A DNA stretch of 64,000 bases from Candidatus Eiseniibacteriota bacterium. GTDB taxonomy: Bacteria; Eisenbacteria; RBG-16-71-46; CAIMUX01; VGJL01. Location of the stretch: contig JBHGAY010000021.1 in the NCBI GenBank assembly GCA_041946735.1, positions 30,505 to 94,504 on the forward strand, written 5' to 3'. The notes under the pieces were generated by a model. That model saw nothing but the letters and a program-made list of their open reading frames with translations, did no database searches and was not told the origin of the DNA. Both the position numbers and the translations under genes were made by a program. Of the stretch, positions 1 through 64,000 are shown one piece after another (positions within the stretch are counted from its first letter, which is position 1; each line of letters starts with the position of its first letter).

Positions 1-219
1 CGCCGGCGCCGCTCGATGGATGACGCGCAAGGAGGCGGCCTGGTTCTCCTCGCTGCCGAGAACCGACAGGTAGACCTTCGCGTGCCTCAGGTCGCCGCTC
101 AGGTCCACCCGCACCACGCTGACCCAGGAGAGGCGCGGGTCGGCCAGGTGGTGCTGGAAGATGTCCGAGATCTGCTGACGCAGCTCTTCCGACATCCGCG
201 CGACCCGGATCCGGTTCAT
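1..219 (-). CDS. rbfA: Ribosome-binding factor A (runs off window edge)
   Basis: Manual translation from ATG at 219: MNRIRVARMSEELRQQISDIFQHHLADPRLSWVSVVRVDLSGDLRHAKVYLSVLG, a typical RbfA N-terminus; lies downstream of infB-DUF503. Confidence 0.93.
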   Translation of the reverse strand, partial: MNRIRVARMSEELRQQISDIFQHHLADPRLSWVSVVRVDLSGDLRHAKVYLSVLGSEENQAASLRVIHRAAPA

Positions 220-221
220 GC

Positions 222-554
222 CTACTGGTCCTCCTCTGCGGAAGGATCGTCGTCCAGGCTGCCGACCCTCGTAACGAACGAGAGGAGGACCGCCCTGTCC
301 TCCGACTCGATCAGCCGGGCGATGCCGGCCAGAATCGAGCGAACCGAGCCTTCGTCTCGGCCTACCACCGCAATGCCGAGAATCCCCCGCTGCCAGAGGT
401 CGCTCGGCCCCGCGTCGACGACCGAGATCTTGTAGCGCTCGGCCAGCCGCCCCTTGAGGCTGTGCAGGATTGACCGCTTGTCCTTCAGAGAGCGGCTGTT
501 CGGGAAGTGGAGCGCGACCTGCGCGACCCCATAGAAGACCCGTTCCCTGTCCAC
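222..554 (-). CDS. DUF503 (YlxP-like) protein
   Basis: SRSLKDKRSILHSLKGRL...DLWQRGILGIAVV motif; conserved position between infB and rbfA. Confidence 0.88.
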   Translation of the reverse strand: MDRERVFYGVAQVALHFPNSRSLKDKRSILHSLKGRLAERYKISVVDAGPSDLWQRGILGIAVVGRDEGSVRSILAGIARLIESEDRAVLLSFVTRVGSLDDDPSAEEDQ

Positions 555-578
555 GAAGCGCGGTGGGGCAAGCGCGAG

Positions 579-2933
579 CTACTCGAGCTTGCGGGCGACT
601 TCCTCGATCACGAACGCCTCGATCCGGTCCCCCTCGAGGATGTCGTCGTGCCCTTCCAGGCCGATGCCGCACTCGAAGCCGGCGCTGACCTCGCGCACGT
701 CGTCCTTGAGCCTCTTCAGGGATCCGATCCTTCCCTGCCAGACCTTCTCGCCCCCCCGGATCAGACGCACCTGGTCGCTGCGGTGGATCGTCCCGTCGAG
801 GACCATGCAGCCGGCGATGGCGCCGATGCGCGTGATCCGGAAGACCTTCCGCACCTCGGCCGCGCCCTGGCTCTTCTCGACCAGATCGGGCGCGAGGAGG
901 CCGCTCATCGCGTTGCGCACCTCGTCGACCAGCTCGTAGATGACCGTGTAGAGGCGGACGTCGACCTTCTCGTTCTGGATGGCCACCTGCGCCTTCGCGT
1001 CCGGACGCACGTGGAAGCCGATCACGATCGCATCGGAAGCGGCCGCGAGCAGCACGTCTCCCTCCGTGATCGCGCCGACGCCCTGATGGATGACGCGGAC
1101 CTGGACCTCCGCGGTCGACAGCTTTTCGAGGCTGTCCCGAAGCACTTCGACCGATCCGGCCACGTCCCCCTTGAGAACGACGTTCAGGCCGAGCTGCTCC
1201 CCTTGCTTGATCCGCTGGCTGATGTCGACCAGCGTACGCCGGCGGCTGAGCTTGAGGTCGTGCTCGCGACGGATCTGGCTTCGACGCGTGCTGATGTCGC
1301 GCGCTTCCTGCTCCGTCCGTGTGGCGTTGAAGGTGTCGCCGGCCTGCGGAAGACCCGACCATCCCCAGACCTCGACGGGCGTCGAAGGAGTCGCGTCCTG
1401 CACCCTCCGGCCGGTGTCGCTCACCATGACGCGGACCTTGCCGTGCTGCGCGCCGCAGACGAAGGGATCGCCGACGTGCAGTGTTCCGTCCTGCACGAGG
1501 ACGGAGCCGACGACTCCTTTGCCGGGATCGAGACGGGACTCGAGGATCACGCCACGGGCGAGCCGTCCCGGCTGCGCCTTCAGCTCCAGGAGCTCCGCCT
1601 CCAGCAGGATCATCTCCAGCAGCTTGTCGATCCCCGCCCCACTCTTCGAGGAGATCTCGACGCAGACCGTCTTGCCGCCGTACTGCTCGACGACGACCCC
1701 GGCCTCGGCAAGCTGGGCGCGGATCTTCTCGGGATTCGCCGCCGGGAGGTCGATCTTCGTGATCGCGACGACGATGGGGACGTTCGCGGCCCGGGCGTGG
1801 TTGATCGCTTCGAGCGTCTGCGGCATGACCCGATCGTCGGCGGCGACGACCAGCACGACGATGTCGGTAACCTGGGCGCCGCGCGCGCGCATGGCGGTGA
1901 ACGCCTCGTGGCCCGGCGTGTCGAGGAATGCGATCCTCCCGCCCTGCCCGACGCTCACGTTGTACGCCCCGATGTGCTGCGTGATGCCGCCCGACTCGGT
2001 TGCGACCACCTTCGTCTTGCGGATGTAGTCGAGGAGGCTCGTCTTGCCATGGTCGACATGGCCCATCACGGTCACGACCGGAGGACGGGGGAGCTTCTCC
2101 AGATCCTCCTCTTGCGTGTCCGCCATCTCCTCGATCTGCTGCTCGCCGTACTCCCGGACGAACTCCAGCTCGAAGCCGAACTCGTCGGCGATCGCGAGCA
2201 TGGCGTCCTTCTCCAGACGGCGATTGATGTTCGCGATGATCCCGAGCTGCAGGCAGGTGGATACGACCTCGGCCGGATTCGCCTCGAGCACCGCGGCGAA
2301 CTCGCCGACCGTCATGAACTCGGTCACCTTCAGCGGAGCCGTCTCCTGGACCTCGTCGGTCGCGCCTTCCGCGCGGCCGCGACGCCGCTTGCGACGACGC
2401 CCCTCGAGGTTCGCGAGCGTGCGACGGACGCTCTCGCGGACGAGGCGTTCGTCGGTCTGCGTCCGCCCCTTCTTCTTCTTGCGGCTCGAAGGCGTTTTGC
2501 CCGCGACAGCGGGAAGCGGAATCCGCGTTGGGCCGACCCGCGGTTGTTGCGGTGCGGGCGGGCGGACCGCGGGGGGCGCGACCGGCCCGGGAGGCGGTGG
2601 CGCCGTCACGACGCGCGCTTGCTGCACCGGCTGCATCACCGGCTCCGGCTGAGGTGCGACGGGCGCGGGCGGGGGAGCGGCGACCACCTTCCGGCGCGCC
2701 GCCTCGTCCTTCGCCTTCTGCTGGATCTCACCGTGGATCTGCGCCTTGCGCTCGTCCTCGCGGCGCGTCACCTCGCGCTCCTGCGCGATCTTCGCCCGGA
2801 CTCGATCGACGATGTCCTCCTCGATCGAGCTCATGTGGCTCTTCGCGTCGCCCCCGAGATCCTCGATCATCTTCACCAGCGCATCGCTGGAGATCCTCAG
2901 ATCCCGCGCGAGCTGGTAGATGCGAACCTTCAT
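579..2933 (-). CDS. infB: Translation initiation factor IF-2
   Basis: KVRIYQLA N-terminus; PRPPVVTVMGHVDHGKTSLLD, GGITQHIGAY, DTPGHEAFTAMRARGA, ECGI. Confidence 0.99.
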   Translation of the reverse strand: MKVRIYQLARDLRISSDALVKMIEDLGGDAKSHMSSIEEDIVDRVRAKIAQEREVTRREDERKAQIHGEIQQKAKDEAARRKVVAAPPPAPVAPQPEPVMQPVQQARVVTAPPPPGPVAPPAVRPPAPQQPRVGPTRIPLPAVAGKTPSSRKKKKGRTQTDERLVRESVRRTLANLEGRRRKRRRGRAEGATDEVQETAPLKVTEFMTVGEFAAVLEANPAEVVSTCLQLGIIANINRRLEKDAMLAIADEFGFELEFVREYGEQQIEEMADTQEEDLEKLPRPPVVTVMGHVDHGKTSLLDYIRKTKVVATESGGITQHIGAYNVSVGQGGRIAFLDTPGHEAFTAMRARGAQVTDIVVLVVAADDRVMPQTLEAINHARAANVPIVVAITKIDLPAANPEKIRAQLAEAGVVVEQYGGKTVCVEISSKSGAGIDKLLEMILLEAELLELKAQPGRLARGVILESRLDPGKGVVGSVLVQDGTLHVGDPFVCGAQHGKVRVMVSDTGRRVQDATPSTPVEVWGWSGLPQAGDTFNATRTEQEARDISTRRSQIRREHDLKLSRRRTLVDISQRIKQGEQLGLNVVLKGDVAGSVEVLRDSLEKLSTAEVQVRVIHQGVGAITEGDVLLAAASDAIVIGFHVRPDAKAQVAIQNEKVDVRLYTVIYELVDEVRNAMSGLLAPDLVEKSQGAAEVRKVFRITRIGAIAGCMVLDGTIHRSDQVRLIRGGEKVWQGRIGSLKRLKDDVREVSAGFECGIGLEGHDDILEGDRIEAFVIEEVARKLE

Positions 2934-4609
2934 GCGTCCGCCCCTCTCCTCTCCGTATCGTCTCGCCCCTCGTCACTCGTCTCGCCCCGTGGGGCCTGCG
3001 GGTCCATGGAAACGGCCGGAGACTGCTGATCCGTGTCGTCCTCCTCCGAGTCTGCCTCTCCTTGCGGAAGATCGGCCCGCTCCGACGCGGGCTCCGGACC
3101 TTGGGGAAGCTCCTCCTCTTGCTCCGGCTCTGCCTCTTGCGCTTCCCCTGCCACTTCCTCTTCCGCTTCCTCTGCCTCCGTCCCTGTCTCCGCTGCTTCT
3201 GCGTCTGTCTCTGCTTCCGCTTCTGCCTCTGCCTCTGCCTCTGCCTCTGCCGTCTCGCCGTCCACCGGCGTCTCCGTCTCGATCCCCTGCGCTTCTTCCG
3301 CTTCCGCCGTCTCGGGCTGCGGCTCCTCCCGGGCCTGCCGCTGCCGCTCGAGGGCCCGCTCCTCCAGGATCTGCGCGCCCGTGATCAGCAGGCGGGAGGC
3401 GGTCTTCTCCCCGATACCCGGAATCTCCATCAGCTCGTCGATCGAGGTCTTCATCACGTCCTGGAGCGTTTCCTTGCCGCTCTTGACGAGCTTCTCGACG
3501 AGCTTCGGTCCGAGCTCCTTCGTCAGCGACTCGAGATCGATGTCCGGAACTCCCGCCTCTTCTTCCTTCTGAGCCTCGATCTGCGACTGGCTCACCAGGT
3601 TGATCCCGAGACCGGTCAGCTTGGAGGCGAGACGGGCGTTCTGCCCCCCTCGTCCGATCGCCACCGGAACCTGCTCGTCGGAGACGACGACGGTCGCCTT
3701 CTGCGCGGCCTCGTCGTAGATGACGTCATAGACGCGGGCCGGTGAAAGGGCGCGGCTGACGAGGATCTTCGGGTCGGCGCTCCACGGCACGATGTCGATC
3801 CGCTCGCCGCCCAGCTCCTTGACGATGTTCTGCACCCGGGAGCCCTTCATCCCGACGCAGGCCCCGACAGGATCGACCCGGTCGTCATGGCTCACGACGC
3901 AGATCTTCGTCCGCGAGCCCGGCTCGCGAGCGATCGCGCGGATCTCCACGACCCGCTCGAAGATCTCCGGCACCTCCTGCTCGAACAGCTTCCGCACGAA
4001 CTCCGGATGCGTCCGGCTGAGGTGGATCTGAGGGCCCTTCTGATCCTTGTCAACATCGAGCAGGTACGCGCGCACCGAGTCGCCGATCTTGAAACGATCC
4101 CGGTTGATCAGCTCGCGATGCGGGATGATCCCCTCCGTCTTGCCGATCTTCACGATCACGTTGCCGCGATCGACCTGCTGGACGGTGCCGGAGATGATCT
4201 GTCCCTTGCGGTTGATGTACTCGTTGTAGACGTTTTCCCGCTCCGCCTCCCGGACGCGTTGGACGAGAACCTGCTTGGCGGTCTGGATCGCGTTTCGGCC
4301 GAACTCCGCGACCGGGACCTCGACGCCGACGATGTCGCCGACGTGCGCCCTCGGCTGGATCTTCCGCGCCTCCTCCACGTCGATCTCGCCGCCGAGATCG
4401 ATCGCCACCTGGACGACCTTCTTGTGGACGATGACCTTGATGGCCCCCGTCACCTCGTCGAAGGTGACCTGCACGTCCTGGGCGGTCGCGTAGCGCTTGC
4501 GGGCTGCGCTCAGTAACCCGGCCATCAGCGTCTCGATGAGCAGGCGCTTGTCGACCGCCTTCTCGCGTGCGATCCCCCGAAGGGCTTCCAGGATGTCCTC
4601 ATTCACCAT
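2930..4609 (-). CDS. nusA: Transcription termination/antitermination factor NusA with long acidic C-terminal tail
   Basis: FGRNAIQTAKQVLVQRVREAER, IAREPGSRTKI, DPVGACVGMKGSRVQ, AIGRGGQNARLASKLTG; HhH-like IPGIGEKTA. Confidence 0.98.
   Translation of the reverse strand: MVNEDILEALRGIAREKAVDKRLLIETLMAGLLSAARKRYATAQDVQVTFDEVTGAIKVIVHKKVVQVAIDLGGEIDVEEARKIQPRAHVGDIVGVEVPVAEFGRNAIQTAKQVLVQRVREAERENVYNEYINRKGQIISGTVQQVDRGNVIVKIGKTEGIIPHRELINRDRFKIGDSVRAYLLDVDKDQKGPQIHLSRTHPEFVRKLFEQEVPEIFERVVEIRAIAREPGSRTKICVVSHDDRVDPVGACVGMKGSRVQNIVKELGGERIDIVPWSADPKILVSRALSPARVYDVIYDEAAQKATVVVSDEQVPVAIGRGGQNARLASKLTGLGINLVSQSQIEAQKEEEAGVPDIDLESLTKELGPKLVEKLVKSGKETLQDVMKTSIDELMEIPGIGEKTASRLLITGAQILEERALERQRQAREEPQPETAEAEEAQGIETETPVDGETAEAEAEAEAEAEAETDAEAAETGTEAEEAEEEVAGEAQEAEPEQEEELPQGPEPASERADLPQGEADSEEDDTDQQSPAVSMDPQAPRGETSDEGRDDTERRGADA
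3222..3251. repeat. (TCTGCC)5 hexanucleotide microsatellite encoding (AE)n in the NusA tail
   Basis: Five perfect copies read directly, inside a longer degenerate Glu/Ala-coding tract. Confidence 0.9.
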
Positions 4610-5126
4610 GGTCTGACACTCCGTTCGGTCCCCGCTCTCCCTCGGAGCGAATTCCCCGAGGACGGCGGCGCGGATCGAGCCGCAGCTCCGCGCGCTCGAT
4701 CCTGTTCAGCGCGAACCGGGTCGGTCCCTGTCCGTCGATGTCGATCGACGCCTCTCCGTCCGCGACCCCGAGGATCGTCCCCTCGAAATGGCGGCGACCA
4801 TCGTTCGGTTCGTGGATCCAGAGGTGGACCCGCTCGCCGGCAAATCGCTCGAAGTGCCGCTCCGTCCAGATCGCCCGGTTCATGCCCGGGGACGACACCT
4901 CGAGCTCGTACGCGCCGGCCATGCCGGGCTCCGCGTCGAGCAAGAGACCGATCCGGCGGCTCAAACGAGCCAGATCGTCGATCCCCAGACCCTCCTCACG
5001 GTCGACGAAGATGCGCAAGCGAAGCGCGCCGCGCGTCCTCGACACCTGGGCATCGACGAACTCGAACCCCTCCGATTCGAGCAGGGGTCGGAGCCACTCT
5101 TCCAATTCTTCACGCTGAAACCGCAT
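4599..5126 (-). CDS. rimP: Ribosome maturation factor RimP
   Basis: LRIFVDREEGLGIDDLARLSRRIGLLLD, YELEVSSPG; start chosen at ATG 5126 (MRFQREELEEWL). Confidence 0.95.
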   Translation of the reverse strand: MRFQREELEEWLRPLLESEGFEFVDAQVSRTRGALRLRIFVDREEGLGIDDLARLSRRIGLLLDAEPGMAGAYELEVSSPGMNRAIWTERHFERFAGERVHLWIHEPNDGRRHFEGTILGVADGEASIDIDGQGPTRFALNRIERAELRLDPRRRPRGIRSEGERGPNGVSDHGE

Positions 5127-5127
5127 C

Positions 5128-5154
5128 GAAACAAAAGGCGGGTCATCGCCCGCC
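5128..5154 (-). promoter_or_regulatory. rimP-leader-like hairpin with U tract (terminator/attenuator-like)
   Basis: Minus strand GGCGGG-CGATGA-CCCGCC-TTTTGTTT immediately before the rimP start; matches the known architecture of rimP leaders. Confidence 0.7.
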
Positions 5155-5160
5155 CCGGGT

Positions 5161-5190
5161 AACCTAAGACGAAACCCCTCTATGCCGCAA
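5161..5190 (-). promoter_or_regulatory. Putative sigma70 promoter of the rimP-nusA-infB operon
   Basis: TTGCGG-N18-TAGGTT directly upstream of the leader hairpin. Confidence 0.5.
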
Positions 5191-5214
5191 GGAGTTTCCC
5201 GTTTCAGGCTGTCT

Positions 5215-6228
5215 CTATTGGAGCTGGCCTCCGTAGAGCAAGTCGACCAGCAAGCGCCCCAGCTGGTCCAGGCTGTCCTTGGTGCATGCGCCCGGTAAGT
5301 CTCCAAGAGTGTGCCACTGGCGGTAGTCGAAGTCAATCAGGTCGACTGCGGGGATCCCTCGCTGGAGAAACGGGATGTGGTCGTCGAAGACGGCGTGGCA
5401 GACCTCATCTTCGAACGCGGGAAGCCGGAGCGCCATCGCGCGGGCAAAGATCAGGTCGTTCAACGATTTCGCGTACTGCTCGGAGTAAGCCTCGCGGCAG
5501 ATGCGCATGTCCTTCCCTCCGACCATGTCGAGCACGAGGACCGCCCGGGGATAGGGAGGCACCAGGCGCGAGGCATGCTCGCGGGAGCCAAGCAGATAGC
5601 CTGCCTCGTCCCCCTCCTCGCCCTGGTCTTCGCCATCGACGAGAAGGATCTCGACGGGGAGCGGCGGTGGATCGTCCCGGAACGTCTCGGCGAGGGCCAG
5701 AAGGACGGCGGTCCCGCTCGCCCCATCGTTGGCGCCCGGGATCGGCCGGGCGCGATTGGCAGGATCGGGATCCTGATCCGCCCGGGGACGGCTGTCCCAG
5801 TGGGCGACGAGCAGCAACGGAGCCCCACCCGATCCGAAGCGGGCAAGGACGTTGGTAAGGACCAGCTCAGGCTTTCCGTCCCCGGGAGCCGCCCGGAAGC
5901 GATGGGTGAGCACCTCGCCACCGGTCCCCTCGAGCGCCGACTGGAGGTAGGAAAGACAGGATTGATGCGCGGGGGTCCCCGGCACGCGCGGGCCGAAGCG
6001 GCACTGGGCCTCGAGGTGCGTCCATGCTCGGTCCGCGGGAAACGCCGGCGTCCGGCCCCCCGATGCGGCACGAACGACGACGGCGGGACCGCTGAGCAGG
6101 AAGAGCAGGCACAACAGCAAGCATCGCCGGCCGAGCAGGCAGGACCGCGGGACTTCGCGCAGCGACCGGCGGGCCTTTCGCCCGGCCGCCGGCGTCCTCG
6201 CGCTCCCTCGTTGGTTCGGCTGCTCCAT
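5215..6228 (-). CDS. M28-family peptidase / glutaminyl cyclase-like exported protein
   Basis: FGPRVPGT, AHWDSRP, GANDGASG, DGEDQG, LDMVG, DDHIPF, WHT motifs; hydrophobic N-terminal signal; only the 3' part of the 1239-aa track ORF is coding. Confidence 0.88.
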   Translation of the reverse strand: MEQPNQRGSARTPAAGRKARRSLREVPRSCLLGRRCLLLCLLFLLSGPAVVVRAASGGRTPAFPADRAWTHLEAQCRFGPRVPGTPAHQSCLSYLQSALEGTGGEVLTHRFRAAPGDGKPELVLTNVLARFGSGGAPLLLVAHWDSRPRADQDPDPANRARPIPGANDGASGTAVLLALAETFRDDPPPLPVEILLVDGEDQGEEGDEAGYLLGSREHASRLVPPYPRAVLVLDMVGGKDMRICREAYSEQYAKSLNDLIFARAMALRLPAFEDEVCHAVFDDHIPFLQRGIPAVDLIDFDYRQWHTLGDLPGACTKDSLDQLGRLLVDLLYGGQLQ

Positions 6229-6278
6229 CCGTCGCCCTCCGCCTTTCTCCCACCGGCAGCCGGCTTGTCGCTCCCCCG

Positions 6279-9200
6279 TCAGAAGTTGAAGGCCGCCGAG
6301 ACCGTGATGCTGATGTAGCGCGCGGTGTTCGTCTTGTTCTTTTTGTCGCTGTCCTGTCCGAGGGTCAGGCCGGCGTTGCCGGTGATGCTGCTCGTGAAGT
6401 TGTAGCTGCCGGTCGTCGACAGGGCGTACTTCGCGATGTCCCGCGTGACGACGAGGTTTCCGCCCTGCCCGCTCTCCAGCCGATTGTCCTGATAGTCGAG
6501 GGCGAGCGAGAGATCGAGCTTGGAGGTCGCGCGCGACTGCTTCTTGGTGATCGGGTTCGTCACCACCCGCGTGAGGCTCAAGGTCTTGCGAAGGGTAAGC
6601 CCGACCTGGCGGCTTCGATCGCGCGTGAGGCTCCGCACGTTGCCGAACTGCTCCGACTCCCTCGAGGAGTAGGACGAGGTGAGCTTCGCCGAGATGCCGT
6701 TCTTGAGCGTCGCATCGAGGTTCAGCAGCGGCCGGAGATTCACGGTCGTTTCGGTGCGGTCCTTGGGGTTCGCGCTCGTTCCAACCTCCCGGGTCTCCCT
6801 GGTGTATCGGGAGCTGGCACGCAGGTCTTTCATGAGCGCCTGGAGTCCGAGCTTCTGGCCAAGCCTCCCCCAGTTGACGTCGAGGTCGGGGAACCGCCTC
6901 GTCCGCGTCGTCGTCGCCGCCCCGTTGACCGAGTTCTTGTTGAAGCCGTAAGCGTAGGACGTCCGGACCTGGATCTCCGACAGGAGCTTCAGATCGGTCG
7001 AGAGATTCAGGTCGCGCCGATTCCCCTGGGAGGAGTTGAACCCGTTGAGCTTCTCGACGCGCGCACCCGGGTCGCGGCTGAAGCCGAGCTGATAGGAGAG
7101 CGACGGCTCTCCCGAGACCCGATCGCTTCGGTCGGTCTTGCCGATCGTGTAGGTCGTGGAGATAGCCCCGAGCGAGAAGATCGAGGATCCCGACGACCCG
7201 CCGCCGCGCGGAGCCCGTGGAGGCGGAGGAGCCTCGCCGGTCGAGTCGCCGGGCGCAGGCGCAGGCGCGTCGCCTCCTCCATCCCCGCCGCCGCCGCGCG
7301 CGATGCCGCCCAAGGCGCGCATCCATCGGTCGATCGGCAGCGAGCCGCTCAACGTCAGCGTGTTGGAGTTGCCGAAGCCGTTCGATCGTTGCTGCGCCCC
7401 CAGTCCACTGGAGGTGATGGAGTTGAACCGGCCGTCGAACGATCCGCTCCACGAAACGCGCGGCACGAGACTCTTGCCGAACAGAGGGATGGCCTGGCTC
7501 GCGGTCAGCTGGTGCCGCCGCGAGACCTCGGTTCCCAGCCGCAACCCGAAGACCCGTTTCGGCGCCGTCGGCAAGCGCAGATCGCGCGTCTGGTCGAACT
7601 GGTAGGTGATCGCCTCGATCGGCCTGAGACCGGTCGACCAGTTCATCGTGCCGTTGCGGGTGACGAGCCGGCGCGTCTCTTCGTAAGGCAGATCCAGGTC
7701 GTTGTCGGGGCGCCGGTACTCGATCCGCTTGTTCCATCCCCCCGTGAGGATCGTCTGGATGTTCGTTGGCATCAGACGGAGCTGCGTGTTCCGGTAGACG
7801 CGGATCGGAGGGCCACCGCCGAGCGGAAGCGCGTAGCTGATCGAGCCCGAGCGGGTCATCACGGTGTCGCGGCTCTCGGGCGTATTCGATATGTTGCTCG
7901 ACAGATTCCCTGAAAGGCTGATGCGGTCGATCGTGTACTTGAGGATCGGATTCGCCGACGGAGACCGGGAGACGCTGAACTGCATGTCCCGGGACCGCGT
8001 CTCCGTAATGTTCTCGTCGCGCGCCTCGCCGGAGAGCACGAGGTCGCTGTTCGTCCGGAACTTCGGGACGTCCTTGGTCTGCGCCAGGTTCAGGCTGACG
8101 GGAAGCACGATGCCGCTCCCCTCCAGGAAACGGTCGACGTTGATCCGGGCGCCCGTGTTGAGGCTCGACCGGGTCACTCCGCTCCCCCGATCGCTGCCGA
8201 TCTTCAGGAAGTCGGCGTCGGTCCGCTGGAAGCCAAAGTTCATGTCTCCGAGGCCGGCGAGGCCCAGGTTCATCGAGAACCGGCTGGCAAGGCCGGTATC
8301 GCGCTTGACCGACGCGAGGCGCAGCTCGTCGATCCAGACGTTGCCCGAAACGATCGTCGAAGGCCCCCGGCTGATGACGCCGAACGCGATCCGGCGGACC
8401 GACGTGAGGCTCGGGTTCCCCTTGAGCGAGATCGAAGCGCCGTTGCCGAGATCCCGGAATGCGACCAGGTTGCTGTCCGCCTGAAGATGGAGTTGCGACA
8501 GCATTCCCATGTCCACGGAGTGCAGGACCCATCCGTCGGTCACGGGAGCGCGGTACTCGTAGTAGTTGTCCTGATCGGAGTCGGCGTTCCGGGCGAAGCG
8601 GACGAAGAAGTCGAGATCGACCGGCACCTCCTCCCTCAGCCTTCGTTTCACGTAGAACTCGAGCTTTCGATAGAGGCTCGCGAAGTCCTGCGCGGCCGAG
8701 AACGTCCGGAAGACCGTCCCCGAGTGGCCGGGCGGGAAGTTGCGCATCTCGAGCGTCAGCGATTGCTCCCGCTCCTCGACGTCCTGGCGCTCGTCGGGCT
8801 TGAACGGGGGGTCGTACTCGGAGGTGGAATTGTCCTTGTTGTTGAGCACCGCCGGGAAGAAGTCCTCGCCGGGGAACAAGGAGGAGTCGGGTAGCGCGAC
8901 GCCTAGCGAGTCCCGCACGCCTCCCTTCAGCCACCGGTTTCCGGTGATCTCGATCCCACCGATCTGGAGGTAGGCCTCGCTTCGGAATCCCTCGACCCAG
9001 ATGCGGACATGCTTGATCTGCTCCCAGTTAGGGAAGCCGACCTTCGTGTAGAAGGTCGGGGTCAGGGGGATCCGGATGCGGCGCCAACCGCGCGTGTATG
9101 GCGCGTACTTCGGATCCTGGTCCTGGGCCTGCGACGACTCGAATTCGACGAGAGGCTGCGGGTTCTTGTCGTCGTTCAGGTCGGCGACGAAGTGGAAGTA

Positions 9201-12200
9201 CGCCTGGTTCTGGTCGAGCGTCAGGTTCCCGTTCAGGTCCTCGGAGTCGAGCCGGCCGTTGCCTTCCGTTCCGTTGATCCGGGCGTAGCGCTGGGTCCGG
9301 CCGGGATCCTCGGAAGGCTCGGCCCGATCCGCCTCCTCCTGCGTCTCCTGAAACGCCCAGTCGTCGTAGGCCGGATCGTCACCGCTGCCCTCCTGCGCGT
9401 TCGGGAGATTGTCGAGACCGACGTCCTCCCCCGTCCCCGAGCCCGGCGAGTCGAGCTGCCCGTCCTTGTTCACGTCTTCGGTATCGAGCTCGTGGTTCGG
9501 GAGGGTGAAGCTGTTCGGGCCCAGCTCCTCGGGCCGCACGCGATTCCAGATCGCGTCCTCCGACACGGTGCCGAGCTCGAGGTGGAGCCGGCCGGTCCGC
9601 TCCTCGCGCCGCTCGTAGGGGATGAAGTCGTTCACCCAGATGTCGAGGAATTGCGCGCGGGAGAGATCGATCGTGGAGCGCTGCGAAAGCGGCTGGACGA
9701 GCGAGAACCACGATCGCCGCCGTTCCTCCTCGGTCGCGCCGTTGGGGAAGAAGTGCAGCTCGAGGATCGAGCGGTTGTCATCCTTCTCGGTGTCGGCGAG
9801 TCCGCCCCGGCTCTCGAGCGTCGGCTGCAGGTCGCCCTGCTTCACGGCGGCTCTCGGCGAGTACCACCACGCCTCTCCGCGCCTCTGCACCTTCTCCACC
9901 TGCGAGAGCCCCGGCACCGAATCGGGGACTGCCGACGGGAGCCATGCGGTTCGGTTCATCGAGATCGAGTTGAGGTCCTTCGCCCCCTCGAAGTCGTCGA
10001 CGTACAGCTCGCCGCGAACGTTCGGGTTGGGCAGGGAGACTCCCATGCCCGCGTCGATCGCGATCGAGCCGGGATCGCGTGTGCGGACGCCGGGAAGCCC
10101 GTCGACGAGGGAGCCGATCAGCCAGGAAGGAGTCTTGTAGCTCGTCGCGAACTCGCCGACGACCGTCCGCGTCGGCTCCTGGCCGAGACGCGGGCGCCGG
10201 CCCTCGATGCCGGGCGCCCCCTTGCTCTCGTAGACCCACGTGGTCGAGAAGCCGAGCTTGTTGTCCTGCGACTTGTAGCTGAGCGCGCTGCCGGCGAGCG
10301 TCTTCTGCCCGCCTCCCCCAAACGGCAGGTAGCTGTAGCTCACCCGGATCTCGTCGGTGTCACGGACGTCGGCGGCGTCCAGAATCCGCACGACGCCCAT
10401 GTCGTAGTCGATCGTGTAGTCCTTGTCGCGCTGGAGGGTGCGCCCGCCGGCGGTGACCGTTTCGGAGCCCTGAAGAAGGTTGAACGCGTTCAGAGCGATC
10501 TCGGAGACGGAGGTACGGGCCGTGACCTCGAACGAATACTGCGACAGGGTGTCGGCCACGGCGGTGAAGTCATTGCGGATGTAGAGGCCGGGCACCTGGT
10601 ACTCCGCCGGAAGCTCCATCGGGCGATCGGCGAGGCAGCGGGCCTCGTCGATCGGCAGCGGGGCGAAGGGCTGCAGCTCGCAGAACATCACATAGCCGCT
10701 CTGCGTGTCGAGCCTGGCCTTGTCGATCTGTCCGTCGGGCCCAGGGGCCTGGTTCTCTCCCACTTCCGTGTACAGGTCGAGCCCCAGGATCTCGAGAAAC
10801 GTCTTGTCGCCGATCCGGTCCGGGTTGGTGACTCCTCCTGTTGTCTTCTTGCGCCGGATCGCCACGCTCAGACCTTCGGGCGAGAGGTTCGAGCCGAGAT
10901 CGTAGATGTTGCGCAGCTCGAGCTTCCTCGCGTCGGCGAAGACCCCCTGAGTGAGATCCCGTGGGTTCGTCCCCCCCATCCCCTCGGCGGGACGAATCAG
11001 CTTCAAGACCAGGCTGTCCGGAGCGCCGGGGACCGGGCCGCCGATCTGCCGCCCGCCCGTGGTCTTGTAGGTGACGCCGATCGCCTTCGACATCTGGGGA
11101 TCGAGGATCTGGCCGTCGTCGAGGATCAGCACCGGATAGCCGGTATAGACGTCGAGCTGGATCACGTAGTCGGTGCCGGAAAGCAGGCGGTTCCACTCTC
11201 CCGTCGCGTTCGCCTCCTCGTGGACCGTCTGCGGGTTTCCGGAAAGGGTCACGTATCCCGGGACTGTCAGCTGCTCGAGGTTGTTCCGTCCGTCGCGGTC
11301 GTCGATCCAGACCTCGACGCTCGTCACGTCGAGATCGGAGAGTGGAGGGCCGTCCGGCTCGGTCAGGAAGAAGAACTTTCCCTGCACGTACTGGTAGTCC
11401 TGGATCGAGAAGGTGCGGGTCTCGGCGTTGCGCGTCAGGCTGCGGCTGTCGGTCTTCCCTTCCTGCTTGCTCAGGATTCCGCGCATCTCGACGTCGCCGA
11501 CCTGCGCCAGGGCGTTGATGCCGAACAGGCCCTCGACCTTCCCGCTATAGGAGGCGTACTGCGTGCCGGGGAGCGAGAGGCTCGTGTTGCCGAGATCGAC
11601 CGACTGGAGCACCTCGTCCTGGTAGCCTTTGTAGTGGATCTTGATGCGGTTCGCGAGCGGCGTCGTCGCCTCGCTCGACTGATCGACGTCGACCGAGACC
11701 TTGTCGCCGATCGATCCCGTCAGCAACAGGTTCAGTTCCTGCTTCATGTCGAGCTGCGGGAACTTCGACTGGGATCGCTGGAACTCGGTGACGGGGCGGT
11801 CCGGGTACCAACGGCTGGTCCCGCTGAAGGAGATCCGCTCGCTCCCCGAGACCGTGAGGTTCGGCGCCCCTTTCCCGACGATGCTCGAGATCGCGCCCGG
11901 CATCTCGACCGGGAGATTCAAGCTGATCAGGCCGCCGGAGGTTTTCGCGTTGGGGTCCTTCAGCTGGATCCCGCGCTCCGCCTCGGCGACCCAGAGGTTA
12001 CGGAAGGCGCGCCGGGTCATGCCGTCCACGTACGCCCCCATGTCCTGCCAGACCGGGGTGCGGACCGGCACGCCGCCGGCCGAGTAGGTCTCGAGCACCC
12101 GGGAGGAATCGAGCTGGACGGAGACCTGGCGGGTGACGAGCTCGCGCTGCTCCCGTCTCTTCAGGTTCGCGGGAGGGAGCCAGCCAAGGCCGAGGCTGTC

Positions 12201-12485
12201 CTGGAGGAAGATGAAGTCCTCCAGGTACTCCGAACTGACGCCCAGCGAGTCCTCCCGCGCCCGCAGATTCTCTGGAAGCTCGCCGGAGCGGCGCAGGACG
12301 GCCCGCGCGCGGTAGCGGGAGGCGAGGCGGTAGAGGAGCGGATCGTCGTCGAAGCTCGACCGGGCGGCTCGATCCCATAGCCCGACGTACGCGTCCTCCC
12401 CCTCTCCGTGAAGAGGCGGCGCGAAGACGACGAAAACCGTCGTCCAGAGGAGGATCAGGGCTGGCCAGGCCTTGCGACGGAACAC
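6279..12485 (-). CDS. sprA: SprA/Sov-like very large outer-membrane beta-barrel (T9SS translocon homolog)
   Basis: About 2070 aa with signal peptide; YKGYQDEVLQSVDLGNTSLSLP...GLFGINALAQVG, LQRDKDYTIDYDMGVVRIL, YVDDFEG, LGTVSED, DVGLD, VWIDELRL are SprA-like; C-terminal amphipathic strands ending in Phe. GTG start inferred. Confidence 0.82.
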   Translation of the reverse strand: MFRRKAWPALILLWTTVFVVFAPPLHGEGEDAYVGLWDRAARSSFDDDPLLYRLASRYRARAVLRRSGELPENLRAREDSLGVSSEYLEDFIFLQDSLGLGWLPPANLKRREQRELVTRQVSVQLDSSRVLETYSAGGVPVRTPVWQDMGAYVDGMTRRAFRNLWVAEAERGIQLKDPNAKTSGGLISLNLPVEMPGAISSIVGKGAPNLTVSGSERISFSGTSRWYPDRPVTEFQRSQSKFPQLDMKQELNLLLTGSIGDKVSVDVDQSSEATTPLANRIKIHYKGYQDEVLQSVDLGNTSLSLPGTQYASYSGKVEGLFGINALAQVGDVEMRGILSKQEGKTDSRSLTRNAETRTFSIQDYQYVQGKFFFLTEPDGPPLSDLDVTSVEVWIDDRDGRNNLEQLTVPGYVTLSGNPQTVHEEANATGEWNRLLSGTDYVIQLDVYTGYPVLILDDGQILDPQMSKAIGVTYKTTGGRQIGGPVPGAPDSLVLKLIRPAEGMGGTNPRDLTQGVFADARKLELRNIYDLGSNLSPEGLSVAIRRKKTTGGVTNPDRIGDKTFLEILGLDLYTEVGENQAPGPDGQIDKARLDTQSGYVMFCELQPFAPLPIDEARCLADRPMELPAEYQVPGLYIRNDFTAVADTLSQYSFEVTARTSVSEIALNAFNLLQGSETVTAGGRTLQRDKDYTIDYDMGVVRILDAADVRDTDEIRVSYSYLPFGGGGQKTLAGSALSYKSQDNKLGFSTTWVYESKGAPGIEGRRPRLGQEPTRTVVGEFATSYKTPSWLIGSLVDGLPGVRTRDPGSIAIDAGMGVSLPNPNVRGELYVDDFEGAKDLNSISMNRTAWLPSAVPDSVPGLSQVEKVQRRGEAWWYSPRAAVKQGDLQPTLESRGGLADTEKDDNRSILELHFFPNGATEEERRRSWFSLVQPLSQRSTIDLSRAQFLDIWVNDFIPYERREERTGRLHLELGTVSEDAIWNRVRPEELGPNSFTLPNHELDTEDVNKDGQLDSPGSGTGEDVGLDNLPNAQEGSGDDPAYDDWAFQETQEEADRAEPSEDPGRTQRYARINGTEGNGRLDSEDLNGNLTLDQNQAYFHFVADLNDDKNPQPLVEFESSQAQDQDPKYAPYTRGWRRIRIPLTPTFYTKVGFPNWEQIKHVRIWVEGFRSEAYLQIGGIEITGNRWLKGGVRDSLGVALPDSSLFPGEDFFPAVLNNKDNSTSEYDPPFKPDERQDVEEREQSLTLEMRNFPPGHSGTVFRTFSAAQDFASLYRKLEFYVKRRLREEVPVDLDFFVRFARNADSDQDNYYEYRAPVTDGWVLHSVDMGMLSQLHLQADSNLVAFRDLGNGASISLKGNPSLTSVRRIAFGVISRGPSTIVSGNVWIDELRLASVKRDTGLASRFSMNLGLAGLGDMNFGFQRTDADFLKIGSDRGSGVTRSSLNTGARINVDRFLEGSGIVLPVSLNLAQTKDVPKFRTNSDLVLSGEARDENITETRSRDMQFSVSRSPSANPILKYTIDRISLSGNLSSNISNTPESRDTVMTRSGSISYALPLGGGPPIRVYRNTQLRLMPTNIQTILTGGWNKRIEYRRPDNDLDLPYEETRRLVTRNGTMNWSTGLRPIEAITYQFDQTRDLRLPTAPKRVFGLRLGTEVSRRHQLTASQAIPLFGKSLVPRVSWSGSFDGRFNSITSSGLGAQQRSNGFGNSNTLTLSGSLPIDRWMRALGGIARGGGGDGGGDAPAPAPGDSTGEAPPPPRAPRGGGSSGSSIFSLGAISTTYTIGKTDRSDRVSGEPSLSYQLGFSRDPGARVEKLNGFNSSQGNRRDLNLSTDLKLLSEIQVRTSYAYGFNKNSVNGAATTTRTRRFPDLDVNWGRLGQKLGLQALMKDLRASSRYTRETREVGTSANPKDRTETTVNLRPLLNLDATLKNGISAKLTSSYSSRESEQFGNVRSLTRDRSRQVGLTLRKTLSLTRVVTNPITKKQSRATSKLDLSLALDYQDNRLESGQGGNLVVTRDIAKYALSTTGSYNFTSSITGNAGLTLGQDSDKKNKTNTARYISITVSAAFNF

Positions 12486-12626
12486 GAAACGCTCATGATG
12501 GTGATGGTTTCGAGAGCAGACGGGGCGCCTCCCCACCTCTTCCGGGGCGGTTATACTCCGGCCCTGACACTCAGGGTCCCGGCCCCGATGGGGCAGGGGT
12601 CCATCGGATTACACACGGAGGGTCGT

Positions 12627-14042
12627 TTGGCGTCAAGACGCCGCCTGGTCCCGTTCGGGATCCTCTCGCGGTACATCGCTCGGCAGCTCGTCAAACCGTT
12701 CCTCCTGGGATTCTCCGTCGTCACGTTCCTCCTCACCCTGGACTTCCTTCTCGACTACCTGAACCTGTTCCTCGGCAAAGGCATCTCCATCTGGACCGTC
12801 TCGAAGCTCTTCGTCCTCGGCCTCGGCTGGATGGTGGCGCTCTCCGTCCCCTGCGGGGTGCTCGTCGCCGTCCTGATGGCCTACGGCCAGATGAGCCAGG
12901 ACAACGAGATCACAGCGATGCGGGCGAGCGGCATCAACCTGATCGCCGCGATGGTCCCTTCCTTCCTCATGGCGGGAACGATCGCCGTCGGGCTCACGGC
13001 ATTCAACAACTATGTCCTGCCCGAGTCGAACCACGCCTTCGCGAACCTCGTGGCGCAGATCCACCGGGTGCGACCGACCGCGCAAATCCGCGAGGGGGTG
13101 TTCCTCGACGAGTTCGAGGGGTATGACCTCTTCATCGGCCGCCTGAACGACCGCACCGGCGAGATGAAGGACGTGCTGATCGTCGACGCGTCGGAGAACC
13201 GGCGGTTTCCGCGCACCATCGTCGCAAAGGAGGGAGATCTCTCCTTCGTCCCCGGCACCTCGACGCTCGTCCTGACCCTCCGCAACGGGGAGATCCACGA
13301 GCTGGACCCCGACGCCCGGGAGGCACGCTACCGCCGCCTCGCCTTCGAGGAGCAGACGATGCAGCTCCAGGGCGCATCGGACGCGTTGCAGGGGGTCCGG
13401 CGCGGTCGCGGCCAGCGCGAGATGTCGGTCGGAGCGATGCGACAGGAGATTCGCCGGCTCGAGGAGGAGCGTGACAGCTACGAGGCCCAGGTCGATTCGT
13501 CGCTCTCGGCCCTCGGGGTCTCCAGCCCGGAGCAGCTTCCTCCGCTCTCGCCCGAGGAGCGGCAGCCGAAGGGGATCACGAAGATCCTCGCCCCCCTCGC
13601 CGCCCTCTTCGGCGGGCGCCGACCGCCGCCGGCGCCGGCCGAGGACCTCGATCCGGAGCTGAGGCGCCAGATCGAGGAGCTGCGGATGCGCGTGCTCCAG
13701 AGGGAGTCGGTGGAGAAGCGGATCGACTCCTTTCGAGTCGAGATCCAGAAGAAGTTCTCGATCCCGTTCGCCTGCCTCGTCTTCGTGCTGGTCGGCGCGC
13801 CGCTCGGCATGCGGGCCCGCCGCGGGGGGCTGGCGGTCGGATTCCTCTCCGTCGCCTTCTTCCTCTTCTATTACCTCTGCCTGATCGGAGGCGAGCAGCT
13901 CGCCGATCGTGGCCTGCTCTCCCCCTGGCTCGCCATGTGGATTCCGAACTTCGTCCTCGGCGGCCTGGGCCTCCGTGAGACGGTGCGGGTCGCCACGACC
14001 GGCTTTGCGGTTTCCGCATCGCGCAAGGTGCGGCGGCAATGA
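12627..14042 (+). CDS. lptF: LPS export ABC transporter permease LptF (with insertion)
   Basis: ILSRYIARQLVKPFL, GQMSQDNEITAMRASGI, EIQKKFSIPFACLVFVLVGAPLG, WLAMWIPN; TTG start after GGAGGG. Confidence 0.9.
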   Translation: MASRRRLVPFGILSRYIARQLVKPFLLGFSVVTFLLTLDFLLDYLNLFLGKGISIWTVSKLFVLGLGWMVALSVPCGVLVAVLMAYGQMSQDNEITAMRASGINLIAAMVPSFLMAGTIAVGLTAFNNYVLPESNHAFANLVAQIHRVRPTAQIREGVFLDEFEGYDLFIGRLNDRTGEMKDVLIVDASENRRFPRTIVAKEGDLSFVPGTSTLVLTLRNGEIHELDPDAREARYRRLAFEEQTMQLQGASDALQGVRRGRGQREMSVGAMRQEIRRLEEERDSYEAQVDSSLSALGVSSPEQLPPLSPEERQPKGITKILAPLAALFGGRRPPPAPAEDLDPELRRQIEELRMRVLQRESVEKRIDSFRVEIQKKFSIPFACLVFVLVGAPLGMRARRGGLAVGFLSVAFFLFYYLCLIGGEQLADRGLLSPWLAMWIPNFVLGGLGLRETVRVATTGFAVSASRKVRRQ

Positions 14043-15118
14043 AGAAGCTCGATCGGTACCTGCTGCACGACTTTCTTCTCTACAGCCTGATGGGCGTCCT
14101 GCTCTTCGTCGGGATCTTCGTGATCGTCGACCTCTTCGAGAAGATCGACACGTTCGTCGACAACAAGGCGGGGTTCAGCACCGTCGTTCGCTACTACGCC
14201 TGGAACGTGCCGGTCCTCCTCATCCAGATCGTGCCGCTCGCCGTCCTGCTCGGATCGATCCTCTCGCTCGGTCAGATGCGCCGCTTCAACGAGCTGACCG
14301 CCATGCAGGGCGCCGGGATCTCGCCGCTCCGGATCGCGACGCCGCTCCTTGCCGCCGCATTGTTGATCGCCGGCTTCGACTACGGGCTTGGCGAATGGAT
14401 CGTCCCCCAAGCGTACCGCCAGCAGCAGAAGATCCTGCGCGTGGATATCAAGGGGCAGGAGCCGCTCGAAACGGCGGGAAGGATGAACATCCGCTACCTG
14501 GGACGGGGCGGCAACCTCTACACGATCGAGTTCTTCGACGGCGCCACGGGGAGCCTGCGGAACGTGTCGGTCCAGAGCCTGGCGGAGAACGGGATCCGGC
14601 GGAGGATCGACGCGGAGGCAGCGCGCTATCGCGACGGTCTCTGGCGTTTCGAGAAGGGGACGCTTCGCGCCTTCGGCGACTCGAGCGAAACGACGATCCG
14701 CTTCCGCAACTATGGCACGTCGAGCCTCCCGGAGAAGCCCCGCGACTTCCTCCGGCCGGAGGAGAGCCTCTTCGAGATGAACATGCGGGAGCTGCGCGCG
14801 TACGCCGACCGCATCCGATCGAGCGGAGGGCGCGACGTCAAGATCCGCGTCGACTACCAGCTGCGCGTGTCGTTCCCGCTCGCGACGGTGATCATGGTCC
14901 TGCTCGGCGCCTCGCTGTCGCTGCGCATCGTGCGAGGAGGGAGCGTGGCGCTCGGCATCGGGGCGACCGTCTTCGTGGGGTTCGCCTACTATGCGATGCT
15001 CCGCGCGGGACAGGCGCTCGGCTACAACGAGACGGTCCCGCCGATCGTCGCGGCCTGGCTGGGGAACATCCTCTTCGGCGGACTCGGTTCCTTCTTCTTC
15101 TGGAAGGTCACGCGATAG
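14039..15118 (+). CDS. lptG: LPS export ABC transporter permease LptG
   Basis: MKKLDRYL, NELTAMQGAGISPLRI, PPIVAAWLGNILF; ATGA overlap with lptF. Confidence 0.9.
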   Translation: MKKLDRYLLHDFLLYSLMGVLLFVGIFVIVDLFEKIDTFVDNKAGFSTVVRYYAWNVPVLLIQIVPLAVLLGSILSLGQMRRFNELTAMQGAGISPLRIATPLLAAALLIAGFDYGLGEWIVPQAYRQQQKILRVDIKGQEPLETAGRMNIRYLGRGGNLYTIEFFDGATGSLRNVSVQSLAENGIRRRIDAEAARYRDGLWRFEKGTLRAFGDSSETTIRFRNYGTSSLPEKPRDFLRPEESLFEMNMRELRAYADRIRSSGGRDVKIRVDYQLRVSFPLATVIMVLLGASLSLRIVRGGSVALGIGATVFVGFAYYAMLRAGQALGYNETVPPIVAAWLGNILFGGLGSFFFWKVTR

Positions 15119-15130
15119 CGCCCGATCGCC

Positions 15131-16585
15131 TCACGGGCGCAAAGCCGGCCCGGGCGCATTTCCCGGCACTTCGTCGCCCACGGCCGGCCCCGGCGTTTCG
15201 GGAGCCGGAGCCTCGGCCGCCCGTCGCGCCTCCTCCTCGCGCGCTCCCTGCATGCGGGCGATGAAACCGGTGTCGTAGCGTCCGGTCCGGAAGTCGGGGT
15301 GCTTCAGCACCTCGCGATGGAACGGGATCGTCGTCTCGATCCCCTCCACCTGCGCCTCGCCGAGAGCGCGTTCCATCCGCGCAATCGCGCGCGGGCGGTC
15401 CGACGCGTGGACGATCAGCTTCGCGACCATCGAATCGTAGTAGGGCGGGATCGTCGAGCCGGGGAGGATGTTGCTGTCGATCCGCACTCCGGGGCCACCG
15501 GAGAGATGGAACGTGCGGACGAGGCCGGGGCAGGGGCGAAAGTCCTGGGCAGGATCCTCGGCGTTGATCCGGCACTCGATCGCGTGCCCTTGCATCCGCA
15601 CCTGCTCCTGGCGGAGCGCGAGAGGCTCGCCGGCCGCGATCCGGATCTGCATCTCCACCAGATCGAGCCGGGTCACCAGCTCGGTCACCGGATGCTCCAC
15701 CTGCAGTCGCGTGTTCATCTCCATGAAGTAGAACTCGCCGGTCGCCTCTTCGAAGAGGAACTCGATCGTTCCGAGGCTCTGGTAGCCGACCGCTGCGGCG
15801 CCGCGCACGGCCGTCGCCCCGAGATGGGCGCGCATCGCCTCGTCGAGGGCGGGGCTTGGAGACTCCTCGATCAGCTTCTGATGCCTCCGCTGGATCGAGC
15901 AGTCGCGCTCTCCGAGGTGCAGCACGTTGCCATGCTTGTCCGCCACGATCTGGATCTCGATGTGCCGGGGCTTCTCCAGGTACTTCTCGAGATAGAGAGC
16001 TCCGTCCGCGAAGGCCGCCTCCGCTTCGGAGCGGGCGGTCGTGAAGAGCCGCTCCAACTCCTCCTGCGAGCGGACGATCCGCATTCCCTTGCCCCCGCCT
16101 CCCGCCTTCGCCTTGAGGATCACCGGGAACCCGGTCCGTTCGGCGATCGCGGCCGCTTCCGACGGGTCCTCGAGCACTCCGACGCTTCCCGGCAGCACCG
16201 GCACGCCGGCCGCGCGCATCTTCTCCTTGGCGATCGCCTTGTCCCCCATCGTCCGGATGACCGAGGAGGGAGGGCCGATGAAGGTGATGCCGCTCGACTC
16301 GCAGGCTTCGGCGAACTGGGCGTTCTCGGCGAGGAAGCCGTACCCGGGATGGACCGCGTCGGCGTTGGTGATCACGACGGCCGAGAGGATGCGCGGAAGA
16401 TGGAGATAGCTCTCCCGGCTGCGCGGCGGACCGATGCAGACCGCCTCGTCGGCCGCCTTCACGTAGAGAGAATCGGCGTCCGCTTCGGAAAAGACGGCGA
16501 CGGTCGCGATCCCCATCTCGCGGCAGGCACGCAGTACGCGCAGGGCGATCTCGCCTCGGTTGGCGACGAGAACCTTCTTGAACAT
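15131..16585 (-). CDS. accC: Acetyl-CoA carboxylase biotin carboxylase subunit
   Basis: [62 protein letters not shown]. Confidence 0.98.
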
Positions 16586-16633
16586 GGATCCCTTCCGGGG
16601 CCGGGCCGCGAGTCGGGCGCCGTCCCCTCGATC

Positions 16634-17800
16634 TCAGAAACGCACCATTCCGGGAGGCTTCGAAGCGTCCGGTCCCGACTCCGGCGCTTCCCGTTCCGGC
16701 CCCTCGAACGCGGCCCACTTGGCATCGCTCGAGGAGTGGATTCCCCGGATGCGGAGCTCGAATTCGGTGGGACTGGAGGATGCGTGGATCGCCTCCTCGA
16801 GGGTGATCAGGCCTTCACGATACAGCTTCATCAAGGACTGGTCGAAGGTCTGCATCGCATACTGCGTGGTCCCCTCGTGAATCGCGGCCTTGATGAGCAG
16901 CGTCTTTTCGGCGTCGAGAAGGTACTCCTGGATCGTCGGCGTGTTGATCATCACCTCGACCGCGGGGACGCGGCCTTTGCCGGAAGCCCGGGGGATCAGG
17001 CGGAGGCTGATCACCGCCTGCAGGGTCGTCGCGAGCAGATAGCGAACCTCGTCATGCTGGTGCGGCGGATAGAAGGAGATGATCCGGTTGACCGTCTGCG
17101 CCGCGTCCACGGTGTGGAGCGTCGAGAGAACGAGGTGGCCCGTGTCGGCCGCCATCAGACCGATCGACATCGTGTCGCGGTCCCGGATCTCGCCGAGCAG
17201 GATCACGTCGGGATCCTGCCGAAGAATGTGGCGGAGGGCGTCGCTGAAGGAGCCGGTGTCCAGACCGACCTCCCTCTGGCTGATCAGGCTCTTGTCGTCA
17301 CGGTGGAGGAACTCGATCGGGTCCTCGATCGTCACGATGTTGCGGGAGAGCCGGCGGTTGATCGAATCGATCATGGCAGCGAGCGTCGTGCTCTTGCCGC
17401 TTCCCACAGTGCCGGTGACGAGCACGAGGCCGCGTGGGCGCAAGGCGAGCTGCTCGACGATCGGAGGGAGATTCAAGTCCTCGATCGCCGGAACGCCGAG
17501 CGGAACGTGGCGCAGGGCCATGGCGATCGTGCCGCGCTGGTAGTAGAGGTTCGAGCGGAACCGGGCGAGCCCGGCCGCGCCGAAACCGAAGTCGATCTCC
17601 CGCTCGCGGGCGAACTCCTCCTTCTGCGCCGGCGTCAGGACCTGTTCCGCGGCTTCCTCCATCTCTTTTCCGGAAACGGGCGGCAGATCGAGAGCGAGCA
17701 GATTGCCATCGATGCGAAGCACCGGAGGACTTCCGACCTTCAGGTGCAGGTCGGACGCCCCCTGCTCGATCATCGCCTCGAGGAGCTTGCGGAAGTCCAT
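16634..17800 (-). CDS. pilT: PilT/PilU-family type IV pilus retraction ATPase
   Basis: ASDLHLKVGSPP, GTVGSGKSTTLA, TIEDPIEF, LRQDPDVILLGEIRD, TGHLVLSTLHT, MQTFDQSL; lacks AIRNLIRE, so may be PilU-like. Confidence 0.85.
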   Translation of the reverse strand: MDFRKLLEAMIEQGASDLHLKVGSPPVLRIDGNLLALDLPPVSGKEMEEAAEQVLTPAQKEEFAREREIDFGFGAAGLARFRSNLYYQRGTIAMALRHVPLGVPAIEDLNLPPIVEQLALRPRGLVLVTGTVGSGKSTTLAAMIDSINRRLSRNIVTIEDPIEFLHRDDKSLISQREVGLDTGSFSDALRHILRQDPDVILLGEIRDRDTMSIGLMAADTGHLVLSTLHTVDAAQTVNRIISFYPPHQHDEVRYLLATTLQAVISLRLIPRASGKGRVPAVEVMINTPTIQEYLLDAEKTLLIKAAIHEGTTQYAMQTFDQSLMKLYREGLITLEEAIHASSSPTEFELRIRGIHSSSDAKWAAFEGPEREAPESGPDASKPPGMVRF

Positions 17801-17811
17801 CGGTCCTCCGA

Positions 17812-18294
17812 TCAGTCGGGCCGAACCAGGAAGAGCACCTGATTGAACTCGACCGGTTGTCCGTTCTGCACGGGGATCTTGGCGATCGTGCCCGCGACCT
17901 CCGACTCGATCTCGTTCATCAGCTTCATCGCTTCGACGATGCAGACGACCTGGCCGATGGCGATCTTCTGATTCACGTCGACGTAGGGCGGCGACGTGGG
18001 TGAGGGGGCGCGGTAGAAGGTCCCGACCATCGGCGAGCGGATCGGAACGAGCCCGGGCTCCTCGGCCGGCTCGGAGGCGGCCGGCGGTGCGGCTGCAGGC
18101 GCCGCGGGCCCCGGCTCCGCCGCACGTCCGGCGGCCGGAGCGGGCGCCGCCGGCGGGACGTGGATCACGGCCGCCTGGTGATTGCCGGCGTCCTTGGTGA
18201 TGCGGACGCGGTTCCACCAACGCCGCACCTCCAGCTCGTGGATCTGGCTCTCCTCCACCAGCTTGATCAAGCGCCGGATCTCTTCGACTCGCAT
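17812..18294 (-). CDS. accB: Biotin carboxyl carrier protein
   Basis: [27 protein letters not shown] biotinylation motif, Pro/Ala linker. Confidence 0.98.
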
Positions 18295-18307
18295 CCCCTC
18301 TTCCTCC

Positions 18308-18760
18308 CTACGGCTCTTCGCGGCCGGCCGCGGTCAGCTCGACCAGGCCACGCAGCGCGAGCCGGTACCCGACCGCCCCGAGACCCAGGATCACCCCCCG
18401 GCACACAGGACCGACGAGGTCCCGGCGCCGGAACGGCTCCCGCGCGAGAGTATGGGACAGATGCACCTCGAGGACCGGGTAATCGACCGAAGCGACCGCG
18501 TCGCGCAGGGCGATGCTCGTGTGGGTCAGGCCGCCGGGATTCAGGACCGCTCCCCGGACCCGGCCTCGCGCCTCATGGATGCGGTCGATCAGCGCTCCTT
18601 CGGAATTGCTCTGGAAGAACTCCACGGGGACACCCAGGGAACGGGCTTCCTCGCGGACCTCCCCCTCGAGCTGCGCCAGCGTCATCGAACCGTAGACCTT
18701 CGGCTCCCGTGATCCGAGCAGGTTCAGGTTCGGGCCGTTGAGGACCAGGATCGGGTGCAT
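18308..18760 (-). CDS. aroQ: Type II 3-dehydroquinate dehydratase
   Basis: [43 protein letters not shown]. Confidence 0.97.
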
Positions 18761-18763
18761 CGT

Positions 18764-19855
18764 TCAGGCCAGCACGTATTCCGTCGCCTCACGAACGAGG
18801 CCTTCCGGAACTCGCGGCCGGACCGTAACATCGCCGATCCCGGCTGTCAACACGAAGGTCCAGCCCTCCTCCCCGGCCTTCTTGTCCAGATGGAGCCAAG
18901 GTTCGATCCGCTCCCACTCGAGCCCGGACGCTCGGATCGGAAGGCGATGGCGCTCCAGCAGTCGTTCCACGCTCTCGAGGACGGAAGCCCCGCAGAGACC
19001 GAGCATCTGCGAGAGACGGCAGGCGGCGATGAGACCAATCGCCACCGCTTCCCCATGACGGTATGTCTTGAAGCCGGTCGCGGCCTCCAGAGCATGGCCG
19101 ATCGTGTGGCCGAGGTTGAGCTTGCGGCGTTCTCCCTGCTCCCGCTCATCCGCCGTGACGATGCGGGCCTTCACCTGGATCGACCGCTGCAGCAACTTTT
19201 CCAACACCACCGGCTCCCTCCTCCAGATCGGCACATCCCGCGTCTCCAGCAGGTGGTAAAGTTCCCCATCCGCGATCATCGCCGCCTTGACGACCTCGGC
19301 CAGCCCGTTCGCCAGCTCCTCGTCCGGCAACGTGGAGAGCGTCTCCGGAGCCGCGAGCACGAGGACCGGTTGATGAAAGGCGCCGATCAGGTTCTTCGCC
19401 CCGCCGTAGTCGATCCCCACCTTTCCCCCGACGCTCGCGTCCGCCATGGCGAGCAGCGTCGTGGGCACCTGCAGGAAGGAGACACCGCGCATCCACGTCG
19501 CGGCCGCGCAGCCCGCCAGATCGCCGATCACCCCCCCGCCCAGCGCGATCACCAGACCGTCGCGCCGGAGACCCGCGGCGAGGAACGCGTCGTAAAGCTG
19601 GGTCAGGGAGGACATCTGCTTCGTGGACTCGCCGGGAGGCAGCTCGACCACCGAAGGATGGAGCCCCATCCCTTCGAGCAGAGAGAGACCGGCGGGGAGC
19701 CAATGCGCGGCCACGTGGCGATCGGTGACGAGGACGGCGCGCCGCTCGCGAAACGCCTCCAACTCCTCGGGGGGTGCGCTCCGCCAGGATTCGATCGAGT
19801 CGATCAGGACCCTGTAGGGGCGCGCGCCCACCTGCACGAGAATCGAGCGAGGCAT
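18764..19855 (-). CDS. aroB: 3-dehydroquinate synthase
   Basis: GESTK, ALGGGVIGDLAG, PTTLLAMADASVGGKVGI, KNLIGAFHQP, LNLGHTIGHALE, HGEAVAIG. Confidence 0.97.
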   Translation of the reverse strand: MPRSILVQVGARPYRVLIDSIESWRSAPPEELEAFRERRAVLVTDRHVAAHWLPAGLSLLEGMGLHPSVVELPPGESTKQMSSLTQLYDAFLAAGLRRDGLVIALGGGVIGDLAGCAAATWMRGVSFLQVPTTLLAMADASVGGKVGIDYGGAKNLIGAFHQPVLVLAAPETLSTLPDEELANGLAEVVKAAMIADGELYHLLETRDVPIWRREPVVLEKLLQRSIQVKARIVTADEREQGERRKLNLGHTIGHALEAATGFKTYRHGEAVAIGLIAACRLSQMLGLCGASVLESVERLLERHRLPIRASGLEWERIEPWLHLDKKAGEEGWTFVLTAGIGDVTVRPRVPEGLVREATEYVLA

Positions 19856-20042
19856 CGGACTCGCTCAGCGACTCGCGCCCGAGCAGATCCGTGGCACGAC
19901 GCAGCGGCCAATCACGTCCGGCCGATCGCGTAGCAACATGGAGGGACGGTAGCATCGGTCCGGCCGGAGGTCCAGGCGCGGTCGAACCCTCGCTGCCGCG
20001 CTCAGGCGGCGGCAGCGCGGCACGCGGCCGTCGCGAGCGCGA

Positions 20043-21269
20043 TCACTGTCCCTGGAGCTGATGCCGTAGAAGTTCGAGCTGGTGGGTGAGCTGCTCGATC
20101 TGGCCGCGGAGCCTCTTCTCCCGTCCGCCGGCGAGCATCCGCTGCCGCTCTCGCCAGATCACGTGAGCGCGGTCCTCGAGCCGCACGGGCATCGAGATCC
20201 TCTTTCCGTTGCGCTGGAGATCGATCTCGATCGTCTCGCCGGGCCCCCGTGCAGCGACCGCCTGAGTCAGCGCGTTCCAGTCCGTGACGGGCTGGCCGTT
20301 GAGCCCGGTGATGCGATCGCCAGGGAGGATCCCGCAGCGCTGGGCGGGACTTCCCGCGAGCACGCGCGAGACGAGCAGGCCGGAGGATGAAGATGCGGAC
20401 CGAGAGGCGGCGGCCTCCTGTCGCGGGATCTCGACGCTGACGCCCAGGAACCCTTGCCCCTCGTCGCCCGCGTCGATCAGCCCGTCCGCCACCGACTCGA
20501 TCAGATCGACTGGGAGGATCCACCCGGCCTCCGTCGGCCCGGTGCATTCGAGCGGATACTCGATCGACCGGGTGCGATCCTTCGAGTGCAAGAGGATCGT
20601 CTCCCGGCCTTGCCCGAGGAGCATCCCGATCAGGCGTCCTTCCTCGTCGAGCACCCCTCCGCCCGCCAGAGCCGGATCGCCGGCGACCTCCAAGCGCGCC
20701 TTCCAGATATCCCCCTCATGCGTGCCGCCCGAGACCTTCGTCACCGTCAGATGCTCCTCGCCGTCCTCGGGGAGGAATCCGAGGGTCATGACCCAGTTCT
20801 GCTCGAGCAGGCTGCGCGAGTCCCCGCGTTCGGCCGGTCGCGCGGGCAAACCTTGCGCGATCTGCACGAGACTCAGCCCAGAGACGGGATCCTGTCCGAT
20901 GAAACGCGCGGGATGGGGCTGCCCGTCCGGCCCGAAGATACGGATCGTATCGCCGGGCTGCGCGAGATCCGCGACGGTGATGACGTGGCCCGCCTGGTCC
21001 CAGAGCAGTCCGTTGCCTCGAATCCTGCGCACCGCGAGCGCGCGCTCCGAAGCCGCATGAGGGCTCGCGGATTCCGGAATCCAGGGACGGCGGACGTCGA
21101 CCCGCACGATTCCACTCTTCGCTCCCTGCAGGATCGAGTCGAGGCGCTCGCGCAGCGGCCCGGCGGCCGAGGGCAGAGCGTCGGGAAGGGTGAGGACGAG
21201 CAGGAACAGGCAGGCGGCGAGCGGCCGCGAGCGTCCTTTCCTAGAACACAATGTAGACACGACCCTCAC
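20043..21269 (-). CDS. Exported HtrA/DegS-like trypsin-fold + PDZ protein with degenerate catalytic triad
   Basis: Signal peptide; GNGLLWDQAGHVITVADL, GQDPVSGLSLVQI and DPALAGGGVLDEEGRLIGM align with HtrA motifs but lack His/Asp/Ser; PDZ GFLGV...GSPAQRCGILPGDRI; C-terminal coiled coil. Confidence 0.82.
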   Translation of the reverse strand: MRVVSTLCSRKGRSRPLAACLFLLVLTLPDALPSAAGPLRERLDSILQGAKSGIVRVDVRRPWIPESASPHAASERALAVRRIRGNGLLWDQAGHVITVADLAQPGDTIRIFGPDGQPHPARFIGQDPVSGLSLVQIAQGLPARPAERGDSRSLLEQNWVMTLGFLPEDGEEHLTVTKVSGGTHEGDIWKARLEVAGDPALAGGGVLDEEGRLIGMLLGQGRETILLHSKDRTRSIEYPLECTGPTEAGWILPVDLIESVADGLIDAGDEGQGFLGVSVEIPRQEAAASRSASSSSGLLVSRVLAGSPAQRCGILPGDRITGLNGQPVTDWNALTQAVAARGPGETIEIDLQRNGKRISMPVRLEDRAHVIWRERQRMLAGGREKRLRGQIEQLTHQLELLRHQLQGQ

Positions 21270-21948
21270 GATTCTGGCTCCGGTTCGACTCCGGTGCGGG
21301 CGATCCTCCCGTGTTGACCTGTCTGCCGACTCCGCTCAGACCGCGATCCTGTCCCCAGTCCGGCTGCGGCGCAACGACCGTGTCGGATGCGGCGGCATCT
21401 TGCTGGGACTCGGCCCGCCGCAGCATCTCCTGGACGAGATCCTCGAACGGACCGGAGGGAGCGGGCGCGGAAACTGGAGAGGAGGCGAAGCTCGACTGGC
21501 CGCCGGGAGCCGAACCGGATGGAGCGATCTGCTGCTGCGAGACCGCCACCGAAGGGCTTCCCACTCCCGGAGTCGAGGAGCGAAGGAGCAGAACGCTTCC
21601 CCCGATTCCGACGACGAGCCCGAAGCTCAAAGCGGCGACCGCCACGCGCGGCGACCATCCGAGTGTGACGAGTCCGGCTCGCAGTCTCTCCCACAGGCCA
21701 GGCTCCTCGACCGGGACGGGGACCCGCCGGGCCTCTCGAACCCTCTCGAGCACGTCGTGCAGGAACTCGGGCGGAGCCTGCTCCTCGGGAAGCGTTCGGA
21801 CGAGGCCGACGGTCCGCTCGAACTTGCGGAACTCGGCCGCGCAGGTGGCGCACGATTCGAGATGCTCCGACAAGCGATGCTGCTCGCGGTAGTCGAGCTG
21901 GCCATCGAGACGGGGGGAGAAGAGATTCCTGGCGCACTTACAGTTCAT
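21241..21948 (-). CDS. Zinc-finger (zf-HC2/ZAS) transmembrane anti-sigma factor
   Basis: N-terminal Cys and HLESCATC (HxxxCxxC), one TM segment, overlaps the ECF sigma stop. Confidence 0.9.
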   Translation of the reverse strand: MNCKCARNLFSPRLDGQLDYREQHRLSEHLESCATCAAEFRKFERTVGLVRTLPEEQAPPEFLHDVLERVREARRVPVPVEEPGLWERLRAGLVTLGWSPRVAVAALSFGLVVGIGGSVLLLRSSTPGVGSPSVAVSQQQIAPSGSAPGGQSSFASSPVSAPAPSGPFEDLVQEMLRRAESQQDAAASDTVVAPQPDWGQDRGLSGVGRQVNTGGSPAPESNRSQNREGRVYIVF

Positions 21949-22567
21949 CGGCGGTGCCCTCAACGGAAGTGTCCATGAGCTCTTTCAACGCCATGCGAGC
22001 GCGATTGATGCGGGACCGAACCGTCCCTCCAGGGATCTTCAGCACCTCGGCGATCTCCTCATAGGAGAGCTGCTGGATGTCGCGCAAGACGATCACCTCT
22101 CGGAACTTCTTGGGCAGGTTGGCTACAGCCGCGGCGACCTTCGCTTCGACGTCCCGGCGGCGGTAGAGGCGCTCCGGGCCGGGACCAGGATCGGCCACGA
22201 AGGCTCCCGAGTCGCCGGTCGCCTCCAGAAGCTTGTCGAGGGAGACGACTCCCCGGGCTCGGACCCTCCGTCGGATCTCGTTCTTCGCGAGATTCATGGC
22301 GATGGTGTAGAGCCACGTGCTGAACTTCCCGCTCGGCCGGTACCTCTCCCGATGAATGAATACACGAAGGAATGTTTCCTGGGCGATCTCCTGGGCCCGG
22401 TCTCGGTCCCCGATGAATCGACTCACCAGATTGATGATCCGGTTCTGGTACCTCTGCACAAGGGCCGCGAACGCCGCTTCCGAACCCCGGACGATCTCCT
22501 CCATCAATTCTTCATCGGGGAGACCAGAGGGATCGGTAACGGGTTGGCGGTCATCGCCAGATGCCAT
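21938..22567 (-). CDS. ECF RNA polymerase sigma factor (RpoE/SigW-like)
   Basis: AFAALVQRYQ, AQEIAQETFLRVF, KFSTWLYTIAMN, LSYEEIAEVLKIPGGTVRSRINRAR. Confidence 0.96.
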   Translation of the reverse strand: MASGDDRQPVTDPSGLPDEELMEEIVRGSEAAFAALVQRYQNRIINLVSRFIGDRDRAQEIAQETFLRVFIHRERYRPSGKFSTWLYTIAMNLAKNEIRRRVRARGVVSLDKLLEATGDSGAFVADPGPGPERLYRRRDVEAKVAAAVANLPKKFREVIVLRDIQQLSYEEIAEVLKIPGGTVRSRINRARMALKELMDTSVEGTADEL

Positions 22568-22602
22568 TCCTTCTCCCGTTCTCGGGGACACTACCCCGGG
22601 CC

Positions 22603-24279
22603 CTATCGAGGGTTCCCCCCGCCGGACCGCCTATCCTCCCAGACTTGCAGGAGTTCCCTCGCCCTCCGGTCGTCCGGCTGGTCCCGGAGCAGGTCCCGCA
22701 GGATCTGGCGCCCCTCCTCGGCCCGGTCGCCCGCATGCAGTGCCCGGGCGAGGTGGATGCGGATCTCCGCCTCCCGGGGGTCCAGTTGGCTGGCCCGCTG
22801 CAGTTGCTCGATCGCCTCGCCGATCCTGCCGAGGCGGAAGAGCGCCCAGCCGTAGCTGTCCAGGTAGGCGGCGTTGCCGGGATCGAGCGAGACCGCCTGC
22901 CGTGTCCACTCCAGCGCCTGGTCCAGCCGGATCCCCTGATCCGCGCACAGGTAGCCGGCATAGTTGAGCACGCTCGCGTCTCCCGGGTGACTCTCGAGCA
23001 ATCGGGCGAACCAGGTGACGGCGTCCTCGTAGCGACCCGCGGTCTCGTCGATGCGACCCAGCTCGAAGAGGACCTCGCGGTCATCGGGGTGCATCCGGAG
23101 GATCTGCTCGAGATGCTTGCGCGCCTCCTCCGGCCTCCCGAGGTCGAGGAGAATGCCGGCCGAGAGCAGTCGCGCTTCCCGGTCGTCAGGATTGCGAGCA
23201 TGGACCTGCTCGAGCGACTGCAACGCCTCTTCCGGGCGGTCGAGCTGTGCGAGGGTGGCGGCGCGATAGCGGAGCGGGGCGTCGTCCTTCGGGTTCTCGC
23301 GCGCCAGCTCGTCGGCCACCGAGAGAGCCGCCTGCAAGCTGTCCGCGCGCAGATACGCGCGCCACAACCACTCCCCGGAGTCGGCGAGATGGGGATCGAG
23401 AGCGCGGGCCTGACGGAAGCAGGAGATCGCCTCGGGGATCCGCTCCTGCGAGAAATGAATGACGCCGAGCTGCATCGGGATCGAAGCGTCGTCGGGCACT
23501 TCCTGGCGAAGTCGCTCGAGGAGCGGCTGCGCCTCCGCCTGCCGGCCGATCGAGACGAGGATACGCGCCAGCTCTCGGCGTATCTGCGTCGAGGATGGAT
23601 CGGCAGCGAGCACACGCTCGAGGGCGCCGGCGGTGGAGGGAGAAGGGCCGAGCTTCCATGCGAGGGCGAGGATCGGATCGATGGCGCCGGGCAATCCCGG
23701 AGCTGCCTCCTCCGCGCGGACCAGGTCTTCGAGCGCTTCGTCGAACTGGCCGAGCCGGGCGCGCAGAATCCCCCGGCGAAGGAGAAGGGGCGGCACGTCC
23801 GGGTCGACGCCGCCCTTCTCCGGAAGGAGGAGGTCGAGCGCCTCCTCCGTCTTGCCGGCGATCTCCAGAGCGAGCAGGAGGGAGTTCAGGTAGCGCCGGT
23901 CGTCCGGCTCCCGGCCGCGCGCCTCCCGGAGCGCCTCGATTCCCTCTTCACGGCGGCCGGACCGGCTCAAAGCCTCGCCGAGGAGCCAGAGCGCTTCGGT
24001 GTCCTCTGGGGAGAGAGAACGCGCGCGGGAAGCGACGGAGACCGCTTCGCTGGCGCGACCAGCCTGGAGCAAGACCCGCGCCAGCTCTCGCTGGATGTCG
24101 CCAGCGGCGCTATCGAGAGCGGCTGCCGCTCGCAGCTCGTCGATGGCGGAGGGCAGATCTCCCTGCTCGGCGTGGGCCATCCCTTGCACGTAATGCTCCA
24201 GTGCCTCTCCGGAATCCGCTGCTCGGCCCGGCATCGCGAAAAGCGCTACGAGAAGAAACGGGGCGAACCAACGCGGCAA
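22603..24279 (-). CDS. Exported tetratricopeptide-repeat protein
   Basis: Signal peptide followed by many TPRs; C-terminal LNYAGYLCAD...AYLDSYGWALFRLG signature. Confidence 0.9.
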   Translation of the reverse strand: MPRWFAPFLLVALFAMPGRAADSGEALEHYVQGMAHAEQGDLPSAIDELRAAAALDSAAGDIQRELARVLLQAGRASEAVSVASRARSLSPEDTEALWLLGEALSRSGRREEGIEALREARGREPDDRRYLNSLLLALEIAGKTEEALDLLLPEKGGVDPDVPPLLLRRGILRARLGQFDEALEDLVRAEEAAPGLPGAIDPILALAWKLGPSPSTAGALERVLAADPSSTQIRRELARILVSIGRQAEAQPLLERLRQEVPDDASIPMQLGVIHFSQERIPEAISCFRQARALDPHLADSGEWLWRAYLRADSLQAALSVADELARENPKDDAPLRYRAATLAQLDRPEEALQSLEQVHARNPDDREARLLSAGILLDLGRPEEARKHLEQILRMHPDDREVLFELGRIDETAGRYEDAVTWFARLLESHPGDASVLNYAGYLCADQGIRLDQALEWTRQAVSLDPGNAAYLDSYGWALFRLGRIGEAIEQLQRASQLDPREAEIRIHLARALHAGDRAEEGRQILRDLLRDQPDDRRARELLQVWEDRRSGGGNPR

Positions 24280-24337
24280 GGGAACTCCTTTCTCCCTGAA
24301 GTGTCGATGCTAACACATGGAAAAGACATAGGTACCT

Positions 24338-24367
24338 TTGACACGGAATTCCGCGGCTACCTATACT
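24338..24367 (+). promoter_or_regulatory. Near-consensus sigma70 promoter
   Basis: TTGACA-N18-TATACT, 36 nt before the ATG at 24404, which has an AAGGAG SD. Confidence 0.8.
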
Positions 24368-24403
24368 GCGGATAGCGAACACCCGAAAGGAGCGGATCGT
24401 CCC

Positions 24404-24901
24404 ATGAACCGGCTTCCCGCCATCGCCTGGATCTTGGTCGCCGCGCTCGTGAGCGGCGCCGGTTGCTACACGGTTCTCCGCCATCCCGCCGCCGTCGACA
24501 TGACGCAGGCGGAAACCGGCGAGCCGCTCTCCTGCGCCGACTGCCACGCCGATGCCAACCTCTACCATCCCTACGCGTACGATCTCGGCTGGTACGGCTA
24601 CTACCCGCCCGCCTGGGCGAGCTACTACGCGACCCCGTGGTGGTACGACAGCTATTGGTACTACCCGCATGATGGGGGTTCGGACATTCCGCCCGCGGTG
24701 AGCGGCGGCCGCACGATCTGGAGCCGCGAAGGGGCGGGTGGCAGCAACGCTCCGCTGCCGACCCAGGGAAGCGGCGTGTCCAATCCGACGAAGGACAGGC
24801 CGAACGATCCCAACGACAAACCCGGCCGCGACGACGGCTCCAAGGACGACGACAAGAAAGACAAGGAGAAGAAGGACGAGCGCCGCCCCTGGAGGCGCTG
24901 A
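24404..24901 (+). CDS. Lipoprotein with CxxCH motif, Tyr/Trp-rich segment and charged disordered tail
   Basis: Lipobox-like SGAG-C, CADCH, YAYDLGWYGYYPPAWASYYATPWWYDSYWYY; own promoter and SD. Confidence 0.8.
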   Translation: MNRLPAIAWILVAALVSGAGCYTVLRHPAAVDMTQAETGEPLSCADCHADANLYHPYAYDLGWYGYYPPAWASYYATPWWYDSYWYYPHDGGSDIPPAVSGGRTIWSREGAGGSNAPLPTQGSGVSNPTKDRPNDPNDKPGRDDGSKDDDKKDKEKKDERRPWRR

Positions 24902-24926
24902 CCCGCAAACCGGCAAGGAGGAACCC

Positions 24927-26225
24927 GTGCTCCGACGGATCCGCCGCCCCTTCTCGTCGAAGAGGATGGGGCTCGTCCTCATCGCAGCCTCGCTCACTTC
25001 GGTTCTGTCCACTGCTCCGGCTCCCGCTCAGGAGCCGGTTCCCCTACCGGAGATCCCGTTGACCTTCCGCTCTCCGATCGCCGCGCGCTACGCCGGCATG
25101 GGAGGGGTCTCGATCGCGGTGGCCGACGATCAGGCGGCTGGCCTCTCGAACCCCGCGGGGCTCGGTCTCGTGCGCCAGATCGAGTTCGCGGTCGGCTTCT
25201 CCAGGCAGGATGGCGAGCGCACGATCCGCTATCTGGGCGAAGAGCAAACGGTCGACTTCGGCAAGACGCGCCTCTCGAACGTGGGCTTCGCCTATCCCTT
25301 CCAGACCTATCGCGGCAGCCTCGTCGTCGGGTTGAGCTACGGTCGGGTCGGCAACCTCGACTCCGACTTCCTGAAGGCCGGATCGGGAGGGGCGGTCCTG
25401 AGCGAGGAGGAAGGGATCTTCGAGGAGGGAGGGATGGGCGCGTACGCCGCCACGGTGGCGTTCGAGGCGGCCCGCGGCCTCCTGCTCGGTGCGACCGGAA
25501 CGATCCTCAGCGGATCGAGCTACCGTGACCGCACTTTCCGGTACGCCGCCGACGACGGCTTCCGCACGAACCGGCACGAGATCACCGACAGCGACTTCGA
25601 CGCGGTGACCGGGAGCATCGGAGCGCTCATGACCTTCTCGCGCGGGATGCGCCTTGGACTCGTGCTCCACCTCCCGGAGAATCTCGATTTCACCGGGACG
25701 GCCGACGACGTGATCGACGGGGAACCCGACCAGTTCGATTTCACCGACGAGATCGACCTTCCCTACCGCCTCGGCGCGGGGCTCGCCCTCGCGCGGCAGA
25801 ACGTCGTCGTCTCCGCCGAGGCGACGTACGTCGACTGGACGCAGATCGACTTCGCGGGCCCGGTCCGCACCCGCGACCGTGAGTATGCCTATCGAGAGAC
25901 GCTCGACCTGCGCATCGGCGCGGAGGTCCTCCTTCCGATCCAGTTCCCGCTGCGCCTGCGCGCCGGCTATGCGTATCTTCCCCTTCCCTATCAGCTCGTC
26001 CTGACCGACGTGGTGAATCAGTCCTACGAAAAGGCCCGCTTCGATCCCGACCGGCACTACTTGACGGCGGGAGCCGGGATGCTGCTCGGCGATCTCGTGA
26101 CGCTCGACCTCGCCTACATGCACGGCGGATTCACGCGGGCCGACAAGACCCGCGCGCCGGAGCTGTTCCGCGAGGAGGAGAGCGACAACCGCATTCTCGG
26201 AACGCTTTCCCTCCGCCTGCACTAG
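24927..26225 (+). CDS. OmpP1/FadL/TodX-family outer-membrane beta-barrel
   Basis: Signal peptide, ARYAGMGGVSIAVADD...NPAGL hatch motif, amphipathic strands, LRAGYAY; GTG start after AAGGAG. Confidence 0.85.
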   Translation: MLRRIRRPFSSKRMGLVLIAASLTSVLSTAPAPAQEPVPLPEIPLTFRSPIAARYAGMGGVSIAVADDQAAGLSNPAGLGLVRQIEFAVGFSRQDGERTIRYLGEEQTVDFGKTRLSNVGFAYPFQTYRGSLVVGLSYGRVGNLDSDFLKAGSGGAVLSEEEGIFEEGGMGAYAATVAFEAARGLLLGATGTILSGSSYRDRTFRYAADDGFRTNRHEITDSDFDAVTGSIGALMTFSRGMRLGLVLHLPENLDFTGTADDVIDGEPDQFDFTDEIDLPYRLGAGLALARQNVVVSAEATYVDWTQIDFAGPVRTRDREYAYRETLDLRIGAEVLLPIQFPLRLRAGYAYLPLPYQLVLTDVVNQSYEKARFDPDRHYLTAGAGMLLGDLVTLDLAYMHGGFTRADKTRAPELFREEESDNRILGTLSLRLH

Positions 26226-26346
26226 CGAGCCGCGCGCTGGGCGGGGATGGCTGGCGGGCCCGCCGCCAGCGTAGCGCGGAAGCGCAGGAGCGGCGGACCG
26301 CAGGGGCGACGCGCCGGAGAAGCTGCGGGAGCGGGGAGCGGCGCGC

Positions 26347-27180
26347 TCAGGCCTTTGCGGAGTCTTCCCCTTCGGGACTCGCCGGGGAGGGACCGAGCTG
26401 CAGAAGATCCGAGAGGGGAATGCGGCTCTCCTCGGCGTGAAGATGACCGAGCGCGTCTCCGGCGGCGTTCTGCTCCGCCTCCTTCTTGTTCCGGCCCTGC
26501 CCCCTCCCAAGCAGCGATCCGCGCACCGAGACCTCTATCGTAAAGAGCTTCTGGTGGTCCGGGCCAACCTCCGTGACCACGCGGTAGCGGGGATGGGTCT
26601 TGTGGCGCGCCTGGACGTACTCCTGCAAGAGGCTCTTGAAATTGAGCCGGGCGCGGTCGTGCAGGATCGCCTCGGCGGTCGAGAGCAGACGCTCCTCGAT
26701 GAACTGCCGGACGACCGCGATTCCACGGTCGAGGTAGATCGCTCCGATCACCGCTTCGAACGCGTCGGCCAGGATGGAGGCGCGCTCGCGCCCGCCCGAA
26801 TCCCGCTCGCTGTCGGAGAGGAGGATGAAGTCGCCGAGGCCCAGCGCTTCGGCCCGGTCGGCGAGGACCGCCTTGCTGACAAGGAGCGACTTCTTCTTCG
26901 TCAGGTCCCCTTCGCGATCGAGGGGGAACACCCGGTAGAGGTACTCGATCACGACGAGCTCGAGCACCGCGTCACCGAGGAATTCGAGCCGTTCGTTGGA
27001 GCGGACGGGATCGCCACCGTTGCTGCCGAGGAACGACCGATGGGTCAGCGCCTGCTGCAGCGTGGCGCGATCGCGGAACCGGACGCCCGTCTTCCGCTCG
27101 AAGGAAGCGATCGCTTCCTCTACGGCCTTCGGTCTCTGGACGCCCCTCGAGGATCGTCGCCCGAGCCAGGGAAAGAGCAT
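26347..27180 (-). CDS. rnc: Ribonuclease III
   Basis: ALTHRS, NERLEFLGDAVL, ADAFEAVIGAIYLD, dsRBD KKEAEQNAA. Confidence 0.98.
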   Translation of the reverse strand: MLFPWLGRRSSRGVQRPKAVEEAIASFERKTGVRFRDRATLQQALTHRSFLGSNGGDPVRSNERLEFLGDAVLELVVIEYLYRVFPLDREGDLTKKKSLLVSKAVLADRAEALGLGDFILLSDSERDSGGRERASILADAFEAVIGAIYLDRGIAVVRQFIEERLLSTAEAILHDRARLNFKSLLQEYVQARHKTHPRYRVVTEVGPDHQKLFTIEVSVRGSLLGRGQGRNKKEAEQNAAGDALGHLHAEESRIPLSDLLQLGPSPASPEGEDSAKA

Positions 27181-27208
27181 AGATCCAGGCCGGTCCGCGA
27201 ACTGCCGG

Positions 27209-28453
27209 CTAACCCTCCTCGTACCTCCGGAAGGCGAGGCTCACGTTGTGCCCCCCGAATCCCAGGGAGTTGGAGAGCGCCACATGAAGTGGCTTCTTTC
27301 GCGCCTGATTGGGGACGTAGTCGAGGTCGCACTCCGGGTCGGGGTTCTCGTAGTTGATGGTCGGCGGAATGATTCCTGTGTCCAGGGCCAACACGCTGGC
27401 AATCGCCTCCACAGCGCCCGCCGCCCCGAGCAGGTGCCCTGTCATCGACTTCGTGGAGCTGACGGCGAGCTTCGAAGCATCCGCTCCGAAGACCGCGCGG
27501 ATCGCCATCGTCTCGTACTTGTCGTTCAGCGGCGTGGACGTTCCATGGGCGTTGATGTAGTCGACCTCGCCGGGGCTCAGTCCGGCGGACTCCAGCGCGA
27601 GCTGCATGGCTCTCGCCGCCCCCTCGCCACCGGGAGCCGGCTGGGTAATGTGATACGCGTCGGCGGTCGAGCCGTAGCCGACCATCTCCGCGAGGATCTT
27701 CGCACCCCGCGCGCGGGCGTGCTCGATGGTCTCGAGAACGAGAATGCCCGCTCCCTCCGCCATGACGAACCCGTCCCGGTCTCGGTCGAACGGGCGGCTT
27801 GCGAGCTCCGGAGCGTCATTGCGTGTGGAGAGCGCCTTCATGTTGGAGAAGCCGGCGAGCGCCAGCGGAGTGATCGGAGCTTCGCTGCCGCCGGTCAGCA
27901 TGACGTCCACCTCGCCGATCCTGAGGAGGCGGTACGCCTCGCCGATCGCGTGCGCCCCCGAGGCGCAGGCGGAGACGGTGGCGTAGTTCGACGCCTTCGC
28001 TCCGTACTGCATCGAGATCTGACCGGAGGCCATGTCGATGATCATCATCGGGACGAAGAACGGACTGACGCGAGAAGGGCCGCGCTGGAGAAGCGTGGAG
28101 TACTGAGCTTCCAGCGTCGCGATCCCTCCGATGCCCGAGCCGACGAGAGCCCCGAAGCGCTGCGGATCGAGCGAGTCGAGGACGAGCCCGGACTGGTCGA
28201 ACGCCTGCCTGGCAGCGCCCAGCGCGTATTGGACGAAGGGATCGGTCCTCTTGATCTCCTTCGCCTCCATGTAGTCGGCCGGCTGGAAGTCGCGCACCTG
28301 GCCGGCAAAGCGGACGTCGTGGCCGGAGGTGTCGAAGCGCGTGATCGGTCCGATCCCGCCCCGGCCTTCCAGAAGCGAGTTCCAGAAGGTGGCGACCGAA
28401 GACCCGACGGGGGACACGACCCCCATTCCGGTGATCACGACTCGATGTGGCAT
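27209..28453 (-). CDS. fabF: Beta-ketoacyl-ACP synthase II
   Basis: [48 protein letters not shown]. Confidence 0.98.
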
Positions 28454-28473
28454 CGAAAACAGCCTCCCTGGGC

Positions 28474-28719
28474 TCAGCTCTTGGCCTCGAGATGCTCCTT
28501 CAGGTACTGGATCGCATCCTTCACGCGCTCCATCTTCTCGGCCGCCTCGTCCGGGATCTCGATCTCGAACGCCTCCTCGAGCGCCATCACCAGCTCGACC
28601 GTATCGAGAGAGTCCGCGCCGAGGTCGTCGATGAACGAGGCTTCGGGCGTCACCTTCTCCGGGGCGACGCCGAGCTGCTCGACGATGATGTCCCGGATCT
28701 TCTGTTCGTAGTTCTCCAT
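28474..28719 (-). CDS. acpP: Acyl carrier protein
   Basis: [20 protein letters not shown]. Confidence 0.99.
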
Positions 28720-28750
28720 CGCTTCTTCCTCCCGGGGCAGCCCTGCCCCA

Positions 28751-29506
28751 TCACGACATCAACATCCCGCCGTCGACGGCGAGGACCTGCCCCGTCACGT
28801 ACCGGGCGGCATCGGAGGCGAGGAAGGCCACCGCATGTGCGACGTCTTCCGGCGTTCCGAAGCAACCCAATGGGATTCGTTCCCGCATCGCCGTCTGCAC
28901 GCTCTCGGGAAGAACCTCCGTCATTGCGGTCTCGATGTAGCCGGGCGCGACCGCGTTGACCGTGACACCGCGCTCGGCGAGCTCCTTGGCCATCGACCGG
29001 GTCAAACCGATCAACCCGGCTTTGGCGGCCGCGTAGTTCGCCTGCCCCTTGTTTCCCATCAGCCCGACCACCGAGGTCACGTTCACGATCCTACCCCAGC
29101 GCTCGCGAATCATCCCTTTCGCGAACGTCCTCGCGCAGAGGAACGCCCCGCGAAGATTGATCGCGAGCACGAGGTCGAAATCCCCCGGCTGCATCCGGAG
29201 GAACAGGTTGTCGCGGGTGATCCCCGCATTGTTCACGAGCACCTGGATCGGCCCGATCTCCTCGATGACTCGCGAGGCCATCGATTCCACCTGCGATGCG
29301 TCCGACACGTCGCAGGCGACGTGAAGGCACCGGCGGCCCAGGCTCCGGATCTGCTGCACGACCGGACCGTCGTCGGGTCCCGAACGGTCGACGAGAACGA
29401 CATCCATCCCGTCCTGGGCGAGGCGCACGGCGATCGCCGCGCCGATGCCGCGGCTCCCGCCGGTGACCAGCGCCCTCCGGGCCTGCGTCTCCGCCCCTGC
29501 GCTCAT
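28751..29506 (-). CDS. fabG: 3-oxoacyl-ACP reductase
   Basis: [33 protein letters not shown]. Confidence 0.97.
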
Positions 29507-30429
29507 CGTGCCACCTCGTCGAAAGAGGCAATCTCTTCCACCGTCCCGACCGATTGGGCGGAGACGGAACGATCGATGGACCGGGCGAGCCCACCCAGAA
29601 CGCGCCCGGGACCGATCTCGAGAAAGCGCTCGCATCCCGCCGCGCGCATTGCGCGGATCGTCTCTTCCCAGCGGACCGGAGAGAGGAGTTGGCGGGCTAG
29701 GCTCTTGCGGATGTCTTCCGGCTCGACAACCGGCGCTGCCGACGCGTTCGCGTACACCGGAACGCGCGCCGGGGCGATCGAGACCTGGGCGAGCGCCTCC
29801 TCGAGTCCGCGCGCCGCCCCTTCCATCAAGGGGGAATGGAACGCGCCGCTCACTTCGAGCGGCACCACGCGCTTCGCCCCCGCTTCCTTGCAGAGCCGCA
29901 TCGCTTCGCCGACCGCCTCGACCTCTCCCGAGATCACGATTTGGCCCGGGGAGTTCAGGTTCGCAGGCACGACGATCCCCGCAATGCCGGAGATCGCTTC
30001 GCGAAGCGCTTCGGGCGTGAGCCCGAGGACGGCGGCCATCGTCCCCGGCCGGTCGATCCCGGCCTGGTACATCAGCTCGCCGCGCCTGCGGACGAGACGC
30101 AGGGCGTCGTCGAACGGCAACGATCCGGCAGCGACGTACGCGCTGTACTCGCCGAGCGAGTGGCCGGCCGCGGCGGCGAAGGCGAGGGAGCGGCCGCTCT
30201 CCAGGACGGCGAGCGCCGCCATGCTGTGGACGAAGATCGCGGGCTGGGTGTTTCGCGTCTGGCGGAGCTCCTCCTCCGGACCTTCGAAGCAGATCCGCGA
30301 GAGCGGAAGGTCGAGCACCCGATCCGCTCTCTCGAACCGCTCGCGAGCCGCCGGAAAGGTCTCGACCAGGTCGCGTCCCATCCCGACGAACTGGGCGCCC
30401 TGACCCGGAAAGAGCAAGCCGGTCGTCAT
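29503..30429 (-). CDS. fabD: Malonyl-CoA-ACP transacylase
   Basis: LFPGQGAQ, GHSLGEYSA, VSGAFHSPLM. Confidence 0.98.
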   Translation of the reverse strand: MTTGLLFPGQGAQFVGMGRDLVETFPAARERFERADRVLDLPLSRICFEGPEEELRQTRNTQPAIFVHSMAALAVLESGRSLAFAAAAGHSLGEYSAYVAAGSLPFDDALRLVRRRGELMYQAGIDRPGTMAAVLGLTPEALREAISGIAGIVVPANLNSPGQIVISGEVEAVGEAMRLCKEAGAKRVVPLEVSGAFHSPLMEGAARGLEEALAQVSIAPARVPVYANASAAPVVEPEDIRKSLARQLLSPVRWEETIRAMRAAGCERFLEIGPGRVLGGLARSIDRSVSAQSVGTVEEIASFDEVAR

Positions 30430-30448
30430 CCCCTCCCTCTCCCTTCGC

Positions 30449-31459
30449 CTACCAGTGCACCAGGGCGGCGCCCCAGGTAAGTCCTCCACCGAACACGACC
30501 ATGAGAACGAGGTCCCCTTCCTTCAGGCGGCCTTGCCTCCAGGCCTCGTCGAGCGCCAGCGGGACAGAGGCTGCCGAGGTATTACCATACCTTTGGATGT
30601 TGGTGAAGACCCTTTCCATCGGGATCTCCAGCCGCTTGGCCGTCGCCTCGATGATCCGCAGATTGGCCTGATGCGGGACGAGCAGCGCGATCTCGTCGGT
30701 CCGGCGTCCCGCCATCTCGAGCACCTTGACGCAGACGTCCGCCATGCCGCGGACGCCGAGCTTGAACACCTCGTTGCCCTTCATGTGGATCGTGTGCAGC
30801 TTGTTCTGGACCGTCTCCACGCTCGCCGGCATGCGGCTGCCCCCCGCCGGCATTTCGATGAGCGACCCGTTCGTCCCGTCCGCTCCGAGGGAAAGCGCGA
30901 GGATGCGATGATCCTCGTCGCCCGGGCGCAGCACGACCGCGCCCGCTCCGTCCGCAAGCAGGATGCAGGTGGTGCGATCGTCCCAGTTCGTGAGGCGCGA
31001 GAGCAGCTCCACTCCGAGGATCAGGACCGTGTCCGCCTGGCGGGAGGCGACCATCGCCTGTCCGACCGAGAGCGAATAGAGGAATCCGGAGCAGGCCGCG
31101 GAGAGGTCGAACGCCCACGCCTGCGGAGCGCCGAGCTTCGCTTGCAGCAGGCAGCCGGTCGACGGGAAGACCTGATCGGGAGTCACGGTCGCGCAAATGA
31201 TCCCGTCCAGATCCTTCGGACCGATCCCGGCCGCCTCGAGGGCGGCCAACGCCGCGGGATAGCCGATGTCGGTGGCGGCCAGTCCCGGAGGCGCGATCCG
31301 GCGCTCCCGGATTCCCGTCCGCGTGACGATCCACTCGTCGGACGTGTCGATCCCCATTCTCTCGATGTCGGCGTTGGTGAGGACGTTCTCGGGAACGTTG
31401 GAGCCGGTTCCGGCGATCCGGACCGGCCTAACCAAGGACCTGTCGATCTCTCTGCTCAC
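30449..31459 (-). CDS. fabH: Beta-ketoacyl-ACP synthase III
   Basis: DTSDEWIVTRTGIRERR, AACSGF, PHQANLRI, GNTSAAS, FGGGLTWG. Confidence 0.98.
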   Translation of the reverse strand: MSREIDRSLVRPVRIAGTGSNVPENVLTNADIERMGIDTSDEWIVTRTGIRERRIAPPGLAATDIGYPAALAALEAAGIGPKDLDGIICATVTPDQVFPSTGCLLQAKLGAPQAWAFDLSAACSGFLYSLSVGQAMVASRQADTVLILGVELLSRLTNWDDRTTCILLADGAGAVVLRPGDEDHRILALSLGADGTNGSLIEMPAGGSRMPASVETVQNKLHTIHMKGNEVFKLGVRGMADVCVKVLEMAGRRTDEIALLVPHQANLRIIEATAKRLEIPMERVFTNIQRYGNTSAASVPLALDEAWRQGRLKEGDLVLMVVFGGGLTWGAALVHW

Positions 31460-32480
31460 GATCGAGTTCCTCTTTGATCTGAGTGTGGATCCGCTTGCGG
31501 GCCGATTCGGCCGCCACGCGAACCGCGTTCTTGATGGCGAGCGGGGACGAGCTGCCGTGGCTGATGACGCAGATACCGTTCACCCCGAGCAGCGGAGCTC
31601 CGCCGTACTCCTCGTAGTTCAGCTTGTCGCGGAGGCGGCGGAAGACCGGTTTCAGCAACAGCGCCCCGAGGCGGATTTTCAGGTTCTTCTCCACCTCGCG
31701 GCGCACCGTGGACATCAGCATCCCGACCACGCTCTCCGCGAACTTGAGAATGACGTTGCCGGTGAACCCGTCACAGACGACCACGTCCGCCGTTCCCTTG
31801 AGGATGTCCCGCCCCTCGACGTTGCCGATGAAGTTCAGATGCGGGCGGGCATCGGCCAGCAGGCGATACGCCTGGACGGCGAGATCGGAGCCCTTCGAGT
31901 CCTCCTCGCCGATGTTCAACAGGGCGACGCGCGGCTCCGGGACCTGGAAGATCTGCTGCGCATAGACCTTCCCCATGAGCGCGAATTGGTACAGATGGGT
32001 CGGCTTGCACACGGAGTTCGCGCCGACGTCGAGCAGGATCGTATGGCCGGTCGGCGTGGGAACGAGCGCGGCGATCGCCGGCCGCTGGATCCCGGGGATG
32101 CGCCCGACCGAGAGCAACGCCGAGGTGGCCACCGCGCCGGTGTTGCCGGCGCTCACCAACGCGTCGATCCGCCCCTCCTTCAACAGGCGGGCGGCGACCA
32201 CGATGCTCGAATCCTGCTTGCGCCGGAAAGCGAACGCGGCCCCCTCGGCCATCGAGATTTCCTCGGCCGTGTGGTGGACCTCGATCCCCAACGACTCGGC
32301 TTCTCGACGGTCCAGACGGCGGAAGATCTTCTCCTCGTTGCCGACGAGGACCACACGGATGCTGCCAGGAAACTCCTGCGCCGCATCGATCGCGCCGCGG
32401 ACCTCCACGATCGGGGCGGAGTCCCCCCCCATCGCATCGAGGCCCACGCGGATCGGGCCGGCAACAGGCTCCAGGGTCAA
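31428..32480 (-). CDS. plsX: Phosphate acyltransferase PlsX
   Basis: LDAMGGD, VSAGNTGA, LDVGAN, LLNIGEEDSKG, DGFTGN, HGSS; TTG start inferred. Confidence 0.96.
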   Translation of the reverse strand: MTLEPVAGPIRVGLDAMGGDSAPIVEVRGAIDAAQEFPGSIRVVLVGNEEKIFRRLDRREAESLGIEVHHTAEEISMAEGAAFAFRRKQDSSIVVAARLLKEGRIDALVSAGNTGAVATSALLSVGRIPGIQRPAIAALVPTPTGHTILLDVGANSVCKPTHLYQFALMGKVYAQQIFQVPEPRVALLNIGEEDSKGSDLAVQAYRLLADARPHLNFIGNVEGRDILKGTADVVVCDGFTGNVILKFAESVVGMLMSTVRREVEKNLKIRLGALLLKPVFRRLRDKLNYEEYGGAPLLGVNGICVISHGSSSPLAIKNAVRVAAESARKRIHTQIKEELDREQRDRQVLG

Positions 32481-32499
32481 ACCCGTAGGCGTGGCCGTA

Positions 32500-32679
32500 C
32501 TAGTCGCCCAGCACCTTTTCGCTGCCGTAGTAGCCGCACTCGGGATTCGCGCAGACCCGATGGGGCCGCCGCGCGGCGCCGCAATGCGGGCAACGCTGCA
32601 CGGTCGGCGGGGAGAGCTTCCAGTTCGCCCGGCGCTTGTCGCGGCGGGTCTTCGAATGACGCCTCTTCGGAAGAGCCAT
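32500..32679 (-). CDS. rpmF: 50S ribosomal protein L32 (zinc-ribbon type)
   Basis: MALPKRRHSKTRRDKRR...CPHCG...HRVC...CGYY. Confidence 0.97.
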   Translation of the reverse strand: MALPKRRHSKTRRDKRRANWKLSPPTVQRCPHCGAARRPHRVCANPECGYYGSEKVLGD

Positions 32680-32683
32680 CGGA

Positions 32684-33256
32684 TCACTCCTTCTCGGTCG
32701 TGTCGTCCTGCGGAGGTCTTCCCTCCGCCTTCTCCAGCAGATCGGCCCAGGGGCCATGGGGCCGAACGGGCGGACACCCGCACTCCCCTTCGTTTCGATT
32801 CATGCCGCAACGGGGACACAGCCCCTGGCAATCGGGACGGCAGAGCGGGTGCCAGGGCACCTCGAGCAGGACCGATTCCCGGACCTCCTCCGCCAGCTTC
32901 AGGACCCGGCCGTCATGGTACAACAGACCCTCGTCCTCCGCGATCTCGGACTCCGACCGGCGGTCCCGCTCTCCCTTCTTCTCGCAATAGAGCCGGAATG
33001 CCGACTCGATCCTCTTCTCGACGGGGGCCAGGCACCGGACACACTCCTGGAGGAGGGTGAAGACGAGGATGCCCTGGATCTCGACGTTCTGATCCGACCG
33101 GAAAAACGTCGCTTCCAGGCGGACCGGCCCCTCGATCCGGGCTTCCTCGGCGCCGATCCCAAGCTCCTCGGCGGTCGCCTCGAGCGAGACGTCGTTCGCC
33201 CCCTCCACCAGGGTGGCGAGCGGGACCTCGAACGGGTGACGGTCGGTGTGGCGCAT
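32684..33256 (-). CDS. yceD: YceD/DUF177 family protein
   Basis: ECVRCL and LCRPDCQGLCPRCG motifs; directly upstream of rpmF. Confidence 0.92.
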   Translation of the reverse strand: MRHTDRHPFEVPLATLVEGANDVSLEATAEELGIGAEEARIEGPVRLEATFFRSDQNVEIQGILVFTLLQECVRCLAPVEKRIESAFRLYCEKKGERDRRSESEIAEDEGLLYHDGRVLKLAEEVRESVLLEVPWHPLCRPDCQGLCPRCGMNRNEGECGCPPVRPHGPWADLLEKAEGRPPQDDTTEKE

Positions 33257-33271
33257 CCCTTCGTCTACCGG

Positions 33272-33685
33272 CTACCGCAGGGAGAGGTCCAGGCCGAAGA
33301 AGGCGATCTCTGCGGCTGCCGTCTCCGGCGCGTCCGAGCGGTGGACCGAATTCTGCTCGATGTTCAGGCCGAAATCGGCGCGGATCGTCCCGGGGGCCGC
33401 CTTCTTCGGGTCGGTGGCCCCGACGACGTCGGCGAGACGCCGGATCGCATCCTCCCCCTCGACGACGGCGGCGACGATCGGTCCGCTCGCCATGAAGGCC
33501 ACGAGGGAGTCGAGGAACGGCTTGCCCTCGTGCACCTTGTAGAACTCTCTCGCCTGGCTCTCGGAAAGGGCGACCATTCGCAGGCGGCGCAGCCCGAGGC
33601 CCGCCTTCTCCACCCGGGAGAGGATCTCCCCGATCAGGTTCCGCCTGACCGCGTCAGGCTTGATCATCATGAAGGTCTGCTGCAA
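33272..33685 (-). CDS. ndk: Nucleoside diphosphate kinase
   Basis: TFMMIKPDAV, FYKVHEGKPF, GATDPKKAAPGTIRADFG, NSVHRSD; TTG start after GGAGGA. Confidence 0.95.
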   Translation of the reverse strand: MQQTFMMIKPDAVRRNLIGEILSRVEKAGLGLRRLRMVALSESQAREFYKVHEGKPFLDSLVAFMASGPIVAAVVEGEDAIRRLADVVGATDPKKAAPGTIRADFGLNIEQNSVHRSDAPETAAAEIAFFGLDLSLR

Positions 33686-33831
33686 AACCGTTCCTCCGTC
33701 CTCCTCAAGGGTTGCCGATCGATTCCGGCCCCCCGCGGGCGCGAGGGGCCGGAACTCCTCCCACTTTCCTCCGTCCTGCTCCGGAAGGAACCAGCCAGGA
33801 CCAGGGTCGAGAGCCTTCGGGCGGCGTTCCG

Positions 33832-34704
33832 CTACATGCCGAGCGCCTTCTTCATGAGCGGCCCGACCTCGGACGGGATCCTGGCGACGGGGATCCCGGC
33901 TTCGCCGAGGACCTTGATCTTCTCGGCCGCCGTCCCGCTCCCGCCGGAGATGATCGCGCCGGCGTGCCCCATCCGCTTGCCGGGAGGCGCGGTCTGACCG
34001 GCGATGAACCCGACGACCGGCTTGTTCATCCGCGTGCGGACGAACTCGGCCGCCTCTTCCTCCGCGGTGCCGCCGATCTCGCCGATCATCACGACCGCCT
34101 TCGTCTCCGGATCCTCCTGGAAGCGCGACAGACAGTCGATGAAGTTCGTGCCGATGATCGGATCGCCGCCGATTCCGATGCACGTCGACTGCCCGATGCC
34201 GTTGCGCGTGAGCTGGTAGACCATCTCGTAGGTGAGGGTCCCGCTTCGGGAGACGACGCCGACCGGGCCGGGCATGTGGATCTCGCCCGGCATGATTCCG
34301 ACCTTGCACTTCCCAGGCGAGATGAGACCGGGGCAGTTCGGACCGATGACCCGCGTGCCGAGCGGGCGGATCTCCTCGAAGACGGAGATCATCTGGATCG
34401 TCGGGATCCCCTCGGTGATGGCGACGACGAGCCGGATGCCGGCGTGCGCCGCCTCGAGGATCGCGTCGGGCGCGAAGGCGGGCGGGACGTAGAGGACCGA
34501 CGTGTCGGCCCCCGTCTCGCGCACCGCGTCCGCGACGGTGTGGAAGACCGGGATGTCGTCGACGCGCTCACCGGCCTTGCCCGGAGTGACGCCGGCGACG
34601 ACCTTCGTGCCGTACGCCTTCATGGCGCGCGAATGGAACGCTCCGTCCCGTCCGGTGATTCCCTGGACGACGACGCGGGACTTCTCGTCGATGAAGATGC
34701 TCAT
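33832..34704 (-). CDS. sucD: Succinyl-CoA synthetase alpha subunit
   Basis: [38 protein letters not shown]. Confidence 0.98.
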
Positions 34705-34723
34705 CCTCTCCCCCTCCTCCCGA

Positions 34724-35863
34724 TCACCCGCGGGCGGCCAGCTCGACCGCGCGCTGCACCGCCTCGTCCATCGTCTCCGCCGGGGTCACGCCCGGGACCG
34801 CTCGCAGGATCTCGCGAGCGCGCTCCTCGTTCGTCCCGGTCAAGCGGACGACGATCGGCAGCTTCAGCTTCGTGACGTCGAGCGCGCGGACCAGGCCGTT
34901 CGCCACGTCGTCGCAGCGGGTGATCCCGCCGAAGATGTTGAAGAGGATCGACTTCACGTGGGGATCCCCCGTGATGATCCGGATGGCGGTGATCACCTTG
35001 TCGGGGCTCGACGACCCGCCGATGTCCAAGAAGTTCGCGGGATTGCCGCCGAAGTGCTTGACCAGGTCCATCGTCGCCATCGCGAGGCCGGCGCCGTTGA
35101 CGAGGCAGCCGATCGATCCGTCGAGCTTGATGTAGGTGAGGCCCATCTCACGGGCCGACGCCTCGTGCGACGTCTCCGCGGAACGGTCGCGCAGCGCCTC
35201 GAGATCCGGATGCAGGAAGAGCGCGTTGTCGTCGAGGTTGACCTTCGCGTCGAGCGCGATCACCTTCCCTTCCGGCGTGCGAACGAGGGGGTTGATCTCG
35301 GCGAGCGAGGAGTCGATCTCGACGAACCGGCGGCAGAGCTTGCCGAGGATGTCGGCGATCTGCCGCGCAATCGCCGGCTCCGGCTCGATGCCGTAGGCGA
35401 GCTGCCGCGCCTGGAAAGAGTGCAGGCCCCCGCAAGGATCGAAGTGATCCTTCAGGATCGCCTTCGGGTTCGTCCGCGCGACCTCCTCGATGTCGATGCC
35501 GCCTTCGCGCGAGGCCATGACGAGCGGCTTGCCGGCCGCCCGGTCGATGACGACGCCGAGGTAGTACTCATGGGAGATCTCGGCGGCGGGGGTCACGAGG
35601 ACCTTCCGCACCGGCAGCCCCTTGATCGTCAGCGCGAGGATCGCTTTCGCCTTCTCCTCCGCCTCCTCCGGCGTGGCGGCGAGCTTCACGCCGCCCGCCT
35701 TGCCGCGGCCGCCCGCGTGGACCTGCGCCTTGACGACGACGGTGCCGCCATAGCGGGCCGCGAGCTGGCGCGCCTCCGCCGGCGTCGTCGCCACGTCCCC
35801 CTCCGGAATGGGGATCCCCCCTGCGCGGAAGATCTCCTTCGCCTGGTACTCGTGAATGTTCAT
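34724..35863 (-). CDS. sucC: Succinyl-CoA synthetase beta subunit
   Basis: [55 protein letters not shown]. Confidence 0.98.
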
Positions 35864-35888
35864 CCCAACCTCCCCTCCCGGCCGCGGT

Positions 35889-37220
35889 CTACCGCCTCCG
35901 GAGGAACTCCTCCAGGACGTCGCGAACCGTCGGCGACCCGATCTCCTGCAGGTCATAGCCCACGCGGACGGACGGCTTCTGGAGCTTCAGAATCCGACGG
36001 ATGTCGATCGGCGTCCCGATGATGACGAGATCGCAGGGAACCTTGTCGATCGTCGCCTCCAGGTCGGCGACCTGCTTCTCCCCGTACCCCATCGCGGGAA
36101 GCAGCGGCCCGATCTCCGGGTACTTGCGGAACGTTTCGGCGATCTCGCCGACCAACCAGGGGCGAGGATCGACGATCTCCGCGGCGCCGTACTTCGTGGC
36201 GGCGACGATCCCCGCGCCGAAGCGCATGCCGCCGTGCGTCAGCGTCGGCCCGTCCTCGACCACCAGGACCCGACGTCCCCGGATCTGTTCCGCGGCCTCG
36301 ACCGTGATCGGGCTCGCGGCCTCGATGATCACCGCCTTCGGATTGTTTTCGCGGATCGAGCGGCGCACCTCGTCGATCGCCTCGCGCGGCGCCGACTCGA
36401 TCTTGTTGATGACGGCGACGTCGGCCGACAGCAGGTTCGTGTTGCCCGGGTGGTAGCGAAGCTCGTGCCCCGGGCGGAGCGGGTCGACGACCACGAACTC
36501 GAGGTCGGGACGGTAGAACGAGGTGTCGTTGTTCCCTCCGTCCCACACGACGACGTCCGCCTCTTTCTCCGCTTCCTCGAGGATCCGGCCGTAGTCGACG
36601 CCGGCATAGACGATCGTGCCGTTGACGATGTGCGGCTCGTACTCCTCCATCTCCTCGATCGTGCACTCGTGCGCCTTCAGGTCGGCGACCGAAGCGAAGC
36701 GTTGCACCCCCTGCTTCACGAGATCGCCGTAGGGCATCGGATGCCGGATGGCGACGGCCTTCTTTCCCAGCTCTCCGAGCACACGGCAAACCTTCCGAGT
36801 CGTCTGGCTCTTTCCGGAGCCGGTCCGCACCGCGAGAACCGAAATCACCGGCTTCTTCGACTCGATCTGGGTGCTCTTCGGCCCGAGCAGCGTGAAGTCG
36901 AGCCCGAGAGAAGCGACCCAGGACGCCATGCGCATGACGTACTCGTGCGAGACGTCGCTGTAGGCAAAGACCGCTTCGTCGGGCTGGCTCTCCCGCACGA
37001 TCTGCGGGAGCGACTCTTCACGCACGATCGGGATGCCCTTCGGATAGAGGGGCCCCGCGAGTGCGGCCGGATAGGTGCGGTCGTCGATGTGCGGGATCTG
37101 CGTCGCGGTGAACGCGACGACCTCGACGTCCGACCGATTCCGGTAGCAGACGTTGAAGTTGTGAAAATCTCGGCCGCCGGCGCCGAGGATGACGATCTTC
37201 CTGCGTCGTTGCGCTGCCAT
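35889..37220 (-). CDS. COG2403 P-loop protein; arginine synthetase (ArcE)-like, often annotated as cyclic 2,3-diphosphoglycerate synthase or GTPase
   Basis: GAGGRDFHNFN, VAFTATQIP, FAYSDVSH, AVRTGSGKSQT, RHPMPYGDL, EYEPH, WDGGNND, VEDGPTLTHGGM, LPAMGY. Confidence 0.8.
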   Translation of the reverse strand: MAAQRRRKIVILGAGGRDFHNFNVCYRNRSDVEVVAFTATQIPHIDDRTYPAALAGPLYPKGIPIVREESLPQIVRESQPDEAVFAYSDVSHEYVMRMASWVASLGLDFTLLGPKSTQIESKKPVISVLAVRTGSGKSQTTRKVCRVLGELGKKAVAIRHPMPYGDLVKQGVQRFASVADLKAHECTIEEMEEYEPHIVNGTIVYAGVDYGRILEEAEKEADVVVWDGGNNDTSFYRPDLEFVVVDPLRPGHELRYHPGNTNLLSADVAVINKIESAPREAIDEVRRSIRENNPKAVIIEAASPITVEAAEQIRGRRVLVVEDGPTLTHGGMRFGAGIVAATKYGAAEIVDPRPWLVGEIAETFRKYPEIGPLLPAMGYGEKQVADLEATIDKVPCDLVIIGTPIDIRRILKLQKPSVRVGYDLQEIGSPTVRDVLEEFLRRR

Positions 37221-37286
37221 TTTGAACCTCCCCGCCCCGGGTCGCCCGGAACGTCCGCTCCTCCACCCGGGCAGCAACAGTGCTCT

Positions 37287-37316
37287 ACCCTACGGGCAGC
37301 CGCCGACCGTTGTCAA
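37287..37316 (-). promoter_or_regulatory. Putative sigma70 promoter for ArcE-like-sucCD
   Basis: TTGACA-N18-TAGGGT upstream of the ATG at 37220. Confidence 0.6.
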
Positions 37317-37333
37317 GGCGAAAGCTCCTGGAT

Positions 37334-37828
37334 TTACTTGGAGTTACGGATGCGATCGAGGAGCGCGGTGGTGGAGAAACCGGCGCGCAGCGGGAGCAGG
37401 CGCACCTCTCCCCCCCAGCCCGCCACCTCCTCGGCGCCGACGACATGGTCGAGGGTGTAATCCGCTCCCTTGACCAGGACGTGGGGACGCACCGCGAGGA
37501 TCAACTCCAGCGGCGTGTCCTGCTCGAAGAGCACGACCGCATCGACGCAACGGAGCATCCCGAGAAGGAAGGCTCGCTCCCGCTCGGGAAGAAGCGGACG
37601 GCCCGGCCCCTTCAGCCTCCGGACGCTCGCGTCGCTGTTCAGCCCGACCAACAGCCGATCGCCGAGCGCGCGCGCCTCTCGCAGGATCTGGACGTGCCCG
37701 GGATGGATCAGATCGAAGCAGCCGTTGGTGAAGACGAGCCGCTCGCCGGCCGCGCGGACGGCGTCGAGGAACACGCTCAGGCGGGCGGGATCGAGGAGCG
37801 GAGCGGGATCGAAATCCGGATCAGGCAT
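37334..37828 (-). CDS. rfaE2: D-glycero-beta-D-manno-heptose 1-phosphate adenylyltransferase (HldE domain II)
   Basis: [38 protein letters not shown]. Confidence 0.95.
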
Positions 37829-38819
37829 CGCCGTGCCGCGCGAGCGAGACGCGGATCTCCTCGGGCGACGCGCAGGCGGTTCCCACCTCGCGCACGACGA
37901 TCCCCGCCGCATGGTTGGCGAGGAGGGCCGCCTGGCGGAGGGTGCCGCCCGCAGCGGCGGCGAGCGCGAAGGCGGAGACGACCGTGTCCCCCGCTCCGGT
38001 CACGTCGAACACCTCGGTCGCGACGGCCGGATAGTGGGTCTCGGTGCCGTCCTCCTCGAAGAGGGTCATGCCGTCCTCTCCCTGCGTGATGAGGAGCGAT
38101 CGCGCCTCGAGCCGCTGGCGGAGCGAATGGCCCGTCTCGCGCAGCGTCTCGGCGTCGACGATCCTGCGGCCGTGTGCGGAGCCCGCCTCGAGCAGGTTCG
38201 GAGTCAGCACCGTCGCGCGCCGGTAGGCGAAGAAGTTCGATTCCTTCGGATCGACGCAGAGCGGGATCCCGCGGCCGATCGCCCCCTCGAGCAGCTCGGT
38301 GAGCAGATCCGCGCAGAGGACCCCCTTGCCGTAGTCGGAGAGGACCACCGCCGCGCAGCCGCGGAGCGCCGCGCCGACCGCGTCGCGCACACGGGCGAGG
38401 ACGATCCCCTCGATCGGCCGGACATCCTCGCGGTCGATCCGCACCACCTGCTGGTGGCGCGCGATCACGCGGGTCTTCGTCGTGGTGCGACGGGACGGAT
38501 CGGTGAAGATCCGGTCGGCCGCGATCCCGTTGGCGGCGATCTCGCGTCGCATGTCCTGGCCCTGGGAATCCTCACCGACGACGCCGATCAACCACGGACG
38601 CCCGCCGAGGGAGCGGATGTTGCGCGCGACGTTCGCGGCTCCACCGAGCCGCAGCGTCTCGTCGCGCGCCTCGATAACGGGGACGGGAGCTTCGGGCGAG
38701 ATGCGCGCCGTGTCTCCCCAGAGGTAGCGGTCGAGCATGACGTCGCCCAGGACGAGGACGGGAAGGCCTTCCATCCTCTCGAGGACTCTCTGGCAGCCGG
38801 CGATCTCCGATTCGTGCAT
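37821..38819 (-). CDS. rfaE1: D-glycero-beta-D-manno-heptose-7-phosphate kinase (HldE domain I)
   Basis: [41 protein letters not shown]. Confidence 0.95.
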
Positions 38820-38826
38820 GGGCGGA

Positions 38827-38855
38827 ATCTTAGGGGATGCCCTGCCGTGTGTCGA
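38827..38855 (-). promoter_or_regulatory. Putative leaderless promoter of rfaE1
   Basis: TCGACA-N17-TAAGAT-N7-ATG, no SD. Confidence 0.6.
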
Positions 38856-38923
38856 TCCGCATCCCCGACGAGCGGGCGCCAGGCGCCGCGGCGGCTCGGT
38901 TCATCGGGGGACGGGGGCCTGGT

Positions 38924-39493
38924 TCACCGGGCGACGATCAGCTTTCGCTCCTCCGTCCTGCCCGCGACTTCGATCCGCAGCACGTAGACGCCGGAGCCGA
39001 GGCGCGAGGGCGCCGGGGTCGCGAGCGTGTTCGATCCCGCCGATACGGCATGCCGCTCCTCGGCGAGCCGCCGCCCGCTCGTCGGGTCGATCAACGCCAG
39101 CCGCGCGACTCCGTCCACCGGAGAGTCGAGCGAGATTCTCGCCGCACCGCGCGAAGGGTTCGGGAAGGGGCCTTCGACATGCAGGGCCTCGGCTCCCGAT
39201 CCCTCGCCGACCTCGGAGGTCGCGGACTCGCGGCCGGAGACCTCCACCGGAGAAGCGACGTTCGCCTCGAATCGGAGGGTGCGCCCAGGACCACAGAGCT
39301 CATCTTCGACGATCTCCTGGCCGTTGGCGTACACCGTGTACAAGGTGCCGTGGTGCAGTCCGAAGACGTAGTGCACCGTCTCCGCGCCGGCGGCGCTCGA
39401 GGCGATCGTGATCCACCCCGCTGCCACCACCGCGACGGCGATGAGCCGTAGCGCCCATGCGCCCGACGCCCGCCCCTGCGGGTTCTTCCTCAT
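38924..39493 (-). CDS. Small secreted protein with T9SS type A-like C-terminal sorting domain
   Basis: Signal peptide; C-terminal FPNPSRG...GRR...LGSGVYVLRIEVAG....RKLIVAR. Confidence 0.75.
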   Translation of the reverse strand: MRKNPQGRASGAWALRLIAVAVVAAGWITIASSAAGAETVHYVFGLHHGTLYTVYANGQEIVEDELCGPGRTLRFEANVASPVEVSGRESATSEVGEGSGAEALHVEGPFPNPSRGAARISLDSPVDGVARLALIDPTSGRRLAEERHAVSAGSNTLATPAPSRLGSGVYVLRIEVAGRTEERKLIVAR

Positions 39494-40069
39494 GATGCGT
39501 CACTCCCGCCCCTCGACTCGTGCCCAAGCGACGGCGGAGAGCGGGAGATCCTTCTCCCGTACCCGCCATGACTCGACCCCCAATCACCCGAAGCTGTCGC
39601 GAACCCCTTCCGGCCGAATCACGGCGGAGAGAGACGAACGTTCTTGAACATTCAAGAGCAGTGTGTGGACAGCGTCGAATCGAACCGGATCGAAGAAAGT
39701 GCAGAATGTCCGTGCCGGAGACGCCGGGGAGCGCGGAGGATCGAGAGAGGTCCGCGAAGCGGAGATGGTCGGCCGAATCCAAGCGGCGGTGGTCCGGGCG
39801 CAAGAAGTCCTCCCTGCGGCGATACCCGACCGGTGATCCCGCCGGAAACGGCGGGAAAGCATGGTTTCGAAGTCGACGCTCCAATCGGACGGGCGCGGCA
39901 CTCACCAGGAACGCTCGCGATGGCGGCCCCCCGCAGCGAACCCGAGAGCTGTTCGTCACGGGAGCGTCGATCTGGAACGTAAATGCAAGGCGGATCTGGC
40001 GCAACAGATTTCTTACGCTTTTTTAATTCTTCGTCCGAACGGAACTTCGAATGTGCAATATCCGACGCA

Positions 40070-40759
40070 TTACCGCAGAAGATTCGATGCGCGGAAGGAA
40101 TAGAACCGGCCGTCGCCGAGCACCACATGGTCGACGACCGGGATTCCGACGAGGTCTCCGACCTCCGCGAGCCGGATCGTGATCTGGATGTCGTCGTCGC
40201 TCGGTGTCGGATCGCCCGACGGATGGTTGTGAACGAGGATGAGAGAAGCGGCGGCGTCGATGATCGCATTGCGGAAGACTTCGCGCGGATGGACGAGGCT
40301 CGCGCCCAAGCTCCCGATCGAGACGACCTCCTCTCCGACGACCACGTGCCGCGTGTTGAGGTGCAACGCGAGGAAGTGTTCCTTGCGCAGGACGGAGTAC
40401 GGGCGGCAACGATCCTGCACGTCTTCCGGGCCGCGGATGGGGCGGTCGGCGGGGAGCGGACGGCAAAAAACCCGCCGGCCGATCTCGACGGCGGCCAGCA
40501 GCCGGCACGCCTGGCGGGGGGCGAGGGCGGTCAGGGCGGCGCGCGCGGCCTGCGCTTCCTGCGCGAGGAGCGGGAGGCCGCCGTCTTCCAGCAGGCGCGA
40601 GGCGACGTCGCGGATTCGCCGCCCCTTCCGTCCGCCGTCGAGCAGGACCAGGAGCAGATCGAGATCGCTCGTCGTGTTCGGTCCTGCGCAGAGGATCTGC
40701 TCGCGCACGAGAGGCTCGGAACGATGCGGAGTTCTCGCGGAGTACAGCTCTCGCGTCAC
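40070..40759 (-). CDS. radC: RadC/JAB-domain protein
   Basis: AAVEIGRR, KEHFLALHLNTR, VHPREVF, ILVHNHPSGDPTPSDDD, DHVVLG; GTG start after GGAGGAG. Confidence 0.93.
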   Translation of the reverse strand: MTRELYSARTPHRSEPLVREQILCAGPNTTSDLDLLLVLLDGGRKGRRIRDVASRLLEDGGLPLLAQEAQAARAALTALAPRQACRLLAAVEIGRRVFCRPLPADRPIRGPEDVQDRCRPYSVLRKEHFLALHLNTRHVVVGEEVVSIGSLGASLVHPREVFRNAIIDAAASLILVHNHPSGDPTPSDDDIQITIRLAEVGDLVGIPVVDHVVLGDGRFYSFRASNLLR

Positions 40760-40896
40760 CGGCTCCTCCCGGCCCTCCAGCCTGGAGGGTCCGGAGGGGT
40801 GCGGGATGCAAGTGCCGTGCCTCCGGCGCGGCGCAGGAGGCGCAGGAGGCGCGCGCGAGCGGCGGGGCGAGTGACGCCAGCGGCGCGTCGGCCCGA

Positions 40897-41880
40897 TCAG
40901 CTCGTCGTCGTCGCGCGGTCCTCCTCGTCCTCGTCCGCGTCCGCGTCCGCGACCGCGTCTGCGTCGACCTGGATCAGGCCGGTGGCGAAGGCCTCGGGAT
41001 CGAATGGCTCGAGGTCCTCGATCCCCTCTCCCGTGCCGACGTAACGGACGGGGAGCTTCGTCTTGCGTGCGATCGCGAGGATCACTCCCCCTTTCGCCGT
41101 CCCGTCGACCTTCGCGAGGACGAGGCCGGTGACGCCGGCCGCCTCGAGGAATGAGCTGGCCTGCGCGAGGCCGTTCTGCCCGACCGTCGCATCGAGGACG
41201 AGCAGCACCTCGTGGGGAGCGCCCTCCTCGGCCTTGCCGACCACCCGATGGATCTTCTTCAGCTCGTCCATCAGGTTCCCCTTCGCGTGCAGGCGTCCGG
41301 CCGTATCGACGATGACGGCGTCGACGGCGCGGGCGACGCCCGCCTGGACGCCATCGAACGCGACCGAGGCCGGGTCCGCGCCGGCGGCGGAGCGCACGAT
41401 GTCGGCTCCGGCGCGCTTCGCCCAGATCGCAAGCTGCTCGCATGCAGCGGCACGGAAGGTGTCGGCCGCGACGATCAGCACGCTGGAGCCGGCCTGCCGG
41501 TATCGATACGCGAGCTTGCCGATCGTCGTCGTCTTGCCGACGCCGTTGACCCCGCAGACCAGCACGACGCGCGGGCCGCGGGGCGAGGGAGACGGCTCGG
41601 CCGCCGCGCTGCCGCGAAGGGCCTCCGCGACGATCTCGCGCAACAAGCCGGGGATCTCGGCGCTCGACTCGATTCGTCCCTTCTTGATCCGCTCCTTCAG
41701 CTCGTCGAGCACCCCTTCGGCCGCCTCGGGGCCGACGTCGCCGCGGAGCAGAACCTCCTCCAGCGCGTCGTACAGCTCGGGCGTGATCTTCGGTTGCGCG
41801 CGCACCGCTTGCTGGATCCCCTCGGCGACCACCTGGCGGGTCTTGCGAAGGCTGTCGGCGATCTTGCGGAACAGGCCCAT
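40897..41880 (-). CDS. ftsY: Signal recognition particle receptor FtsY
   Basis: GVNGVGKTTTIGKLA, DTFRAAA, DTAGRLH, KVDGTAKGG, GTGEGIEDL. Confidence 0.98.
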   Translation of the reverse strand: MGLFRKIADSLRKTRQVVAEGIQQAVRAQPKITPELYDALEEVLLRGDVGPEAAEGVLDELKERIKKGRIESSAEIPGLLREIVAEALRGSAAAEPSPSPRGPRVVLVCGVNGVGKTTTIGKLAYRYRQAGSSVLIVAADTFRAAACEQLAIWAKRAGADIVRSAAGADPASVAFDGVQAGVARAVDAVIVDTAGRLHAKGNLMDELKKIHRVVGKAEEGAPHEVLLVLDATVGQNGLAQASSFLEAAGVTGLVLAKVDGTAKGGVILAIARKTKLPVRYVGTGEGIEDLEPFDPEAFATGLIQVDADAVADADADEDEEDRATTTS

Positions 41881-41886
41881 CCGTCG

Positions 41887-42660
41887 TTACTCCTCTCTCT
41901 CTCCGACGACCCCTCCGACGACGGTGCCGCTCGCATACGCGTGCGCCCCGCCGGGGCCATCGAGCACGATTTCACCGGCGGGACCGAGGCCGGTCGCTCG
42001 TCCCGAAACCCGAGTCCCATCGGGGAGCTCGAGCGCGACCTCCCGGCCGCGCTGGCAGCATGCCTCCCAGGCGTCGCGCAGCGTCTCTCCGGGGCCCGCC
42101 TGCTCGAACCGATCGAGCCGGTCCCCGAGGGACGGCAGGAACAGGCGCAGGAACTCCTCCACGCCGACGGGCGACGCGCCTCGCCGCCGCCGCTCCATCG
42201 CGAGCGAGGTCGCGACGGATCGGAGGGCCGGCTCGAAGTCCTTCCTGTCCTGCATCAGGTCGACGCCGATGCCGATCAACGCGGCGCCCGATTCCACGTC
42301 GGCGAGGATGCCCGCCACCTTCCTTCCCCCGAGCAGAACATCGTTCGGCCACTTGAGAGCCGGATCTTCGCCGAGCCAGCGGAGCGCGCCGGCGACCGCC
42401 ATGGCGGCGATCGCGGTGAGCGCCGGCCATTCGCGCGGGGGCCGCGCGGAGCGGTGGATCAACGTGCACCAGAGGCCCCGGTCGGCGGGAGAGGACCAGA
42501 CGCGCCCGCCCCGCCCGCGTCCCGCCGCCTGCGAGCGCGCCACGACGAGCGTGCCCGGCGCGGGATCGGAGGCGAGGAGCGCGCGCGCCTCCTCCTGCGT
42601 TGAGCCGACCGCATCGTAGCGGAGGACGCGGAAGCGCCGGTCGAAGCCGGGATCAATCAT
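41887..42660 (-). CDS. birA: Biotin--[acetyl-CoA carboxylase] ligase (no HTH domain)
   Basis: GSTQ, QAAGRGRGGRVWSSP, LKWPNDV, KVAGIL, IGIGVD. Confidence 0.93.
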   Translation of the reverse strand: MIDPGFDRRFRVLRYDAVGSTQEEARALLASDPAPGTLVVARSQAAGRGRGGRVWSSPADRGLWCTLIHRSARPPREWPALTAIAAMAVAGALRWLGEDPALKWPNDVLLGGRKVAGILADVESGAALIGIGVDLMQDRKDFEPALRSVATSLAMERRRRGASPVGVEEFLRLFLPSLGDRLDRFEQAGPGETLRDAWEACCQRGREVALELPDGTRVSGRATGLGPAGEIVLDGPGGAHAYASGTVVGGVVGEREE

Positions 42661-43655
42661 CCGGCGGCCGGACCTTCGCCGCCCAGGACGAGGTCGAGCC
42701 CGAGGTCGAGAGCAGGAGCCGAATGGGTGATCCGGCCGATCGAGACGAAGTCGATGTCGAGATCGGCGTAGCTCGCGATCGAGCTGAGTTCGAGGCGGCC
42801 TGACACCTCGATCTGCGTGCGCGGATCGCCCGGCCGCTTCGTCCCCGGGATCCAGCGCCACTCCGGGTCGGCTGGCGCGCCGGCGGCGGCGACGCGAGTC
42901 GCGTCGATCTCGCGGATCGCCCGCACGCATTCGCGCACCCGCTCGGGCGACATGTTGTCGAGGAGGATTCGCCCCGCATCGGCGATCGCCGCCTCGCGCG
43001 CCTCCTCGAGGTTCCGCGCCTCGATGATCACCGGCACGCCCGGGGAGGAGCGCCGCACCGCTTCCGCCGCCTTCGCGATCCCTCCCGCCGCGTCGATATG
43101 GTTGTCCTTGATCATGATCGCGTCGTAGAGGCCGAGACGGTGGTTCGTGCCGCCGCCATGGAGGACCGCCTCCTTCTCGAGCAGGCGCAGCCCCGGCGTG
43201 GTCTTGCGGGTGTCGGAGAGGCGAACGCGCGCGTCGGGTCCGCCGAGCGCATCGACGCAGGCGCGCGTGGCGGTGGCGACACCGGAGAGATGCTGCAGGA
43301 AGTTCAGCGCCGAGCGCTCCGCCGTGAGCAGCGATCGCGCCGCCCCGCGCGCCCGCAGGATCTCATCCCCCGCGGCGAACCGGCTCCCCGGCTCGACGAG
43401 CGTCTCGACCTCGACGTCCGCGTCGACGGCGCGGAACACGGAGATCGCGGCGCCGAGGCCGCTCAGCACCCCGGGCTCGCGCGCGCGGATCGTCGCCGTG
43501 GCGCGCGCGCCCTCCGGGACCGCGGCGGCGCTCACATCCCCCTCGCCGACGTCCTCGAGAAGCGCCAGGCGCGCGAGCGCTCGCTCCACGACCTCGAGCC
43601 CCGCCTCCGGGGGCCCGTCCTTCCCGGCCATGGCCATCTCGTCCGTTTCGCCCAT
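42657..43655 (-). CDS. nadC: Quinolinate phosphoribosyltransferase
   Basis: LEDVGEGD, ERSALNFLQHLSGVAT, DTRKTTPGLR, HRLGLYDAIMIKDNH, ILLDN, THSAPALD; only the 3' end of the 2398-aa track ORF is coding. Confidence 0.96.
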   Translation of the reverse strand: MGETDEMAMAGKDGPPEAGLEVVERALARLALLEDVGEGDVSAAAVPEGARATATIRAREPGVLSGLGAAISVFRAVDADVEVETLVEPGSRFAAGDEILRARGAARSLLTAERSALNFLQHLSGVATATRACVDALGGPDARVRLSDTRKTTPGLRLLEKEAVLHGGGTNHRLGLYDAIMIKDNHIDAAGGIAKAAEAVRRSSPGVPVIIEARNLEEAREAAIADAGRILLDNMSPERVRECVRAIREIDATRVAAAGAPADPEWRWIPGTKRPGDPRTQIEVSGRLELSSIASYADLDIDFVSIGRITHSAPALDLGLDLVLGGEGPAAG

Positions 43656-45628
43656 CAGATCAACCCCTGGATCTCGAGGATCCTGTCGCGGATCGAAGCG
43701 GCCCGCTCGTATTCGAGGCGATCGGCCGCCGCCTTCATCTCGTCGGTGAGCATCTTCACCATTTCCTCCTGGGACATCGCGGACGGGTCGATCGCGACCG
43801 GCTCGGGCGCCGGACGCGAGGAGTCGGCGACCGCCGTCTGCATCAGGATCTCGTCGATCGTCTTCTCGATCGTCTTCGGCGTGATGTGATGCTCCTCGTT
43901 GTAGGCGATCTGCTTCGCGCGGCGGCGCGAGGTCTCGCGCAGGGCGGCCTCCATCGATGGGGTCTCCTTCTCGGCGTAGAGGACGACGAGGCCGGAGACG
44001 TTGCGCGCGGCCCGCCCGGCGGTCTGGATCAGCGAGCGCTGCGACCGCAGGAACCCTTCCTTGTCGGCGTCGAGGATCGCGACGAGCGTGACCTCCGGAA
44101 GATCGAGCCCCTCGCGGAGCAGGTTGATCCCGACGAGCACGTCGAACTTGCCCAGACGCAGCCCGCGCAGCAGCTCCATCCGCTCGATCGCGTTCACGTC
44201 GGAGTGGATGTAGCGGACGCGGACGCCGGCGTCGACGAGATAGTCGGTCAGGTCTTCCGCCATCCTCTTCGTGAGCGTCGTGACCAGCACGCGCTCCTGG
44301 CGCGCCGTGCGCTTGCGGATCTCCTCGAGCAGGTCGTCGATCTGTCCCGCGACCGGCCGCACCTGGATCTCCGGATCGACCAGGCCCGTCGGCCGGATCA
44401 CCTGCTCGACGACGACGCCGCCCGACTTCGCCAGCTCGTAGTCGGCCGGCGTCGCGCTGACGAAGACGATGTCGCCGGCCATCCTCTCCCACTCGTCGAA
44501 GCGGAGCGGGCGGTTGTCGAGAGCGGAGGGAAGCCGGAAGCCGTGCTCGACGAGCGTGGTCTTGCGCGAGCGGTCGCCTTCGTACATCCCGCCGACCTGC
44601 GGGACGGTGACGTGGCTTTCGTCGACGAAGGTGAGGTAGTCCTCCGGGAAGTAGTCGAGGAGGCAGGTCGGGCGCGAGCCGGCCGGTCGCCCGGCGAGGT
44701 GGCGGGAGTAGTTCTCGATCCCGTTGCAGAATCCCATCTCGCGCAGCATCTCGAGATCGAAGCGGGTCCGCATGCGCAGGCGTTGCGCCTCGAGGAGCTT
44801 CCCCTGCCGGTGCAGCTCGGCCAGGCGGTCCTCCAGCTCCGCCTCGATCCCCTCGACCGCCCGCGCCAGCCGCTCGCGCGGCGTCGCGAAGTGCGAGGCG
44901 GGGAAGATCGAGACCGCGTCCTCCCGGCGCTTCACCTTCCCGGTCAGGGGATCGAAGGCGCTGAGCCGCTCGACCGTGTCGCCGAAAAGCTCGATCCGCA
45001 CCCCCTCCTCCTCGTGCGACGGGAAGACCTCGATCACGTCGCCGCGCGCGCGGAAGCGCCCGCGCGAGAACTCGACGTCGTTGCGCGCGTACTGGATCTG
45101 CACGAGCTTCTCGAGGATCCTCTCGCGCGCCACCTCCTGCCCGACCCGAAGCCGGACCGTCTGGCCGAGGAAATCCTCCGGGGCGCCGAGCCCGTAGATG
45201 CAGGAGACCGAGGCGACGATGATCACGTCGCGCCGGGACAGCAGCACCGAGGTCGCGTGCAGGCGCAGCCGGTCGATCTCCTCGTTGATCGACGCGTCCT
45301 TCTCGATGTACGTGTCGGTCGACGGGACGTAGGCCTCGGGCTGGTAGTAGTCGTAGTAGGAGACGAAGTAGCCGACGGCGTTGTCGGGGAAGAAGGCGCG
45401 GAACTCGCCGTAGAGCTGCGCGGCGAGCGTCTTGTTGTGCGAGAGGATCAGCGCCGGACGGTTCGCGCGGGCGATGACGTTCGCCATCGTGAACGTTTTG
45501 CCCGAGCCGGTGACGCCGAGCAGCGTCTGGTAGCGCTCCCCGGCCTCGAGGCCGGCGACGAGCCGGTCGATCGCCTCGGGCTGGTCGCCACGGGGGGTGT
45601 ACTTCGAGACGAGACGGAAACGGTCCAT
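43655..45628 (-). CDS. uvrB: Excinuclease ABC subunit B
   Basis: [53 protein letters not shown]-terminal UVR domain. Confidence 0.99.
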
Positions 45629-45635
45629 GGAGCGG

Positions 45636-45641
45636 AGTATA
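45636..45641 (-). promoter_or_regulatory. -10 box of a putative leaderless uvrB promoter
   Basis: TATACT-N7-ATG, no SD. Confidence 0.55.
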
Positions 45642-45673
45642 ACCCGCGCGCCATGGACCGGGATCCGCGTGTC

Positions 45674-47020
45674 TCAGTATCCGGAGCGGACCGTGTAGGT
45701 CAGCGTCACCTCGGCGTCGGCGCCCACGTCGATCGACCATTCCGCCGTGTTCGCGTCCTTCTTCTCGCTCGGATGCGAGGACGCCACGATCCGCCAGTCG
45801 CCCCAGAACCGGTCCTCGACGTGGATCGTGACCGGCTCCGTCTTCCGGTTGCGGAGCTTGACCTGGTAGGACTGCTCCCACACCCGGTCGGAGATCTGGC
45901 GCCGGTCGGTCATCGTCCGCTCCGCGACGACGTCGAACGCGTTGCCGAGCCCCAGGCGCACCTTCTCGTTGCGCGGCGTGTGGTCGATCCGGTCCTCGCC
46001 GACGAACTGCTGCCCGCCGCGCGAATCGCGCTTGTAGGTGCGGACGGTCCCGGCCGGCAGCGGCATCCCGAGCCCCTTCGCCTCGCTGTTCTCGAACTCG
46101 AGCACGATCCGGACGTGCTTGTCGTCGCGCCACGGCTGGTACTCGTAGGACTTCGTCACCGGCGTCGTCGTCGGCTCGAAGAGCGCGATCTGCTTCGTCT
46201 CGCGGTCGCGCACCGTCGTCGGGCGCGGGAGCGTGTAGAGGTGGTACTCGAAGAACGACTCCTCCTGGAACTCGTTCGCTCCCTTCGCCCGCGCAATCGG
46301 CATGTCGGCCATCGGGCGCGGCGGCGGCTGCGGCTGCACGCGGTTCACCTCTCCGGCGATCAGCTGCAGGCGCGCGTCGGGGTAGCTCGCGCCGCTCCGG
46401 TTGTCGACGCTCACCCAGGCAGCCAGATCGGCGCGCGTGTCGTCCTCGTTCGTCAGCGCGACGTACTCCGCGTGCCAGGAGACGCCGGTCGTCAGGTACG
46501 ACATCTCGACCGGCTGGCGTCGCCCCGGCCCGCCGTCGATCTCCCAGACGAGCGTCGGCCTCGTGATGAGCCCCTCCGGCAGCTTCGGCATGCGGATGTC
46601 GGTCACCTTCTCGCGCTGGAGCATCGACAGCCCTCGCTCCTCCTGCAGCACGAGGTGCTCGGAGGTGAAGGAGAGCAGCGTCCCGTCGTGCAGCTCTCCC
46701 CCTTCGAGAACCGCCTGCACCGGCTGGTCGATGTAGCTCTCGAGCAGCCGGTCCGCGCTCGCGATGTCGTAGCGGAAGTTCTGCTCCAGGACGGTGAACG
46801 GCGTCTGCTCGCCGAGCCCGCCGAGATGGACCGACGTCGGATCGATCTGCGCCGCGACGTCGACGACCGTGATCGTCCCGCGTCCCGACGGCAGGTCGAT
46901 CTCCCGCACGTCCCGCACGAGCCCGAGATCGTTGTTGTAGACGGTCAGCTGCAGTTCCCGCGCCCCGCCCGTCGCGATGCTCATGAGGAGGCCTCCCAGG
47001 CAGAGGATCCAGGTACGCAT
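45674..47020 (-). CDS. Exported DUF4139-domain protein
   Basis: Signal peptide; LTVYNNDLGLVRD, VLEQNFRYD, SYLTTGVSWHAEY, YHLYTLPRPTT, GMPLPAGTVR, LGNAFDV. Confidence 0.85.
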   Translation of the reverse strand: MRTWILCLGGLLMSIATGGARELQLTVYNNDLGLVRDVREIDLPSGRGTITVVDVAAQIDPTSVHLGGLGEQTPFTVLEQNFRYDIASADRLLESYIDQPVQAVLEGGELHDGTLLSFTSEHLVLQEERGLSMLQREKVTDIRMPKLPEGLITRPTLVWEIDGGPGRRQPVEMSYLTTGVSWHAEYVALTNEDDTRADLAAWVSVDNRSGASYPDARLQLIAGEVNRVQPQPPPRPMADMPIARAKGANEFQEESFFEYHLYTLPRPTTVRDRETKQIALFEPTTTPVTKSYEYQPWRDDKHVRIVLEFENSEAKGLGMPLPAGTVRTYKRDSRGGQQFVGEDRIDHTPRNEKVRLGLGNAFDVVAERTMTDRRQISDRVWEQSYQVKLRNRKTEPVTIHVEDRFWGDWRIVASSHPSEKKDANTAEWSIDVGADAEVTLTYTVRSGY

Positions 47021-47101
47021 CCCTTCCCCCTTTCCCTGTCCCGATCCGTTCGCGCGCAGGCAGCGCCGCCTGCGCGCAGGTCGCGCCCGCGCGCGGCCAG
47101 G

Positions 47102-49762
47102 CTACTGCAGAGCGCCGAGAGCGGCCTGCAGCTTCTCGAGCGAGCCTTCGAGGGCGTGGAGCTTCTCGCGCTCCGCGTCGACGACCTCCGGCTTCGCCTT
47201 CTCGAGGAAGTCCTGATTGGAGAGCTTGCGATGCGCCGCCGCGAGGAGCTTCTCCGTCTTCTCCAGCTCGCGCGTCAGGCGCTGCCGCTCCACGTCGAGG
47301 TCGATGATCCCTTCCAGATGGACGAACACCTCGGCGCCGGCGACCACCGCCGAAGCCGCATGCGCCGGCTTGGCGATCGACTCGGCGACCGTCAGGCGGG
47401 CGACGCGCGCGAGCGCGCGCAGGACCGCCTCCTGCTCCCGGGCGACCTTGCCGGCGAGCCCGCTCGCGCGGATCGTCACGTCCGCCTCGCGTCCCGGCGG
47501 GACGTTCATCTCGCTGCGCAGATTGCGGATCGATGTGACGATCGCTCGCAGCGCCTCGAACTCCTCCTCCGCCTGCGGGTCGTCCCGGTACTCGCTCGCC
47601 TTCGGCCAGGAGGAGACGATCAGCAGGTCCCGGCCGAGCGGCAGGTGGGAGGCGATCTCCTCCGTCAGAAACGGCATCAAGGGATGGAGCAGCCGCAGGA
47701 TCGCGTCGAGTCCGGCGAGGATCCCCTCGCGCGCCTCGCGCGCCCCGGCGCCGCCGGCGGCGATCCGCACCTTCGCCGTCTCGAGGTACCAGTCGCAGTA
47801 GTCGTTCCAGGCGAAGGCATAGACGCCGCGCGCCACGTCGTTCAGGCGCATCTCCTCGAGGCTCGTCTCCAGCTCGGCGCAGGTCGCGCGCAGCCGGCTC
47901 GACAGCCAGCGGTCGGCGAGGTCGGAGCCGGCGAGCGCGGCGCGCAACGTCCCCGCCTCTTTGGTCCCCTTGGTCCCTTCGGTCCCCTCGATCCCCTCGA
48001 GATTCATCTGCGCGAAGCGGGCGGCGTTCCAGAGCTTGTTCGCGAAGTTGCGCCCCACCTCGATCTTCTTCTCGCCGAAGAGGACGTCGGTGCCGGTCGG
48101 GGTGAGCATCAGCATGGTGAAGCGGATCGCGTCGGCGCCGTACTTCTCGATCAGGTCGATCGGATCGGGGGAGTTGCCGAGCGACTTCGACATCTTCCGT
48201 CCCTGCTCGTCGCGAACGAGACCATGCAGGTGGACGGTGTGGAACGGCTCCTTCCCCATGAACTCGCAGCCCGCCATCACCATCCTCGCCACCCAGAAGA
48301 AGAGGATGTCGGGGCCGGTGACGAGGACGTCGGTCGGGTAGAAGTCGCGCAGGTCGTCGGTCTTCTGCGGCCAGCCGAGCGTCGAGAAGGGCCAAAGCCA
48401 CGAGGAGAACCACGTGTCGAGGACGTCCTCGTCCTGGCGCCACTTCGTCGATCCGCATTGCGGGCAGGGCCGCTCCTGACCGCCGGTGACGACCATGTGC
48501 CCGTTCTCGTCGTACCAGACCGGGATCCGGTGCCCCCACCAGAGCTGCCGGCTGATGCACCAGTCGCGGATGTTCTCGAGCCAGTGGTAGTAGACCTTCT
48601 CCCACCGCTCGGGGACGAAACGGACCTTCCCCGATCGCGCCGCCTCGAGCGCCGGCGCGGCGAGCGGCTTCATCTTCACGAACCACTGCGTCGAGATGGA
48701 CGGCTCGACGACCGTCCCGCAGCGATAGCAGGTGCCGACGGAGTGGCGGTACGGCTCCACCTTTTCGAGCAGACCGCTGCCGCGCAGCTCCTCGACGACC
48801 TTCTCGCGGCACTCGAGGCGGTCCATCCCGGCATACGGGCCGGCCGCTTCCGTCATGCGGCCGTAGCGATCGATCACCGAGATCACCGGCAGCCCGTGGC
48901 GCGCCCCGAGGTCGAAGTCGTTCGGATCGTGTCCCGGCGTCACCTTCACGGCCCCGGTGCCGAACTCGCGGTCGACCATCGTGTCGGCGACGAGCGGAAT
49001 CTCGCGCAGGAGGATCGGAAGGATCAGCGTCCGGCCGACGAGCGGCTCGTAGCGCGGATCGTCCGGATGGACGGCGACAGCGGTATCGCCGAGCATCGTC
49101 TCGGGGCGGGTCGTCGCGACCATCACCGAGCGGTCGAGCCCCTTGACCGGGTACTTGACGTAGTAGAGATGGTCGTCGCGCTCCTCGTACTCGACCTCCT
49201 CGTCGGAGATCGCCGTCTGGCAGCCGATGCACCAGTTGACGAGATATTCGCCGCGGTAGATCAGCCCCTTCTCGTAGAGCCGGCGGAACACCTCCACGAC
49301 CGCCGCGGAGAGCCCGGGATCGAGCGTGAACCGTTCGCGCTCCCAATCGCACGAGACGCCGAGGAGGCGGAGCTGGCGGATGATCTTGCCGCCGAAGCTC
49401 TCCTTCCACTTCCAGACCTCGGCAAGGAACGCCTCGCGCCCCATCTCGGGCGAAGAGATGCCGCGCGATTCGAGGTCCCGCTTGACGACGTTCTGCGTCG
49501 CGATCCCCGCGTGGTCGGTCCCGGGGAGCCAGAGCGTGCGATAGCCCTGCATCCGCTTCCAGCGGATCAGCACATCCTGGATCGTGTTGTTCAACACGTG
49601 ACCCATGTGCAGCGCGCCGGTCACGTTGGGAGGCGGGATGACGATGGTGAACGTCTCGACCTCCGGGCCGCCGCGCGGGCGGAAGCAGCCCTGCTGCTCC
49701 CACCGCTCGTACCAGCGGGCTTCGAAGCTCTTCGGGTCGTAGACCTTCGCCATCTCGGACAT
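47102..49762 (-). CDS. valS: Valyl-tRNA synthetase
   Basis: PPPNVTGALHMGH, DHAGIATQ, DWCISRQLWWGH, KMSKS, C-terminal coiled coil. Confidence 0.99.
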   Translation of the reverse strand: MSEMAKVYDPKSFEARWYERWEQQGCFRPRGGPEVETFTIVIPPPNVTGALHMGHVLNNTIQDVLIRWKRMQGYRTLWLPGTDHAGIATQNVVKRDLESRGISSPEMGREAFLAEVWKWKESFGGKIIRQLRLLGVSCDWERERFTLDPGLSAAVVEVFRRLYEKGLIYRGEYLVNWCIGCQTAISDEEVEYEERDDHLYYVKYPVKGLDRSVMVATTRPETMLGDTAVAVHPDDPRYEPLVGRTLILPILLREIPLVADTMVDREFGTGAVKVTPGHDPNDFDLGARHGLPVISVIDRYGRMTEAAGPYAGMDRLECREKVVEELRGSGLLEKVEPYRHSVGTCYRCGTVVEPSISTQWFVKMKPLAAPALEAARSGKVRFVPERWEKVYYHWLENIRDWCISRQLWWGHRIPVWYDENGHMVVTGGQERPCPQCGSTKWRQDEDVLDTWFSSWLWPFSTLGWPQKTDDLRDFYPTDVLVTGPDILFFWVARMVMAGCEFMGKEPFHTVHLHGLVRDEQGRKMSKSLGNSPDPIDLIEKYGADAIRFTMLMLTPTGTDVLFGEKKIEVGRNFANKLWNAARFAQMNLEGIEGTEGTKGTKEAGTLRAALAGSDLADRWLSSRLRATCAELETSLEEMRLNDVARGVYAFAWNDYCDWYLETAKVRIAAGGAGAREAREGILAGLDAILRLLHPLMPFLTEEIASHLPLGRDLLIVSSWPKASEYRDDPQAEEEFEALRAIVTSIRNLRSEMNVPPGREADVTIRASGLAGKVAREQEAVLRALARVARLTVAESIAKPAHAASAVVAGAEVFVHLEGIIDLDVERQRLTRELEKTEKLLAAAHRKLSNQDFLEKAKPEVVDAEREKLHALEGSLEKLQAALGALQ

Positions 49763-49807
49763 GCTGCCTCCTAATCCGGTCGCGACCATGCGCCCGATGG
49801 AGAGGTG

Positions 49808-49837
49808 AGGCTACCAGCCGGCCGCGGGCAGGGTCAA
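49808..49837 (-). promoter_or_regulatory. Putative sigma70 promoter of valS
   Basis: TTGACC-N18-TAGCCT. Confidence 0.55.
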
Positions 49838-49889
49838 CGAGCGCACAGCGCACGAAGGGCCCATGGCGTCGTCGGTAGGCGCGTCGTCG

Positions 49890-51326
49890 CTAGCGCGCCC
49901 ACGGCGAAGGGAAGCCGCGACGCAGTCCGATCGTGGCGCGCCAGGCGACTGGCGGATCGGGATGGCCGTCCCCTTCTCCGTCCGGCGCATACGACGTCTC
50001 GAAGCGCGCCTCGGCGATCGTCCTCTCGTCGAGGTTGCGCCGCAGCGCGCCACCGAGGGTGGCGGACCTCTCGCGGTGCGCGCCGGGCTCCGGGGAGTGG
50101 ATCGTGCGCAGGCGCCACCAGAGCTGGGCGCGGTTCTGATTCCACGGGGGGCTCCAGAGGCTCGCGTGCACCGACACGGCGTCGCCTCCCATCGGATGCC
50201 CCATCACGTAGCCGCGGTAGTAGTAGTCGCGCTCGCCATACACGAGATGATTCTCGTACCAGTCGTTCGCGTCGTCCCAGGTCTCGGCCGTCTCGGCGAG
50301 AACGGTCCATCCGGCGACCAGCGCGGACAGTCCGTAGTGGTGCGCGACCGCCGTCGGCAGCGGACCCTGGAAGCTGTCCTCGCCTCCGTACTCCCAGAAG
50401 AGCCGCGCCCCCTCGAACCACTTTCCCTCGAGCCACTCGCGCGGCGTGCGCAGCTCGAGGCCGATCGAGGCCTTCTGATCGCTGTCCGCGGCGGATCGCG
50501 GCCCGACGCGATTCTCGTTGCGGCCGAGGAGGATGTCGCCGATGTCGCGCAGGGTCAGCTTCTCCGTGCGACCGCTGCCGCCGAAGAGGATCGTCCGCGC
50601 CAGCGACAGCTTCGCCCATCCCGCCGGCTCCCACTCGAGGCGCTGGCCGTGCAGCAGCGGATAGGGGACGACGCGATCGCGCTCGTCGAGATACCCGAGG
50701 AAGAGCGAGGCGTGGAAGCGCGCGGCGCTCCGCGACCCGCCGAAGGTCCAGGGGCGGATCGTCCGGATCGAGAGACGATCGAACGCCGGCGCCGTGCGGC
50801 CGAGGAGCAGGCTCCCCTCGTTGCCGTCCCCCCAGAAGAGCCGGGTCAGGCCGGCGCGCACCTCCGTCCGGCCGCGCGACCAGACCAGCGATCGCTCGAG
50901 CCAGTCGCCGCCGGAGCGATTCCCCTCGCCGATGCGGAACCGCCCGCCGAGATCGAGCCGCAGCCCGTGCGGGAACGGGACGTGCCCGTCGATCGCCGCG
51001 CGCAGCCGCACGCCGTCCCGCGCCCGAAGCCCGGAGGACTCCTCCACCGGAACCGGCCGGCGCACGTCCGCCCCCTCCATCAGGATCTCCGACGCGCGGG
51101 AAAGCGGCAGGTCGGTGTCTTCCGGGATTTCGGGGAGCGGCAGCATCGCGCCGGTCGGCGCCTCGGGCGGACGGAGAATCCGGTAGCGCTCGAGATCCCA
51201 GTCGTAGAACGGCGACTCGAGCGGCTGCGCCTCGACTCCCGCCACGACGAAGGCCGCCCCGGCGAGCAGGGCGGCCGCGAGGACGGCGGCGCGGACCGGT
51301 GGCGTCGCGACGCGCGAGAACGGCAT
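49890..51326 (-). CDS. wzi: Capsule assembly Wzi-family outer-membrane protein
   Basis: Signal peptide; FWGDGNEGSLLLGRTAP, LARTILFGGSGR, SDQKASI, EYGGED, MGHPMGGD. Confidence 0.75.
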   Translation of the reverse strand: MPFSRVATPPVRAAVLAAALLAGAAFVVAGVEAQPLESPFYDWDLERYRILRPPEAPTGAMLPLPEIPEDTDLPLSRASEILMEGADVRRPVPVEESSGLRARDGVRLRAAIDGHVPFPHGLRLDLGGRFRIGEGNRSGGDWLERSLVWSRGRTEVRAGLTRLFWGDGNEGSLLLGRTAPAFDRLSIRTIRPWTFGGSRSAARFHASLFLGYLDERDRVVPYPLLHGQRLEWEPAGWAKLSLARTILFGGSGRTEKLTLRDIGDILLGRNENRVGPRSAADSDQKASIGLELRTPREWLEGKWFEGARLFWEYGGEDSFQGPLPTAVAHHYGLSALVAGWTVLAETAETWDDANDWYENHLVYGERDYYYRGYVMGHPMGGDAVSVHASLWSPPWNQNRAQLWWRLRTIHSPEPGAHRERSATLGGALRRNLDERTIAEARFETSYAPDGEGDGHPDPPVAWRATIGLRRGFPSPWAR

Positions 51327-51340
51327 CGGCGGGGCGGGCC

Positions 51341-52375
51341 TCAGATCCTCCCCGCGCCGGCCAGGATCTCGACGTGGCCCGAGTTGCGCAGCGAGCGCTC
51401 CGCCGCCTCCAGGACCCGCACGACGCGCAACCCCGACTCCCCGTCGGCGCGCGGATGGCGGTCGTGCACGATCGAGCCGAGGAAGTCGCTCACCTCCGCC
51501 TGCAGCGGCTCGAACGACTCGATCTTCGGGGAGACGATGTCGCCTGTGCGGTAGGAAAGCTGGTACTCGCCGAAGGTGTCCGGGTCCTTGAAGTGCACCC
51601 CCTTGTCGAAGATCTTCACCTGCTCGAGATGCTCCGTGTCGTCGTAGACGAGCATCTTCGCATCGCCGACGATCGTCGTCCGGCGCAGCTTCGAAGGGGC
51701 GAGCCAGCTGACCTGCACGTGCGCGATCGCGCCGGAGGCGAAGCGGAGGAAGAGGAACGCGACGTCGGGAATGCCCTTCTGGACAAAATCCTTGCCCGTC
51801 GCGAGCACCTCCACGGGCGCTTCCTCCAGCCAGTAGAGGATCATCGAGACGTCGTGCGGGGCGAGATCCCAGATGACGCTGACGTCCTTCTGATGGAGCC
51901 CCAGGTTCACGCGGGTCGAGCTGATGTAGAAGATCTCCCCCAGCTCGTGCTGCTCGAGGATCTCCTTGATCTTGATGACCGGCGGACTGTACTGGAACGT
52001 GTGGCCGACCATCAGCACGCGCCGGCGCTTGTCGGCCTCCTCGATCAGGCGCATCGCCTGCACGCTCGAGGCCGCGAACGGCTTCTCGACGAAGACGTGC
52101 TTGCCGTGCTGCAGCGCCTTCAGCGCGAGATCGAAATGCTTCGAGAGCGGGGTCGCGATCATCACCGCGTCGATGTCGAGGCGTGTCAGCACCTCGTCGG
52201 TGTCGACCGTCATCTCCATCGCCGGATAGCGAGCCGCGATCTTCTGTAGCTTGCCTGCATCCAGGTCGCAGACGACGACCTTGTTGCAGAGCCGGTTCTC
52301 GAACAGGTTCCGGACCAGGTTCGGTCCCCAGTATCCGGATCCGATCACCGCAACGTTCACCAACCCGTCGACCAC
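51341..52375 (-). CDS. Gfo/Idh/MocA-family oxidoreductase (nucleotide-sugar dehydrogenase type)
   Basis: VIGSGYWGPNLVRN, HVFVEKP, WDLAPHD, VSWLAPSK. Confidence 0.92.
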   Translation of the reverse strand: MVDGLVNVAVIGSGYWGPNLVRNLFENRLCNKVVVCDLDAGKLQKIAARYPAMEMTVDTDEVLTRLDIDAVMIATPLSKHFDLALKALQHGKHVFVEKPFAASSVQAMRLIEEADKRRRVLMVGHTFQYSPPVIKIKEILEQHELGEIFYISSTRVNLGLHQKDVSVIWDLAPHDVSMILYWLEEAPVEVLATGKDFVQKGIPDVAFLFLRFASGAIAHVQVSWLAPSKLRRTTIVGDAKMLVYDDTEHLEQVKIFDKGVHFKDPDTFGEYQLSYRTGDIVSPKIESFEPLQAEVSDFLGSIVHDRHPRADGESGLRVVRVLEAAERSLRNSGHVEILAGAGRI

Positions 52376-52379
52376 CGCC

Positions 52380-53933
52380 TCACAGCCCTCCCTTCCCGAA
52401 CAGGATCACCGGAACCGTGCGCAAGAGCAGTTTCGAGTCGAGGGTGAGCGACCAGTTGCCAATGTAGAAGAGGTCGAGCAGCACCATGTCCTCGAACGTG
52501 ACGTAGGAGCGGCCTGTGACCTGCCAGAGGCCGGTCATGCCGGGAGTGACGTCCAGCCTCCGCTGCTGCCATTCCTCGTACAGGTCGTACTCGAAAGGAA
52601 GGCAGGGGCGCGGCCCGACCAAGCTCATCTCCCCGCGGAGGACGTTCCAGAGCTGCGGCAGCTCGTCAAGGCTCATGCGGCGTAGCAACCGCCCGACCCC
52701 GGTGATCCGCGGATCGTCGGTGAGCTTGTAGATCTTCCGCCCGCTCAGATCGACCCCCGCCGGCGCCCGGTTCTTGATGAACTCCTCGAGGTAGCGCTGG
52801 TGCTCCTCGTCCTCCTCCGGGCTCTGCGTGACGACCATGCTGCGGAACTTGTAGAACGTGAACGGCTGGCCGCCCTTGCCGATCCGGGTCTGCTTGAAGA
52901 GGACCGGCCCCGGGCTCGAGAGCTTGATCGCCGCGGCGACCGCCAGCAGGAACGGGAGGATGAGGAGCCCCCCGAGGCCGGCGCCGGCGACGTCGATCGC
53001 GCGCTTGATCCGCAAGGCGAGCGCCGACGGCTCGGTCTCGCTCACCTGCAGCAGATGCAGGCCGCGCACCGTGTCGAACGGAGCGGATTCGACGATCCGG
53101 TCGAGGACGTGCGAGAGCACCTTCACCTGGACGCCGCGTTGCCGCAGCGCGTCGGAGAGCCGGACGATTTCCTCGCGCGGAATGTCCGGGCGGGCGACGA
53201 CGAGAAGGTCCGCCTGGAGGTCCTCCACGAGATCCGGAAGCTGCGCGGCCGACGCGATCCGGAAGGGATGGAGCGACCGGATTTCCGGCGGCTGATCGTC
53301 GACGAACGCGACGACGACCGTCCCGCGCCGCGAGACCAGCCCCTGCGCCAGGTCGCGCGCCGGCAGTCCTCCGCCGAGAATGACGACCCTTCCCTCGCCC
53401 GGGAAGTGCCGGGCCGGGACGAGCGGCACGAGGACCGGCCGCAGGCCGACCATCCAGAGCGCGAAGGCGAGATGGTAGAGCAGGACGGCGAGCCGCAGGC
53501 CGGTCGAGGCGTCCGACGCGATCAGAAACGCGCTGCCGAGCGCAATCCCGCAGGACCAGAGGGCGGAGCGAACCCCCGCTTCGATCTGCCGCCGCCGCGA
53601 GTGGAGGACGCCGTGACGGTAGAGGCCGAAGGAAGCGGCGACCGTCAGGCTGAGCGGCACGAGCGCCAGCGAAAGGGCGAGCGGAAGCGTTCGAATCCGC
53701 GCGAGCGAGTCGAGCGGGGAGAGCAACGCGCCGGCTGCGAGGAACAGCGACAAGGCGAGCGCGATCGCCAGAGCGGGAACGTCCAGAATGAGCAACCACC
53801 CGAGCGAGGGGCGGGGAATACGTCTGGCATATCCGGGCCGCGGCGACGGGACGGGTGGTGTTGCGATCGGCGGGTTGCCGGAGGGCGAGGTCAGTCGATG
53901 CCCAGACCGGGCCGCGATGGACCGATCGGCCAA
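52380..53933 (-). CDS. Polyprenyl-phosphate glycosyl-1-phosphate transferase (WcaJ/WbaP-type priming sugar transferase)
   Basis: N-terminal TM segments; KRAIDV, YKFRSM, DPRITGVGRLLRRMSLDELPQLWNVLRGEMSLVGPRP, PGMTGLWQVTGRS; TTG start uncertain. Confidence 0.93.
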   Translation of the reverse strand: MADRSIAARSGHRLTSPSGNPPIATPPVPSPRPGYARRIPRPSLGWLLILDVPALAIALALSLFLAAGALLSPLDSLARIRTLPLALSLALVPLSLTVAASFGLYRHGVLHSRRRQIEAGVRSALWSCGIALGSAFLIASDASTGLRLAVLLYHLAFALWMVGLRPVLVPLVPARHFPGEGRVVILGGGLPARDLAQGLVSRRGTVVVAFVDDQPPEIRSLHPFRIASAAQLPDLVEDLQADLLVVARPDIPREEIVRLSDALRQRGVQVKVLSHVLDRIVESAPFDTVRGLHLLQVSETEPSALALRIKRAIDVAGAGLGGLLILPFLLAVAAAIKLSSPGPVLFKQTRIGKGGQPFTFYKFRSMVVTQSPEEDEEHQRYLEEFIKNRAPAGVDLSGRKIYKLTDDPRITGVGRLLRRMSLDELPQLWNVLRGEMSLVGPRPCLPFEYDLYEEWQQRRLDVTPGMTGLWQVTGRSYVTFEDMVLLDLFYIGNWSLTLDSKLLLRTVPVILFGKGGL

Positions 53934-54090
53934 CAGAGTCCTCCCATTCTTAGCCCCTCGATGCCGAAATCCCGAAGAACAGTCAAGGCCTATTGATACA
54001 GATGGAAAAGGCCGGCGCAAGGACAATTCCCCTTCCCAGGGGAGGTCCGCGCGCCGGCCGTGCCGGTCGATCCCTCGCTATTCCTATTGC

Positions 54091-55821
54091 TTACGACATC
54101 GACATCCCGGCTTCGGAGGCTTCGATCGAGACTCCGCGCGCGCGCGCCTCGCGCTCGACCGCCTCGCGGCCGCGCGGGGACGGCGGCAGCCAGACGCAGA
54201 AGCGGCTGCCCTTGCCCTTCTCGCTCTCGACCCAGATCCGGCCCGCGTGCTCCTCGACGATCCCCTTGCTGATGACGAGGCCGAGTCCGGTACCCCCCGC
54301 CTTTCGGGTGTTCGAGGAGTCGAGCTGCTGGAACTTCAGGAACAGCCGCGGCAGGTCCTCGGGCGCGATACCGATCCCGTCGTCGGCGACCTCGATCCGT
54401 ACGCCGCCGTCCTCGGCGACGGCGCGGACGCGGATCTCGCTCCCCGGCTCGGAGAACTTCACGGCGTTCGACAGCAGGTTGTCGAGGACCTGGATCATCC
54501 GGAGCTCGTCGACCCAGACCCGCGGCAGCCCCGCCTCCTTCTCCAGGCGGATCTCGATCTCCCGGCGCGCCGCCATCCCTCGCATGTCCTGCGCCGCGTT
54601 CTCGAGGAATCGAGAAGGATCGATCTCCTCGAAGCTCATCGAAAGCCGCCCCGCCTCGAGCTTGCTGAAGTCGAGGATGCTGTTGATGAGCTTCTCGAGC
54701 CGGTCGACGTTGGTGGAACAGATCTCGAGCAGCTCGGCCTGCTGCGCCTCGAGCTTGAAGTAGCGCGGGTCGTTCAGGATCTCGAGGCTCCCCTTGATCG
54801 AGGTCAGCGGCGTGCGGACCTCGTGGGAGACGACGGCGACGAACTCGCTCTTCAGCCGGTCCAGCTCGCGCGCCTTCTCGTAGGAGCGGACGTTGCGGAT
54901 GGCGATCGACGCCATCGCGGCGAGCTGCGGGAGCAGATCGGGGGTGTCCTCCTCCATGCGCTCGCCGGGGGAGGAGAGCAGCGCCAGCGTCCCGATCGCC
55001 TGGTCCTCGAGCAGCATCGGGACGACGTAGACCTGCCTCGGCTTCGCGCCATCCTCCCCGGCCGTCTCGGCGAGGGTCTCGGCGATCATGCTCTTCGAGA
55101 GGAGCGCCTTGGCGTTGGGGTTCGCGAGCCGCTTCACGTAGCGTTCCCGCTCCCCCTCGACCGCGGCGAGTCCTCGGTCCACCCAGCAGGTGAGTTGTCC
55201 CGTCATCTCGTCGAGCAGGAAGAGCAGCCCCTCGCTCGCGCGGCAGAGTCCGAGGCTCCGCTCCACGATGCGCGAGAGGGTCGCCTCGAGCTTCAGGCTC
55301 TCGATGATGTCCTGCGCGATCTCGTAGAGCGTGCGCTGGCGCGCGCGCGCCTCCTCGGCGATCTTCTTGCGGATCTCCCCCTCGCGGCGTTCGCGCAGCG
55401 CGAACGCCCGCCACTGGAGGGCGCGCGAGAGGGACGCCTCCAGCTCGCCGAGTTGGAACGGCTTCTGCACGAAGTCGTAGGCCCCCTTGCGGAGCGCCTC
55501 GATCGCGTTGAAGACCGTCGCGTTGCCGGTCAGGAGGACGACGGCGACGTCGGGATCCTTCTCCTTGGCGCCGCGCAGGACTCCGAGGCCGTCCATCCCG
55601 GGAAGGTTCAGGTCGGTCAGGACGAGGTCATAGTTCTCCGCCTGGATCTTCGCGAGCCCGTCCTCGCCGGTCCCGGCGAGGTCGACGCGGTAGGGGTACT
55701 CGGAGAGGAAGTCCTGCAGCAGGTCCAGCACCGGCTCCTCGTCGTCGACGACCAGGATGCGGGCTCCGGGAAAGGTGAAGCTCTGCGTCTCGGTCGAGAC
55801 CGATCCCTGGATCTCTTCCAT
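54091..55821 (-). CDS. Cytoplasmic hybrid sensor kinase REC-GAF-HisKA-HATPase
   Basis: ILVVDDE, LTDLNLPGMDG, FVQKPF; VVSHEVRTPLTSIKG; NLLSNAVKF, DDGIGI, GGTGLGL. Confidence 0.95.
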   Translation of the reverse strand: MEEIQGSVSTETQSFTFPGARILVVDDEEPVLDLLQDFLSEYPYRVDLAGTGEDGLAKIQAENYDLVLTDLNLPGMDGLGVLRGAKEKDPDVAVVLLTGNATVFNAIEALRKGAYDFVQKPFQLGELEASLSRALQWRAFALRERREGEIRKKIAEEARARQRTLYEIAQDIIESLKLEATLSRIVERSLGLCRASEGLLFLLDEMTGQLTCWVDRGLAAVEGERERYVKRLANPNAKALLSKSMIAETLAETAGEDGAKPRQVYVVPMLLEDQAIGTLALLSSPGERMEEDTPDLLPQLAAMASIAIRNVRSYEKARELDRLKSEFVAVVSHEVRTPLTSIKGSLEILNDPRYFKLEAQQAELLEICSTNVDRLEKLINSILDFSKLEAGRLSMSFEEIDPSRFLENAAQDMRGMAARREIEIRLEKEAGLPRVWVDELRMIQVLDNLLSNAVKFSEPGSEIRVRAVAEDGGVRIEVADDGIGIAPEDLPRLFLKFQQLDSSNTRKAGGTGLGLVISKGIVEEHAGRIWVESEKGKGSRFCVWLPPSPRGREAVEREARARGVSIEASEAGMSMS

Positions 55822-55851
55822 CGTCCCTTCCTCCTCCTGAAGCGGCCGTCG

Positions 55852-57201
55852 CTAGGCCGCGGCGGCCGCGGAGAGGTCTTCGTCTTCCTCCACCCCGAGA
55901 GCTTCGCGGTCGCCGGGATCCTCGACTGCATCGAAGCCGGCGCCCTGCGCGGCGGCGCCGCCGGCGACCCCCGGCCTGGCGAACCGCACCGCGCGGTTCC
56001 GGCCTCCCCGCTTGGCCTCGTAGAGCCCGATGTCGGCGCGGCGCAGAAGCTCCTGCGCCGTCCCGGCATCCTCCGGGAAGGCGGCGACCCCCGCGGAGAC
56101 GGTGAGCTTCTTGCGCCGCGGGAACGTGTGCTCCGCGATGACCGCCCGGAGGCGCTCGGCCGCCATCATCGCATGATCGCCGTCGGTGTCGGGCATCAGA
56201 ACGAGGAATTCCTCGCCGCCGTAGCGGACCGCCAGGTCCGAGCTGCGGGCGGAGCGCTGCAGCAGCTTGCCGAAGTCCGCGAGCACGCGGTCGCCGACCG
56301 GGTGGCCGTGCTGGTCGTTGATCCTCTTGAAGTGATCGACGTCCAGGGTGACGAGGGCGAGCGGGCGGCCGTAGCGGCGCGCGCGGTCGACCTCCTGGGC
56401 GAGATGCTGGAGGAAGTGGCGGCGATTGCAGAGGCCGGTCAGGTCGTCGGTGATCGCGAGCCGCGCCATCTCCTGGTACATGAGGAAGCGCTGCAGCACG
56501 GCGGCCGCCTGCCCCGCGGCGAGGATCGCCATGCGGAGGTGGTCCTCGGTGAAGGTCTTGGGGCGGGAGTGGCAGAGGTTCAGCACCCCGATCAGCTCCG
56601 CCTGGACGAGGAGCGGCACCGAGAGGAAGGAGCCGACCTCGGTGCCGCCCGCCCGCCGTCCCGCGTGGAGGTCGGCGAGGAGGATCGGCTTCTGCTGCTT
56701 CGCGACCCAGCTCGAGAAGCCGAGGCCGAGGTCGAACTTGACCCCGCCGATCAGGTCGACCACGTCTCCCTTGCGGGCGGCGACCTCCAGGCGCTTCTCG
56801 TCGCTCTTGATCAGGAAGAGGGTCGCGTGCTCGTAGGGGATCGCCTGCTGGACGAGGTCGAGGAGCCGCGCGAAGAGCTTCTCGCGGTCGTCGGTCGTCT
56901 GGGTGAGGCGGGCGATCTCGTAGAGCACCTCCAGCTCCACCCTTTCGCGAACGTCTCCCGCGACCTTTCCCCGCCGGATCACCTGGATGATCTTGTTGTG
57001 CACCGTGTGAGCGGCGGTGAGGACCTCGCTCGCCCGCTTCTGGGAAGCGGCGCTCATCACCTGCTGGACCAGCCCCTCGCGCTCGCGAGCGGAGATCAGC
57101 CCTTCCTCCTCCAGGGTCCGCAGGAGCCGCTGCTCCCCCTTGCGGAACTTCTCGGTCATGTCCTGGAGCTGCCTCGGCCCGGTTCCGTTCCGTCGCGTCA
57201 T
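55852..57201 (-). CDS. GAF-GGDEF diguanylate cyclase
   Basis: GAF SFLSVPL...IGVLNL; TDDLTGLCNRR, DVDHFKRIND..GH..GD, RSSD I-site, GGEEF; true start may be the ATG at 57159. Confidence 0.95.
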   Translation of the reverse strand: MTRRNGTGPRQLQDMTEKFRKGEQRLLRTLEEEGLISAREREGLVQQVMSAASQKRASEVLTAAHTVHNKIIQVIRRGKVAGDVRERVELEVLYEIARLTQTTDDREKLFARLLDLVQQAIPYEHATLFLIKSDEKRLEVAARKGDVVDLIGGVKFDLGLGFSSWVAKQQKPILLADLHAGRRAGGTEVGSFLSVPLLVQAELIGVLNLCHSRPKTFTEDHLRMAILAAGQAAAVLQRFLMYQEMARLAITDDLTGLCNRRHFLQHLAQEVDRARRYGRPLALVTLDVDHFKRINDQHGHPVGDRVLADFGKLLQRSARSSDLAVRYGGEEFLVLMPDTDGDHAMMAAERLRAVIAEHTFPRRKKLTVSAGVAAFPEDAGTAQELLRRADIGLYEAKRGGRNRAVRFARPGVAGGAAAQGAGFDAVEDPGDREALGVEEDEDLSAAAAA

Positions 57202-57302
57202 CGGTCCTCTCCTCCTGAGTCGATCATGAGCGTCCGAGCGGATCCAGCCGCCCGCGCTCGTGCCCCTCTCCTGGCGAATCTGGCGAATCGGGCGGGATCC
57301 GA

Positions 57303-57758
57303 CTAGGCTGCGCGCCTCTCGGCCTCCTCACCATCGCGGCCTTCTTGGCCGCCGTCGTGGCCGCTCTCGCGGCCGGCGTCGTGGCCGGCGTCGTAGCCGC
57401 CCTCGTAGCCGCCGGCACCCTCGCCGCGGCCTTCCATGCGGATCGGATCGATGCGCAGGAAGTGCGGTTTCGCGAACCCTCCGGCGGCGTTCGCGCGCAG
57501 CTCGTGCGAAGCGGGCGCCGCCGGCGTCCGCAACGTCCCCTCGATCGTGCGAAGCTCGGTCCGGATCTCCTCGCGGGCCGCCGAGGTCTCGCGTTGCGCG
57601 GCGTCCCGGCGGCGGGCGTTCGCGCGCGACTCCCGTCGCGTCAGGAGCATCGCCAGTCCGGCTCCGAGGAACAGGCCGGCGGCCGCGGCCAGGACCTCCC
57701 GCACCCAGGGATCGACGAGCGCCTGGGCGACACCGCTCGCGAGCGGCGCGGCGCTCAT
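57303..57758 (-). CDS. Single-TM hypothetical protein with GxxxG-repeat tail
   Basis: ATGA overlap with the fliA stop; TM VLAAAAGLFLGAGLAMLL; coiled coil; GYEGGYDAGHDAGRESGHDGG. Confidence 0.65.
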   Translation of the reverse strand: MSAAPLASGVAQALVDPWVREVLAAAAGLFLGAGLAMLLTRRESRANARRRDAAQRETSAAREEIRTELRTIEGTLRTPAAPASHELRANAAGGFAKPHFLRIDPIRMEGRGEGAGGYEGGYDAGHDAGRESGHDGGQEGRDGEEAERRAA

Positions 57759-58558
57759 CGCAGCGCTCCCAGCACCGGATCCCCGTACATCGCCTTGCGG
57801 ACCCGGCCGCGCAGCCTGGAGATCGCCTTCGTGTGGATCTGCGAGACGCGGGACTCGGAGATGTGGAGCGTCTCGCCGATCTCCTTGAGCGTCATCTCCT
57901 CGTAGTAGTAGAGCGCGACGACGAGTCGTTCCTGCTCGGTCAGGCCGTTGATCGAGGAGAGCAGGAGCTTCTTCTCCTCTTCTTCCTCGATCCGCTCCAG
58001 CGCGTCGGGACTCTCCTCGTCCTCGATCATGTCGGCGAGGCCGGAGAGGTCGTGATCCTCGTCCACGCTGACCGACTGGTCGAGCGACAGGACGACGGTG
58101 CCGCGAACCTCCTCCATCATCCGGAGGAGGTTCGGAAGCGTCATCCCCATCTCCCGCGCGATCTCGATCTCGCTCGCGGCGCGGCCGAGCTTCTGGTCGA
58201 GGCCGCAGCAGACGCGCTCGAGCGTGCGCGCCTTGCGACGCGTGGTGCGCGAGACCCAGTCCATGCTGCGCAGCTCGTCGAGCACCGCCCCCTTGATCCT
58301 CCAGATCGCGTAGGTCTCGAACTTCGTGCCGCGCGACGGGTCGAACTTTTCGAGCGCGTCGAACAGCCCGATGATCGCCGTGTTCAGCAGGTCGTCCTTC
58401 TCGATCGACTTCGGCAGGCCGGTCGCGATCCGATCGACGACGTACTTGACCAGCGGCGCGTAGCGCTTGAGCGACTCGGCGCGACGGCGCTCCTTGGGCG
58501 GCGCGTCCTTCGGCACGATCTGATGCTGCAGCCTCATCAGGGCGTTCGATTCAGGCAT
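57755..58558 (-). CDS. fliA: FliA/WhiG-family sigma-28 factor
   Basis: YAPLVKYVVDRI, GLFDALEKFDPSRGTKFETYA.WRIKGAVLDELRSMDW, LYYYEEMTLKEIGETLHISESRVSQIH. Confidence 0.95.
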   Translation of the reverse strand: MPESNALMRLQHQIVPKDAPPKERRRAESLKRYAPLVKYVVDRIATGLPKSIEKDDLLNTAIIGLFDALEKFDPSRGTKFETYAIWRIKGAVLDELRSMDWVSRTTRRKARTLERVCCGLDQKLGRAASEIEIAREMGMTLPNLLRMMEEVRGTVVLSLDQSVSVDEDHDLSGLADMIEDEESPDALERIEEEEEKKLLLSSINGLTEQERLVVALYYYEEMTLKEIGETLHISESRVSQIHTKAISRLRGRVRKAMYGDPVLGALR

Positions 58559-58715
58559 GGAACCTCCCGCGGCACCGCCGGGGCTCGCGGCCGCCGGCTC
58601 GTTCGATCGCGTGATGCTCGATCGGCTCGATGGACTTGACCGGAACGCTGGACTCGACCGGAACGATGAACTCGGCCGGAACGGGCGGCTCGGCCACGGC
58701 GCGGCGCGCGCTCAT
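58551..58715 (-). CDS. Putative 54-aa small protein with Pro-Val repeats, coupled to flhG and fliA
   Basis: ATG overlaps the flhG TGA (ATGA) and its TGA overlaps the fliA start (ATGCCTGA); MSARRAVAEPPVPAEFIVPVESSVPVKSIEPIEHHAIERAGGREPRRCRGRFHA. Confidence 0.45.
   Translation of the reverse strand: MSARRAVAEPPVPAEFIVPVESSVPVKSIEPIEHHAIERAGGREPRRCRGRFHA
58631..58695. repeat. About 3.5 copies of an imperfect 18-bp tandem repeat
   Basis: TGGACTTGACCGGAACGC / TGGACTCGACCGGAACGA / TGAACTCGGCCGGAACGG / GCGGCTCGGCC. Confidence 0.85.
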
Positions 58716-59698
58716 GCCGGGATCCGCTCCCGCTCTCGCTCTCGCCCGTTCCGGGCGCCGAAACTCCACCCGGGGACCGGCATCACGCCGGGGTCCGGAT
58801 CCCCGGACTCGAGGAGCCGGGCGGCCAGCTCTTCGATGGAGAGCGACGCGGCGCACCGGGGATAGAGCCGCAGCAGCGGCTCCTGGCGGCGAACGGCCGA
58901 GCCGACCGCGCCGTCGACGGGAATGCATCCGAGATAGACCGGATCGATCGAGAGGAAGCGGCGGGCGACGTCGCGGATGCGGCGGGCGACGCTCGCCCCT
59001 TCCTCCGCGTCGTGCGCCTGGTTGACGACCAGGTAGGGCGGGGGCGGAGACGCGGGGCGGTGCGCGCCGCCTCCGTCATGGGCGGCGGCGTAGCCGAGCG
59101 CGCGGAGAATCGCGTAGGCGCTCGTGAAGGCGGCCGGCTCGGGCGTCGTCACGAGGATCCTTTCCGAGGCGCACCGGGCGAAGTGCATCGTGGTGCGGCC
59201 GAGACCCGCTGCGGTGTCGAGGAGGATCAGATCGGTCTCGTCCTCGATCTCGTGCAGGGAGCGATAGAGGCGTTCGCACGAGAGCTCGTCGAGGTTCGCC
59301 ATCTCCTCGACCCCCGGCGCGGCGGGCAGGAGCGTCACGTCCTCGCGCGTACGGACGACCACCTCGCTCGCCCGGCGCGTGCCGCGGACGATGTCCTGCG
59401 ACGTGCATCCGGTGGGCTCCACGCCAAGCAGGGGATCGAGGCCGCTCATCCCAAGGTCGCCGTCCACCAGCAGGACGGAGAGGCCGCGCCGGCGCATCGC
59501 GATTCCGAGATTCGCGACGAGGGTGCTCTTGCCGACTCCGCCCCGCCCGCTCAGCACGGCGATCGTGCGGATCGACGGCCGGCGCGAGCGCGGACTCGGG
59601 CGTCCGTTGCAGGAGAGCAGGCGAAGCGCGGGCCCCTCGGGCGGCTGCTCGGGCTTGCCTCTCCGGATCGTGACCGGGGTGCTCCGTCCGCTCGCCAT
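58712..59698 (-). CDS. flhG: FlhG/FleN-like MinD-family ATPase (divergent)
   Basis: IAVLSGRGGVGKS, DGDLG, GVEEMANL, LDTAAGL, VTTPEP...AYA, VVNQA, VARRFL, AVRRQEPL; immediately upstream of fliA. Confidence 0.8.
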   Translation of the reverse strand: MASGRSTPVTIRRGKPEQPPEGPALRLLSCNGRPSPRSRRPSIRTIAVLSGRGGVGKSTLVANLGIAMRRRGLSVLLVDGDLGMSGLDPLLGVEPTGCTSQDIVRGTRRASEVVVRTREDVTLLPAAPGVEEMANLDELSCERLYRSLHEIEDETDLILLDTAAGLGRTTMHFARCASERILVTTPEPAAFTSAYAILRALGYAAAHDGGGAHRPASPPPPYLVVNQAHDAEEGASVARRIRDVARRFLSIDPVYLGCIPVDGAVGSAVRRQEPLLRLYPRCAASLSIEELAARLLESGDPDPGVMPVPGWSFGARNGRERERERIPA

Positions 59699-59787
59699 TC
59701 TCTTTCTGCCCCTCTCTTCCGGCCGTCCGGGCTCCCGATCTTCCGGGCGCCTCGCCGGGGGGCGCTCCCCCGGCGGGAAGGGCGAAA

Positions 59788-59803
59788 TGCAACCGCCGTG
59801 CCC
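59788..59803 (-). promoter_or_regulatory. sigma54 (-24/-12) promoter motif upstream of flhG-fliA
   Basis: GGGCACGGCGGTTGCA: GG-N10-GC spacing exact, with GGCACG and TTGCA consensus. Confidence 0.72.
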
Positions 59804-59944
59804 GATTCACGACCGATTCGCGATCAGCGAGCCGGACGGCCAAACCGCGATGGGGCGATGGATTGCGGATGCGGGCGCGCACGGTCCGGCGGCGAGCGGA
59901 GCCGCGCGGAGGCGGGGGCGCGGTCAATCCTTACCGGGGGTCGG

Positions 59945-60985
59945 TCAGAAACCGGCCGGCCCGGCGGGGGTCTCCCCGGCCGGCGGGCTCGCCGGCGCAT
60001 GGCGGATCGCGATCCGCAGCCGCCCGTCGGCCGCGTCGGCGCGTGCAGGAAGCACGAAGAGGCGGCGCTGGCGGAGCGCTTCGCGAACGATCCGCCGTTG
60101 GCGGGCGTCGGCAGACGCGAGCGGCGGGGCATCGAGCACGATCGCGACTCCCGGGGGGGCCGCCGGCGCCGCGAGCCGGATGCGATGCGCCGGGCCGTCC
60201 GGCTCGATGCGCGCGCGGCATCCTCCGGGAACGAGCAGGACCTGCCCCGGCGCGAGACGGTCGCCATCGCGCGCGATCCGGACCGGCAGGCGTGTCGCGC
60301 GATCGAGCCCTTCGCGAAGTCCCCGCGTGTGGCGCGGCGGATGCGGGACGCTCAGGACGAGCGCTCGCTGGTCGCGCCGCCCGTAGGAGTGAGCCGTGAG
60401 GAATGCGGTCGCGCGGAGAAGGCCGCGCAGCCTGACATGCAGCCAGAGGACCGGGAAGGCCTGGATCTCCTCCTCGCCGGCGAAGCGGCCGCGCAGGCGC
60501 AGGCGCGCCGCCGAAGCGGGGAGGATCTTCTCCTCCAGGTCGGGGGAGATCCATGCAAACTGGCTCGGCCGCTTCTCCCTCTTCAGGAGGATGTCGGCGG
60601 CGCCGAGCCGCAACGCCTCCCACGCGATCCGTCCCCCTTCGACCGTGTCAGAGGCGAGACCGAGGATGCGCATGCCGCCCGGGCGAGGGCGCGGCAGCGC
60701 GCGAAGCACCGTGAGGCCGTCCATGTGCGGCATCTCGAGGTCGAGGAGGAGCAGGTCGGGCTCGAGCGCGCGGATTACGCGGAGCGCCTCGGCGCCGTTC
60801 GATGCGGCAGGGAGGAACGCCAACCCGGGCTGGCGCCGGAGGAGGCGCGAGCGCAGCTCGGCGACCACCGAAGCCGAATCGTCGACGATCAGGCAGCGGA
60901 GCGGGGCGCGCTCCCGGCCGCTTTCTCGGCGCGCATGGGCGCCGTCTCCGCCGTCTCCGCTGTCCCTGTAAGCCGCTCGTTCCAT
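59945..60985 (-). CDS. CheB-like response regulator with degenerate, truncated methylesterase domain
   Basis: CheB-type REC (IVDDS, LLLDLEMPHMDGL, EALRLGAADILLK); remnant PHPPRHTRGLREGLDRATRLPVRIARDGDRLAPGQVLLVPGG; no GxSTGG and no LTGMGxDG. Confidence 0.75.
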   Translation of the reverse strand: MERAAYRDSGDGGDGAHARRESGRERAPLRCLIVDDSASVVAELRSRLLRRQPGLAFLPAASNGAEALRVIRALEPDLLLLDLEMPHMDGLTVLRALPRPRPGGMRILGLASDTVEGGRIAWEALRLGAADILLKREKRPSQFAWISPDLEEKILPASAARLRLRGRFAGEEEIQAFPVLWLHVRLRGLLRATAFLTAHSYGRRDQRALVLSVPHPPRHTRGLREGLDRATRLPVRIARDGDRLAPGQVLLVPGGCRARIEPDGPAHRIRLAAPAAPPGVAIVLDAPPLASADARQRRIVREALRQRRLFVLPARADAADGRLRIAIRHAPASPPAGETPAGPAGF

Positions 60986-61070
60986 CCCGTTCTATCCATC
61001 AGCACTCCGCGATCGACTCTTTAGCGCCGACTTGCGGGCGCTGGGGCGCTGCGCGGGCCGCGAGCCCCGC

Positions 61071-63195
61071 TCAGCTCTCCCACACGGGCGGCGCCACCGG
61101 CTCCCCGAAGCGCTCGACGATCCGGTGGCCGAGCAGCCGCAGCATCGGAGGCTTGCCGCCCGGCCGGACTCCCAGCTCCCAGACGATCTGCTGCGGCGCG
61201 CGGCCGTAGGCGCGGATCCATCCCTCGTGCACCCCGCGCCGGTGATGGAGCCAGCAGAGCGCCGTCTGGTTCGCGAGCGTGTTGCGGCCGCCACGCGCCC
61301 GCGCGTGCAGGTGGTGGCTCTCGAGATGCTCGCGCCCGCCGCAACCGGGCGCCTGGCAATGCCAGAGGTCCCGCTCGAGGATCCGCGCCTTCGCCGCGGG
61401 CCGTTCCGGATCCTCGAGCCTCCACTGTTTCAGACAGGCATCGATCATGAGGAGCAGGATCTCCCACGGCTCGAGCCAGGGCGCGTCCAAGCGCCGCCGC
61501 ACCTCGCGGAACGCGGCAGCCAGATCGCGTGCCGTGGGGTCCGGCAGCCAGAGCCGCCGGCGCTCCCAGCCGCGCGGGAGCGCAAACATTTTCCCGACCG
61601 ACTTCGGCAGCAGATCGGGCGGCTCGTTGCCCGGGATCGGGCTTTGCTCGAGCAGGATCTCCGTGAGCAGGTCGATCCTCTTGCGGACGGAAGGGTTCTC
61701 CGCCGGATCCCACGAGGCGCCTTCGACGATCTGCTCGGACCCGCGCGCGCGAAGCTCGCGCCGCAGGCGCTCCTCGGTCCAGCCCGCGATCGACAGGATC
61801 TCGACCTCCAGGTCCTCGACGAGATCCCGCTTGGCGCCCGGCTTCTTGTTCCGCGTGGCGATCGCATGGTCCGCCATCGCCACCCGCGCGTTCTGGCGCA
61901 GCTCGATGCGCGCCTCCCGCGCGGTCAGGACCGACATGCGCTCGAGCAACCAGCGCATCTCCCGCTCGGTGTTCGACTGCGCGTGCACGGAGTAGGCGAT
62001 CTCGCGGGAAACCCAGCCGCGGAGGAAAGCGCGCGCGAGGAGCGGGTGATCGCCGAAGAGTTCCGCGTCGTCGAGAAGGGCGTCCATCGTCTTTGCGCAG
62101 ATGTCGAGGCGGGCCTCGGCGAACGCTCCCATGTCGGGGTAGCCGAGCATCTCCAGGACACAGAAGGACTGCAACGTCGCGAGGATCCGGCAGCGTAGGA
62201 TGTGCAGACCTCGGCCCATCCGCTCCATCGCCGCGATCTGTCGCGCCGCTTCGCACCGATCCTCGGGGATGGCGCCTCGGGCGAGTTCGCCGTCCCGCTT
62301 CACCCAGGCCTGCAGCTCGGCCAGGGTCGCCAGAGCCTCCTCGATCTTCGCTTGCGGCACCCGCACGCGCATCGGCTCGGGGCGCGCGACGCGATTCGGT
62401 TGCGTCTTGGGCCGCGGCGGGCTCGGCCCCTTCTCGCCGCCGCCCGCGAGGCCGGTCTCGGCGAGCATCGCCGCGATCACCTCGTGCTCGGGCGCGTCGT
62501 AGCCGATCATCCTGCGGCCGGCCTCGTAGAGCCAGTCGAGGGAAAGGAAGAGGATCTTGGGGCCGGCGATACCGATCGTCGCGCCCCGCGCCTCGTCCGG
62601 CGGCTCGTCCCGCGGCTCCTCCCGCGCCTCCTTGCGCGCCTCGTCCCGCGGCTCCTCCCCGCGCCTCCCCGCAGGACTCCGCCGGCTTCCTCCGATCCGC
62701 CCGGACGAGGTCCTTGAGCCGCCGCACCGGCATCTTCGAGGCGAGATCGAGCCAGACGCGGACCGCCTTCTCCTCGCCCGCCGCGCGGCGAAGCGCCGGA
62801 GCGACGGCGAGCAGCGAGTATTGCGTCACCGATCCGCCGAGAAACGCTGCGGCCGCCTGCGGGATGTCGCGGCAGAGGCGGCCGAGATTCATCAGGTCAC
62901 GGGTGCGCGTCTCGCTGATCCTCGCCATCTCCGTGGCGAGATCCTCGATTCTCACGAAGCCGGTCTGAAGAACGTTGCGCCTGATGTGAAGCAGGCGCTC
63001 GCCCATCGAGAGGAGGATGCGGTGCTCCATCGGCCGGGCGGCGACGAGTCCGCCGAGGAGCATCGCGATCACTTCGTCCGCGTGCGGGAAGAGCTTCAGC
63101 TGCTCTCGATCCCTGCGCCGGTGCCGGCGCGGGCCGATGACGTAGCTGCCGCGCAGCGAGCGGCCGGCGAGACCTCGAGGGAAGCGACGAGCCAG
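61071..63195 (-). pseudogene. DUF222-like HNH endonuclease split by a 1-bp frameshift at about 62657-62660 (pseudogene or sequencing error)
   Basis: The 5' frame is protein-like up to RKPAESCGEAR, then coding continues in the 61071..62510 frame (EEPRDEARKEAREEPRDE...); C-terminal RDLWHCQAPGC...ESHH...GG.N...N...LCWLHH; possible CTG start at 63195 after GGAGGA. Confidence 0.78.
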
Positions 63196-63248
63196 GGCGA
63201 TCCTCCGGAAAGCAGAGAGGGAGACGACGAAAACGCACGAACAATCGT

Positions 63249-63264
63249 TGCAAGAATGGTGCCT
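63249..63264 (-). promoter_or_regulatory. sigma54 (-24/-12) promoter motif upstream of the HNH gene
   Basis: AGGCACCATTCTTGCA: exact GG-N10-GC spacing, in a lower-GC intergenic region. Confidence 0.68.
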
Positions 63265-63468
63265 CGTTTCGCGCTTTGCGTACGATCGCCTTCATACAGG
63301 CCAATGACTTACACGAATGCATTTGAGCATGTTCGGGCGAATGATCGCGAAGGTGCAGCACGATGCAACACCCTGTAGCATATCACATCGCATTGATCAT
63401 TCGCGCGCGATCGAGTGCGCCCGACATGCAGCTCGCGGATTTCCCTTCGCTTTCACATTCCTTCGTGT

Positions 63469-63519
63469 AAGACCGCCGTGGAGGAAGGACGGCACCGTGG
63501 AAGACCGCCGTGGAGGAAG
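63469..63519. repeat. 19-bp perfect direct repeat with 32-bp period
   Basis: AAGACCGCCGTGGAGGAAG at 63469-63487 and 63501-63519. Confidence 0.85.
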
Positions 63520-63600
63520 CACGACATCTAGGAAGAACGACGTGGAGCGACGAGCGCAGGAACGATGCGCGGTGACGGGCGACGCGGGCCGCGAGATTCC

Positions 63601-64000
63601 TCAGGCCTCCCTCGCGAGGCGCCCGCGCCGCGAACGGCGGGGAGGCCGAGCGCGCATGTCGATCTCCGGCGGTCCGGCGGCCGGTTGCCGGCCCCTCGCG
63701 GCCGCCGGACCGGTGGAGCGGCAGCCGCCCGGGCGCCCGAGGATGGAAAGCTGCCTTTCCGGGTCTTCGCGGCGGCCGGACGCGCTGAGACCCGGTCCTC
63801 CCCCCGCACCGCGGCGGCCGGACGCGCTGAGACCCGGACTTTCCCCCGCATCACGCCGCTCGCGCGCGTGAGAACGCCATGTTCCCGCGTCACTATGGCG
63901 TCTCGGCGCGCCCGAACGCCATGTTCCCGCGTCACCATGCCGCTCGCACGCGCTCGAACGCCAGGTTCCCGCGTCACTACGCAGCTCGCACGCGCTCGAA
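63601..64000 (-). CDS. Possible 3' end of an upstream gene carrying 14-aa repeats
   Basis: Frame open from the window edge to the TGA at 63601 (...DAGTWRSSACERHG...EDPERQLSILG...RLAREA); an alternative open frame ends at 63528. Confidence 0.3.
   Translation of the reverse strand, partial: SSACELRSDAGTWRSSACERHGDAGTWRSGAPRRHSDAGTWRSHARERRDAGESPGLSASGRRGAGGGPGLSASGRREDPERQLSILGRPGGCRSTGPAAARGRQPAAGPPEIDMRARPPRRSRRGRLAREA
63768..64000. repeat. 42-bp-period tandem repeat array with two unit types, running off the window edge
   Basis: CGCGGCGGCCGGACGCGCTGAGACCCGG at 63768 and 63810; GAACGCCA(T/G)GTTCCCGCGTCAC at 63872, 63914, 63956, with another copy starting at 63998. Confidence 0.9.

Follow-up and report, generated by a model that had tools for sequence, protein, structure and literature searches.

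On balance, and with moderate confidence, we propose that the gene run described here represents the regulatory portion of the flagellar cluster native to the Eisenbacteria, likely organized as one sigma-54-dependent operon, with a predicted non-flagellar output. The window, the whole stretch of DNA that we analyzed, comprises 64,000 nt of contig JBHGAY010000021.1 (positions 30,505–94,504) of assembly GCA_041946735.1, from Candidatus Eiseniibacteriota bacterium. The sigma-28 factor, diguanylate cyclase and sensor kinase encoded in the run are conserved across the phylum, and purifying selection acts on them whether or not flagella are present. Because almost the entire phylum carries the block, flagellated and non-flagellated members alike, the process that it controls is probably not flagellum assembly.

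Ten genes make up the run, all on the minus strand, with third-position GC of 0.85–0.94 and with support from Pfam and NCBIfam searches. In the order of transcription, the features are:

63768..64000, no strand: 42-nt tandem repeat arrays at the contig end (Tandem Repeats Finder)
63249..63264, minus: second sigma-54-like motif, AGGCACCATTCTTGCA, of doubtful function, within inserted AT-richer DNA
61071..62510, minus: 479-aa protein with a weak C-terminal HNH motif (Pfam HNH, E 0.0028)
59945..60985, minus: REC plus degenerate CheB-like domain, a pseudo-methylesterase (partial Pfam match)
59788..59803, minus: sigma-54-type promoter motif, GGGCACGGCGGTTGCA, 90 nt upstream of the flhG start
58712..59698, minus: FlhG/FleN-type MinD/ParA ATPase (comparison with solved structures)
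57755..58558, minus: sigma-28 of the FliA/WhiG family with sigma-70 regions 2, 3 and 4 (Pfam; TIGR02479; NF005413)
57303..57758, minus: 151-aa small protein with one predicted membrane helix (hydropathy)
55852..57201, minus: GAF-GGDEF diguanylate cyclase (Pfam GGDEF, 163 bits, plus GAF)
54091..55821, minus: hybrid sensor kinase, REC-GAF-HisKA-HATPase (Pfam domains)
52380..54026, minus: polyprenyl-phosphate glycosylphosphotransferase, the priming transferase (Pfam Bac_transf, 209.5 bits; TIGR03025)
51341..52375, minus: Gfo/Idh/MocA NAD-dependent sugar oxidoreductase (Pfam PF01408, PF22725 and PF02894)
49890..51326, minus: Wzi-like outer-membrane capsule-anchoring protein, the last gene of the run (Pfam PF14052, 78.7 bits, cut-off 30.1)

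The preliminary description of this DNA had counted eleven co-oriented genes. Ten were borne out, but the eleventh, a small ORF at 58551–58928 (125 aa), was rejected: it reads across the 3' end of flhG in a different frame, has a high arginine content, was passed over by the GC3-based gene call and is without a homologue in the 27 loci from relatives. Gaps between the ten genes range from −4 to 153 nt, except for a 246-nt spacer that carries the sigma-54 motif, and terminator-like sites in the run are not in excess (6 found, 4.5 expected). The genes described as capsule genes, encoding Wzi, the oxidoreductase and the priming transferase, are present, but the polysaccharide part consists of these three sugar genes only, without a full polysaccharide export cluster, and is followed by housekeeping genes (ValRS, 100 nt beyond Wzi, then DUF4139 and UvrB).

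The window sigma-28 is the native copy of the phylum. It exceeds the cut-offs of both FliA models (TIGR02479, 257.3 bits against 189.6; NF005413, 218.3 against 201), and in a FliA tree it falls inside the phylum clade with 97% SH-aLRT support. Orthologues with open reading frames are present in 143 of 151 Eisenbacteria genomes, including 94 of the 98 sampled genomes that lack a FlhA match. Regions 2 and 4.2 are invariant between flagellate and non-flagellate relatives, identity within the family is 77–83%, and dN/dS is 0.11–0.24, far from the values near 1 that would indicate simple decay. A sister pair in the tree joins G010, which lacks flagellar genes, to the flagellated G012, and their two branches are equally long (0.13 and 0.12).

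Synteny in relatives points to the origin of the block. Flagellated relatives carry fliMN-fliPQ-flhB-flhA-flhF-flhG followed by the orthologous sigma-28, which closes an flhB-flhA-flhF-flhG-fliA operon in six families; FlhA lies 2–5 kb from sigma-28 in families f2, f3, f4, f8, f12 and f16. G014 and G015 share the order FliW-CsrA-flagellin, PAS-kinase-activator (an orthologue at 58–59% identity), CheB-like, structural genes, flhBAFG-fliA and cyclase, with the CheB-like gene at that place found in G015 and not in the G014 stretches. In the family of the source genome the native structural genes are gone and the regulators are still there: G003 and G005 read FliW-CsrA-(FlgM-like)-PilZ-kinase-activator-CheB*-FlhG-FliA-cyclase-kinase-PGT-Gfo-Wzi-ValRS, and the first half of this order sits at the end of contig C4 in the source genome. 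The linkage from flhG through fliA, cyclase, kinase and transferase to the oxidoreductase is conserved across the class.

Both sigma-54-like motifs of the preliminary description are present, each one mismatch from TGGCAC-N5-TTGCW, a pattern whose matches across the window are not above chance (12, with 10.2 expected). The motif at flhG is conserved, with GGCAYG-N4-RTTGCA upstream of the gene in all six family genomes within spacers that are otherwise unalignable. Dinucleotide shuffles of those six spacers yielded it in just 0–4 of 2000 each, and the whole 4.9-Mb genome holds only 36 sigma-54 motifs of this type. A similar motif, TGGCATGTAGGTTGC, lies upstream of flhB in eight flagellated loci, and several non-flagellate loci likewise have sigma-54 motifs ahead of flhG or fliA. 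The DNA of the second motif does not align with relatives, nor does the motif align with the sigma-54 motifs preceding the CheB-like gene in G001, G003 and G005. The source genome encodes rpoN, and the PAS-kinase/NtrC-type activator pair found just upstream in relatives lies on the abutting end of C4. The 42-nt repeat at the end of the window is also present in the final 300 bases of C4, just past the activator gene, as shown by comparison with the reverse-complemented end of C14; the C4–C14 join is based on this repeat together with synteny and is not covered by a spanning read.

Downstream of fliA, the cyclase carries GGEEF and an RxxD I-site, adjoins fliA in 25 of the 27 relatives' loci and has dN/dS of 0.20–0.32. 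Its lineage-specific N-terminal domain of ~100 aa (RRNGxG...QKRSS) has 20 matches, all in this architecture. G039, x10 and x14 have a degenerate GGDEF motif, so cyclase activity is not kept universally. The kinase begins 30 nt past the cyclase stop and has orthologues in 18 of 27 loci (72–76% identity within the family; dN/dS 0.16–0.29). The priming transferase, likewise with orthologues in 18 of 27 loci, scores 361.4 bits against TIGR03025 (cut-off 295.55) in an alignment from residue 89, and its true start is probably downstream of the TTG start of the longest ORF. Oxidoreductase orthologues occur in 17 of 27 loci (58–85% identity; dN/dS 0.15–0.20); the best named match, UDP-GlcNAc 3-dehydrogenase (NF040723), scores 178.7, under the cut-off of 450. 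Wzi orthologues hold the equivalent position in 9 of 27 loci, with dN/dS of 0.32–0.53.

Part of the block may be decaying, as suggested by the loss of the FlhG signature lysine and the insertion of the HNH gene. The best solved relatives of FlhG are FleN (5J1J, E 6.5e-40) and FlhG (4RZ2, 7e-37), with MinD at only 1e-22. Its deviant Walker A motif, in which the signature lysine is replaced by arginine (GRGGVGKS), occurs in the source genome alone; GKGGVGK is retained in all 23 orthologues and in the C8 paralogue. The gene was lost in four class-level relatives. The preliminary description was right to call the CheB-like protein dead: compared with 1A2O, catalytic Ser164 is replaced by Ala and His190 by Pro, and the C-terminus is not alignable. 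Pfam CheB_methylest covers only positions 27–81 of 174 (34.5 bits), and the NCBIfam CheB score of 114.5 is under the cut-off of 293. The HNH protein has no homologue in the 27 relatives' loci; its gene is a lineage-specific insert that separates those of the activator and the CheB-like protein. Paralogues lie on contig C1 (30% identity) and where C45 begins. The small membrane protein, whose gene shares its first 4 nt with the end of fliA, has a helix at residues ~22–40 followed by a basic stretch (best 19-residue hydropathy window 2.14), with no Pfam or NCBIfam match and no RsiG c-di-GMP motif. An analogy with Bacillus swrB had been drawn for this gene, but the likeness is in position only. 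Conservation of the gene is poor: weak homologues (21–37% identity) hold the equivalent position in four of the five other family genomes, and the gene is absent from G003.

These features, together with the inserted tandem repeats, the loss of the CheB-like gene in G004 and the elevated dN/dS of FlhG (0.28–0.60) and the CheB-like protein (0.32–0.74), both with dS near saturation, would fit a leftover of a deleted native flagellar cluster that has no function of its own, beside cyclase, kinase and sugar genes that are merely old and useful neighbors. We regard this as very improbable given the strong constraint on FliA, its invariant DNA-recognition regions and the persistence of the sigma-54 motif in all six genomes despite spacers diverged past alignment. 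Moreover, the catalytic triad is missing from all seven CheB-like orthologues, one from a flagellated relative included, indicating that its loss is old and not recent decay.

The proposal made in the preliminary description was of a reduced motility regulon in a flagellum-less organism, rewired as a developmental cascade from sigma-54 to sigma-28 to the cyclase and capsule genes. The conserved sigma-54 motif, the class-wide linkage and the many relatives without flagellar genes agree with it. None of the 45 called window genes is a flagellar structural gene, as had been stated, but this is misleading for the genome: a complete flagellar cluster is encoded on contig C8 (FlgC, FliE, F, G, H, I, J, K, FlgE, FliL, M, O/P, R, FlhB, A, F, G and FliA), with three flagellins, FlaF, FlbT, an unnamed 122-aa ORF at the expected flgB position and a chemotaxis cluster, and the genome has three intact CheB genes. 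A sigma-28-type promoter, as derived from the flagellin genes (19 of 20) in flagellated relatives, is absent from the window and from 27 related loci; in none of these 28 loci does one precede the cyclase, kinase or transferase, which leaves the step from sigma-28 to the cyclase and polysaccharide genes without support. The gaps of 4–101 nt fit read-through better than a second tier of promoters, and co-transcription from the sigma-54 promoter would be the simpler reading. We therefore consider the cascade in this form improbable.

Sigma-28 promoter candidates do occur elsewhere. TTCAG-N16-GCCGATAT lies upstream of an MshEN/T2SSE gene in all five family orthologues, including those of non-flagellate G002 and G005; a weak sigma-70 promoter is another possible reading of it. 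In ten non-flagellate genomes the flagellin-derived sigma-28 motif occurred less often than the reversed motif used as a control, and no common theme linked the genes downstream of it. CTAAAG-N16-GCCGATAG, of the native flagellin type, lies directly upstream of motA on C20, and the C8 flagellin promoters (TCAAG-N15-CCGAT) have the general sigma-28 form. A FlgM-like gene beside csrA has FlgM as its top Pfam match in all four family orthologues (E 1.6e-4 to 0.11, all below cut-off), and FlgM is also the top solved-structure match of the FlgM-like profile (E 0.018).

With FliA regions 2 and 4.2 identical to those of flagellated relatives, and with FliW, CsrA and the FlgM-like gene retained beside the locus, the motA and C8 flagellin promoters would also suit a conventional second tier, in which the window sigma-28 and FlhG are still used for motility in the source genome. 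Together with the C8 FliA they would drive late motility genes of the C8 flagellum (motAB, chemotaxis genes and perhaps flagellins), and the cyclase link would be the ordinary motile-to-sessile coupling of many flagellates. We consider this unlikely, though worth keeping in view. The C8 cluster, with flhF, flhG and fliA genes of its own, is of another type, FlaF/FlbT-associated and distinct from the native Eisenbacteria cluster: its FliA is 36–38% identical and falls outside the phylum clade, and FlaF accompanies the C8-type FlhA class in 24 genomes and never the native type. The module is kept in the 94 genomes without a FlhA match, three family genomes of 97–100% completeness lack FlhA, FliG and flagellin, and branch lengths and dN/dS are alike in flagellate and non-flagellate carriers.

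For the native regulatory block with a non-flagellar output, we infer operon structure, co-transcription, promoter use and targets from sequence as follows. The PAS-kinase/NtrC-type pair on the abutting contig end would activate the sigma-54 promoter of flhG, from which flhG, fliA and the genes for the small membrane protein, cyclase, kinase, priming glycosyltransferase, oxidoreductase and Wzi would be transcribed as one operon, such that sigma-28 and c-di-GMP synthesis would rise together. The FlgM-like protein would restrain sigma-28, which may drive a small regulon of signaling and surface genes, with the c-di-GMP-binding MshEN pseudo-ATPase and motA as candidate targets. Non-flagellated members of Legionella retain FliA, FleN and FleSR, the closest precedent for the regulators in the window. 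In the Eisenbacteria, the cyclase, kinase and three sugar genes would link this switch to the cell surface.

Ten genes run head to tail on the minus strand between 49890 and 62510, with third-position GC of 0.85–0.94, in an assembly of 4.9 Mb, 72 contigs and ~68% GC. Pfam and NCBIfam domain assignments give the block the following composition.

61071–62510, minus strand: 479-aa protein with a weak HNH motif
59945–60985, minus strand: receiver domain plus degenerate CheB-like protein
58712–59698, minus strand: FlhG/FleN-type ATPase
57755–58558, minus strand: sigma factor of the FliA/WhiG family
57303–57758, minus strand: 151-aa protein with one hydrophobic helix
55852–57201, minus strand: GAF-GGDEF cyclase
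54091–55821, minus strand: REC-GAF-HisKA-HATPase kinase
52380–54026, minus strand: Bac_transf priming transferase (TIGR03025, 361.4 against a cut-off of 295.55; PF02397, 209.5 bits)
51341–52375, minus strand: Gfo/Idh/MocA oxidoreductase
49890–51326, minus strand: Wzi

Gaps between neighboring genes range from −4 to 153 nt, except for the 246 nt that separate the CheB-like gene from flhG, and scans of the block region for terminators and sigma-70 promoters gave matches that were not above chance. The preliminary description of this block was largely right in what it observed and half right in how it read it. It spoke of capsule genes: three polysaccharide genes are present, but they do not form a capsule locus, because genes for ValRS, a DUF4139 protein and UvrB come after Wzi and the polysaccharide part thus consists of three genes only. 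The small ORF that it placed at 58551–58928 is an out-of-frame overlap with flhG that is not called as a gene and has no homologue in the loci of 27 relatives.

Many block proteins end in Ala-Ala or Ala (cyclase ...AAAAA/KAAA/RAAA, small membrane protein ...RRAA/KKAA, FlhG ...PA), which may be a shared degradation tag or merely a codon habit of GC-rich DNA. The spacer between flhG and fliA is filled at 58617–58683 by 3.7 copies of an 18-nt tandem repeat; flagellated relatives have a small ORF of 92–120 aa in this spacer (extracted loci L093, 9686–9964, and L091, 10885–11247). Elsewhere the window holds a 2085-aa SprA-like gene (type IX secretion translocon; 6279–12536) and two well-called genes lacking a Pfam match at E 1e-5 (24738–26225, plus strand, 495 aa; 35889–37277, minus strand, 462 aa).

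On comparative sequence evidence, we conclude that the block is a maintained regulatory part of the flagellar cluster native to Eisenbacteria. In flagellated relatives belonging to the same taxonomic order the genes are arranged as fliM-fliN-fliP-fliQ-flhB-flhA-flhF-flhG-(small ORF)-fliA, the window-type sigma factor gene is this fliA, and FlhA is encoded 2–5 kb from it in families f2, f3, f4, f8, f12 and f16. Further upstream, the relatives G014 and G015 have FliW, CsrA, flagellin, a PAS-kinase and an NtrC-type activator that is 58–59% identical to the activator of the window’s family, then a second kinase–activator pair and then the structural genes. G015 has a CheB-like gene after the activator, and G019 has one ahead of the paralogous pair; none was found in the stretches from G014. 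In two genomes of the window’s own family, G003 and G005, the order is FliW-CsrA-(FlgM-like)-PilZ-kinase-activator-CheB-like-FlhG-FliA-(small protein)-cyclase-kinase-priming transferase-Gfo-Wzi-ValRS. Judged by gene order, this family retains the ends of the native flagellar cluster and has lost its middle. Both flhA and flhF are absent from the window locus, which has no SRP54-type FlhF (the sole flagellar FlhF of the genome lies in a separate cluster on contig C8), and the sigma-28 gene is not encoded here with flagellar structural genes.

The window sigma factor has sigma-70 regions 2, 3 and 4 (Pfam) and scores above the FliA-type models (TIGR02479, 257.3 against 189.6; NF005413, 218.3 against 201); its best NCBIfam E-value is to the WhiG model, but it falls below the cut-off of that model. 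Its nearest relatives outside Eisenbacteria are actinobacterial FliA/WhiG proteins at 45–50% identity. Factors of the window type occur in nearly all of 40 relatives sampled up to class level (57–83% identity), and the C8 type occurs among these in G001 and G004 only. A tree of 47 FliA sequences supports an Eisenbacteria clade (97% SH-aLRT) and a family clade (99%), with the C8 copy outside on a very long branch, and requires at least three changes of the non-flagellate label on well-supported branches. The terminal branches of one sister pair in it, G010 (lacking any flagellar gene) and G012 (flagellated), are equal in length at 0.13 and 0.12, and regions 2 and 4.2 are invariant in 18 orthologues from flagellate and non-flagellate genomes.

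The preliminary description took the block for a reduced motility regulon in a cell that has no flagella. This premise fails for the genome studied because contig C8 carries a complete flagellar cluster with its own FlhF, FlhG and FliA. The cluster encodes FlgC, FliE, FliF, FliG, FliH, FliI, FliJ, FliK, FlgE, FliL, FliM, FliO/P, FliR, FlhB and FlhA, as well as three flagellins, FlaF, FlbT and a sigma-54 activator; an unnamed 122-aa ORF beside FlgC occupies the expected place of flgB, and a chemotaxis cluster with an intact CheB is also on C8. The C8 and window copies share 34% identity in FlhG and 36–38% in FliA.

Our survey covered 151 Eisenbacteria genomes, each at least 85% complete. An orthologue of the window sigma-28 (E 1e-60 or better, 52–83% identity) was found in 143/151, FlhA in 53/151 and FlaF in 27/151, and the sigma factor is kept in 94 of the 98 genomes without a FlhA match. 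FlaF and FlhA occur together in 24 genomes, comprising families f10, f11, f17 and f18 and the genome studied here; our earlier view of the C8 flagella as a rare family-specific acquisition (FlaF in 3 of 41 genomes) was dropped, the wider sample having shown the FlaF-linked type in those four families and so to be common in other parts of the class. FlhA of FlaF-positive genomes scores ~823–846 bits where it is in one piece and is distant from the sigma-28 locus (180 kb away on the same contig in G100). The native type is found in the 29 genomes positive for FlhA and negative for FlaF, with FlhA mostly at 851–900 bits. FlhA, FliG and flagellin are all absent from the family genomes G002 (100% complete), G003 (97%) and G005 (99%) and from G010, G032, G035, G036, G037, G039 and G040, each of which keeps the sigma factor. 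The phylum thus contains two kinds of flagellar gene set and many members that have none, with a sigma-28 block that is nearly constant throughout.

Three side observations come from relatives. A third FHIPEP/FlhA-like class in family f2 (757–784 bits; G006:C12:53322–55286, G009:C12:2714629–2716590, G013:C2:21294–23255, G017:C4 and G025:C40) is 38–44% identical to both flagellar types and might represent one more export gate, either flagellar or of the injectisome type. In the family genome G004, the oxidoreductase (L005, 16150–17183) and the FlaF-type FlhA (L217, contig C3 of that genome) are each split over three frames, as either frameshifted pseudogenes or indel errors of a long-read assembly. 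G038, which has no FlhA or FliG, carries genes for FlgN, FliW and CsrA, and a short one resembling flagellin (31 bits), immediately ahead of its kinase-activator-sigma-28 block (L098, contig C1 of that genome, 464–2797), and this arrangement is a further stage of the same flagellar reduction.

The claim that the regulatory genes are linked to the signaling and sugar genes is borne out by synteny in relatives. Across 27 loci, the cyclase is beside fliA in 25, FlhG in 23, the kinase and the transferase in 18 each, the oxidoreductase in 17 and Wzi in nine; of the two loci without the cyclase, that of G036 shows the kinase immediately downstream of fliA, and the second is cut short by a contig edge. 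Pairwise dN/dS within the family is as follows.

Table. Pairwise Nei–Gojobori dN/dS of block genes within the family; the ratios are rough because dS is 0.7–1.8, near saturation.
FliA: 0.11–0.24 (0.11–0.16 for pairs of non-flagellate genomes)
Oxidoreductase: 0.15–0.20
Kinase: 0.16–0.29
Cyclase: 0.20–0.32
Transferase: 0.24–0.40
FlhG: 0.28–0.60
Wzi: 0.32–0.53
CheB-like: 0.32–0.74

Of the two sigma-54 motifs that had been proposed as inputs to the block, one is conserved. Each of the six family genomes has, ahead of flhG, a match to the motif of the GG-N10-GC type at 59788–59803, GGGCACGGCGGTTGCA (the others being GGGCACGCCGGTTGCA; GGGCATGCAGATTGCA, shared by three genomes; and GGGCATGCCGATTGCA), in spacers that are otherwise unalignable around it; shuffled spacers contained such a motif in 0–4 of 2000 trials, and the whole genome contains 36. 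A like motif, TGGCATGTAGGTTGC, precedes flhB in eight flagellated loci, and like motifs precede flhG or fliA in several non-flagellate loci, a distribution consistent with a sigma-54 promoter whose target was formerly flhBAFG-fliA and is now flhG-fliA. The other motif, at 63249–63264, carries little weight because it lies in inserted, AT-richer DNA with no alignment to relatives; as a candidate orthologue of the motifs at the CheB-like gene’s promoter in G001, G003 and G005 it was rejected, the sequences not aligning. The rpoN gene is on contig C13. An NtrC-type activator is encoded at the end of contig C4, and directly upstream of the block in 5/5 family relatives where the contig reaches. 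It scores below every NCBIfam equivalog cut-off (~300 bits against 750 for FlgR/FlbD), and no FleQ-type master regulator was identified.

The end of C4 encodes FliW (130431), CsrA (130945), the FlgM-like protein (131359), PilZ (131939), a kinase (132831) and the activator (134344–135840), and finishes in the 42-nt tandem repeat that also closes the window, which occupies C14:30505–94504 and reaches the end of its contig; C4 and C14 therefore very probably abut. The HNH gene is absent from this place in the loci of 27 relatives, and comparison with them indicates that the HNH gene and the repeats are very probably an insertion between the activator gene and the CheB-like gene. The 42-nt arrays (63768–64000 in the window and the last ~300 bases of C4, locus L169), each unit of which contains a short palindrome (GCGT..ACGC), lie between the activator gene and the HNH gene, occur in no relative at this place, and might be binding sites for the activator or part of an inserted element. 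The 479-aa HNH-like protein, whose HNH-like motif is C-terminal, has a 30%-identical paralogue on contig C1 (111226–112551) and an 86%-identical fragment at the very start of contig C45; its gene looks like a repeated, possibly mobile one that breaks assemblies.

The gene between csrA and pilZ (C4:131359–131898; L169:4360–4899) is conserved in the family, including genomes without a flagellar export apparatus. Its top Pfam match is FlgM in 4/4 family genomes, at E 1.6e-4 to 0.11 and 13–22 bits against a cut-off of 25, and a profile of the four sequences has a FlgM chain as its top solved-structure match (E 0.018); a Pfam FlgM search of the whole genome gave no match at E 0.001. We regard it with moderate confidence as FlgM-like. 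Once it was found, the small membrane protein encoded after fliA became a lower-priority candidate for the anti-sigma factor. The gene of that small protein shows translational coupling to fliA and no detectable similarity to any Pfam or NCBIfam family, and its counterparts, present in four of the other five family genomes and lacking in G003, are weak; flagellated relatives have at the same place a gene for an acidic non-membrane protein of ~105 aa.

Aligned with Salmonella CheB (1A2O), the CheB-like protein has Ala for Ser164 and Pro for His190, and its C-terminal third is unalignable. The catalytic triad columns are conserved in none of seven orthologues aligned with true CheB, the copy of the flagellated G019 included. 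Its NF001965 score is 114.5 against a cut-off of 293, its Pfam match covers only model positions 27–81 of 174, and it reaches 35 bits against 169–224 for three true CheB genes elsewhere in the genome. Its receiver domain keeps the DD pair, acceptor Asp and conserved Lys, which are partly lost in G001, G005 and G019, and G004 has lost the gene. These comparisons point to an old pseudo-enzyme of the native cluster, not a freshly broken chemotaxis gene. The window FlhG has as nearest solved structures P. aeruginosa FleN (5J1J, E 6.5e-40) and FlhG (4RZ2, 7e-37), with MinD at 2.6e-22, and its orthologue in flagellated relatives (40–52% identity) sits between flhF and fliA. The deviant Walker A motif typical of such ATPases, xKGGxGK[ST], reads GRGGVGKS in this copy, with Arg for the signature lysine, against GKGGVGK in 23/23 orthologues and the C8 paralogue.

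Recognition of TAAA-N15-GCCGATAA-type promoters is a feature of the FliA/WhiG sigma-28 family. A motif of this kind, CTAAAG-N15/16-CCGA, lies upstream of 19/20 flagellin genes of flagellated relatives, and we used the strict form derived from these regions to search for outputs. Neither the window nor any of 27 related loci contains it, so the proposal that sigma-28 switches on the cyclase and sugar genes has no support; these genes are more simply seen as transcribed by read-through from the sigma-54 promoter. The strict motif occurs four times in the whole genome, once directly before motA. In ten non-flagellate genomes it gave 1–8 matches each, fewer than a reversed-pattern control, and the 11 downstream genes scanned there share no common theme. 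In the genome studied, a looser motif gave 108 matches against 35 for the control, 13 of them intergenic, before flagellin, motA, an MshEN gene, kinases, TPR proteins, a CheY-like gene and also rpoA; as a sigma-28 regulon these sites are suggestive only. TTCAG-N16-GCCGATAT precedes the MshEN/T2SSE gene (contig C34) in 5/5 family orthologues, including those of the non-flagellate G002 and G005, and may instead be a sigma-70 promoter. In G003, G004 and G005, though not in the genome studied, the FlgM-like gene too has a sigma-28-like site before it.

We propose that the block is probably a single sigma-54-dependent operon linking sigma-28 to c-di-GMP synthesis, and that its use probably lies outside flagellum building; gene order and conserved motifs carry this proposal, and mechanism beyond them is what we infer. 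A bolder reading would make the block a phylum-wide, flagella-independent sigma-28 switch, in which the sigma factor and the neighboring GAF-GGDEF protein form a direct c-di-GMP-sensing pair and the cyclase’s private N-terminal domain and I-site, kept where the GGDEF domain is dead, hold or release sigma-28. The cyclase has RYGGEEF with an RxxD site (RSSD) five residues upstream (TIGR00254, 175 against 37.4); in G039, x10 and x14 the GGDEF motif is degenerate and RxxD is kept. Its N-terminal ~100 residues (RRNGxG...QKRSS) are conserved across the class, a word-based homologue search with them returned the same architecture only, and ESM Atlas returned merely helical look-alikes with scores <0.8. 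ORFs downstream of fliA in the 27 loci and the window gave no match to a relaxed regular expression for the motif of the c-di-GMP-dependent anti-sigma factor RsiG, E(x)3S(x)2R(x)3Q(x)3D (PMC8325347). We think the sensing pair improbable and keep the coupled operon as the preferred reading.

In Bacillus subtilis, the tail of the fla/che operon runs from cheB to sigD-swrB, a sigma-28 gene followed by a gene for a small single-pass membrane protein. The window sigma-28 gene is likewise followed by such a gene, but unlike in Bacillus the small protein is confined to its family and is missing in G003. In Pseudomonas, FleN affects exopolysaccharide through FleQ. The window locus resembles the FleQ/FleN and FleSR (FlrBC) tiers in having a sigma-54 motif and an NtrC-type activator upstream and an FlhG closest to P. 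aeruginosa FleN. Flagellated Eisenbacteria relatives also share the order flhA-flhF-flhG-fliA with the flhA-flhF-fleN-fliA operon reported for Pseudomonas putida (PMC6424431), whereas flhA and flhF are deleted from the window locus.

The nearest precedent is Legionella. According to one account (PMC5655016), a subclade around L. longbeachae has lost the flagellar regulon and kept FliA, FleN, FleS/FleR and FlgD, L. oakridgensis has kept fliA and flgM, and a GGDEF/EAL gene of L. pneumophila is FliA-dependent. As in these non-flagellated Legionella, the sigma-28, the FleN/FlhG ATPase, the sigma-54 two-component pair and a FlgM-like gene outlast the structural genes. Unlike in Legionella, the Eisenbacteria regulators sit in one block, physically joined to cyclase, kinase and sugar genes; the block, known from sequence alone, is near-universal in a whole phylum (143/151 genomes); and, unlike the L. 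longbeachae type, the genome studied has a second, different and complete flagellar system on C8. The actinomycetotal WhiG is described in two reports as a sigma-28 freed from flagella, placed under c-di-GMP control through RsiG and directing development or type IV pili, with WhiG1 staying with flagellar clusters and WhiG2 not (PMC8325347, PMC12871210). The window factor is similarly a sigma-28-family protein away from flagella and tied to c-di-GMP, but here the link is an adjacent cyclase, the small proteins encoded beside fliA showed no RsiG motif, and a FlgM-like gene is present instead. Of the papers found to mention Eisenbacteria together with flagella, none has a title or abstract that points to this module.

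The Eisenbacteria concerned are uncultured, and calls of fliA, flhG, fliW, csrA or “cheB” in their genomes should not be taken as evidence of motility. The flagellar regulatory hierarchy is the textbook example of a checkpoint circuit bound to an organelle. Across this whole candidate phylum most of the circuit (sigma-54 activator pair, FlhG, sigma-28, FlgM-like gene and FliW-CsrA) is retained, joined to a cyclase for c-di-GMP and to a kinase, irrespective of whether the flagellum is native, of another type or lacking, and relief of a FlgM-type anti-sigma factor without a flagellar export gate is a puzzle that comes with it. If the improbable sensing pair were real, sigma-28 would have come under c-di-GMP control a second time, independently of RsiG-WhiG, and the old checkpoint circuit of sigma-54 activator, FlhG, FlgM-like protein and FliW-CsrA would govern surface and lifestyle genes where the flagellum is absent or of a foreign type. 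The phylum thus offers a three-way natural comparison of what such a circuit does after its organelle is lost.
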